Source: Dimorphilus gyrociliatus (lineage: Eukaryota > Animalia > Annelida). Taken from it: a stretch of 64,000 nt of DNA. A program made the position numbers and the translations under genes. This document shows positions 1-64,000 of the stretch, one piece after another. The notes beneath the pieces were generated by a model. It worked only from the letters and a program-made list of their open reading frames with translations. It did no database searches and was not told the DNA's origin. The stretch lies in contig CAJFCJ010000027.1 in NCBI GenBank assembly GCA_904063045.1, forward strand, positions 434,001-498,000, written 5' to 3'. Position 1 is the stretch's first letter. Every line of letters begins with the position of its first letter.

Positions 1-680
1 GGCACTTGTTGGCTTGTTTCTTAACCTTATAAAATTCATATGACTCTTTTAGAATAATAAATACTGCATATACAAAAAGTATAGTAACAAAAATATAATA
101 TTTATATATAGAATTACGTACAATATATATTGTAGATACAAAAAATCCATTGAGCTTCGTTACGACACGGAATGTTAATTAGCAAAAAGAAAGATTTCAA
201 GAATGAAATGAAAGAGAGAAAATGAATAGATATATCATTGAGAAATATTTTAATTAAAAGATAGTTCTAATTATTTGAATATTTTCATTTTCTATTTTCT
301 TCTCTTGCTCTCATTTTCAAGGAATCATTAAGACAGATTTTGTTGATCAAGTATCAACGTTGACGACATGCTACTTGTCTTACATTGTAATGTCTGTGTT
401 TTATCTTTTTGTGTTATATCTATAGTTGAAAGTTACAGTACTATTTTGTCAATGTATGTAGTATATATATAATGTATATGTAAATGTATGCATGCATGTT
501 TGTAATCATGTTTTTATGTTTTTAATTAATTAGTTATTATCTTTTAAAAATGTACAGTGCATTTTTTACTTCATTATTTGACATAAAAGGAATTGGAAAG
601 GAATAAAACATTTAACAGTTTACCCATTACAACTCTTTCCTTACATAGGTTTATAATATTTTCAATTCTTGTTTGTCACC

Positions 681-866
681 TCAAATTAGATTCTCAGCCT
701 CATTTTCAAGCGTTTTATCAATACGCTGACGTTTCGCCGTGGCTTGATTATCATGGTCGCGAATTTGAGGAATTTTCTTTGCTGATGTAAAAGTTTTCAA
801 AGTAAGAGAATGTTCATCGAAAGTTTTCTTCTTCATTCTTTTGCAGAAAAGAATTTTCATATCCAT
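681..866 (-). CDS. GPCR exon 5 (C-terminal tail, stop)
   Basis: Acceptor attag|ATG GAT; open to TGA at 683-681; phase matches exon 4. Confidence 0.8.
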   Translation of the reverse strand: MDMKILFCKRMKKKTFDEHSLTLKTFTSAKKIPQIRDHDNQATAKRQRIDKTLENEAENLI

Positions 867-3783
867 CTAATAATTGTGAATTAAGAAAAGAAATGAAAGA
901 AATTTTAATAATTGACAGTTTAAGCAATAAATTATTTAAGATTAAACCAATTCATTGTTAATGAAAACCTTGTTACTACAATTTCTTTTATTGTTTTCAC
1001 ATTTACCTTTCAAGTTTAATTGTATAAAGGAATGTATAGGTAAAATAATACACATATAAATTCAATATAAGAAATTGATAACTTACTCGGAATTTTTCGT
1101 TTAGGAAGCTGTATACAATAGGATTCATCCAAGAATTACTCATAGCCAAAAAATGAAAACCCAAATAGCAGTAGATAATCACAGGCTCGTAATTCTATAT
1201 AATTTTTCATTCATAAATTAAGAAGCAAGATAAGAAAATGGGAAAAGTTTAACTTGTTAATAATCATGATTAGTACTTTATAATATTGATGATATAATTA
1301 TAATTATTACTAACACTTCTATATACTTTAACCAAAAAAAGGTATGATTAATAATTAATTAATTAATTAACACTTGGATATTGTTAAGTCAAATGCTTAT
1401 TAATTAATACACAGTTTTGTTAATTAAATAAATATATAAATAGGATTTTCTTAATTATCATTAGTAATATAATAATAAACTTTTTAAGTACATCTGAATG
1501 CTTTTAAAAGAGGAAACAAGGCAAGTGTATAACTAATAAATGTACTAAACATACGATAAAATACACCTAAGAAATGTGATATGGAGGTTTCTTTTCGAAT
1601 GTTATAAATATACTTGCCTTTGTAGTATCGTATTTACAAACCTTGCCCTACTCAAATCACTCTTTATTCAGTCTTATTACCTAGTTTTTTCCAAACTGAA
1701 AATAATACTGAAGAAGAGACTTCCCAACTATATAAATTGTCATAATGACAATAACTGAAAATATTCTTAATTCATTGTAATTTCTAGACAAAAGTATAAA
1801 GAAAATATAAAAAAAGTCTATAAATATTTTGTTTCTTTTTCCTATTAGAAACAATATTTGAGTACCATTAAAATATTAATTATACACTACTTCAGTATAA
1901 AGATACGTTATAAATTTAACTTGTTCAATTCTATTGAATAATGGAAAGAAAATGTAATAATGCGCATCGTCAAGATTAATAATAATTATTTTATGAAGAG
2001 AAATGACAGTAAGAGATAGAAAAAAATAATAACTTACGTCTAAAACTGACTGAGATAGGAAATATAGCATGGCGTTGAAAGTTTGTAGGGGAAGCCAAGA
2101 CAATCCAAATAGAACAATAACGATAATAATCATTCGAATGGTCTGGATGGAAAGGAAAAATACCAGAAAATAAGAATATAGACAATGTGAATGCAAAATC
2201 ATCATTTAAGTGTAATTTATCAACTTTATGTTTATGATTTTTTTTCTGTTTCCGTTGCTATTCATTGTTTATTCTATTTGCTGTATAAAACAGTTACAAT
2301 ACCTAATTTATAATTTTTGGTATCTTATATTATTGTATATCATTAAATGTTGTAACGCTCATCTTTGATGAACACTTCATAACTTAGTTGATCGGTCATA
2401 ATAAATTAAAAGGTTTAATTGAAGAAGAAGGTTATTTAGCTATAAAAAGACTTTTTTCTTTAATCTCTAATCGAGAATTGAGCATTGAGATTTCAGGAAT
2501 TGATAAAATACTCTTTTTTAATATCATATAACTCACGCTCCATTTAGCTTTCATCTGCTGCTCGTCTCTGTCCACTTGAGCATTTCCTGGAGTTTTTCTA
2601 CGCCAGAGACAAATACATATTCGTAGATAGGTAACCAAAAGAAGAATTAGCGGTAGAACAAAAGTTGTACCACAGACGGTCAGCGTATAGTACCGCGAGA
2701 GTTTGTCGTTTATAGTAAGCATACAATAGATAGTTTTTCTTTGGTTATCTTTAGATACTTTGACTCCATAACTATACGCCGTAACCATAGCGTAAATAAA
2801 GCTGACTAACCAAATAACTCCTATGGTCAAACGAACCCGAGTTTTGCTGGGCTTTGGTGACAACGGTCTTACCACAACCGTATAGCTGTTCCAATAGAAA
2901 AATTATATAAATAATTAAATATACTAAATATACTGAACAAGTAAGCACTTCTTGTGTTCTACCTATGCCCTTTAAAAATACATAAAAATAACCATCTATA
3001 AAAAGAAAAGAACTTAGAGAGTGGCTTCTCTTTTAATTAAATCAATACCATCAAAGATTCCCTTTAGTTTGGTACCACTAAAACATACTTTACTTAAGGG
3101 CAAATGGACTATATCGGGGCCATCTATACTATTGGGTATTTAAGTTATAAAAATTTTCTATTTTCAATAAATGGTCAGACTCTAATATCCTTTGAGAGAC
3201 TTTTCAAATAGATCGTTAATGAAGAGTTTTCAAACTGTTTTCTTATTTCATTAGATGTCAAAGATAATATTTAATCATTATTTCAACTTCCACGGTAATA
3301 ATTAATGAATACTTTTGATATTTTAGCACTCTAAACTTACTAATGATGCATTTTAACTTGCAAAACAATTAAGAATACAAAAGAAAAATGATAATAAAAT
3401 TATATAAATACTTACCGGTCAACTCCTAAAGCTACTGTTGTAAATATACTAACAGACACACTGAAAATTTGCATACTTCTAGAAAGAGGACACACAGCAT
3501 CGTAAAAAATCCACTTTCCCAACATTGTTTGCGTAAACGTAAAAGGTATACAAAATACAGCCATTGCTATATCTGACAATGCAATCACCGTCAAATATAT
3601 ATTGATATCAGATTTTGAGCGAGAACCAAAATTCAAAACCATTATAACTATAACATTTCCAGATAATGATAATATACATGTTGCTGAATAGACTACTATC
3701 CAACAAATCTGAGCTTCTACAGACATCGCCAAATCCGATAAGGATGTTGAATTCGTAAATGAAGAGTTGTTCATATGCACCAT
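681..3783 (-). CDS. Class A (rhodopsin-like) neuropeptide GPCR, GPR83/luqin-RYamide/leucokinin-receptor-like; 5 exons, 371 aa
   Basis: Exons 3783-3416, 2885-2537, 2142-2038, 1194-1087, 866-681 join in frame (1116 nt), all GT-AG. Motifs: N-glycosylation sites NNS/NST, TM1 GN, TM2 ALSD, TM3 C...GVDRY (DRY split by intron 1), TM4 W, ECL2 Cys, TM5 FVLP, ICL3 WRRKTPGNAQVDRD, TM6 SWLP, TM7 HFLAMSNSWMNPIVY, helix 8 LNEKFR. Confidence 0.93.
1087..1194 (-). CDS. GPCR exon 4 (TM7, NPIVY, helix 8); absent from the ORF track
   Basis: atatag|NYEPVIIYCYLGFHFLAMSNSWMNPIVYSFLNEKFR|GTAAGT, 108 nt, phase 0-0. Confidence 0.93.
2038..2142 (-). CDS. GPCR exon 3 (TM6)
   Basis: Acceptor ccatccag|ACC ATT CGA; TIRMIIIVIVLFGLSWLPLQTFN; donor GAC|GTAAGT. 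Confidence 0.92.
2537..2885 (-). CDS. GPCR exon 2 (Y of DRY, TM4, ECL2, TM5, ICL3)
   Basis: Acceptor aacag|C TAT ACG; donor AGC|GTGAGT. Confidence 0.92.
3416..3783 (-). CDS. GPCR exon 1 (N-terminus to TM3, ends D-R)
   Basis: ATG at 3783; donor CG|GTAAG at 3415. Confidence 0.92.
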
Positions 3784-6294
3784 AATTATTTTCCTTGAAT
3801 AGGCCTACTGCTTAGCTAAAAGTGAAAAAACTAAATTAACTATACGAATGTAAGAAAGAAGATAAAGCATGTTATACAATTTCTCTTATACAGTATATCT
3901 TTTAATAGAGAATCATGTTCTAATTTCTTAGAAAAAGCAAAGTACGGAGATGTTTACAGAATAAATCGAGTATTGTGGCAACGCTTTAGTGAAAAGAGAT
4001 CATTTGTTTATTTTTGAATGTCTTATCGAGGCCTACATTACTCTGCTATATACAAATTTTTTCGATAGTACATGATTAGCTCTCTAATATAAACATCAAT
4101 AATCCGTTTCCCACCCACATTACACTTTCCCTCACGTTTTTCTCTCTATTTCTTCCTTTTTATATCTTTTCATATCTTTAAATGATTATTAATTTTACGA
4201 CTAATCAACGTTAATATAACGTAATATTTTTTACGTACATTTTAGTTATGTGACAATTTTTATAATAGCAAACATTTTTTCTCAATTACATATAATTATC
4301 ATTGAAAACTGGTATTTTCGTTAATAATTCTTCCATTTATGATTTATAAAAAGTAAAGATAAAACCAGGGGCGTTTTAAGTTGTATGTTTTAAAATAGTT
4401 GAAGATATTATTACAGCCAACTCTGACAATTTATAGATAAAGAAGAGAATGAGAGCAAACACGTTGAAAACGAAGAAAACGGTCTAATCTGATGTTATTT
4501 AATAACTTTTATTCTATTGAAGAAAAGGCATTTAAGACATTCCAACCTTATTTGAAATGCTTGGAATTTAAAATCAGATGTAATTATTAAATGTCTTGTA
4601 CTTTTTGTTGTTTTTTTAAGAAAAACAAGTATATATTATTATTTCCATTTATGATTGTTCGTTAAGAGAAACACTACCATTTTCCTTTGAATTTATAACA
4701 AAAAAAGTCAATGAATCATTCAAAAAACTCTCTTTGTGGAGACATAAGATAAACATAATGACCCCGTAATCCGACATTAAATAGTTGTAGTACAGTTTGT
4801 CAATAAATGTCAAATCTTTGAATCGAAGTAAAGTGAAAGACTAGATTCTCATTATCATTTAATATTTAATTAAATAGTTTCTATTGATACATTTTGAATA
4901 CCAATAAATTCATAAATATGTACTACGTATAGATATATACAATATAAAGGCTTCTATATGAAAATATAAGTAAAATGTGCTATAAATAAACATCCTGTAA
5001 ATCCTATGTTAGCTTCTTTTTGGATTATTAATTTACACATAAATTATTAAAAGAATCAAAATTAATTAATAACTTTTCGAACTAATGGAATAAAGCTCAA
5101 GTAGATATTCTTAAAAAGAAGAATATTACTTATATTACTTGTAATTAATTCTTGTACTTACCTAATAGTAGGGGTTTGCATTTGGAATTAAAAACTATAA
5201 GAAGGTTTACATACGTTTAGACAAAGTAGCTATTTGTAGATATATATTATTTGTTACAAATATTACTCTTTGATTTCTTTAATTCTTCTCTTTAGAGATT
5301 AAAGGGGTTTAGGAGATGTAGGAAAAAGAAACACGTATTTTTCTCACTTTATAACTCGGATCATATAGGTATATTTTACAGTTAATTTATTACTAAATCT
5401 ATTTTAAATGTGTTATAAAAAATGAACACGATAAAAATTTTTCGCAGACTATTAACCTAAAACAGTATATCGTATTCAATTTCATCTATATTTTTTATCT
5501 TTCTCTCTCTCTCTCCCCCTCTCTTAAGAATTTTATAAATATAATACAAAATAAATGTACAAATATACAAAAAAGTTGTTCTTAAAGCTAATAGACCGAG
5601 TTTTCTCTTCTGTAGGAAAAAATACGAAAAACAGTAACAATATACTTACCAAGATAACGATGGGGAAATGGTGAAATATGCTGTATATGAATATATAAAT
5701 ACTTTGAAAATACAGAATAAGAAGCGAAAGTTGAATGTTAATGTATCTTCCAAACGGTGAAAGGGATAGAACTGAAATAAAAAATAACAAAAAATTGTGG
5801 CGCTCCCTACGCTACTAAGTACTCTGAGCCATGCTTAGTGAGAAATATATCTATTTGAGAAGAGTAGATTATGATAATTCTATTTCTTAATTAACCATCC
5901 GATTAATAAAGAATAAAAAATAAGAAGCTTCCAATAGTATAAGTATATTTAATAAAGCTACATACTAATTGTCTAGTGATTCTTAATAAAACTTAACGCA
6001 TTTTATACAAGGAAAATAATGGAGGGAAGATAAAAAGATAACGAAAATGTTAAACATTGAATTGGTAAAATGATGAATATAAATATGATTTCTAAATTTT
6101 TAGTTTTTAAATAAATCAGAAAAAGAAAACTATAAACAAAGCAATAATTTCATAAATGCATTTTTATTATTTATTGTTTTTTCAAGAACTAAAAGAGGCT
6201 TTTGCTATTAAAATTTCCTTTCATCTTTAACTCTTTTTTGTTGTTTTTCTTCTTTACTCTTTCTCTATCTTTCTTTCTATTCATTTATCTAGCT

Positions 6295-6372
6295 ATCAAT
6301 CTATCTATCTCCCTATCTACCTATCTCTCTCTCTCTTTCTCTCTTTTCTTTCTCCCTCTCTCTCTCTCTTTT
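6295..6372. repeat. (TC)/(CTAT) low-complexity microsatellite
   Basis: ctatctatct...ctctctct tract. Confidence 0.85.
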
Positions 6373-6680
6373 CCTGTTGTTGAGTACTTACACATATCTA
6401 CATACATAAAGTATATATATTCCGCCTCTTCTCCTCAAGTCTGTTCTCTCCCTAAACGATAGAAAAAAGTGTTACAAACCGTGTGAAAGCCGATAGTGTA
6501 ATTGAGGAAAAGACATCTTAATAGTCATATTTATTAATGTTAATTTCTGAATTTGCATCAAGGAATATAAAAAAAGCAAAAATTTAGATTAACAGCGGGA
6601 TCTTATTTCTAATTATTGTTAAATAAAGAAATAAATGTAGATTTTTAATTAGACTATTAAGAAAAGGAGGCAAAGAGAGA

Positions 6681-6720
6681 GAGGAGTGGGAGGAGGAGGA
6701 GGAGGAGGAAGATGAGGAGT
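6681..6720. repeat. (GGA)n microsatellite
   Basis: ggaggaggaggaggaggaggaagatgagg. Confidence 0.85.
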
Positions 6721-8199
6721 AAGTGTGGGAGGAGATAGGTGACTTACGATGGGAATAGGTAAAAAGAGTAGTAAAAAATATGAAATAGGAGAGGTTGATG
6801 AGTATGTTGATTAAGAGAAAGCATAAATTACCAGCGGTAAACTAGAATATATAACAATCAATGCAACGCTTATTAGCTCCAATTCAAAAAAGGTAAAAAC
6901 GAAGCAATCTTCATTAATAATTATATAAGGTTTTTAAATTTTCATTAATTATAAGCATATTAGGTGTTGCAATTAGCGCATCGAGAACTTATAATACAAT
7001 CAATAGGAGCTTTGTAATACTGTTATTGAATCAATTCAACATTTATATACTGAGGGGCCTAGGAAGTAGATAAAAAAAAGCCAAGATTCCTCTTGTTCTA
7101 TTACAATGCTTACTGTAGTCCATTATATATAAAATAATAGAACGATGACAATTATCTATAGTAAAGTAGTGCGTTGTTTTCTTTGATTTTAAATAGGTAG
7201 TATCATGTCATTTTTGATGTATCATTATACGTTTGCAAGAAAAGTTATAAATACAAATATTTTCCTATTGTATAAAAATGACGCTGTATATACAAAGAAG
7301 AAATCTTCTTCCTTAGCTTCCTAGTATATTTCTCCTTAAGTAAACTATTAAATGTTCTCTTTACTATTATTATACATAATAAAACGACAAAACTAAAATA
7401 TAGATGTGCTCGTCAGCTATCAGTTCGATAGCGCCATCTGTCTGATAGTTAAAACATTAAAATTTACTGAGTACATTTCAAGAAATTACCTATTATAGAA
7501 TTTATAAAAGTATCACTTAAAAACTTGAAGAAGAAAGAACAAAGGAAAATTTTTAACATACGAGAAAGATTTTGGCTAAAAATAAAAAATGAACTTTTTT
7601 TATCAAACTTAAAAAGGTAATTAAAAAAAGTACTAATAAAAACAGATATGATAACATTATATGATTTTAATTAATTAATTAATTAATTAGATAATAAGGT
7701 AGACTTTGAAAAAAAAAACAACGAATTTTGTGAATGCAAGTATAAGGATGAAAACTACTCAAAGACTTTGTAGGAGGGTTATACAGCTCTGTAGACGTTG
7801 GTAGTTTTTATCGTGTATTTATGTTATACTGTACATATATATATGTAAGATCGCTCTTTAGCAAAAAAAAGGCAAAATCTAAATTAAGAGCAATTTGAAA
7901 CAAGTAAAGGATATTAGCATAGCATTTATATGACATAAGAATTACTAATAATGCTTAGTTAATGAATGTTAAAGTCTTATACGTTAAGAATTAAATATAA
8001 AATTTGTTTATAGTGTAGTGTTTACTGCAAAGATTTATGAAATATGCTATTTCTCTTTAAAATAAAAGAAAATATTATCATTTACAAGGAAAGAGAATAT
8101 ACTGGACTTGGGAGAGAGGGAAAGGGAGATAGATATACATATATATATAGAGTTAGGAGATATGGAGAGAAAAAAAGAGAGATACAGGGAAAGACAGAA

Positions 8200-8205
<6 letters not shown>

Positions 8206-8232
<27 letters not shown>
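8206..8232. repeat. (GA)n microsatellite
   Basis: Pure GA tract. Confidence 0.9.
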
Positions 8233-11200
8233 TAGGAAAAGATAGTTATACAAATAGATAGATAAATAGGAAAGGTATACATATATACTACATATACACT
8301 GTATATTAGTATATATACATTAGAATGCAATACGACTCGAGAAAGAAAAAGTGAAGAACATGCAGACAAAGAAAGTTATTATCAGTATGATATTTCGTAT
8401 TGTCAAAAAAATAAGAATAAACAACCGAAACAAGAGGAATTGCTAGAAAACTTATTAACCAATTTTTTGATTAAATATAACCGAAATTAAGCTATAGCTA
8501 ATCGAATCTCCGTAAATAATTCCTTATAAAAAACTCGTGACATTTCGTCTCTGTATATATTTCTACTATGACATTTTTACCATCGAATCGGGTCTAACTA
8601 GGTGCGATCAGTTCTCGTTAGGAAGTTGGCATTTTAGCTTGCAGTGGAGTTACAATACACCAGATTAGATTTAGTCCTGGCGGCCATAAATAAAGACATA
8701 ATGTTAACAAGTTGTTCTTTTCCTTTACATAACAAATTGTAGAATCTATTTTTAGAAAGCGAAAAGAAAATAGACAAATTTTTTCGCCTAATTTACATAA
8801 TTTTTTTGTTGAAAAAGTTGCTAAATATAAACAAACAAACAGCTGATAATCGTAACCTTTTAAGGTATCAATGGCGAACGTTCGATCTGGAAACTTTTCA
8901 AATGTTATCTTAGGTTATAACTTATTCACGAAATGTTTATTTTTTATGGGGATGTAGTAAAATATCTGATAAAGAATAATTTTTGTCGTTTATATATCTA
9001 AATACTAGTGATTTTCTCTACTTTATCATAAAAGAAAAGGCTGAGCAAGAGAGGAAGAGAGGGAGAGAGAAGACTTGACAAAAGTTTTGCTCTCTCCGTG
9101 AATCATACATCTCATATTATATTATATTTTACCATACTTCTTATAATCTGTTAATACGCTTGTACATAACAGAAGCTTGCTATGTATTAGATATTTAAGT
9201 TTGTATAGGAGGAAAAATACCTGACCAAATACTTCTCATATCAGTATTTACAGAATCCTATAACACAAGCTTTCTATGATTACCGCCAAATTCTCTCATC
9301 TGTATGTACATATGCAATAGATAGTCCTATTAGTAGACGTTTTTCTTTCCATCTTCTAAACTATACAATAGTCTCTGCTAACGATGATAGCATAATTAAT
9401 TATCCCCTGTTGATAACTTTAACTCTTTATTTTCAATTATAGACAATAGGTTTCTATCGCCAAGCGTTATTGTTGCTTTTTCAATAATCAATAATTAGGG
9501 TAAGAGAATGATGTAATAACATTTATTAATCAAAGTTAATATTAAGGCAAAATAGAAATCTATTGATTGAAGAAGATTTAAAATGTTTTCATTCTCTTTA
9601 TATAGACAGTGTTATTATTTAAACAGTAATTTAGTAGCAAGTTGTACATTTAAATCGAATTAATAGATAAAGAAAGAGTAAAGCCGAAAAATCCCAAGAG
9701 ATATTTCTAAAAGAATGTTTTTCAATGTCATTCTTCCCTTTTTTTTAAGCCATTGTCACAATACTTAAAATTTAGTTAAGATTGTATTACAATACATTTT
9801 TTTTTATATTCTATGTTCTTGACGACGAACGATTGAAAAAAAAACCTTTTCTTATACGTGAAAATTAATATAATGTATACATATATAAAGAAGTATTCTT
9901 AGTTTTCTCACACAGACAACTCTCTAGTCGGTTAAATGAAACCATAAACATAGCGAATGTATATGTAGACTATGTATAATAATAATATATTCTTTGTGTG
10001 TAATTGCATAGATTATTTTTATACAACTGTAGAAATTACAAGAGTTCATCGCAAATATTAGATAACGATTTTATGGTTACCTACTAGTTACAGCGCAGCT
10101 TACTAGTAACTATAAGTAGTCAATCTGCATTCTTCATAGTAGCAGGAAGGAAAGAAATCTTTGACAAAGGGTATATTTTTATTTTTATACTTTTCATTTG
10201 TTTATCATCTCGTCTCTGGCGATAATAAACAAAGAGTAAGAGAGTAAAAAGTTTATAGTGTAGACTAATGTTTAGTCCATACGGTATAGGTTTGCTTATG
10301 TACAATTTAATAAAACCTTGTAGAGATTCAATATATTCCTTAATAGGTAAAAACAACGAATTGTAAATAGACATTGTATAAAGAAATTAGCAAGTACATT
10401 CTTTTATGCATAAACTGTATCGAGTTATAATGCACGTATGAATACACATATAAATTTATACTGTATATATATATATGTATATACGTTTGTATACTTTACA
10501 TTATTTGTATATTACAAGATATATATATCATGATAAAGTTTAGGAAAGGATGTATATTTCATTTCGGGTATAATGTATACAGAGATTGGCATACATGCAG
10601 AACAATCAGTAACCACAAGCTATAACTAGAATTACTAATCTTGCAGGCTTTTTTCTCTTTGCGTCTTCTTTTTCCCTTTTATTTCTATCGTTGATAAAAG
10701 TTGAAAGTATTTACTTAATAGAACATTCTAGGAAATGATAACTTTTGCTAAAAATTGTTAAAGTATCAATTAGCGTGCTGATAATATTTAGAATTAAATA
10801 AAGTATATAGTTACTTTATTTTTAGTTTGTATATTTTCTATTTACTTTCTTTTTTCATTAAAAACAAGTAAATATTTTTGAATTACTTAATTAATTAATT
10901 TATCAATTAATTAATTTATTTATTAATTTATAAACTGTATGTTTTATTTATTTCTTAATTTTAAGTGAAAAAGCTTCAATTTGTTGTAGGGTATTAAGTT
11001 GTTATTTTATAAGTTCTGCTTTTATTTCCTATTAATGATAGATACGTAGTTAAGTTAAATTTAGGACAGAGGAAATAATAATATATATATAAAAAAAAGA
11101 GAGTAAAAGAAAAAGCACTTAAGTATATTTCGTGACTTTTGGAGGAGAATAATCAAACTTTATAGACTGGAAGATTTTGTGAACTTGATTTTATCCTTTT

Positions 11201-11788
11201 TCATTTTATAAACTGAAAAGAAAAGAATTGATTTATATATATATAAATGTTTAGTATATTTATATAACATTTAGATCAAGACTATACACTAAAAGCGTAT
11301 TTAAAGTCTTAATAACTTCAATAGCCGTTCAATTTAAATATCGTTTCTATCCCATAAATTTAATATTATTCAAGTAAAATATAAGTAACACCTTTATATT
11401 AATTTATATTTATTTATATATGTTTTTAAATATATAATAGGAAAAACCAACGTAAATTACATTCTTCATAAACAAGCAAAAAATTTGGCATGTGAATAGT
11501 CTTATCTTATATTGTTATTATTCAACGGCTGATAGGCCTAATATTAAGCTATATATGCTTGAAAATATCGACAAATTTTCTTGTTTTCCTGGCCGACTAA
11601 AAACCTATAAGACTTAGATCAAAGATTAATTTTTTTTCTTTAGAGTTCTAATACTACTAAGTGAATAACCTACCTGAACCAGGCGGCGCCCTAAACGCCT
11701 TGGAGACGCCGCAAAACGCTTCTGCAGTAGGGGGTTTGCGCACGAAGACAGTTAACCTAATGTGGAGAAGTAACTTCAAAAACTTAAT

Positions 11789-12079
11789 ATGAAAAGAGTA
11801 TCTAATCACCAAACAATATTACCATCAAATGGTTCAACAAACTGTTTAAGTGAACGTCAATGGCATTACTTTTTAGCATCATCTTTAATAACTTTTGCTC
11901 TTGGATTATTTATTCTTCTCCTATATAAATTAATTGCCTTCTCCTGCTCGAGATGGTCAAGAAGGAGGAAAGAAAGGAACGAAAACACAGGTCAAGTGGA
12001 GGCGGTTAGTTTTATGACAAAATTGAAATGGATGGCTGAAAGGTGGATATCGGGACAAACTGTCACTGGGCGGATATTG
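11789..12079 (+). CDS. slo: slo exon 1 (S0 and S0-S1 loop)
   Basis: MKRVSN...[12 protein letters not shown]...[11 protein letters not shown]|GTTAGT. Confidence 0.9.
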
Positions 12080-15000
12080 GTTAGTTATTTATATCCATTT
12101 ATATTATTTAGCGTATCTTTTAATTATATTTTTTTACCAAGGTATCGCTTTCCTGTGTGCTTAGTATCGGTTCGCTGATTATTTATCTCATCGATGCTTC
12201 AAGGTAGGAATTAGTTTGCAAATTATTATTTTTAAACAGAGGCGTCATATATAGACACTTCGTATATTATATAATATTGTTATCCATCTACTACCTTACT
12301 GACGTTTTTTATCTATTCCACGTCCCTCCTTTTCAGTATCTCCTTCAAAAAGTCCCTCAAGTATTTTTTACTCTTTTTTATGCTTTATTTAATTTTTACC
12401 TGGAAGGCATCGTTCCCCGTAAATTACCAATTAAACTATAGTAAAGGTTTTTCTTAATAACAAGCAACAACGTTCTTGTTTAAAGAAAGAAAAGAAAAAT
12501 CTTGTTACTACCTCTCTCTTATTCCCTTTTGTACAAATGTTTTTATGAAAGTTTTCATTATTTTCTTAAACTGATCATGTTTTATTAAGACAATGTATTA
12601 GGTAGATTTCTTTTCTCTTTCCCTTCCTTTTAAGGGAAATTATTAAAACGTACTTTCTGTTTATATATGATTTAACCAAAATAGACATTTTATTTAGTTA
12701 TTGCGGAGTAGGATTACTAAGAAAATTTCGTTAAGAAATCAAAGAGGGTAAACAAGGAAAATAAATTTGTTACTAAGGTGGTATATTTCCAAAAATGTAC
12801 AGATCAGAGAGAGGAGTTGTTAATCTACAAACCAGTCATAGTATATAGAATGTTATACATAAACAACTAGATGAATATAGTTCAACTCATTTAGTCATAG
12901 ACAATATATAAAGTTAAAAAAAGCAAACAAACAATACATTAAGTTTGTAATAGGTTATTATGATATCCGACTACCGACCACAAAACTAATAAATGAAAGA
13001 ATGCGTCAGTCAGATTATCATCGTATTAAAGGTTTTAATATTTTTAATATCATATTTCTAGGTAAAAGTTTACAGTTTAAGAACTTACTACAAAATATAA
13101 AAAAGTTTTCAATAGTGCTGTATATTTTTCCCATTAACGAAAATCTTTTATCGAGCTTTTCCCTATTATGTTTTATATATTTAACTGTTTTGTATTGTGA
13201 TTTTTACCCTATTTTTTTTTACATAATATCCGCTCCCTCTACAACAGTATAAAAGACAATTTATTCTATTTTATTATTGTTTCTTTTACGAAAATAGTCA
13301 AAACAAAAAGATTTCTTTTTTATATTAAAACCCCCCTCCTCCCTCCTCCGTTCACTTTCTTTTTACTTTCTTTTTCAAAGATTATCTATAATAGGGTTAG
13401 AGTATTAAGTACTAGTAATAATATTAATAATGAAGATATAACCGATGCAATTCAATTTGATAAAAACAACTTTTTTTTACTTTTTACTAAAAACCCTTTG
13501 GTTATATCTGCTCTTTTTCCTATCTTCATTATCTTTATGCTCTCTTTTTAATTAATTAATAATATTTTTACTTGTCTAACAAACACAAAGGATGCTACAC
13601 ACTCTCCAGAGGCACTAATTTCTTTTTTTGCTTTATACTCTTCTTATCATTATTTACAAGATAAGAATGAATATGAACAATAATAGTAACGTATAAACAA
13701 ACAAACAAAAAGAGTTGGGATTGATCTATTTTATACTTTCTGCAATTTTATTGAATCATATTTGTTTCCTTATTAATATAATTAACAAAGTTAGTACAAG
13801 TTGATATTATACAATGTTTTGTTTAGCGTCCGTGTCTTTAACACGTTCTTTTAGAAAAATTTACAAACAACTGTTTTTCTCTTTTTCATTTCTTTTTCTA
13901 GTACATTTCATAGCTTTTTGTTATTAAAAATACTATTAATAATAGTAATCATATTGCTAGGTAATACTAATACTAGTAAAAGGACATTTACTAATAGAAA
14001 TATAACTTACAATTAATGAATAGACGTTTGTCCTTTCTATTAAACTGCAGTTCACTTTAATAAGCTTTATTAGCAAGTTTTATTAATTGTTTATTTCTAA
14101 ACAGTACATATATATATATCATATTGTTTATTACTAGTCTTTACGTTCGTATTATGTATTTAATGCATAAATTAAGAAATGATAGTACTATCGGAAGTTT
14201 AATCTTCTAAAAATAAGTCTTCTATGTATTTTTTTTAAATAGATTGCTCACTAATCTGCTCTTACCGGAAGTAATCTTATTTTCTTGTCCCAATTGGGAG
14301 AGTATAGGGTTCACTTTTTTTAAGGTGTAGGCTTTAGTTTTAGTAAGGTGAATTAATTATGTAAATGATGTTTTGCATTATATTGTGTTCTGTATCTATC
14401 AATATATATTTATTTACCACCAAGTACGACACTATAGCAACTTACTATGTAAAATTAAAGACAAAAACGGTAATTACAAGTACATATCAGGGCTGATAAA
14501 TGAGAAAGAAATTGGGAAATTGGGGGAAAAGTGTAGAAAAACGATTTTCAATGAAGCGTAAAAGTGCCAACGTTTCACTGCGAGCAACGGCACAACAAGA
14601 CATTGACGATGAATCAAAGACTGAAAGGGAAAATACAGTTTTTACATAGGTTTTTTTTATATTATTATCTACCTCTAACATTATACAACGTTTGACGTTA
14701 ATTGAAGGAGATTTGAAAATTGATAGGCCTAAAGAAAGCAGTAAAGAGTAGGAGAAAATGATTGAACAATCTCCTTTACTGTAATACAAACAATATTTAT
14801 GGATGTTCGATTCTATTTGGCTGGCAATCGGGATGCTAGATATTTAAATTGCAGAAACCTCAGACGTCATAGGAAGAAATACAAATACATTTATGCATAA
14901 TGAGGAACTTTGAACAGTAAAAACTGAATATATATTTATATATATAAAAGGAATTTCTACTTCCCTCCTACCCTCCCCTCCATGCCCCTTCGTCCCTCTT

Positions 15001-16740
15001 TTTTTTATTGGCATAGTACATACTGACCTTCAATTCCTGAAAGCCTGACATTTTCCCCTAATTTTACATTTTAACCCAGTTTTGAAAGTTGGTAGAGTGA
15101 AAAGAATCTATTAGAAAAATCAGTTTTAACAGTAACGCAAATGTTATCCATTCAATATCAACTAAAGAGGTATGCGCAGTATTGCATCTCCTTTGAAGTT
15201 ACTAGCGTTACCGCTCAAAGTGCTACACTAACGAGATGAGACTAGCGTGTTGGAGTCTATTTTTCGACGCCTTTCGCGCTGTCGGCGACAACTCTGAGAA
15301 AATAAGTAGACACGGACCGTTTTTACAATAAAACTTTTCCTATAAGTTCTCAGACACCCCGCTGTTTCGTCTTTATACACATCCTTCATTATTTTTTCTG
15401 TATATTTACTTTATATATGTATTAATATAAACAATATATACATGTACATATATACAGTATATATATATATATAGTATATATGTATACATATATATATAGT
15501 GTATATTTATAGATGTTAAGATTTGTACTCTTTTATGCCTATATACTGTATATATATATATATATACAGTATATATATACAGTATATTAGTCTCTAACTT
15601 AATGTCAAAATAACCTACATAATATTTTACTAACGTTTATCTTCTTTCAAGGTTTGGCAAAAAGGTAGAACAATGCAAAAGTTGGACTGAAAGCCCGGCA
15701 CAACAAATCGATTTTGTTTTCAACGTTTTCTTCACATTTTATTTTATTATTCGGGTAAGACATACCTGACATTAGAAACAAAAGCTATACAATTTCTTTA
15801 ATAGTAAACTTCCTTGTAGGATATTTAAATACGAATGCCAAAAATTATTTATCAATATTACTCTCCTACCTTTACCTACTAAAAAAAACGACTCTCGTAT
15901 CTTAAAATATCAAATCAAAAAGTTATTTTACTCACTTATTGCACGTCAATAAGTGAAAATAAACTTGACACTCTTTAGTTTATCCTAAAAAAGGAATAAC
16001 ATCTGCATGCACTATGACTTGGTGTGAATTCGTGGAAAGATTCACAAGAAAATGTATAATTCAAAGTCATTCCTCTATTGAATAGTTCTAAACTATGAAA
16101 AAAACATATCTTAGTATAGCCTTTAGCGGTTGTTTTTATCTCAATATATTTCATATATCCGTATATTATCCATTCACTTAGCCTATACTGTTCTTAACTG
16201 GGAATGCAGAGCCAATCAGGAAGCGAATTAGATGTAATTCTCGTCAAATTACATACAGTATTTTTGGCATCGCATTACCTGTGTATATCTCTGCTATAGG
16301 TTTATCTATAATACTTCTTTTTTTTCAGTTTACGGCTGCGAATGATAAACTGATATTCTGGCTGGAAATGCACTCAATTGTTGACTACTTTACTATTCTA
16401 CCTGCTTATATGGCAATATACTTAGGTAGACAGTGGCTAGGTAAACACTGATTTTTAAAATTCATAAAATGAAGGGTGAGAATATTAATTTTAAAACTAA
16501 AACTAGAAGATAAAGATTAAAAAATCTGATAACGAATTAACGTTAGATTATTGATGTAGCTCTTTTTAATAACTGAATAATCATTAAAAGATGAACCACT
16601 ATCATTTTTTATCAAGTACAGATTTCTAATTGAAAAAGTACAATTAAATCTCTTTTCCCGGAAAGAGTTTATTTTATAATTAGTTGAAATACTTGAAATA
16701 TATATTAATTAGACAAAAGAGAGAAAGGGATAGAGAGAAA

Positions 16741-16777
<37 letters not shown>

Positions 16778-17096
16778 AATAGAAAAGAAGGAAGCATAAA
16801 TATACAAACATATACAATACAAGTACATTATTATCTATATATAATTTTAACGAAAGTGGTCTTGCTTTCTTAAATTTTAATATAAAAAATACTATTTATC
16901 TATAGATGAACTATATCTCCAATTAATTTATTTATATTTAATATTAAAAAAAGGATAGAGCTAACACTTAATGCCAGGTAGCTAGGTATTACTTTCCGCT
17001 TACATTACTTTTTTAAATTACAACCCTTATGTGGGATTAATAACATTTTACCCCTGTCAATCAGGCTAGTTTTTTTTACTTATAAAGCTATAAATG

Positions 17097-17159
<63 letters not shown>

Positions 17160-19801
17160 CATATATTAAATTTAACAGTATGTACTTTATTTGACAATAA
17201 GTCCCTGTTATTCTTATTGACAGAATTTCATTGCAGTTATATAAAAATATAAAATATAAAGAGATTCTTATCACTTTAAGCTTTAGTTGCAATTTTCTTA
17301 TGTAAAATCACCGATAGAACTATAGTACTTTGCTATTCTTCCTTGTTATGGTACTAGGAAAAAAATAAAAGCTTCAAAGTCGAGAATAAATATCTTACAA
17401 TCTATCTATCTAGCTTGCTAGGCATCTCTCTTTACTCTTTATGTATGTATTTATCACCATTTCGTTCCCTTTTTTGTGTATTTCTGCACCTAATTTGAAT
17501 AGTGAAGTGTGTAAGAATAGTAGTAGATAGAGTATGCCTTAATTATCATTAATCGAACAATCTTGCTCACCAGTAAAGTAACAAAAAGTCTCTCTTTCTT
17601 TCATTTAAATTGATAGAAGATAGGATAGCAGTAAAATTCGGTTATTTAGTTTCTTCTTTTTGAATTTGCCAATTGAATAAGAAATTTAATTAGCATAAAT
17701 AAACTTATTAGTAAAACTTTAAAATTGAATAATTTTACTTAATTACGTGTAAAGAAAGCTATTTATTTGTTAAATATATAGAGCTATTATTAAGTATGTA
17801 TATATAGGCAATTATTCTGTTTAGTAGCATATTACTGTCGCTATTTAAGTAAAATTTTGATTTGTTCATCAGTAAACCAGTTAATTCGGTATAAAAACCT
17901 TAGTGAAATATATGCAGTAGCTGTGATCTAAAACTCATGTCAACACGGCAGTCTCATTAATTCTCGCCCTTCATCGACCTAATTTTATTTATCTTGAAAA
18001 GATGGACGAAAGGAGCTTAATGTAACATACACTCAGAATGTATCATATATACTATATATATATATATATGTATATAGGTTATTTATAGTCCAAATTGATA
18101 TTGTATATTTATATTGTATAAGAAGATTTGGGATTGGGGGGGAAAAAGTAATAAAAGTTAACCTTTCGCAATAGAGTATAACCCCTAAGAAATAATAATA
18201 AGAGATATGAAAATGAATAAGATTTTCTTATCCCTTTAAAAGAACTTTGACAGATAGGAAAATTTAAATTATCAAGATTCTAAATTAAATTTCATCATGA
18301 AATATTGATAGTCAAAGACTAAGTAGTCAATGATTTCTAGTCCACAATAGATAATTATTAAAATACACGCAAGAATATGAAAACTGGTAAAATTAACTTT
18401 TAAGGTATTCTTTCAACTTTTAAAAGACCATTAATTACGTAATTAAATATGTGAAAATTTGTTGAAAAGGTTATCTCTTTTCTCCTTCAAGTAAATTTTC
18501 CTTTCTTAATCCATCTTTTCCGAAATTCATTTTATTTAATAGAAAAAAAACAGAGGGAAATCATTTGTGGATGGAATATTTTCGCTTATTCAATAAAGCA
18601 TATTGTATTATCTATTAAATATAATAAGCTCTACGTGTGTATTTCACTATAAAATTTATTAAGGTATATATATAATACCTGTCTCAGGTAATTCTAATAT
18701 CCGTTCTATCCCTGATTTCCCTCTAATTTAAGCATTACGAATAAGATTATTTCTGACCAAAACAGGCTTTCGTTTCCTGAGAGCCCTGCGCCTAATTTCC
18801 TTTCCCGATATCCTGCAGTATTTAAGTTTGTTACGGACAAGCAACAAAATCCGGTTAGCTCAATTACTTAGCATGTTTTTCGGAGTTTGGTTGGCTGCAG
18901 CTGGCTTTGTTCATTTGGTGGAAAATTCAGGTGATCCATTCCATGATTGGAAAAATTCGCAGTATTTAAGTTACTGGGACTGTCTCTATTTTTTGATGGT
19001 GACAATGTCTACAGTTGGCTATGGCGACATATATTGTGTTACAGACATTGGCCGAACTTTTATAGTTTTTTTCTTACTTTTTGCTTTGGCTATATTTGCT
19101 AGTAGTGTTCCGGAAATTTTGGATATTGTTGGAAAGCATCCCAGATATGGAGGAACTTATGAAAAACCAGCTGGTGTTAGGTAGGACAGTATTAATTCAC
19201 TTTATTTAATTCTCTCCTCCTCTCACAACAAAGAGAACTTTAAAGTATTTAATTTGCCCAGAGGGATTTGCACAAAATAACATTATTAATTGACCTAAAT
19301 AACACCAACAGCCACCAATTATAGTTTCCCTTCGACGTCCTCAAGCCTAGACCGCTCAAAAAAACTCTTTTCTAAACAAGGGGGTAATAGCTCTTGGAAA
19401 TAACCGCTAAATGTCTTTAATAACTGCTGTAAGTTATATGAGAGTGCATTTTCCGATTTCGGTTAAAAAGGAGAAAGAATGAAAAGAAGAGTAAAAAAAA
19501 ACACTTTATGTAATTGTATTGCGTGCTAAAGTGTTATGATTTCACAAGAGAAAAACTTGAAAACAAACTAACCGAACTAGTTGACGTATATATATATATA
19601 TTGTCCCATAAAGCGAATTTAGAGGAAATAGGTACTTGAATAAAAAAGGAAGAGTACATGATAGCTAAGATTTTACGTATTAAATTATACAGTGTAAACA
19701 AGTAGAGGGACTGATAAGCTAATACATTATCTAAAGTTTATATAGTATATTGATGAAAGTGGCTGTTCACTAAAGACCTATGTCGTATAACTTAATTTAT
19801 A

Positions 19802-19838
<37 letters not shown>

Positions 19839-20929
19839 TACATGTATATGTCTAAGTAAACTTATTTACTTAGATATAAAAGAATCCATTTTGGGTGAAT
19901 AAAATAACTAAAAATTTTAGATGAAGACACTCTTACAAGAGTATTTGGATGTATTATTTGAAGTAGTAATACGTCTTAGCTTGAGGAGAATATTTCATTC
20001 ATCCAGAAAGAAATTTTCTTATAGATATTTTCAGCATGAAGTAATTTAATATTATACTATACAGTATACCATTTAATTTTTCCTCAAAACTATTAATAAT
20101 TACTATGTAATCTACATTGTAAAAAAAGAAAACTCTAATAACTTATTAATACTACATAGTTTAACTAGTATTTTATTTATTTTATAATAAAAAGTATTTA
20201 GTAATTAATTTTTTTTTTAATTTTGATAAAACTTATAAAGAAAAGAGAAGAAAAAAATAGTAATTACTCTTTTATAGTACTTTTCATTTTTTAAGTAGGG
20301 AAACCTTCTCTAAGATTTTTTTTTTCTTTATTATTTTTGATTAGAAGGGGAAAAAAATATCTACTAGTATAAAAAAAACACTTATTAATTTTAATAAATA
20401 TGAACATTCACCAATCTATCCTTCGTCACCTCTTACCCTTACAGACATATAGTTGTTACCGGACATATCAGCTACGAATCTGTTAAGAACTTTTTAAGAG
20501 ACTTCTTACACGAAGATCGAGAGAATAAGAATGTTAAGTGTTTGTTTTTGGATAGGTAAATAACTTCTTTTATTTTATCTTATATCTATAGATAATTCTA
20601 GAGAAATTGGTTAATGTTTTTTTCTTACGGCGGAAGGCAATATACTTTGGCTTAAAATACATGCCATACTAACCTATACTTAATAACTTAATTATACATT
20701 CTAATCTACTGACCATCCGGTTGTCTCTATAAGAAATAACGATTTACACTACTCAGTACATAATGTATAGTCAGTAACTAAAGATTTAGTTTACATAAAA
20801 AAAATAAGGAGACGTAAAACTTATACTTTATTCTTAGAATAAGGAGAGGATTGCAATCATATCATTTACTATATCAAACAAACATAATCAGCCATTCCTG
20901 GAACATGCAGTGAATATACCCATATGTAC

Positions 20930-20965
<36 letters not shown>

Positions 20966-23900
20966 ATTAATAGAACTCCTAATGAATTAAGGAATAACAG
21001 TTTAAATACAAGTTACAACTTTAAAATTCTCTATTTAAATCAAACTTGTCTCTGCGTTAAATATAGAATTTATATCTATTTTCATTACTTACTACTTGGA
21101 ACGGTACGAAGGTATTTTTTCTTCTATTTTATATCTTCTAGTAGAATGATCAATTTCTTTTAATGGGTTAATTATTTGAAAGCTTTTGAAACTATTAGTT
21201 TCTATTCTCTCTTTTCAGTAAAAATCCAGACTTAGAACTAGAAGCGCTCTTCAAAAGACATTTCACACAAGTCTGCTTTTTTAAGGGCAGCCCTTTGAAC
21301 ACTAACGACTTGGAGAGAGTCAAAGTAAGCGTTTATTGACCTTTTCCTCGGTTTCCTAATCATCCCTCATCTTTACAGCTAAAATTAGCTGATGCCTTTT
21401 TAGTCGTGGCTGATCCGAGAGCTTCGGATCCGGATGCGGAAGATGCAGCGAATATCATGAGGGTTATATCAGCTAAAAATTATCATAGTGATATCAGGAT
21501 CATAATTCAGCTTATGAGATTTCATAATAAAGCTTTCCTCGTGAACTTGCCTTCATGGATGGCTCAGGATCAAATTATATGCTTGGCAGAGATGAAATTG
21601 GGTTTCATGGCACAAAGTTGTTTGGCTCCCGGTTTTTCTACTTTGATGGCAAATCTTTTTGCTATGAGAAGCTATAAGAAGGTTTGTTCTCTTTCTTACC
21701 CCTTAGTTTTTATGGGCTTTGATTCAAATATAAAAACGAAAGAAAGAGTAGAGAAGAGTAACTGACAGCAAGAGGGAGGGAGAAAGAAAGAGAGTGAGAG
21801 AGAGAGTGTGTGTGAAAGTGGAAGATTTTCGTAGTCAGTAATCGAAAGAGAGAGTAATTGAATGAACGAATGAATGAATTAAAGTAACCCTATAGTAAAA
21901 ATGATAGTAAACGAAGGAATTGGAAGAGAAACAAGGATATACTTAAAAATATAACTTTAATGGTGGATTTTTACAAAAAAGAAAGAGAAAATTAAATGTA
22001 CAGGTCCTTCAAAATAATTTATCTCAAAAAAACTTAAAAGATTTTCATCTATCTTTTTTTTCCCTCCTCTTTGTCTTCCTAATTATATTTTAAAAGCTTC
22101 AAGAAAAGCAGCTAGTCAAGGTAACAGTAAAGTAACTAACCGAAAATTTTCATTTTTTTTCACTAAGTGTCAATTAATCGAGGCTTTGATCATTGGTATA
22201 TTTTGACTGCAATTATATTAATTTCTCTTAAAACACACTAATTACGTGGCTTTCAATCTGAGAAGCAAAACATTTTCATTGTTTTCTTTATTATTATTAT
22301 TTTATTTTCATTATTATTACTTTATTAACATCAACAGTAGATTAGAATTTTAAAATAGATAGTATCTTTTAGGTGTTATCTGATTTTCCTTTTTCAATAA
22401 AAAGAGAAAAGAAAAATACCATTAGGAGTGGTACCAGTGGGACGATATTAAGAAAAGATAATGGTACCCTATGCTTGTTTGTAAATAGAATATATACAAT
22501 ATAATACACTTAAAATTCTTATTTATATTTAACAACTCAATATTGTTTCTAGAAGTTTTCCTATTCTTGGGAAAAATATAAACTAAACAGATAGAATAGT
22601 ATATCTTTTACAATATTTGTAATTTGTATCTAATGTAGTATTCTATTTGTTTAGTTTCTTCCCCTTTTCTCTTCTCTTTTTACATAACCTAAACTCATTG
22701 TTAAGACTTTGGGAAACCTTTGCCATTTGCTTCAAAGTTACTATGTAGTCTTAAAACCATTATATTGTAAAGCCATATAAAGTTTCTTAGAACTGTTCTT
22801 TTTCATACTACAACACCTGATATATAAAATAACGAAAGAAAACTAACGATAGTAAAAAGACCAATTGAACAGCTACTATATTTTCCAGGAACAACGAATA
22901 TTTAACGTATTCATTGGGTCAGCTTTTTATTATAAGAGTTGTACAGGAGCCGTCGAGTACAAAAAGAATTTACGAAAGGCTTTCGTATTTTTTTTTTTAT
23001 AAAAATTCCATAATTAGACAAAAATATCGATAACTTTAATGTTTTCTAAGGCTTCTATAAAATTCCAGTATAATTGCTGTAATTTTCACTTTTATATATA
23101 CTGCAATTATATAGTTTTTTCATATTAAAGAAAACGAATTAGTTGTCTTCTTTGTACTTTTTTTTTTAATAACTTATCAATTTAAGCTATATAGATTTAA
23201 ATTATTATGGAAGATTTTATCATTTCATTCTAGTATCCTTTCTCTTGAGCCCATCCTATCTCATTCCATTTCTGCCTTTCTATATATATATATATATATA
23301 TCTATATATATCTTTTCTTTTTTCTCTTTTTTGAACATTAATCATTTATAAAATTAAATCAATGGCGATTAAACTAAGAGTGAGAGAAAGATGAACGATA
23401 GGTGAGCCAAAAGAGGATACAGTTTGCTTTTTTTTCCGTTACCTTTTCCTTATTTTTTTCACTATTGTTATTTAAAATGGTTGTAAATTTGTTGAGCTTT
23501 TACGATTTCTTTGTACGATGTTTGTTAATAAATAACAAACAAACAGAAGAATATTCCCTAAATGTCTACATTTTTGATTCGTGGAGAAAATGATAAGCGA
23601 AGTGAAAACGTGATATATTCAAATTGTTTCTTCCTTTACAGTCGGAAAAAGCTGCTAAATGGCAAGACGATTATCTTCGAGGAGCTGGTATGGAAATGTA
23701 TTCTAGCTACCTATCCGAAGCCCTGCACGGCCATACTTTCCCTCAGGCAGTCGAGTAAGTGATTAAAGCCAAAAACACGATGATTAATTGTCTGGAAAAT
23801 TACAATCGAGGACAGCGCTTTATTTTTTTCATAACATCTATTAGATCCCAACCGCTTAGTAGTCATATAGTAATATATAAAAAATTGCATTTATCCATCC

Positions 23901-24489
23901 ATCTCTAGGCTATAAACATAAATATATATACTGTATAGATAGTATATTTACATAGATAGACTCTAAAATCACTATCTATTTATATAAAAGATGTTCATCA
24001 CTATAGATTGACATTTTACCCAAAATAATCAGTAAGTTTGAGTAGCAAGGAAGTTCCTACTTCTATTTTGTAGTTAAGATAGTATGATAGAACAATTTGA
24101 AAATGATGTTACAGTAAGATTTACTAATGAATAAGGGAAATTTCAGTCGTAATTTATCAGAGCAACGAGTGATCATTATTACTGTACAGGGAATAGAAGG
24201 CGACTGCATACAGTACAACGCTTGTTTTAAATACCTTTTATATAATAGTAAATTGGAAACTAGTCTACAAAATTTCTTTTTTATAACGAATGTCAAGTGA
24301 TTCTTTATTAAAAGGCTCAGACATTTAATTTTCTATCCTTTGTTTTTTTTTCCATATTACAACAAATTTTCCTATTCTTTGGTTTTTGTTTTTATTTTTA
24401 TGCAGACTAAGCAAATTCTATGCTCGTAAAAAATTCCGAAAGCATAACCTTATATTTTTAAACAGTATATATAAATATATATAATGTAT

Positions 24490-24532
<43 letters not shown>

Positions 24533-27500
24533 AAGAAACGAAAGGGTAGCGAAAGAATAGCATTTCCCAATAGAATAAAAGGTTAAAACACGAAAGATGT
24601 TGTTAATAAGAGACTTGAATGCTTATTCAAACAAGCATCGTATTCAGAAATAATTTAATCAATCTTTAAAATGAAAAACTAATATATTGTCTAAATATAT
24701 ATATACTATATATATATATATTTATATATATATATAGGTACATCTCTAATTTGGTTTCCTACTTTCTTCCATTTTGATTGATTAGTTTTCTTATGCCAAA
24801 TTTATATCTTTAAAAGGTACAATATAAAACATTGTTTGGTTAAGAAAAATGAAAGTAATAAATTCTTTTTCCTTTATTTTTTTTGTTTCCTTCTCTCTCT
24901 CTCTCTCTTTCTCTCTTCTTTCTGATTTCTATATTCGAAAAAATATACAAGGAAAAATGATTTTCTACGTTTCTTTTTCTTTGCTTCATTTCGTCTACCC
25001 TTCTCTCTCTCTCTCTTTCTCTCTCTCTCTACTTCTTTTGTTTCTCACTAGTTTTTTATTATTCTTAAACTAATGAAAATGTGAAAAAAGAGAAATAAAA
25101 TAAATGATGATATGCTAAAGAGCATACTGTCTTACGCATTCTTCACTCTCTGCATATAAATGAGAACAAGATATGGCAATTGCAAAGAAATTGAAACCTT
25201 GAGTAAATTAGAAGTCTAGAACAGAAAGTGCACGTGATATTCATGTTTAAATACCTTGAAAACAATCGAAGCTATACTCCTCTCTCAATTAATAGCCTTT
25301 TAGAATGTTTCAATTCTATTCGATTATCGTTAAAAAATTTGCTCAAGTACTCAATTAAATCTAATACCTGATATTTTAATATTAAGATAGGCTAATAAAA
25401 TGATAGCAACGCTATCTCATTAAATATTTACTTTTAATATATTCCTTTGTCTTTTTTTGTTCTTTTCGATAAATAGAATCTGCTTTTGCAAGTTGAAACT
25501 TTTATTAATCGCCATATCTGTTTATTCGGAAGATGGAGAAGATTATCAAGTTGTGTTAAATGCAGGAATAGATTATATTATAGACAGAGATACTAAAGCT
25601 TTTTTCATATGTGAATCGGAAGAGGAAGTTAAACGGTTAGTATAATTAAATAATAGACAGAGAGAATCTTTATAGAATTGTACTGGTTTATTAAAAATAG
25701 AGCTCAAAATTTCTGCAAGCATTGTCATTGGTATGAGAAAAACATTCGAAAAATTGTTAAATGCAATTGCTCCAAGCAAGGTGAGCTTTGCATAAATTAT
25801 ATTCCATGATAAAATTCTTTTAAAAAAAAACCGATCGAAAATGCAGATAAATCGACAATTCCAGTAGCAACTTGTAAACAACAAGATTCTCCTTCTACGA
25901 CACCAACATCTGATAAGTCAGCTGATGATGTTCTACCAAATCCATACTGCAGACGTATTCAAATCGATATCACCAATCATTCGCGTTCGAATAGTCAGAG
26001 TCCGACTTCACCTGATGCCCCCGAAGTTTTCAAGTAATTAAATTGTTTGTTACATGCTGGGTGGTTTTCCTTCTTTCGCCCTTTGCCGTCTTTCAAATAT
26101 GAGGAAACCCTCCGAATGAGGACGCTTACTAATCAACCAAGCCCCTTTAGTGAAATACTGTTAATTAACAAAAATTACACTTCTTTCAACTATTTTCGTT
26201 CTATAATGAATTTTGAAGAAGATGACGCATTTCTCTATATAATGCCATTAAACGCTGAACGCCGTAGCAAATTTTCCCTCCTTTAATATTAACTTATTAC
26301 TGGACAAAGTTAACTTAATCAATTATCATTTAATTACCTTCTTTTCAGTTAACTTTAAATCTTATCTTGAAAGGGAATTGTGGTAAATTTTATTGATAAT
26401 ATTTCCCTTTGATGAATGAAATTCTGTATTTAACATAGTTTTTATCAGCGAAATGAGAAACTTTGCCTCTAAAAATAGAATATTTGCACCAAGAGAAACT
26501 CACTCTCTCTTTCTCTCTCTTTTTCACTCATATTTATCGGAAAAATAGGGAAAAATTAAGTCTTTCTTCCCACTTTTCCCGCCACCCGTCGTTTTATATA
26601 CCATAATAACTTAACGCCATCTATTAGAATTGATAACATAATGAAAGAAAGCGTTAATTGTTAGAGCCATTAATTTCTCATTACTGGTAATCGTTTTTAT
26701 TCCTATTCCAGTTCGACATTGAATACAAAGAGTTTATCTGCAATTGTTCCACATGTCCTTGCTCAAAAACGCCAACAACAAGAAGAAAGGAAAATGATTA
26801 AATGCGTTGAACATTTTGATTCAACCGGCTTATTTCATTGGTGTGATGAAAGAAAGTTCGAAGAGGCCGTTCTGGTAATAAATTCTCGTAACTCTTTCGA
26901 TTTTCTCCTATCATTTGTTCCTTTCATTTTTTTTTCTAGTCTCATAGAAAGAATAGAGATTTACTTAAGAAGTTGAACAAACATATAGTTGTTTGCTTGT
27001 TTGGCGATCACAAATCACCATTAATTGGTTTGTGCAATTTCGTCATGCCGCTCAGGGCTAGCAGCTTTAAGTTGGACGATGTGAAGACTATTGTATTTGT
27101 TGGTAATGAAGAGTATTTAAGAAAAGAATGGCATTCCTTGGAAAATTTTCCCGACGTTTATGTAAAACCGGTAAGAAAAAAAATCCTTGCTCAATTCAAT
27201 TATCCTGTATTAGCAATAATAGATACTCTTCTCTCTTTTCAGGGTTCACCTTTAAATAGAGCTGATTTAAGAACTATTAAGATAAACCAGTGCCATATGT
27301 GTGTAATATTAACAGCTAGCGATTGTCGATCGGACGATATAACCCTGGTCGACAAAGAAGCTATCCTTTGTTCTTTGAACATAAAGACGATGACATTTCA
27401 AAATGTTGCCGATGTTTGGAAATGCGCATCTCCCCGCCGAACCTTGGCAACTTTGGCCTTGCTTCGAGGTTTGTTTTATTTATAAAATATAAGAAAATAT

Positions 27501-27605
27501 AAAGAAAACTAATAAACATTTCTTTTTAATAAGTATATACCAAATTGATACTTGTGTATATAAGGCATTGAGTATGAATTTACTTACTCTCTGTTAAATC
27601 TATGA

Positions 27606-27645
<40 letters not shown>

Positions 27646-28802
27646 TATATATATATCTGACAGTTCATAAGAAATTTAACAATGAAGAAGAGGAAATTGA
27701 AAAGTTCGTAAAGCGGAAAATCAGTGGCTATATTAGTAAAACTAGTAATAGAAAAATAACAAAGTCGATAAGCGATGAGTTTTCAAACATTGTTAAGGAA
27801 AAGTGTAATCGAATTGCAGGTTGATAGTAAGAGAGATAGAAAGAAAGAGAGAGAGAGAAAAAAAGGAAGAAAATAATAAAAAAAAAACACTTGAAAAAAA
27901 AATATTTCTTTCTCTTTTTTTCTTTTGTTTGCTAAAAATCAACTAATAAATCACAGATTTTACCGCATTAACAAGTCTTTTTTAGCCTTTTTTTCCGTGC
28001 TTTTTCCGTTTTTAAATTACTTTTTTCTCCTAATCCTATTCATATTCTTTCATTTTCTGTTCGATTGTAGACGCCAGAAGCCTGACGCATCGACCTACAA
28101 CCGGGGCTTGCATTCCTATGATTACCGAGCTCGGTAAAGAAAATAGACATATACATATAATTAACTTTTTACACCTTTCTGGTTTAGGCTCTTTAGTTTA
28201 TTAATCAATTTTTTTTAACAGATAACGATATAAATGCTCAATTTTTGGACCAAGATGACGAAGATGACCCAGAGATGCCGCTTTATATGACTCAGCCTTT
28301 TGCGTGCGGAAGAGCCTTCGCTGCATCGGTTTTAGACTCGTTAATGAGTACAGTTAGTAGGCGTACTCTCTCACTCTTGATTAAGAGAATGATAATCATA
28401 AATTAAATCTTTATTTAGATGTTTTTTAATCCGGACGCAATGCACATAATTAGGTCATTGATAACTGGAGGTGCGACCAATGAATTTGATCATATAATGG
28501 CGGAAGGAGTCGGAGTCGTTAAAGGAGACTCTTCTAACGATTCTATTTTAACGAGAGATAGATGTAGAGTTGCTCAATTGACTCTGGAGGACAGCTACTT
28601 GGAACGCTATAGCTATAGCTCTTATGGAACTCTGTTTATCAAGGCTCTTCGCCATTATGGAATTCTTTGTTTAGGTCTTTATAGGCAGATAGATCCTCGA
28701 CCCTCAGCCGGATCATACAATAGATGCGTAGTGACAAATCCTCCCTCTGATTTTGCTTTATATCCGTCCGATAAGGTTCTATATTTTCAATATCCAAATT
28801 AA
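11789..28802 (+). CDS. slo: Slo1/BK large-conductance Ca2+-activated K+ channel alpha subunit (slowpoke/KCNMA1 family), divergent; 19 exons
   Basis: Exons 11789-12079, 12142-12203, 15652-15754, 16329-16440, 18766-19180, 20445-20555, 21219-21324, 21379-21681, 23642-23754, 25477-25635, 25701-25780, 25847-26033, 26712-26874, 26940-27170, 27243-27468, 27664-27819 (cassette), 28071-28133, 28222-28352, 28419-28802 total 3396 nt in one frame, all GT-AG. Motifs: S0, S4 RFLRALR, filter [12 protein letters not shown]1 ([31 protein letters not shown]), CKHCH, RCK2, calcium bowl [18 protein letters not shown]. Confidence 0.96.
12142..12203 (+). CDS. slo: slo exon 2 (S1)
   Basis: ccaag|[20 protein letters not shown]|GTAGG after a 62-nt intron. 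Confidence 0.9.
15451..15586. repeat. (TA)n tract interrupted by four CAG/CTG triplets
   Basis: CAG 15455, CTG 15546, CAG 15567, CAG 15580, each flanked by TA on both sides. Confidence 0.85.
15652..15754 (+). CDS. slo: slo exon 3 (S2)
   Basis: ttcaag|[34 protein letters not shown]|GTAAGA. Confidence 0.92.
16329..16440 (+). CDS. slo: slo exon 4 (S3)
   Basis: tttcag|[37 protein letters not shown]|GTAAAC. Confidence 0.93.
16745..16773. repeat. (GA)n microsatellite
   Basis: Pure GA tract. Confidence 0.9.
17101..17159. repeat. Compound (TA)n(GA)n microsatellite
   Basis: About 22 TA units directly followed by about 8 GA units. Confidence 0.92.
18766..19180 (+). CDS. slo: slo exon 5 (S4, S5, pore, S6, C-linker)
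   Basis: aacag|FRFLRALR...STVGYGD...[15 protein letters not shown]...|GTAGGA. Confidence 0.96.
19805..19836. repeat. (TA)n microsatellite
   Basis: Pure TA tract. Confidence 0.9.
20445..20555 (+). CDS. slo: slo exon 6 (RCK1 start)
   Basis: ttacag|[36 protein letters not shown]|GTAAAT. Confidence 0.94.
21219..21324 (+). CDS. slo: slo exon 7
   Basis: tttcag|[35 protein letters not shown]|GTAAGC. Confidence 0.94.
21379..21681 (+). CDS. slo: slo exon 8
   Basis: ttacag|[29 protein letters not shown]...[10 protein letters not shown]|GTTTGT. Confidence 0.95.
23642..23754 (+). CDS. slo: slo exon 9
   Basis: ttacag|[37 protein letters not shown]|GTAAGT; a different frame from the ORF-track ORF 23562-23762. 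Confidence 0.93.
24496..24529. repeat. (GA)n microsatellite
   Basis: Pure GA tract. Confidence 0.9.
25477..25635 (+). CDS. slo: slo exon 10
   Basis: aaatag|[13 protein letters not shown]...[13 protein letters not shown]|GTTAGT. Confidence 0.92.
25701..25780 (+). CDS. slo: slo exon 11 (CxxCH heme-binding motif)
   Basis: aaatag|[26 protein letters not shown]|GTGAGC. Confidence 0.9.
25847..26033 (+). CDS. slo: slo exon 12 (RCK1-RCK2 linker, Ser/Thr/Pro-rich)
   Basis: atgcag|[22 protein letters not shown]...[11 protein letters not shown]|GTAATT; phase 1-2 bridges the flanking exons. Confidence 0.8.
26712..26874 (+). CDS. slo: slo exon 13
   Basis: ttccag|STLNTK...[20 protein letters not shown]|GTAATA. 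Confidence 0.9.
26940..27170 (+). CDS. slo: slo exon 14 (RCK2)
   Basis: ttctag|SHRKNR...[27 protein letters not shown]...NFPDVYVKP|GTAAGA. Confidence 0.93.
27243..27468 (+). CDS. slo: slo exon 15
   Basis: tttcag|[10 protein letters not shown]...[16 protein letters not shown]...LALLR|GTTTGT. Confidence 0.92.
27608..27641. repeat. (TA)n microsatellite just 5' of the cassette-exon acceptor
   Basis: Pure TA tract ending about 20 nt before 27663. Confidence 0.9.
27664..27819 (+). CDS. slo: slo candidate cassette exon 16 (156 nt, phase 1-1)
   Basis: tgacag|...52 open codons...GCAG|GTTGAT; skipping preserves frame. Confidence 0.6.
28071..28133 (+). CDS. slo: slo exon 17
   Basis: ttgtag|[20 protein letters not shown]|GTAAAG. 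Confidence 0.9.
28222..28352 (+). CDS. slo: slo exon 18 (calcium bowl)
   Basis: taacag|[43 protein letters not shown]|GTTAGT. Confidence 0.96.
28419..28802 (+). CDS. slo: slo exon 19 (end of RCK2, stop)
   Basis: atttag|MFFNPDA...SLITGGAT...RDRCRVAQL...CLGLYR...VVTNPP...FQYPN*. Confidence 0.94.
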   Translation: MFFNPDAMHIIRSLITGGATNEFDHIMAEGVGVVKGDSSNDSILTRDRCRVAQLTLEDSYLERYSYSSYGTLFIKALRHYGILCLGLYRQIDPRPSAGSYNRCVVTNPPSDFALYPSDKVLYFQYPN

Positions 28803-30165
28803 AAAAAATAGTCTAAATAAATCTTTTGCCTCTTTCATTCTCGTATTTTAGGTTTTTTGCCTACTTCCTTACGAAACTAATAAAGATAATGCGAAGAAAG
28901 AAATTCGAAAAGAGTCTAACGACGAGATTGAATCAACCCAGTTATAAACGTTTCTTTATTCTTGTTTATATTTCTTTTCTTTTCCTTTCTTTTTGTTTTT
29001 TTTCTACAAATAACTGTTGTGGTGCTTCCAAAAAAAAGAGTAAAAAAAACATTATGTTAGTTAAGAAGAACAACGTTTAGCTGGCCTAAGGTTTTATTGA
29101 AATGTATGTATTCGTATAAATCTCTCTATGTATATCTATACTGTATATCTAGAGAGTATATGTATATTTGTATATAACTTTTGTAAGCAAAACAACGATT
29201 AATAAACAACGAAAATTCTGATTGTTAATTATGATTTTTCTATAGTTGAAAAATAAATAACCAAGAAAAAAAAAGATATTAAATTAATATTTCTTCTTTT
29301 TCATTAGTCTTTTTTTCTTTTTTATTAATTTCTGTCACTTTTTCAGTTTGTTGTTAAAGGAAGTATTTAATAGAAGAAGAAAAAGACAATGATAAAAGGA
29401 GGGGAAGAAGATGAATTTAATTAAATAAAGAAGAATGAAAAACATATAATAACAATAATAATAATAAAAAGGAATTAACTATTTTTCTCGATTATATTTT
29501 CTCATTGCTATACAAAAACGTTGCCTTTTCAACTTAACTGTCACCAATAGGCCTAAAAATGCATAAATATAGAATAATTTTGTCAAACGCCTTCGGTTTT
29601 TATTATTACTGTAGGATAGTCTCTTTTTAAAGCTTACTGCATACTGTATACAGTATATATATATATTCTTTCATTAAAAGGCATTTTGATGAGAATAAAG
29701 TCAACGACAGAAATAACAACCAGAAGCAATATTTCTCTATCAATAACTTTTAGAGTTTTCTTTTCAACATTCAATAAAATAAGCCTATATATTAAACTTA
29801 ACAATTGTGTTGAATGATTACTGTCTTAAATAGGTATAATTTCTCTATTCGTTTACCAATAGACAGATACAAGCATCGTTTGAATAATAATAGAAAAGAA
29901 ATTCAATACTGTAAATATAGCTATTTTATGAATAGAATAAAGCCTAATGTAGAATTTTTATATAAAGTGATAATTAACTTATCTTCTTAAAGATTATTCT
30001 TATTACTTGGTAATTTTTGTTGCGGGGCAATTTATATAATGAATGGTAACATTATTTTATAATAGAATATATAGAATAGACACTTTTTCTTCAATTTCCA
30101 TGTTTATCAAATATAACAATAACTACTGTCTTCGGTGCATTGTGTTGTATATACAGAATATACAG

Positions 30166-30197
<32 letters not shown>

Positions 30198-33100
30198 GCG
30201 CCATATTACTCTGTCATTCTTTCTTTTGCAAATGACATTTTTTAGACGAAGGAACACTTCGTTTCCCACTTTAATTTCCACTTATTGAAAGCAAACGGTA
30301 TGAAACTTGTAAATGATAGAATGCTATATTCTTATTCTATAATTATCTTATAGAAAGAATTATTCCTCGAATTCCTCTCTAACATTTCCTATTCAATTAT
30401 TTCCATTGAATGACTCTTGAAATTTAATTTATTCCTTTATCATCAACATTTTTATTACATCGACTTTTTATTTATTAATACATTCAAATCATCGACTTTA
30501 CAATATACACACATTTCTATAAATATATCTTTCTCTTAGACAACAGATGGCGATACGGTATAACAAAGTATTTGACGAGATTAGCAACCTTGGTTATAAT
30601 TTATACATAATTTGTAAGGGGAAAACTAATCTCATGGTTTAAATTAATTTTTAAATCAAGCGACTATTGGCTTTCAAAGAAAAAAATAGCTGTAAAATTT
30701 ATTAATACAAGTCTAAAAGGAAAACTTTAATATAAAGATTAAAGGATTGGGAAAAATGGCTATGAAAAGTTGAATCGATCACAGCTGATCGAAACATAAC
30801 TAATGATCTCGCAAGATTTTTATTTATGGCTGACAGTTTCCATTCCAATACGGTCGAAGAAAGGTCAAAATAAATGTTACGTGATTTAGAGTAAATCATA
30901 AAAGACTAAAGAGATTCTTATAGCAATTGTATTGGTGATATTAGAAACTTTTTGAATGGTTAATAAGGTAAAATAGAATAAAGAGAACAAAGATAGTTTA
31001 ATTAAAAAATGAAGAGAGAAGAGAAACATATGGAAAAATAAGAAAGTAAAGGAAAAGTTAATAAATTGAAAACAAACTTTCTCTTCTTTTCTATTTTACT
31101 ACAAAAGTAAAAGTACTTTGGAAATTAAAAGGTTAAACTGAAAAATGGCGATCGAAACAGGTGAACAAACAGATCAAACTCTTCCGCCTTGCATTTTCAG
31201 CCTAATCTAACCCTTTAACTGATTAAATCAATCGATTGAAGAGTTTATTTTGGCATGATTACTTTCCTTATCTAGAGAGCGTCATTGGAGCGTTGAGGTC
31301 AAAAATGACGATAACTTTTTTTTTGATATTGGCCAAACAAAAATATCAATTAACTAATTTAATAGTAATAACAATAATAGTAATAATCATAATAATAACA
31401 TTAAATGGTAATAATCTTAATCTCAATAATGAAAATAAATCCTTAATAATAATATCAAGAGCTTATACCTAAAAATATCGCCAGAATAAGGCATTTCTAA
31501 CTAAAGACTAGCTAAGGTGGTAGGAAATGAGAATATATCTATACTGTATATATATATATATATATATACTGTATAGTATATTTAAATAAATAAATAGAAT
31601 AGCTATATGATATTTTTTTTTTTGTATGGAACAAAAAAAATATTCTTTATCTAGTTCGAATAGTACAATTATTCTATACACGTACGATAGTCGCGTAGAT
31701 TTCGTTTACATACGGATTATAGAATTTCGCCTCAAGTTGCGGATGTTCGATTTAATTAGGCCTAATTAGAAAGGGTAGTTTGTTTTAGTATTTAGAAATT
31801 CAATAGTAACATATTGTACATGCTCAGTTTTTATATAAATTTATACATAGACACTCAGTATAGAGTATAGTTAGTGTATATGTATAATAAATAATAAGTA
31901 TCTTTGATGTATACAATATATATAAATATTTCTAAATTTTCTAAAGTAGACGATTTACAAGCTAAAGGGAAATCTCTTTATATTCATACAGTGAGTGTAC
32001 GTGCCGTATATAAATTTATAGATAAATTCCAACTAAATACGAGTTTATTAATAATAAATAAGTCTTTTATTTCTGAATATCTTGACCTATCTTATCCGTA
32101 AGATATTGCTAATAGTTTCTAATCGGATATTTTCAAGATTATTAAGGATTACTGTTTTTCTAAGGCGATAGATAGTATACTACAAAGAGGTAAATTCTAA
32201 AGGATAAACATATTTAAATAAGCAATTGTTATAATATGCTAATGAAAGAAAATAATATATACTAATTTGACCTTGCTTTGATGTTAAAAATAGGATGTGT
32301 TTTATTTTATTACTAGAAATTAATCCTATGCGAAAAAGTCATAAAAACTTTATTATTAATAGATTGTTATCCTATTCTTCTTCTGTTTTTATTTTCTATA
32401 GTAATCAACAATTTTTAATTTTTAGCTATGATTTAACTTGAATAGTTTTGTTCTTATCAAATTTCGTGGGAACGAAAGTGCCGAAATTTTATTATAAAGT
32501 CCTATAATTTTAAAAAAAAATGATAGCTAATCAATTTATGCCTTTTATTATAGTTGAACTTGTACTTATTTTCGGTAGCATGTGACATAATTGTGAACTA
32601 TGCTACAATCTTTAAATTGTAAACATGTTACATTATGTACTTTTATCAGCTGCTACTTAAAATAAGCCTATGAAGATTGAATTCTTTTTTAAAATACTCC
32701 CTCTTTTCTCCATATATACAGATTATTCTTTTCACTGCCTCCAGTCAGATAAAGTAGTTAATCTCCCCCATCTAGAGTGCTTCGTTTACTACTACACATT
32801 CCCCCTCCACCCTCCCCCGCCCCCTCCTATCAGTTTCTCTCTATACAAAATGGTATTAATTAAGAGAGGAAAATAAACTTCAACTAGAAAAAAAAACGAC
32901 TAACACTATTTTTCTGTTCGATTGTAAAAAAATCAATAATAAGCCTGGTCGTTAATACAAGCTTCTTTCAATTTTTTATTTTCAATACCTTTATAAAAAA
33001 TTAAGCAGAAGTTGTAAATTGAGAATCAGTATTTCTTGGGAAATAGTAATTAATCATACTTTTGTTTTCTTTATTTTGTCTTTTAATTTCCTTTCTAAAT

Positions 33101-34669
33101 GAAATAAAAATATACATTCAAATGTTTTCTATTCATTAAACGATAATAAATATTTAAAAATAGATTAAGTATTATACTTTTATTTTATTAGACTTTTTTT
33201 TTCTTCTTCTTCTTCTCTCTCTTTTCATTTAAATAGCAAAATATAAATACTTACTCAATCTTTGTTTTATATAGATAATCTGATAACGAAAGATCATGAT
33301 TGAATATAAAAATACATTACGCATATAAATAGTTTATCCATTAATACTATATATATTTGAAATATTTTACTAGCAAGGTCACTTTTAAATTGTTTAATTT
33401 AAAAAATATTATCTTATCGCTCGCATATGAACTGTGATTAACAGTTATTTTCTCATTCTAAAACTCTTATATTAGATAAAATATATTGTATAAGCTTTCA
33501 AAACGACATTGCTATATTATTTGTATATACAACCACAAGATGTCATATAAACTACTCTTTTAGAATGAAATCATTTATATTACTCTCTAACTTTTAACAG
33601 ACTAAGAAAGAGTTTTAAAAGCGTATATCTGACATTACTTTTGTATTAAATTCATGACAATTCACACGCAAAGGTAACTTAATGTTTGTCTTCTATTTTC
33701 CCTCTTTTGTATTAAAGTAGAGCTAAATGTTTTATTTTTTTATTTTGTCGTTTCTTTTATTTGCTCGTTTAAAACAACGAAAAATATAAAGCCATAAAAT
33801 ATCCCATTAAAACCACCAAAGCCCCTAATCGTTCTATTCCAGAATTCGAACGCCCTCAAAGGCGTTGAAAGACGCCTGATTTGAATTGATAAAAGAGAGT
33901 TCTCCGTAAGAAAATTCTATTTCTAAGCTTCAAGAAACATTAAGCTTGAAGTAAGTTTAATGTTTTAAAATTTCTTTATATTTTATTCAATAATCCATTT
34001 TTTACGCAATCAGAAGCTAAAGCGTCTCCACTAATTTATCGATTCATTTTTCCCTACTAAGAACGTCTAACTTATCTAGAGGGATTCTCTTTTTTATTGA
34101 AGTAGGTCGTTGATGGAAGGGCATTATATTGAAATCAAATTTCCCAACATTTTAGCAAGAAACGCCTTATTTACATAACCTTTGGGAGCGTTACATTAGT
34201 GTTAGATGAAGTAGAAGAAGTAAAAAGAATAAAGAAGAAGTAACACGAGTATTTTAAATTGTGTAACAAAAACAACTGTCGGGTATGACTTCCTGACCCA
34301 TTTATTTCACTTTGAATAAAGTTGAAAAAAAAACTAAATTGTCTTTCCTTTAATTTGTTTGTTTGGCTTTTGTTTGTTTGTTTTGTTGTTGCTGTTTTTT
34401 TTCTTTCATAATGAAAATCTAATACATTGCAGAGGATTATTCTACACATCGTGATAAAGTTTTTATTCCCATTCGCAGGGCTAGAAAACCGTGGGAGGGT
34501 TTTTTTTTAAAACAAAGAAAAGAAAAAAAAAACAATGGCACAAAAATAAAAATTAAAAAAAAATGATTAGTCCTTCATCACCCTTTTCAAGTTGAGGAAC
34601 CTAAAGTCGCGTCACTTGGTGGCGCCTGCGTCTCCAATTTAGAGGTAGATTGGAATTGAAGGTTGTCTA

Positions 34670-34870
34670 TCATGCAGGATTATCGCCGACTACGTCGACA
34701 GTTGCCTCCTCTAGCGATTCGTCCTTAGGCCTTAGGGAGATACATACATCCCCAATGTTTAAACCGTCGCACAATAGACCATAACGACGTAAGGTCGCTT
34801 GAGGATCGTGGGATGACCAGCCTTTTTTCAGCACAAAAAATGGATGTTCTATTGCCGCCAGTACTCTAAC
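34670..34870 (-). CDS. Atx-1: Ataxin-1 last coding exon (C-terminal half of AXH)
   Basis: 201 nt, phase 0, ends TGA followed by TAG. Confidence 0.93.
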   Translation of the reverse strand, partial: VRVLAAIEHPFFVLKKGWSSHDPQATLRRYGLLCDGLNIGDVCISLRPKDESLEEATVDVVGDNPA

Positions 34871-35678
34871 CTGTAGATTTATTCATCTAAAATTAGAAAT
34901 GATAGCTATACGAATAATATGACCTAAGATCTCTTTATTAAAAAAACACTGTTCTCTTTTTTCACTGTATTGTACGTTATAAAAACCTGCAGTCGATCAG
35001 TTTTGAATTTCCGATTAACCTTGACCAAAATCTAATCTAGGATGATCGACCGTAGAACGAACTGAAATGACGTATATATTTTCAGGGGGACATCGGATAA
35101 CTGCCCCAACGGATAGAAGAATAGAAAGAATTTTCTTCATTTTATCTTTTTGTTTTTTTTTCCATCTCTCCTTCATTTTTAATGAATTAATAATACAGTA
35201 CTTAATTCTAATAAGATAATAAAAAGCTTACCTCAATCATACTCTTTCCTACCCCAAATACTAATTGGATGACATTAGATTGATGGACTCGTTCAATTTT
35301 TAAAAGTGTAGAAGTGTCTAGATGAAATTCGTTGGATAATTCTGCGCTCTTTCGTAAATCCTCTTCTCTTAAATCTTCTACCCGAGTCAGACTTCCGTCG
35401 GCTAATTCGATAATAGAACCCTTCCGAAAGTGAGCCGGATACAAATCAGTCGAATCATCATTTTGGACTGGCCTATGTACATTTCTATTAAGAGGAGGAT
35501 GAGCCGGGACTGGATATGGTCTGTCTAATCGTCTATGAGCCGGGTTGACATAGCCGAGTAGATTCAGGTCGTTATAGAAGTGTGGTGGAACAATAGTTTG
35601 CAGGTAGTAATTTGGTATGGTCACGTGACAATCCGGGTTGCGGCGCATGTGCGAATCTGGCGTCCTTGTAGGTAACAT
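34670..35678 (-). CDS. Atx-1: Ataxin-1-like protein, AXH domain only, no polyQ; 2 coding exons, 215 aa
   Basis: Exon 35678-35232 (...LYPAHFRKGSIIELADGSLTRVEDLREED...VFGVGKSMIE|GTAAGC) plus exon 34870-34670 (ctacag|VRVLAAIEHPFFVLKKGWSSHDPQATLRRYGLLCDGLNIGDVCISL...PA*). FxKGSIIxLAxG, EHPFFV, GWSS and GDVCISL are AXH hallmarks. The second exon is missing from the ORF track. Confidence 0.93.
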
Positions 35679-38600
35679 AGGATTTCAGCGGGGCATGTCG
35701 CGTGGCCCAGCTAAAAGGATGAATAAAAACCTTTTTTAATCATACAAAATTCAATGGATTAGTTCTAGATAAAGAAAAGTTCCAAGAAATCTTTATCGAC
35801 CTACTTTATGAACTTGGAACTTTTTTGTCTTGACATGTGGATAATCTCCCACAAGCATTATTGTTTAAAATTACTTTATTTACGTACTACTGTTTATATT
35901 ATATTTATTGATTTACACCGCTTAATAACTTTACTAAAGATTTCCTAACAAAAAGAAAAGACTTTTTTTTTTCAACTACAAATATCAATCAATATTTCAT
36001 AAATGATCAATTACATTGCACAACAATTTAGGGTATTAACCTCCCCTTAGTCCGAACAAATCTTTAGAAATCTAATCAGGCTACCTGGTTGAAACCTTAA
36101 TTGAACAGGTAAAAGGAACTGACGTGTTCAATATTATAATAAGTTAATTTTTCATAGCAAATTTACACAAAAAAATGTCCATCGTATTAATTACAGAAAA
36201 CAACATCTACTCGCTGCCTACTCAAGGTTACTGTTGAAGGTTAAAAATTAACTGTTCTTTATCGCTTTGCCCATTTATTTTCTGTCTTTTTTTTTTACCT
36301 TTATTAATTAATTTATAAAAGTTCTAACGAAATTAATTGTTTAAAGAGGACAGTATAGAAGCGATAGAAAGCTTTTATATATTAATTTATCTTGTTCCAC
36401 CTTATCATTAGATGAAATACAAATAATAAAGTACCAAAATACAGTATGCTATTTATTATTCTATTTTTAATAGATATCTTATTCATAAAAAAAGTAGTAC
36501 AAATGTAGGTTGAAAGTTTTTATTTTTTCGTTTTTCTTTTACATCTTTAGGAATCATAGTACAAGATAAAAATGCATTTTGATACAGTCAAAGATCAAAA
36601 GGACATGTAACTAGGAGAGAAAAAATTTGATATAAAAAAAAGAAGAAGAAAAGAACAGTTAATTATATAATATTCCCAATATGTAATATTCAAGATCTCT
36701 TATTCAAAATTTGAAAAGTAAATATAGAGCTATATTTTTGAATTAATATTATCTTTTGACAAATACCTTTTCTATTAACTCTACGCTATTCATTCGTATA
36801 TCAATATAGATATATACATTTATTCGAAATAATGTTAATACCTTCGCTGTTCAGCGTCTATAAGCGTTTGTATCAGATTTTATGTAGGTAGTAACTATTA
36901 AAATACTCTTTTATAGGTCTTGAGATAAATATACTAAAAAATAAATTATACTATTGATAAGAGCAGATGTTACTTTTCAAAAACACAGATTTTTGCTTAT
37001 CTCATATTTTCTTAACGGAATATTATCTCATTTAGTGATGTAATAATTTTAATAAAAATGTCCTTGTTTTATTGATCATTCTATGTGCAAACATAGGACG
37101 AAAGAGATTCTATTTCCCTTTTTTTTTCGTTGTTGTCCTATTGCGATTTTCCTATACAATTTCGCATAAGGAGAGAAAAAGAAAGAAAGAGCGCTGGTTT
37201 CTAATGAACATTCGAAATATGGTACAATTTCCATAAATGTAGCAGTAATTTACTATAATAAAGAGGTAGAAATTGACTTGATTTTAATATCGTGAGGCTC
37301 TTTGCTATGATTACCGTGGACGTGTTCCGTTGTTAATAATCATTATTTCATACGTGCCCCAAAAAAAGAACTTGTATATACTTTATCAGATAGTTATTGG
37401 TTAAAAAGATTAAAAGCGTATAATGATAAATTTACCGGCTATCAATCATACACAGAGAAACTTTGATAATAAGATGAAATTATGTAATCTTAAGCCCATT
37501 TAAGTCAATAATCTATTTATACGAAAATAAAAGTAAAATAGACAGAAATATAACAATTAAGAAAGTCGACAGCCATCAAAGAACAATTAAATGGCTTTTG
37601 ATTGATTCGAACTCCTTAAAAAAATGAAATTATAGAAGAAAGTAGAACCTTATACGACAGAAATTACTGTATAAAAAGTGAATATTTATCAATCAATTTG
37701 TCGTTAAGTAACATCATTCAATCTTTTAATTCTTTCTTTCATTTATATAGTAAATTCTTATAAGAGAGTTAGCACCTTTTTATATATACATATACAATAT
37801 ATTCTCTCCTTAACTTTCGATTTAAACAAAATGTTAAAACTTTTAAAGAAGGATAAAAAAAACAAAAAGAAAAATATATAAAAAGGTTTTTTAGTGACGT
37901 CATCTATTTAAATTTCTTACAGATTTCTAAATCCATTTAGAAACTATCCAGAATTGAAGATAATCCTTGGCGTAAATGCTATAATTCAAAAACGTCAACG
38001 CCACAACTTACTGCCTTCAGTATTCTTAAAAGGTCGATCGAATATGTTCTATGAATCTTTGAAGGGTAAAAGCTTACGTATATCATTTATGGGCGTTTAT
38101 AGGCATAGTATTCTCTTGACAACAATGCGCTTACCCTTGTTATTTACTAAGAAAGGTAGTTTTTTTTATATATTTATTTACAAGAAAATTTATCGAAATT
38201 CTCCAAACTTTCCCTCTTTCTCCGACTCTAATCCTATCCCACACACACACACATATACTTTATATATTGTACATATAGGTAGATAGCTAGACATACTCAC
38301 GCACACACACACATACGTTTACATGCTAATATTTTCTCTTAGCCTAAAAATCCATACATATGTAGAGAGTATACATACCATACCAAATGTAGAAAGTATA
38401 CGTGTACCCTCTTTTCAACTATTTATAACTAAAAAATTTATTATTAAACGAATGGTAAAGATTCACTTTAACAATCGTTAGATGCGGTTTGCTAATTACA
38501 TATATTAAAATATATTTAATCTAAAAATAACTCTACCTACCAGCATTATTCTTCAGAGTAATTTTAATTAAAAGCACTATTCAATACAATCGTGAGCTTG

Positions 38601-39248
38601 AACGATTGAATGTGAATAACGATTTTAGATACAAAATTATTTAATAAATTACGTCTTTACCATTGAAAAGATTAACATTAGCGTTTCTTTTAGTCATTAT
38701 AATTAATTGTATATTATAGAAAGAAGGATAGAATTTGGTGAAAATTTCCCAATTAGGGTACATTACACAATTTTGTCAATATTAATTTAAAATAGTAGTC
38801 TTAACCATGGTTTTATAGTAAACTTTAAGACAGATGTCTCTACTGGATAATATATCGTAATTCTTTCATTAAGGTTAAGTAAACGAAATAGATAAATTAG
38901 TTGCTTTTGAAGCTTATCCAAATTGTAAATTCTAAGAACATAAATACGTTGTAGATGTTAATATTTGCATGTGCATATTTATACTCTGTCTAAGCTGTAT
39001 ATAGAAAATAATACATACAATTGTACACATACAGTATACAACATTGTATCGTAGAGTCGATGCTATAGATAAAATACTTAATGATATGAATATACAAAGA
39101 GAGATTAAAATAAATTTGTAATAAATGATTAGCAGAAGTTAAGTAGTTCCTTACGCCTATAAATCAATCTAAACACTTGCATATACGCATATAAACGTAT
39201 ACACACGTCTACTAGCTCACACTATAACACCTACGCACCCATGTTCAC

Positions 39249-39251
<3 letters not shown>

Positions 39252-39283
<32 letters not shown>
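39252..39283. repeat. (TA)n microsatellite
   Basis: Pure TA tract followed by (TG)n. Confidence 0.9.
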
Positions 39284-39284
<1 letters not shown>

Positions 39285-39897
39285 CAGCATATACATATAT
39301 ATATATCTGTGTGTGTGCGTGTGTGTGCCGTTCATGCAAAATATATTAATTGATTGGTTAAACTGTATAAATTTAATACATTGAACATTCATGAGTGTAT
39401 TTATCAGTATACAATATACATTTAAAGAAGTAAAATTATACAACATTGTATGTATAAAAACACAATTTATACAACAGTGTACAGATACTGCATATATAAA
39501 TGCTTGTATTTTTATACATTTCTCTATAGTACTTATAGTATTACTGTATATGTCTATAGCGCCTGCTTTTTTTTTTTTTACAAACACATTGATTCGGCTT
39601 ACGATTATTTACAAATTCGGGGCCTAAAATAACTTGAATATTTTTCTTCGAACAACACTTTTAGTCAGAATTGAATTACTTTCAGTATTTCCATACATTC
39701 TTTTGTGCATTTATTGACCTTCAAAACTCTATAAAATTGTATAATTAGACAGTATAGGCGAATCCCTTAGTATCCCTTGATAATCTTTCCTGATATTAAG
39801 CATTAAGAAGAGAAGACGAAATAAACTATAGCTTTGACTAGATTAACTATTTTTGACCTCCGAGTAAATCTAATTTAGTAAAAAATTTTCCCATACC

Positions 39898-40240
39898 TTT
39901 TTAATTTTTCTTGATGAGTCCCGTTCGATATCTGGCTTTCGACTGCTAGCAATAAAACCTCGTATTGAGCGGCTCCTAGCGGTGAGGCGACAGGCTGCCA
40001 GACATCGGCTGACCTTCTCTTTTAGCAGCTCCACCTAGGCTCGAGAGAGTTCGATCTCCGATAAAATAATCTCGTTTTTTCTACGATAAGAGTACGCCGC
40101 CTAGTACTAAGCGTAAACAACTGCAAAAATTTTTTGCAGAGCGGCGGCGCGGTTTTTTCTGCAAGGTTTCTGCGAGCCAGACTCGTTAGTCTTTCCGTCT
40201 GTATACGCATTTGATTAACGACCGGCGCCTGTTGTGAACT
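39898..40240 (-). promoter_or_regulatory. CpG-rich island; candidate ataxin-1 promoter / non-coding first exon
   Basis: Locally high GC/CpG in an AT-rich background; minus-strand donor AAAG|GTATGG near 39897; compatible with the acceptor ttttag at about 35711 just 5' of the Atx-1 ATG. Confidence 0.4.
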
Positions 40241-42812
40241 TTACAGATGAAAATAATTTTTCCAGTAAATTTTGCGGTATATTTTTAAGGAAAGAGAATA
40301 ATCAACAAACGAGTCGATTCCCTTACCCCTTTCAGATCTCTTCTGACCTCTCTAGTATATTGGCAGGCTATGAAGTACTACGTATAGTACTAGAGCTTGT
40401 TAAGCTCTTTCTAGAAACAGACGAATTTACAATATAAAGTGTACACTTAATAGCTTTTTGCTTAATATTTCTAAAAGATGTTTAACTCTTATACAGTATA
40501 TATGCAATCAGAAAGGGAAGCATTTTCTATTATAAATGCTACGAAACGATTTGAAGAAATATGGTTTGAGGACATTTTGTCAGTAGCAGATGCTCTTGTC
40601 TTTTATTTTGAAGATACAAGTAAGATATAAATATGAAATATATATAGAAAAATTCTTATCATATCTTTATAATTAAATCGAACTATTTAAGCAAATCATA
40701 GTAAAATCGTTTCTATTTTCATACAGTATTTATATTATTCTTTTATTGTAAAAGAATGTGGAAGATAAAGTGGGTGAAAACTGTACAACTATGTCACGTG
40801 ATATCTTCCCAATCCTCAATATGCAAGCTAATTTCTTATTCTAGTTATTCTTGCTTAGTCTTCTTCATTATGCTAGTAATTTTCAGTTCCAAGAAGGAAA
40901 AGAGCAATAAAAAAAACTGTACTTTTGGACCAACCAATATCTCTCTTTCAGATACTTCATTCAACCTAGTTTATTTCATCTGTAATTTTTTTCGACCTTT
41001 CTAGCATTCCCAATAGTTTATAAACGAAAATATATGAGCTTACGCGCCGCAGTTTCGTTACTGCGTAGAATTGGAAAACTGCAATGCGAAAATCTGGCGG
41101 ACGTTGGTCAAGATATCACGTCCGCTTGTTTGCGGCATCGATTATTTTTCCGCTACTGGCGTCTTTATTTGAAAATAGATTCAACACTAATAAAACTTGA
41201 AGAAGAAATTCCCCACCCAAAGTACGCAAATACGATATTTCTATCATTAAACAGCTAATAAACAATCGTACGTATTTCGTCTATTTCGTACAATCTACAC
41301 ACTTAAAGGATAAATAGACAAGACCGTCAGGTGGCACTGTAACTAATCCGAACACTTCCTCTGTCTGAATAAGTATACAAGAGTATATATATATATATAT
41401 GCTATTTTGTATTACAACTACCGAATTTATATAAATATGTATATAGTACTGAGCCAAGTAAACATCATTATAAATATAGATATATGTATTTATGTATGTA
41501 TAAACTTGATATATTTAGGTATATAAAGGAACCCCTTTATATTTTTACAGATCTATATATATATATATATATATATATGCTGTAAGTCTACAGTATTTCT
41601 TTATTCGTTGTTTAGATATGTATTTATGTAAGTGATACATCTATATTTTTTTCTAGCAGCTTTATTTCTCTTTTCTTCTTCTTCTTTTAAAATCTTCTAC
41701 GATTAAACATTATGAATAGGCTTCTAATGATTATTCTGAAATTAATATATAATCCAAACATTCCCTATCTGAAATATGATAATAAAAAATATATAATTGT
41801 AGCATTTACGAATTCTTTAGGCCATTATCTCGAGCGTTTCTTTAAAAAAAAGAGGAATAATAGCATATTAACAAAAGCACTGCTAGAAAGAATTCTGCAA
41901 TATCCTGGAATAATAGAAGTAAAAAATTTTCCTACAGAAACTATTCCTCTTTGACGTAATGTTGTTATGTTTATATTTACTAGGAAAATTGATTTTCTAT
42001 TTCAAAATTTTTCCTATCACCTCTTCGAGAAATGCCACACTCACTTTTAATTCATTCATTAATTACCTAAACAGAAAAAAGGTAATATATACAAAGGGAG
42101 TATTGTTAATCCTGGCAGATTTATTAAAAAAAGCCGTGTATGGCTTTTCTTCTTGTAAAAGAGGAATGAAGTCTTTGAATCAATGTCATATAGTAAAATT
42201 CGGGAAATTAAGAGTCTCTAGAGGTTTAGATAATTCCCCAATAAATATTAATGATCGATACTCAATAGGCCAAGATAAGGCGTCTAGTAATTTGCATTTT
42301 TAATAACAGCGTCTTTTCTTTTCTACAATCGATTTCTAACAAGATAAATTATGTTTTACTCAAACTTTATTCTAATTAGCCTTCCTTTTCCTTTAAAGAA
42401 TGTAGCGCTAGAAATATATACAGTATATTTATATATATATATATACTGTATATGTTTGTGTAAAGTAGTTCTAATTCTCATATATTCCCTTTTTACCTTG
42501 TGATAACGATTGTGAATAAGATCGTATAGAGTACATTGTAGGAGGCCTGAGAAAGATTTTTTCTCGTTATAAGCAGTACAGTGTATACAACGTAGTCTAT
42601 GCTATAAATACTACATATATATATAGTAATTAATATTACTTTTGGTCTATATCTATATCACATGTTCGTTTAGTACGTACGCCTATGTTAACTACAACAT
42701 GATTAACTGCATCATAAAACTATATAACGTTATATATTTATATATTCATAGACGTGTCCTTGTATATATTACTGTATAGATATGTACTGCTCCATAGGCT
42801 GTTAACATATTA

Positions 42813-42814
<2 letters not shown>

Positions 42815-42849
<35 letters not shown>
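42815..42849. repeat. (TA)n microsatellite
   Basis: Pure TA tract. Confidence 0.9.
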
Positions 42850-42853
<4 letters not shown>

Positions 42854-45800
42854 AATTATACTGCATATAGAATACATGTATTTATAAATATATATATCTA
42901 CAGTATACATGTTTATATATATCATATATTAAACTGAGTATGCTTTATCATGATGGTAGTCACAATCAATAGTAGTACGTAGGCTGCTAAACTATTAATT
43001 ATGAACTGCTAAGGAGATTTTCGTCCGATCGTTCAATAATATTATTAATAAATCTAAGGCTTTCAGAGCAACAGGAAGAATGCTGGTCAAAATCTACTGG
43101 TTAATAACGCAAAATTGGATATCCAACGTATAGCCTTTCTCTTTTTTTCCCCTTCGCTTAATCACTCTGTATAGTACAATATAGTATTATAGTATACGAT
43201 TTATATATTGATATACTGCGTATATCACATATATATCGAATATGTATATATATAAATATATATATATACTGTATATACATATATACTAATACTAATATAT
43301 CTATAAATGCCATTGATAGTGAAATTATTACCTTTTCTTTTTTGTTACAATATATCCATAACTGTACTTCACCTAGTAGTTATTCATTAAAGAATTGTCA
43401 ATATGATATAGATGAAAGGACTGTTCATTTATTTACTAATTTATTGAAAATGAATAGGTTAATATTTAAATATGTTCATTTATGTTTTTGTTAATTTTAC
43501 TAAAGAGTGTATAATATTTTTAATTATATAGTTAAAAAGTTAATTTTGAATCCATGAAGTAAATATTTGAATATTTCCTTATCAATATTATCAATATTGA
43601 ATTGAAGAAGACAATTTCTCCTAGTTCGAAGTTAGAGTTTTTGTTTATTGAACAGGGGAATAAGAGGGCAACAAGAGGTTTGAGGGTAAAAAGTAATACA
43701 AATAACGTACTAGTGAGGGCGTCGAATCAAGACGAAGAGGAAATTGATTTGACAAGGGATAGTAAAACGGTGATACGTATAAAGTCAAAGAAATATTAAT
43801 ATCTTTTTCTACTAAATCAATATATGGTTCCCTTGTCTATTTTTAGAGCTACAAACTTTACTTTTTTTGGTCACAAGTTATATTTCTACTAGAATTTATT
43901 GGAAAAGTCAATTATACGATCTTTAAGGTAAATAGACCTTTTCCTCTCGAATCGACTATTTCAGTCAATGAAATCACATGCTAAAAGAGGATATTCAAGA
44001 AAGTGTACACTTTGTCGTGTCTATCTTCCGTTATCAGTTATCAATAGAAGAACAAATGAAAGCTCTAAACATGACCATTAATCCTATAGGACTTTCTAAT
44101 ATACCCGGTCGGATTTTCCCGTTTTTTTTTTATTTATATTCAAATAAATAAGAAATTTCCTTTTTCTTATTTACTGGATTTAGCTGCGTATAAGCAAGGG
44201 AAAGTGTGGCACCCTTGCGTATTGATAAAAGCTTTTTTTCTCTCATTTCTATATTCCCAATTAATAATTCTAGTCCAAAAATAAATAAATAAATAGATAA
44301 ACAAACAGGAAGAATATTTTCTTTAATACATAACGATAAACGATAAGAGCAGATAAGGAGAGAGAATAAAGAATACGAAAACGGTATAATACATTGTTAG
44401 ATATTTGCTTTTGTATATACAGTATGTACATTACTGTACACTAATAATTCATTTTTTTTACGTGTTTGAACAATACTCTCTATATTCAATAAATAAATAT
44501 GTTTTATTCAGTATATCAAATATATATTTAAATGTATATATACACTGTATAATAACTGTTTCTTAGTCATTCAGTATTTCAAATAAGGCAAAATAGGTTT
44601 AAAAGACACTTTGGATTGATTTAAGTTCCTCTCTTTGGAGAGAAATGGTAAATTAACGGTCGATTAAATAATTTTTCCCTCTCCTAGGTCGAGGTAGCCA
44701 GCGTAAGGAATAGTTAGAGAGAGAGAGAGAGAAAAGTCAAGTTAAAAAAAAAGAGAGAACGAACGAATGAATGAATGAATGAGAGAAATGTATATAAATA
44801 AACTAGTTAAACAACTAAATAAATTGTGTATATAGTAAGTAATGAAAGTATAAAATAAAAGCGAAACAGTGTAAAAATATCAATTCAGGTGAAATATTTG
44901 AAAAAAAAATTACACTTGAAATAATTTAATGCTCTTTGAAAAGGCTGAAATATTTTTATTGATATTTTAATTGATGCTGCTTTTCCTATAATGGATTTCT
45001 CTATTTGGTAAATTATACAACCAATATAACGTACTATAAGATGAATATGAAATTGTATATTAATGTTTATTAGTGTATACTGCAAAATATATGTTGTATA
45101 CAGACGCGAAATATTCTTTAATCCTATATTACTCTGTACAGTTATATACTGTTTATGTTTATATATATATATAAACAGTTGTAATTAATAATATAATTGA
45201 AAAGAAAGGAGTCATTTGCAATATTTTAGTTGAAAGTAATTTATTAGATATCTCTCTCTGTCTCTCCAATTCTATCTCTCTTTTTTTATGTTGACAGGTT
45301 TTGAATACGTTTGGTATTCAAAAAACCTATACTTTTTATATATAAAAAATGCTCTTTTGTGTGTTTTTTTCTTTTTTTTAACTGTTCATATTAATGAATG
45401 TAAATTTTTTCTAGTGAAATATTTCGCAACCGACTTTATTGATTGACTCAATCAACTTGATTGACCTATTTTCTCTTGTAATTTTTCATAACATGCAATG
45501 GTCAGCAACTTTGAATTACTGGAATATCAGACGATCGACGTTTTTTTTTACTAGCGACCGTTCGACCGGAAACGGAATTGTATTAGCGTTTTTCATCCTT
45601 CTTTTCTCCCTTTTCGTTCGCTTCGACCGGAACAGAAAAATGTATGTAGTCGGTTTACAAATCCATACAATCAGCTAATTGTAAAAGAAATAAAAGAAAC
45701 GTTTTTTACTCGTTATCGAAAATGTATAGTACACGACTATTTATCGATCTACTCACTTAAAAGATTTATACTATGCAGAACACTGACTAGCTCATATAAG

Positions 45801-48800
45801 GATTGAACGAGTTTTTAATGTGTAGTTTATCTATATTGGTTTACTTAGTGTTTTCTTTTACAATATCCACAAGAGATGATTTTTAGTAGATGTCATTGAC
45901 CGAGTTTAGTTTAACACTAGCAGGGACATCTATAAATTATTACGATTTTTTCATGCCCTTCATCCCCATTCTAAATTCATTTATAGTAATTCAATATTAT
46001 TACCAGATTTTCCGTTCTAGATTAAATTAACAGTCTAAAGGGTTCCCAACTTTTGGATAATTTAGTTAAATTAATTTATGAAGTGATAGACAGGTCTATT
46101 GAAATTTCGTCACAATTCTCATCATTAAGTCAAAACATTTTTTTTTTTTAAATCTGTTCAATAATCTTTTCATTCGAAATTGAAATCGTTTTAGTAACGC
46201 CATCTAACTATATCAGATCTTCTTTATCACATAAAATTATCCTCGTCCTTACACAAATGCTCTACATTATAATTTCATCCCTTTTTATCTTTTCTTCCAT
46301 CTTCGTTCATAGCTGTTACACTTCACACTCGTACTCTCTCTCTCTCTCGCACCCACTTATTTACTCTCCGGCATTTTCTCCTCTCCATATCTGCTTCTCT
46401 CTTGATTTTTTGATTGTACAAACAGGAACATTAAAACGATAAGCAAAAAATTTCACATGGGGAAATTTATCATTCCCAGCAAAATCAGACGACTTGGGTT
46501 TTAATCCGCAGGCCTAATACTCCCTTTTAACAAGATTTCCTCTGTGAAAGTAAAATTTCCTTTTTATTTAACATTTAAAAAGGTTAAAAAACATGATTCG
46601 TCAATTGTAAACAATATAAAAAAACTCAGTATGCTTGTATAAATTATTGAATGAATAAGTATTAGTCTCTTTAGAGCCGTTCAATCAAAGATGAATGAAT
46701 AGAAAGTAGGCCATTTCACTTCTACTTGATTTTTGATGATTTATACATGTGAATATACATATATAAAAACATAGAAAATGGAAGAAAACTTAGTTATACC
46801 GTATATAGACAGAAGGAAATAATAAACTATAGAAGTAAAAGAAGACAAGTATTTTCGTGCACAGAAAGCGAAGCAATGCTTTGTCAATGTAAGGAAATAT
46901 TCTGGGTCATTTGGAACTATCTTATATTCTTTTAAAACTTATCTAATAACTGACTAGATCTGTATTTACCGTCTGAGTTTTTGTATAGAGATATACAGTA
47001 TAACCGACTTCTCCTATTTATTATATTTTATTCAGTATAAGAAAAATGACATTATAAGGATTATTACTTTAGCCTAAGCGCAATTAAATCTATAGAGACG
47101 GCATGCATATCTTAATAATGCATGAAGTGAGAGGAGTGAAAATTAGCGTAAAGTCTTTCCCTCTCTGCAAAGGAAAAAGGGAAAATGAGGCCAAAAGAGT
47201 TTGATGAGGGACGTTTGGCATTCCAACTAGAAATAAATGATAAAGGTAAATGAGAAAAGTAAAAAGATTTATGGAATTACGCTAAACACATTCTAGAATG
47301 GATAAACTAAATACCTAGTTGAAAATAATACATCTTGGATAAAGGCGGAACGAGAGTATCTAGAGTAATTAATTACTGTTAAAGAATAACCAAAAAGTCA
47401 TTATACCCACATATCTGCTTTTGATCAAGTTGAAGAGAAAACCAATAAATTCACCGGCAAGTTTATTTTCCAACTTTCTACGTGCTACTTTGTTTGTTTG
47501 TATGTTTGTTTGTTTGTTTTGTTTGTCTATTGAATTTCTTTTAATCTATGAGAAAAAATCGTTTTTTAATAAATCGTTCAATATTCTATCTACCATCAAA
47601 TTGTACGCTTATCGGTGACGCCTTGATTGTCATTGTTGTGAAAGCCTATCAGAAACAATTAATGTCAGTTAAACGTGCCAATTCGATTTTCGAAACAGCA
47701 AATCAACTACTCAAAGGCAATCGTAGACATGGAAATAAGTAGTTTGTTACCGGCTATATAGTAGAACGTTTGACGTTTCAAAAGGCGCTAACTATCAAAT
47801 TCTTAGTATTGCTGTGAAAAGAATTCCGAATTTAACCGCCTCTAAGACTAGCCTACTTCCGAGATTGGTATTAACTATCAACCACCTACGAGCCTTTCTC
47901 AGTTAAGATATATCGTTAAAGTTCAAGGGTCAGTTAGTATGATCTCTTCTACTGCCGTAGTTCTAGAGGGTTGGGTAGATTGAATCACAAGCTCGATCTG
48001 ATGTGTGTGAAACGAACAGTTGCAGCGAGGAAAATTCTATTTATATAAGTTTGTTAATTTAAGGAAAAAAAGGAGAGCTATTTCTTTTTGGGAAAGAAGT
48101 TATCCTCAATTTACTCGCCCGCTAAACGTAAAAAAAGGCTAAGATCATTAATTACCTACGCGTTCTCTCTACGAATATCTTCTCTTCTTTGTAGGCTGAC
48201 ATTCTCTAAACAATGAACAAAATAGCTATACCATCTATGCTCTTTTAAGTAGTTAATTTACACCTTAAAAAGTAGAAACAAAATAGAAAATTGTCATTTG
48301 AATAGCTTTCTTAAAAGCGCATTAAAATACATTTTTATACGATTATTTTCATTAAGAAAACATCTTTCGAATCATTTTTTCTTTACTCCAAACTAGAAAG
48401 GTTGAAGTAAGCAGATACTGTTTGTTTTTACTGTATAAAACGATTAATTGATGCAATGGCTGAAAAAATACTACAACAGAATACAAATATGATCTAATTA
48501 GTTTTCTTCAACGGAGAGAGGAGAAAGTTTCTCTCTCTTTTTTTGCGTTTATCTTTCTTCATCTTCTTGTCATTCTATACGCTTGAAAGAGAAATTCAAT
48601 TAAACAAAAAATTATCGTCATTAGATACATTATAACTTTAAAATTATAAAATACCTATACTCTATCGTTTCTATATGATTTTTATTCATATTTTCAAGTA
48701 TAAAAGGTACCTTTTCCAATAATAATACTCAATTTTTTATAATTGTTCAATTTTTATGAACATTATTAGTAATATAAACAAAGGTTATCTATTATTTAAC

Positions 48801-48910
48801 TGAATAAAAACAATCTTCTCTACTTCTATTATGATAATATTCTTAATAAATTATTTCAAATTTTGCGTACAAGTTATAAATATATTATATTTTTTTTATC
48901 ATTCTGTCAG

Positions 48911-48966
48911 CCTGCAGGTGGCGAAACTACTTAGACGTTTTTTTTCCCAATGCAGCCATCTGGCGA
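48911..48966. promoter_or_regulatory. Pair of convergent CTCF-like motifs upstream of ftz-f1
   Basis: CCTGCAGGTGGCGA (+, 48911) and TCGCCAGATGGCTG (-, 48966-48953) vs the consensus CCASYAGRKGGCRS. Confidence 0.45.
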
Positions 48967-49896
48967 CAGAAAACTGCTGAATTTTTTTTTAGCATAAAAA
49001 GAAAACTGGAATGAATATAGTTCGTCTATAATAAGGTATATATAGAGAGAATGCACACAAAAAAACGACAAATGCTTGAATGAAGCTTATCTCTTTACAT
49101 CTAAGTTGTTTATTTTAATGAATACGTTTTTGTTAGTATGTTTGTTCTATTATTAGCTTATTAATGCTATTAAACTGTATAAATTACTATTTTCAAATTT
49201 ATTGAATTCTATATTCTACAAAACATATAGTTAAAAATTAAAATATATGAAATATAGGCCTTATTTAAATAAAAGAATATATATATATGCTTTATATGCT
49301 ATTTATATACATATTCAAAAAAAGAATTTTAAGATCATAAACTTGATTAATAAATATATTTATGAAATATAAATATGATCTGATGCATATCCTGTGTAGT
49401 TTGTGCCCGTATAGTTGACTATTATATGCGTCATTTGGTCGTCCTCCGAGTGAGTTTGATCGTATTGAATAGAGCAGATTGTTTGATTATCCAAGTCAAG
49501 TTTACATTTTATACGGGAAATTCCTGTAAAGTTATATCGACAGACTAATTGAGAGAAAATACCACACACATCAATAACAATTCATTAGCAACGGCAATCA
49601 GTAAGGGACGCTTTGACTGTATTCGCACGCGACGTCTAAAAACGAGACTCTCTGCCCCTTGGGCGAATGTGAAGGAAAGTGTCAAAAGCGGCCAAGCGGC
49701 ACAATTACATCATTGTAACGCCCGTCTCGGCTACAGGAGACGCTCCTCTTTATACATTATACTATTGCCGAATGGCCGTCGCATTAGCGCGTTAAGTTCG
49801 TTTTCCATTTTATCTAATAGCCTATACACCCCCAGTGACAATAGCCGCGTCTATTTCTCGTTTTCTTTTAGACGCCATACCGGACGGTGATTAACT

Positions 49897-50008
49897 ATGG
49901 ACGGTCGATCGACGAGGATCTTTTCGATCAGCAGCGTCGCGAAAATTGTGCAGATGGACACCGATTTCGGTCCTAATTGGACGACTTTGACTTTGCCGGA
50001 TGAGTGCT
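49897..50008 (+). CDS. ftz-f1: Candidate alternative first coding exon A of FTZ-F1
   Basis: ATG 49897 in a GC-rich block; MDGRSTRIFSISSVAKIVQMDTDFGPNWTTLTLPDEC then phase-1 donor T|GTATGA, in frame with the phase-1 acceptor at 52969. Confidence 0.5.
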
Positions 50009-51228
50009 GTATGATTTAATCCCCCTCTTAACGTCTGCAGAAGATCGTTGTACTGTCCATTCGAATTTGTTAATTGTGCTTATTTTCTTTTCAAATACCA
50101 ACGAATTTAAAGCATTATTGATATTAAAAAAAGAAAGAAAAAAATATATATTTGTTTTTTTTTAATAAAAAAAAAGTCATTCAACTATTTATTTAGTTAA
50201 ATTTTGCGGAACATATCTACACTTTAATTACAGGAACCGGAAAGAACTTTGTATACTTACATGAAAAGAGAACAAAACCGCTGAAGCCATTAGTAGAAGA
50301 ATTATCACGAGTATATAAGTTCCAATTAATTTTGACTATCTATAGGTTTTTCTTTTGCATACAAAGTTCTCCTTTTATATTTTAGATTATCAATTATTAT
50401 AGACTTTTTGCTATTTAGAAAAGATGTATAAAGTAAAATGAAAGAACGAAAGAAAAAATGAATAAATGAATGAACGAATAAATAAAAGAAAAAGAGATTT
50501 CATCAACGATGAACAGGGGAATAAATTAACTGAAGAAAACCTCATAAAGAACTTAATAATAAAGATTTTATGTGGCAGGTGCTTTTCTTTTAAAATACAA
50601 GTTTTCGCTCCTTTTTATTAATCTTTCATTATTTTCATCTTATTATATAATCAGCAATTAAATAAGGAAATTAAACTGACTCCTTATAGCTATATCTTAT
50701 TGTTAAATGAGGTTAGTTGAAATGTTTCTTTCCTCTGTTATACAGAAATATTTAGTTAACATTTTCATTTTCCATTAATGGCAAAATTATATTCCTGTCT
50801 CTTCTAATATACAACCCTATTAATAAAATAATAGCTCATTAAGGTCCTCAGATAAACAGTGGTTAGCTTTTATAGAATTAATATCTCCAGTCAGAAAAGA
50901 TTCAGACTGAGACGGCCCATAGAGAAAGATAGAAATAGATAAAAGATTTAGGTTTTTTTGTGCTTTTAAGGAGAATTCATTAAAAACAAAATATAATAAA
51001 GCTCCCAGGATATATATTAAATATATTCGAACAAAACTAAATAGATAAATTCTCCGTGCGAAATTCAGTTAGAAAACAAGCTGGAGCATTATTTGCGTAC
51101 AACTTTAAGCAACCAATGAACGTCAAGATAGTTGAATAAATTATGAAAATGAGCATATCTTAGCTTTCCATTCGCCGTCTATTTTCACATTACGAAAGTC
51201 GTACATTCTCCTTAAACTCTCATTCGAC

Positions 51229-55549
<4,321 letters not shown>

Positions 55550-55706
55550 AACTCATAGTCTTATATTTTCTGTCTGTCTTCTTATATCTATATCTCATTT
55601 TCTCTCTCCCTCCTTTCTACCAATTGCCATTCCACTTTCCGCTCCCCATCCTTTTCTCTCCCTACCCTACACCTTATCTCTCCCCTCCTTCTCTCTCTCT
55701 ATATAT

Positions 55707-55737
<31 letters not shown>

Positions 55738-56113
55738 TGATAGTCGTGTTTGTCAACCTGCTTAATTAATTAAGAAAAGAATCGTAATTGTCGATTTCGT
55801 GTTTTTCCTTTTCAACACTTATAACCACCATAATACACTATCTGATTAATTATATGCCAACTCTATAATAATTTAGATGGGTAGGAAAGGGAAAGTGGAA
55901 AGTTTTGGAATAATAGGAGTTAAAATCAGGATGAGGGAGACATCAGCCTTTATGCAAAACAACGCGAGCAATGACTTTCCTGGATAGAAAACACTGTAGT
56001 GTGTATAAATAGTAGGAGAAATGACTTTTTCTATTGCTTTCTAATAATAATCGTAGGTATGTATGTTTATTATAATTATAGAAATACTTGACAAACATTA
56101 ATATTGTATAGAC

Positions 56114-56145
<32 letters not shown>

Positions 56146-59100
56146 TCATAAATATAGAAAACCTTCTATGTACTGAATATAAACTGCTTTTTATTGTCTT
56201 TCACAGTACATACACCGTATAACATAGCATACAATAAACAATCTTTATAACAGGTAAAAGCAAATATAACATTAGAGACAAAAATCATTATTTAATCGTT
56301 ATTTCGCTAATAACAATCTAGAGAATTTGTAAATAGTAAAAGGATAATCATGAATTAGTAATATGTTTGAAATTTTATCCGTTGGTACTGTGTCCTTTAT
56401 ATATATATATTGTAGATATATGTATATACTTATTAATAAACACCTGTTACATTTATTCTGTTGCCCCGAAGTAAAAAAATTGAAAAGGAAAAAAGAAATA
56501 GAAAGTAGATGGATAGACGATTGATTAATTGATTGCACGAATGGCTGAATGAATGAATTTATAAATGAATGAAATAGTAATCGATATTTCAATGTGAGAA
56601 TATATTTATTTTTATATTTCTTCCTGTGAGTCGTCTTAGAGAAAGCAAACTTCTTGTCTTTTTCTTTTAAAAGCATAAGAATTAGGTAAATTAACATAAA
56701 CACGCGATGAAAATTTTTATTACGTTCTAAATTATACTAATTCTTTCCTTCATGTTTCTCTCTTCCTCTCACTCATTTAATATCATTTCTTTCTCTCTAG
56801 TTATCTTTACTTAACTCCTTCTTTTTTTCCTTGCTTTACTTTACTCCATGGCTTTTATGGTATAAAAATCGATTGTGATTATTATTAGAATTTTTCAGTC
56901 TTTGTTAGACAAGTCACAAGACTTTGAGTATTCTGACTCGTGACTGGAATATCCTGTATATATTTACCTGAGCAATTTATAAATAATTTGGTATTTTATT
57001 AAAAAAAAAGACAACATTTCTGATAATTAACTGAAAAAAAGGAAAATCTACTTATTTTGTTTTCTTTATCTTTTCTTATAATAAAACATTATGAAACATT
57101 TATCTTGGATTTCCTTTTGAGAAGATAATAATAGTAATTTAAGGCAATCTAATAAGAAATTATATCTAAAATAACAATGTCAAGGACAGATTTAACTATC
57201 TAAAGGGATATTCTTCATGCTATCCTATGTCATTTCTCATTCTCTTCTCACAACTAATTCTATATATTTCACTTATTTTGCTCTTTATAGTTTTTAAAAC
57301 CCGTCAAACTATTTTATTTTATTTGTTTTACTCTTCATTATCTTGTATTTGTACTTTGAAAAGGAAATTTACCGCATTATCGGTACTCGAATATTCTTTT
57401 TTTATTGAACAATAGAAATATTTCCTATGTTACTGAGTGCATTTAAACTTAAAATCAAGGCACTTTTGAATGTTTTCTTATACTGGCTAATCATAACTAT
57501 CACTAAGATTGTATGTTAGTTTAGTTAAACATAATTCAAGAATCATAATTAAACCCTTATTGGTTACATATTGTATATACAGTATATAAACTCTTTTAAT
57601 ATTATGCATCAGTCTAAAATAAAGGATATAACACATATAAAATCAAAGAATACATTAACATATAAGGATATTTATACTAATTTATGCTTCTTACATCTAT
57701 ATAATTCAAATCAAAACTGGTTTGAATGATTAACAAGTTTCATGGAACAAATTTTGCAAAACTAGTATTTTTGCTTATAGAATTCCACTAGGGAATAGGC
57801 CTTTTAACATTCATAAAATTGATTTTTTTTGGTTGATATTTCAAGGGAATGTAGATTAATATATGCAGTTTTTTTAAGTATATGAAAAAAATTTTATACT
57901 TTAACTGGGAAATTTGCTTTCAATTTATTGACAGAGACTAAAAATTCAAATGAATACAATGCTCTAAAAAAACGGTATATAGGACAAAGTTATATATTGA
58001 ATAGAGAGCTCTAAGAACTCAACCAAGTATTGAATATGTTTTCAGTTAAATATGAATAAACAAAGAATAAGGTGGTTATTTATTAAATATTATGAAATTG
58101 TCTCATTTCTCATAGATACACCCACTTATTGTATGTAAGGATAAAGAGACATCTACTGTATTTACAATATAGATGAAGGGTCTATGAAATTCATAGTAGA
58201 TATTCCTTATATTCTATTTGATGTCGCCTGAAATTCTGGTACTTTTTGGTCTGTACATGTTGAATTGTACAATAAACCAAAAATTGTCACGATTTTCACT
58301 TGTTTAATCATACTTGAAATAAATAAATAGCATATTTTTTTGCAGAATAAGCTGAATAGAGTGAATAGAGGCCCATTTCCTAAAAAAGACTTGTTTTCTT
58401 GTTGTATGTATAAACGTATGCATATACTTGGGAGGGGGAGAGAAATAGCGACACGAAGATATTCTATAAAAAGAGAAAATATTTTATGATTTTATAGGGA
58501 GAATAACTTTCTTTTCTCTCCTTTTCGAGATCCTATTCTCTAATTTCAATTTCTTTTCTTTGCCTTTATTTCTCTGTTTGTCTTTTAGGTAACACTTCCC
58601 TTTATTATATACGGTTTTACTTTTGCTTCCTCTGTTTTGTAGCATCATCTTTTCATTTCTTTATCAATAATTAATACTATTCTTGAAATGATAGAATGAA
58701 CAAAAGATAAAGAAGTAGAAGGCAAACACGATAGAAAATAAAAGGCAAACAATAATCTTTCATTTTTATTACTACGTTCTATTCTGTAAGTCTATTGTGT
58801 TGCTATAAATGTAACATATGTAGGGAAGGAAATATCAAAATGGAATAGTCTAGAGAGCGAAAAATTTGAAATGAGTATATACTTAAGCCGTTATATCAGG
58901 CTATTAAATAAATGAAGGCTTTATAATTGATAAGGGAGTGAACGAAAAAAATTGAACTACTATTTCTTTCAAACATTTTAGCTAGGCCTACTTTTTAATT
59001 TATTCCAAAATGTAATATGGGTAGATTCTTAATCAGGTTAGTAAAACAAAGTAACCAAAGACATTGTATATATATTTGACGAGTATGTTTAGTTTAGTAA

Positions 59101-59417
59101 AAGTTTAAAAGGAACGTTTCGAAGTAGAGATTAAGAACTTTTCAATGGGATTTTTTAAGCCTAGCACCAAAAAAACTGTTAAAGAATAACTGCCCAATCT
59201 GTTTTACATACATTTACTAATGTAGAATCCAGAGAGCTTAATATAGGCTAAATTAAATTCTAAAACGGGATATATATAGATCAGAGAATTAAACTGATTT
59301 GCATTACATCAAAGTTGAAAACTAATTAGAGATACAATTTAAAAAAATATAAAGACAAACTTTTATAAGAAATTCAATAGTAATAGATTTTTTATTGTTT
59401 ATAAAGATATCTCTCTC

Positions 59418-59423
59418 TATATA

Positions 59424-59475
<52 letters not shown>
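59418..59475. repeat. (TA)n microsatellite, interrupted
   Basis: Long TA tract with G/C interruptions. Confidence 0.9.
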
Positions 59476-59477
<2 letters not shown>

Positions 59478-62400
59478 TAAGTATATACATTATTCCTTTT
59501 ATGTTAATTCTATATGTATCATTATGATTTTAATAGAATTTTAACAGCTGATAGGCTACTTTTATATTTTTTGTATGTAACATATTTAACCTTTCGCTTA
59601 TTCGAAATTTAGATAACTGGTAAACTTGAAATTTATATCTAAACATGTAGCATAGTATACTATAATTGTATAATATTTATGATTTGATACATATACAATT
59701 ACTAGATATGTTTATTCTTCTCTCCACATATTAAAAGTATCCAAAATATTTATAAATAGATATTATGCTTTACCTAGATTCTTATGGTTTCATATTGAAA
59801 TCTTTATATTTATAAATATAGTTTTTTTCTCTCCTTTACTCTCATTCTCTCTTTCTCTCTACCGTTCTCATATATATATTTTTTTCTCGTTAAACAATAG
59901 CTTTTTAATAGCCCATTTCCATTCAAAAATTTTTCCCTGGATCCCCTTCTCCCTCCTCATTCCTTCACAATTTCGTCAATAAATCTTACCCTCTATTTTA
60001 CTGCACTTAGCTCTATTCTTTCACGATGCTGCCCTAAACTCTTCAATTTTTCTTATATTTTTTACCGCCATCTGCCGGCCATATGCGGATTAAAAAATCT
60101 ATACAAACACCAACTGCGCAATTTACTCTAACTGTGAATTTAATTGTTCATTAAACGCATGAAATTTTGCAGTTATATCTTAATATCTATTACGATATTT
60201 CGGTTATAATTTTGAGTCAATTAGTTTAGCATAGGCTTAGGGATACGATAGATAACTATGAATAGGAATAACGAGCACGTCCATTAACTAGGTTAGTGTG
60301 CCTGTATTATATTGTGAAGAGACTGAATTTTAAAGTAGTTGAATACAAAGGTTAGATAGTCTTTGAAACTTTCATTTCTTACTGGTAACTTTTAAATATA
60401 ATTAAGGTATAAAATAAACTTCTCATAGTGAAGGAAATATGTATTAATTACCTACTTGTTTACGTAATATCGGGCAATAACCTCCAGAAAAGGCACTATT
60501 TACTCGAATCGAATATATCTTACTATAATTTAGGTAAAAAACAATTGTCTGTTGGCAGCATTGAAAGAAACGCTATTTCATTGATAAAATAGAAATAATA
60601 AAGGAAAGAACCAAGTTTAAGAATAAGTACGAGTTACTCGATCCATCATGTTATTTCAGTAAACATTTCTATTGTTTTTGATTTCTTTTAATCCGCTTTT
60701 TACACGCGCCTTTGGCTTTATTCTTTCCGTTTAATAATTAATATATAAACGCCAATATTCGAAGAAAAAAGGAATAAACTACTACAAGGGAAAAAAATCT
60801 CTTGTTAGCAAACATCCCAGGAATTGACTATATAGTATTTTTTTATTCGTCGTTTATTTATCCATCTCTAACTGTTTTTTTCCCTCCCCTCCCCTTATCC
60901 ACCCTTATGTTTTCTTCTCTAGTAAGCATATATAAAAACTCTCTTCCTATATCCTCGTTTTGCTACTTTTTTCACATGTAATTCGGTTAATGTTTTTCGG
61001 CCTATTATGCAAAGTATACAGGAAATTTTAGGTCTAAATAGGATAGCATGACGATTCCGCATGGTATGATTGTAACGTATGATTAATATCTGTGTGAAAT
61101 ACGTTCATATTGTAATTCGAGTCCCATCGGACTATTTGCTGTCGTGTTAAAATGAAATGGAAAACTATTTTGAAGGAAGAAGGGCTATTTATATGCATTA
61201 TACACACAAATATGTATTAAATATTATACAATGTATACAATATGTAAAGTGTAGGACTGTTTCTTCATTAGAAACGATAAAAGCTGTAATGTTTTAATGA
61301 ATTTTTGTAATTGTTTTTTTTTGCATAAAATATATTTAAACAAGTTTCTTTTTATAGATTTTCACTAGTCATACCACTTTTGTACCTCTTCAAGTCATTA
61401 TAACTATGAATAAAATTAATATATATATATATATATATAAAGAATATAAGTGTTAAAGGACAAAGTTCAGCACTATAAACAATCCTATATTTTCTATTAC
61501 ATAACGAGGTAATGATAAAATTTTTATAGATAAAAATTGCTAAAAGATAAAGATAACATGACATGAGAATAGGCGAATGTTTAAAAATGGTTTTATAAAA
61601 CTCTGTATCTTTTAAAGAAATTCAAGACTTTTTCAAATATATTTTAGTTCTTGTTCACTATTCACTATTCAAGCCTTTTATTATCTATCCTTGAGTTCGT
61701 ATGTTGTATATAACTGGTATTTTATTTATAAATATATATATATATATGTATTTTCTATTTTTTACTGCAGCACTCTACGTCCATTTCCATCCTGCTGTTC
61801 CCTCAATAATGCTCAGAGTGAAAAGTAATAAACACACTTACCATGAATAATAACCTATATTAGGAAATAACTTCTTTATGAAAATACAAAATTATTAATT
61901 TGCAACAGCAAAGTACTGTATTATTCTTATAACAAAGTATAGAAGAGAAATTATTATTTATGTATATTTTCAAACACTGACTTACCTATTCGCCCCATTT
62001 ATTTTTAGATATTTATGTTTAGCCTGTGATTTTCTATTCTTTAGTTGTTCAACACTTTTTACTTTCTGTTTGTAAGGTTTTTTCTTTTTTTTTTTTCACA
62101 AACATTGTTTGTTTGATAAAAAACATAAGAGAAAGGAGACTTTGACAAGTTTTCATTATTTTTCCCCTATTATTATTTGTAGTGTTTATTAATATTATTA
62201 CAATCGTTTTGCTTGTCCAGTGAACTTGGTGAAATGTATTTAAAAAATGGGTGGAGGCGCTTAAAGGTTGTGTTAATAACGTATATTCGTGATTTTGAAA
62301 GGGAGACTTGTATAGTTTATGAATCCATTGAATGCTTTCATATTCTACATATATGGTACATAGTCATTTATCAAACGTGTCGGAAAAGACGGTTTAGACG

Positions 62401-63793
62401 TAAAATACAGCCTATAGATCCACGTTAGATAGATATTGTTGTCTTAGACGGGACGATTAAACAACACTTCTCCATTTTAATTCATTCATAATATAAAGCT
62501 TGTCAATACATGTAGAGAACCTTCACCTTGAAATTATTTCTCGAATTTTCTTGTTTTCCGATAAGTCGACTAGTTTTGAATATGTATTATTTACTATTCA
62601 CCAAGACGTTATGCTGTCTACATGTTAAATATTCCAGAGTAGACAAATATTACGTATACAACGATTATATGTTTTGCTAGAAAAAATAGAGAAGAATAAA
62701 GGGAGGTAAAAGAGAGTTAGAAAGGGAAAGAAGAGGGAAGGATAATCTGAATAAAATAAGAAAGCTGAGGTATTGATTCTACTACAAAGAAAGTCAAGAA
62801 TGAATTAATTAGAATATTTAAGCTTACTCTATAAAAAAACAATTTATTATTAATAATTCTCTCTCCTAATTTATGTCTGTAAGCCTTTTATGCATAAAAA
62901 CTAATCTCTAAAGCAGATGTCGATCGATTTGCGATGCATTTCCGTTATAAGGAAGAAGTTATCAATAAGTTGATAATGACTTTCGAGGTTGAAAATGAGA
63001 TTGTTAAGAAAAGAAAAGAGTTTAGTTTGTAGTTATTGAATAGAAGTGAATAAGAATTAAAGGGCTTAAAAAAGGTACTTTTAATTAATAAAGGTAAATG
63101 AGAAATGAATTTTAGTAAATTATTCAAAAGGGATATATTTTTCCTTCCGTTTTATTTAACTATTAAATAGTTTCGTTCTATAAAAATTTTATAACCTGTC
63201 TAATGGTTTATATCATTTAGTCTTTCCCTACCGTGATGTTATTATCAAACTTCCGATATTCGTAACATTTAATGAAGAGAGGGGAAAGAAAGAGAAATAT
63301 CGCGTGAAATATTACAGGATGGAGAAAAAGAAATCAAGTTAACTATTAATGAGTTTCGACTAGCCTTAATTTCAATGAACCGTTAAAAAGAAAAGAAATT
63401 TCATAAGAATAACGAAAGTCAGTTGCATCAAGATAGAAAAATTATTGCTCCTTTAGGCTAAATGCTCTCATTTCTTATTCCAAAGTATTTATAATGTCAA
63501 AACAATAATAAATTCTAGTAAAGAATATACTAATTATTATTATATTGGGTATTATAATATCATTTCATAAACGATTTGCGTACAGTATGTCTATTGTATA
63601 TGAATATATATGAGTATATTTGTATGCTTATTTATCGCTTTTTCTATCTATCTATCTATGTGTCTGTCTAGCTTTCTTTCTCTCTCTTTTTCTCCTTTCT
63701 CTATCTGTACGTCTGTTTGTCTGTCTCTTTTCCTTTTCCACTTCCTCTCTCTTCACCTCTCAATATATTTATGTATATGTATGTATGTGGGTA

Positions 63794-63826
<33 letters not shown>

Positions 63827-64000
63827 ATAATACTGAATTAGGATCAGTAATCAATAGAATGTAACAGCTGTGTTTGTATGTATTGATTTATGAATGCACG
63901 AGGAAATGTTTTTATATGAAAAGTTTTGGAGCAGGCAGATGGGCGAATACTTAGGGGGATGAATATTTTTCTGACTTTTTAAATATAATATTTTTACAAT

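Follow-up and report, generated by a model that had tools for sequence, protein, structure and literature searches.

The window, a stretch of 64,000 nucleotides from the small marine worm Dimorphilus gyrociliatus, contains a real and transcribed gene for the alpha subunit of a BK-type (Slo1-type) potassium channel. The coding sequence lies at 11789-28947, with 18-19 exons, all GT-AG, and an open frame that is intact throughout; the spliced mapping of the public protein P0178 is exact and covers 18 exons, and the public models for this gene are DgyrCDS13734-13739 (protein DgyrCDS13736/13734). The exons and what they encode, with residues numbered as in mouse Slo1, are as follows.

11789..12079, + strand: exon 1, with the start codon, the S0 helix and the S0-S1 linker; the D99 position reads W at 12029-12031 (P0178 mapping, PDB alignment, MSA)
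12142..12203, + strand: exon 2, S1 helix (P0178 spliced mapping)
15652..15754, + strand: exon 3, S1-S2 loop and S2, with D153 and R167 retained (alignment, P0178 mapping)
16329..16440, + strand: exon 4, S2-S3 loop, N172 (AAT, 16341-16343) and S3 with D186 (P0178 mapping; transcript contigs join it to exon 5)
18766..19180, + strand: exon 5, S4 (R207/R210/R213, 18771-18791), S5, filter TVGYGD (from 19011) and S6 (mapping, transcripts)
19167-19178, + strand: P339 and V342 in the C-linker, which is also part of exon 5 (alignment)
20445..20555, + strand: exon 6, start of RCK1, with D362 and D367; the E374 position is K (AAG, 20536-20538) (alignment, mapping, transcripts)
21219..21324, + strand: exon 7, RCK1, with Q397; the E399 position is C (TGC, 21274-21276) (alignment, mapping, transcripts)
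21379..21681, + strand: exon 8, RCK1 core, with M513/R514 (alignment, mapping, transcripts)
23642..23754, + strand: exon 9, RCK1 Ca2+ site E535 (GMEMY; GAA, 23693-23695) (alignment, mapping)
25477-25635, 25701-25780 and 25847-26033, + strand: exons 10-12, end of RCK1 and RCK1-RCK2 linker; the S600 position is E (alignment, mapping)
26712-26874, 26940-27170, 27243-27468 and 28071-28133, + strand: exons 13-16, RCK2 (mapping, Pfam)
28222..28352, + strand: exon 17, with the Ca2+ bowl, 12 residues at 28239-28274 (alignment, mapping)
28419-28775, + strand: exon 18, Slowpoke C-terminal domain region (mapping, Pfam)
to 28802, + strand: in the 1079-aa model exon 18 reads through to a stop at this position (mapping)
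28852-28947, + strand: exon 19, to which exon 18 is spliced in the 1102-aa isoform, Slowpoke C-terminal domain region (mapping)

The encoded protein has the full architecture of a BK channel. The S0-S6 membrane domain is present, with matches to Ion_trans and Ion_trans_2 in Pfam and an S0 that aligns to Aplysia Slo1, and the tandem RCK gating ring is recognised (Slo-like_RCK x2, BK_channel_a, Slowpoke_C) with Pfam E-values of 1e-67, 3e-31 and 1e-33. The K+ selectivity filter, the complete set of voltage-sensor charges (R207/R210/R213, D153, R167 and D186), the complete RCK1 Ca2+ site (D367, R514 and E535, with D362 too), the Ca2+ bowl in RCK2 (the Q889, D892, D895, D897 feature, with the second and fourth Asp kept) and the acidic 321/324 positions, readable in VPEILD, are all found. 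This is in accordance with a sequence-only reading of the window, which had listed N172, R207/R210/R213, D362/D367, M513/R514, E535, a glutamate at the S600 position and the bowl as retained; the alignment finds every one of them. In these respects, as in architecture and Pfam domains, the protein is like canonical Slo1 (mouse/human KCNMA1, Aplysia 5TJ6, Drosophila Slowpoke 7PXE). Among solved structures, Drosophila Slo and Aplysia Slo1 match best (E around 1e-42), with Slo3 behind at 1e-28. Slo3 (KCNU1) is a vertebrate pH-gated sperm channel, and it is similar in being a Slo1-derived paralogue with changed ligand sites, its turtle representative having T at E399; however, the window gene scores far better to Slo1, keeps both the Ca2+ bowl and the RCK1 site, and is placed outside the Slo3-like clade of shark, gar and turtle, which rules out a Slo3-like convergence.

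The difference from canonical Slo1 lies at the Mg2+ site, where positions 99, 339, 342, 374 and 399 are D, E (in invertebrates), K/R, E and E in canonical channels whereas the window protein has W, P, V, K and C. The codons TGG (12029-31), AAG (20536-38) and TGC (21274-76) are as the earlier reading had claimed for W, K and C at mouse D99, E374 and E399. For E374 (K) and E399 (C) this is confirmed by HMMER alignments, free of gaps, with human Slo1 chains that are numbered as in mouse (6v22 and others). Position 99 is aligned less uniformly: tblastn and one MAFFT alignment give an ungapped W, while a gap stands there in a larger MAFFT run and when HMMER aligns the protein to Aplysia Slo1. A deletion of D99 is judged less likely, as M, T, K and A stay matched when no gap is placed and the Paralvinella orthologue aligns in the same way, its motif at position 99 also being TKLKW. 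By alignment, then, the position is either W or deleted, and in neither case acidic. A glutamate stands three residues downstream of W99 (motif MAERW). In the C-linker, two supporting residues that the earlier reading had not mentioned are changed as well: the invertebrate E339 (Aplysia E328) is replaced by P, and R342 (Aplysia K331), the salt-bridge partner of D99, by V. The N of AANDK corresponds to N172 and, counting from R207, the YLNRSW motif to N200; among the four residues of the inter-subunit site, D99/N172/E374/E399, only N172 is left, and the protein reads W (or gap)/N/K/C. Of 106 canonical Slo1 sequences from protostomes, all have D at 99, 105 have E at 374 and 104 have E at 399, while K/R at 342 is near-invariant in the same set. 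Because the three acidic residues are almost invariant, the W/K/C changes are not attributable to chance.

An artefact or a decaying duplicate, in which the three changes would be assembly errors or marks of a pseudogene, is given almost no credence. Exons 4-8 are joined in spliced transcript contigs from runs X2, X3 and X4, which come from two studies (X2 from one, X3 and X4 from the other), and within this coverage the K374 and C399 codons show zero letter differences. Moreover, no isoform restoring the acidic residues is found among the five annotated models, which all carry W99, K374 and C399, their differences being confined to the C-terminus. The identical codons in transcripts of two studies, together with the same residues in orthologues, rule out an assembly or sequencing error; the intact frame over 18-19 GT-AG exons, the transcripts and the conserved gating residues rule out a pseudogene. 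Decay is also opposed by the terminal branch of the window gene, which at 0.37 is short for its clade.

We then consider the other slo genes of this animal. The 78-Mb genome has at least eight slo-like loci, including two canonical-type Slo1 loci (C3 and C28) and at least five further slo-like ones; two loci, C52 and C4, were read as 3-kb pieces. At C3 the D99, E374 and E399 positions are all canonical, and at C28 D99 and E399 are canonical with Q at 374, while N172 is P in both copies. In the tree these two loci group with mollusc Slo1 (support 93/97). The canonical slo copy for which a genome search had been proposed is thus matched by canonical-type copies on C3 and C28, and these rule out that the window gene is the sole slo gene carrying a phylum-wide substitution. 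The window gene itself lies outside canonical protostome Slo1, in a separate clade of ten members (support 100/98) that come from Dimorphilus, Paralvinella, Helobdella and, for three of them, transcriptome assemblies, with few species sampled; the named members are all annelid. On this placement the gene belongs to a Slo1-like paralogue lineage, separate from canonical Slo1 and known so far from annelids only. The canonical copies elsewhere in the genome, the transcript codons and the conserved orthologue residues uphold the earlier view that this is a specialised paralogue rather than a sequencing error. Slo1-like channels thus form a family in annelid genomes; within the paper library searched, nothing relevant on annelid Slo paralogues or their physiology was found.

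The rebuilt pocket is conserved across this clade. Leaving aside three derived Dimorphilus copies, K374 is present in 7 of 7 members and a small apolar residue (V/A/C) at 399 likewise in 7 of 7; V or I stands at 342 in 9 of 9 scorable members, an acidic residue at 99 is absent from every member, and position 374 or 399 is basic in all of them, as is 397 in several. The three derived copies (C9, C27b and C21) form a subclade with the window gene (support 100/97) and share with it P339, a basic side chain where the Mg2+ pocket used to be and, where scorable (C9, C21), V342; they differ in having T at 374, K/R at 399, R213 lost (W/W/C) and far longer branches. As judged from these alignments, the window protein is a natural variant of a well-studied channel, and its rebuilt pocket recurs in related worms.

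Of the physical contacts that link the gating ring to the voltage sensor in BK channels, the Mg2+ site is the best defined, and what is known of it comes almost entirely from engineered mouse mutants. D99R, N172R, E374R and E399C each alone abolish the Mg2+ sensitivity of mouse Slo1 (PMC4319557, PMC5677106). Because E374R and E399C each have this effect, a Mg2+-blind channel is predicted here, and we strongly infer a loss of Mg2+ activation at this site for the window protein, with mouse mutant data being applied to a protein about 50-60% identical. The engineered E374R, E399C, D99A/E374R and D99R/E374R channels (Yang et al. 2008, 2013) probe a combination that occurs here naturally, namely a basic 374, a Cys at 399 and a non-acidic 99; the window protein differs from them in having Lys rather than Arg at 374 and Trp rather than Ala or Arg at 99, in being changed also at 339 and 342, and in a background that is 40-50% divergent. 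The sequence, the splicing, the transcription and the paralogy of this Slo1-type subunit are established here, as is the conservation of its new residues. The pocket between the voltage sensor and the RCK1 of the neighbouring subunit has been rebuilt, with K374, C399, V342, P339 and W99, and we consider it likely that the subunit forms a homotetramer that responds to voltage and Ca2+ while being insensitive to millimolar Mg2+ at this site. The ammonium group of K374 may be a fixed component of the interface that fills or neutralises the space once taken by the cation. The clade presents a natural and conserved alternative state (K374, apolar 399, V/I342 and a non-acidic 99), and every other canonical sensor of the channel is kept.

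The sequence-only reading had further proposed that K374 is a built-in cation presetting the voltage sensor. As a tethered cation mimicking Mg2+, it would repel R213 in S4, permanently bias the voltage sensor to activation and give a left-shifted G-V without Mg2+, a reading that we regard as possible but unlikely. The window protein retains R213, and some role for a fixed positive charge is favoured by the basic residue found throughout the clade, at 374 or, in the three derived copies, at 399, with several members basic at 397 as well. Mouse E374R alone moves V1/2 from 187 to 136 mV, i.e. by -51 mV (PMC3557308), and charges close to the Mg2+ site are able to interact with R213 (PMC3557308, PMC4319557). 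However, the activating effect of E374R in mouse Slo1 requires the negative D99, and mouse D99R/E374R resembles wild type (PMC3557308), while in the window protein the position is W and no clade member is acidic there. The proposal is further weakened because mouse D99A/E374R, compared with D99A, has a V1/2 of 186 versus 198 mV (PMC3557308), a shift of only about -12 mV; by this analogy, K374 probably has little effect on how the voltage sensor is biased at rest. The derived copies with K/R399 but without R213 also fit poorly with charge-R213 repulsion as the conserved function. Possible but likewise unlikely is the broader suggestion that an annelid Slo1 lineage, conserved and perhaps shared with nemerteans, has permanently swapped the exchangeable Mg2+ between voltage sensor and gating ring for a basic side chain that is tethered there, K374 or, in the derived copies, K/R399. 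If the tethered-charge reading is true, a ligand-dependent electrostatic coupling would have become hard-wired, and the clade would offer a natural experiment on how interface charge sets the BK voltage-sensor equilibrium and coupling. The protein and its revertants offer a test of whether a tethered charge can replace Mg2+, and of the electrostatic versus structural-bridging shares of Mg2+ action, with the canonical-type copies of the same animal as potential controls.

Those same copies raise another alternative to the Mg2+-blind homotetramer, namely that the subunit works mainly in heterotetramers with the animal's canonical Slo1, where the number of Mg2+ sites that work in a given channel would vary with the subunit mixture. 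Neighbouring subunits form the Mg2+ site together, and mouse mutants in mixed channels retain partial Mg2+ sensitivity (PMC4319557, PMC5677106), and canonical-type partners exist in the genome; on the other hand, the two lineages are about 50% identical, and with P at N172 in both canonical-type copies it is doubtful how much these add to the site themselves. We find such heteromers rather improbable as the main form.

A still smaller chance is given to a pocket that continues to bind a cation, divalent or otherwise, with new ligands in N172, the T396 carbonyl, the MAERW glutamate and the C399 thiol (the latter for soft metals, which Cys is able to ligate), with altered Mg2+/Zn2+ modulation as the outcome. 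N172, the T396 backbone position and the glutamate three residues past W99 are kept, and therefore weak divalent binding could persist. Yet the lysine in the pocket would repel cations, the single mouse substitutions E374R and E399C already abolish Mg2+ sensitivity, and the orthologues have V or A at 399, so that the thiol ligand is not conserved.

The public annotation describes the gene as "BK channel" only. Its protein model P0178 (DgyrCDS13736 of D. gyrociliatus, CAD5125529.1, UniProt A0A7I8WBT4) maps exactly to the window; it came up both in an exhaustive profile search based on the RCK1 exon and in a word-indexed search that used a clade member as query. The features of the gene, all on the plus strand, are as follows.

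Features of the window gene (residues in mouse Slo1 numbering)
11789-28802, 18 GT-AG exons of P0178
28852-28947, last exon of the longer isoform DgyrCDS13734 (1102 aa), reached by a splice at 28775
12029-12031, TGG codon, W at position 99
20536-20538, AAG codon, K at position 374
21274-21276, TGC codon, C at position 399
20443-20553, exon segment aligned without gaps to human Slo1 residues 343-378
21220-21324, exon segment aligned to human Slo1 residues 382-415
16440/18766, 19180/20445, 20555/21219 and 21324/21379, transcript joints in Logan contigs, with a 2-letter ambiguity in the cut positions

The protein carries the Pfam domains Ion_trans, Ion_trans_2, two Slo-like_RCK stretches, BK_channel_a and Slowpoke_C; among solved structures it comes closest to Drosophila Slowpoke and Aplysia Slo1 (E about 1e-42), followed by human Slo1 (1e-37) and then Slo3 (1e-28). 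W99, K374 and C399 are common to all five annotated models, which differ at the C-terminus only. Two of them, P0301 and P0302 (940 and 931 aa), depart from the other isoforms after exon 15/16 (28071-28802) and terminate ahead of the Ca2+ bowl. Intron retention may account for them, or they may be genuine bowl-less variants.

The sequence-only reading proposed that three residues of the Mg2+ site are replaced, and the three codons are indeed found in the DNA as it stated. The spliced gene was searched one exon at a time, and the exon alignments to human Slo1 chains, numbered identically to mouse, bear out K opposite E374 and C opposite E399. At D99 the loss of the acidic residue holds in every alignment, while the W itself appears in the ungapped version ([17 protein letters not shown] vs WMTEAKD-WAGEL-ISGQT; given by tblastn of an insect Slo protein and by one of the MAFFT alignments) and is replaced by a gap in HMMER against Aplysia Slo1 and in a larger MAFFT run. 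The ungapped version retains more identities, and the Paralvinella orthologue has TKLKW at the same place, matching it. The residues said to be retained are all present, namely N172, R207/R210/R213, D362/D367, M513/R514, E535 and the E at the S600 position, as is the Ca2+ bowl [12 protein letters not shown]. As judged from the alignment, two more elements of the site, described in a structure-based review (PMC5677106), are altered beyond these three: position 339, acidic in invertebrates (Aplysia E328), is P, and position 342, where a basic residue (Aplysia K331) salt-bridges D99, is V.

Transcripts agree with the genome. Exons 4-8 are spliced together at the predicted GT..AG borders in Logan contigs of three runs, two from the genome study and one from another study with a different organism label; the comparison spans these exons (6 kb), with the W99 codon lying outside it in exon 1. 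The whole stretch compared lists no differing letters, and the exon-5 to exon-8 pieces of the three runs, which include K374 and C399, have none at all. The lone "other letter" falls in the exon-4 piece, where the aligner has extended five bases into the intron.

We then present the relatives of the gene. A 10-member clade containing it is found in both a quick tree of 54 rows (support 100) and a careful one of 32 rows (LG+C20 PMSF, 100/98), in which paralogue rows are exon-wise tblastn matches mapped to a single reference protein's coordinates.

Members of the clade and their pocket states
Members: window gene and three derived Dimorphilus copies (C9, C27b, C21); Paralvinella palmiformis KAK2146163; two Helobdella robusta proteins; three transcriptome-assembly proteins, one from SRR23076780
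Position 374: K in 7 of 7 non-derived members
Position 399: C, V or A in 7 of 7 non-derived members
Position 342: V or I in 9 of 9 scorable members
Position 99: W, W, R, G, N or missing; acidic in none of the scorable members
Position 374 or 399: one or the other basic in 10 of 10 members

Among 106 canonical protostome Slo1 proteins, D99 is present in 106, E374 in 105, E399 in 104, an acidic 339 in 106 and K/R342 in 106. On this comparison the new pocket states are conserved within the clade and not random, and the clade-wide new states set against the near-constant canonical ones mean that the pocket was remodelled and then kept by selection. Proteins of the nemertean Tubulanus (P0042) and of Owenia (P0066) attach to the clade with weak support (84/90), a hint that its origin may be older and lophotrochozoan. 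The deep placement of the clade may be influenced by long branches and skewed composition; such composition is flagged by the tree tool for the C9 and C21 rows. In P0042 we read K374/V399 with R213 changed to G, and in P0066 N374/K399 with R213 changed to I.

In BK channels Mg2+ sits between D99/N172 of the voltage-sensor domain of one subunit and E374/E399 in RCK1 of its neighbour, and activates by repulsion of R213; the Mg2+ sensitivity of homotetramers is abolished by D99R, N172R, E374R or E399C singly (PMC4319557, PMC5677106). Since the window protein unites a basic 374, a Cys 399 and a non-acidic 99, its channel is quite probably voltage- and Ca2+-gated and blind to Mg2+ at this site. The sequence-only reading went further, with K374 as a built-in cation that presets the voltage sensor, which in this strong version seems rather unlikely. 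In mouse Slo1 V1/2 is 187 mV for the wild type, 136 mV for E374R, 198 mV for D99A, 186 mV for D99A/E374R, 195 mV for D99R/E374R and 201 mV for E399C (Yang et al. 2013, PMC3557308); the activation by a positive 374 therefore stems from attraction to the negative D99, a charge absent from the window protein and from the whole clade. The basic residue in the pocket of all members nevertheless argues for some conserved role of a fixed positive charge there. In the predicted Mg2+-blind channel, the basic side chain may occupy the vacant cation pocket, next to N172 and the carbonyl of T396, and may also stack on W99 in Dimorphilus and Paralvinella.

The window gene is not the sole slo of the animal. 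At least eight further slo-like loci are found in the 77.9-Mb genome. Two of them, C3 and C28, are of canonical type; they are compact, about 65-70% identical to insect Slo, and cluster with mollusc Slo1 (93/97).

Other slo-like loci of the genome (G000)
G000:C3:1855000-1884999, canonical type, with D99, E374 and E399, and P at N172
G000:C28:85000-114999, canonical type, with D99, Q at E374 and E399, and P at N172
C9, C27b (G000:C27:620000-649999) and C21, derived copies, with T at 374 and K/R at 399

The motif around the N172 position is AAPDK in both C3 and C28; because of this P, and of Q374 in C28, even the canonical-type channels may have an impaired Mg2+ site. The derived copies are the sisters of the window gene in the tree; C27b shares its contig, 140 kb further downstream. 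R213 is replaced by W, W and C in C9, C27b and C21, respectively. By their sequences, the basic residue is shifted within the former Mg2+ pocket and its would-be target charge in S4 is gone. Locus C1 is much more divergent (about 23-27% identity to insect Slo), and C52 and C4 were viewed as 3-kb pieces only.

The same positions vary commonly in divergent Slo1-like paralogues from other phyla, among them those of tardigrades, echinoderms, flatworms, gar and shark as well as Slo3, and therefore the loss of the Mg2+ site is in itself no more than moderately surprising. The novelty lies in the conserved alternative pocket of a BK channel that is fully canonical in all other respects, in an animal that also has canonical-type copies. 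Full-text literature searching turned up no work on annelid Slo paralogues or on a natural Slo1 whose pocket is like this one.

Two further coding features were noticed elsewhere in the window.

1006-3804, minus strand, rhodopsin-family GPCR exons, on the strand opposite to the channel gene and upstream of it (Pfam 7tm_1, E 4e-15; NPxxY-like NPIVY motif in a downstream exon)
35211-35684, minus strand, 158-aa open frame with an AXH domain (ataxin-1/HBP1 module, E 1.6e-10)

The G+C content of the window is very low (28.8%), and its introns and intergenic DNA contain numerous (TA)n and (GA)n/(TC)n microsatellites, for example at 8100-8300, 15400-15600 and 16700-17200.
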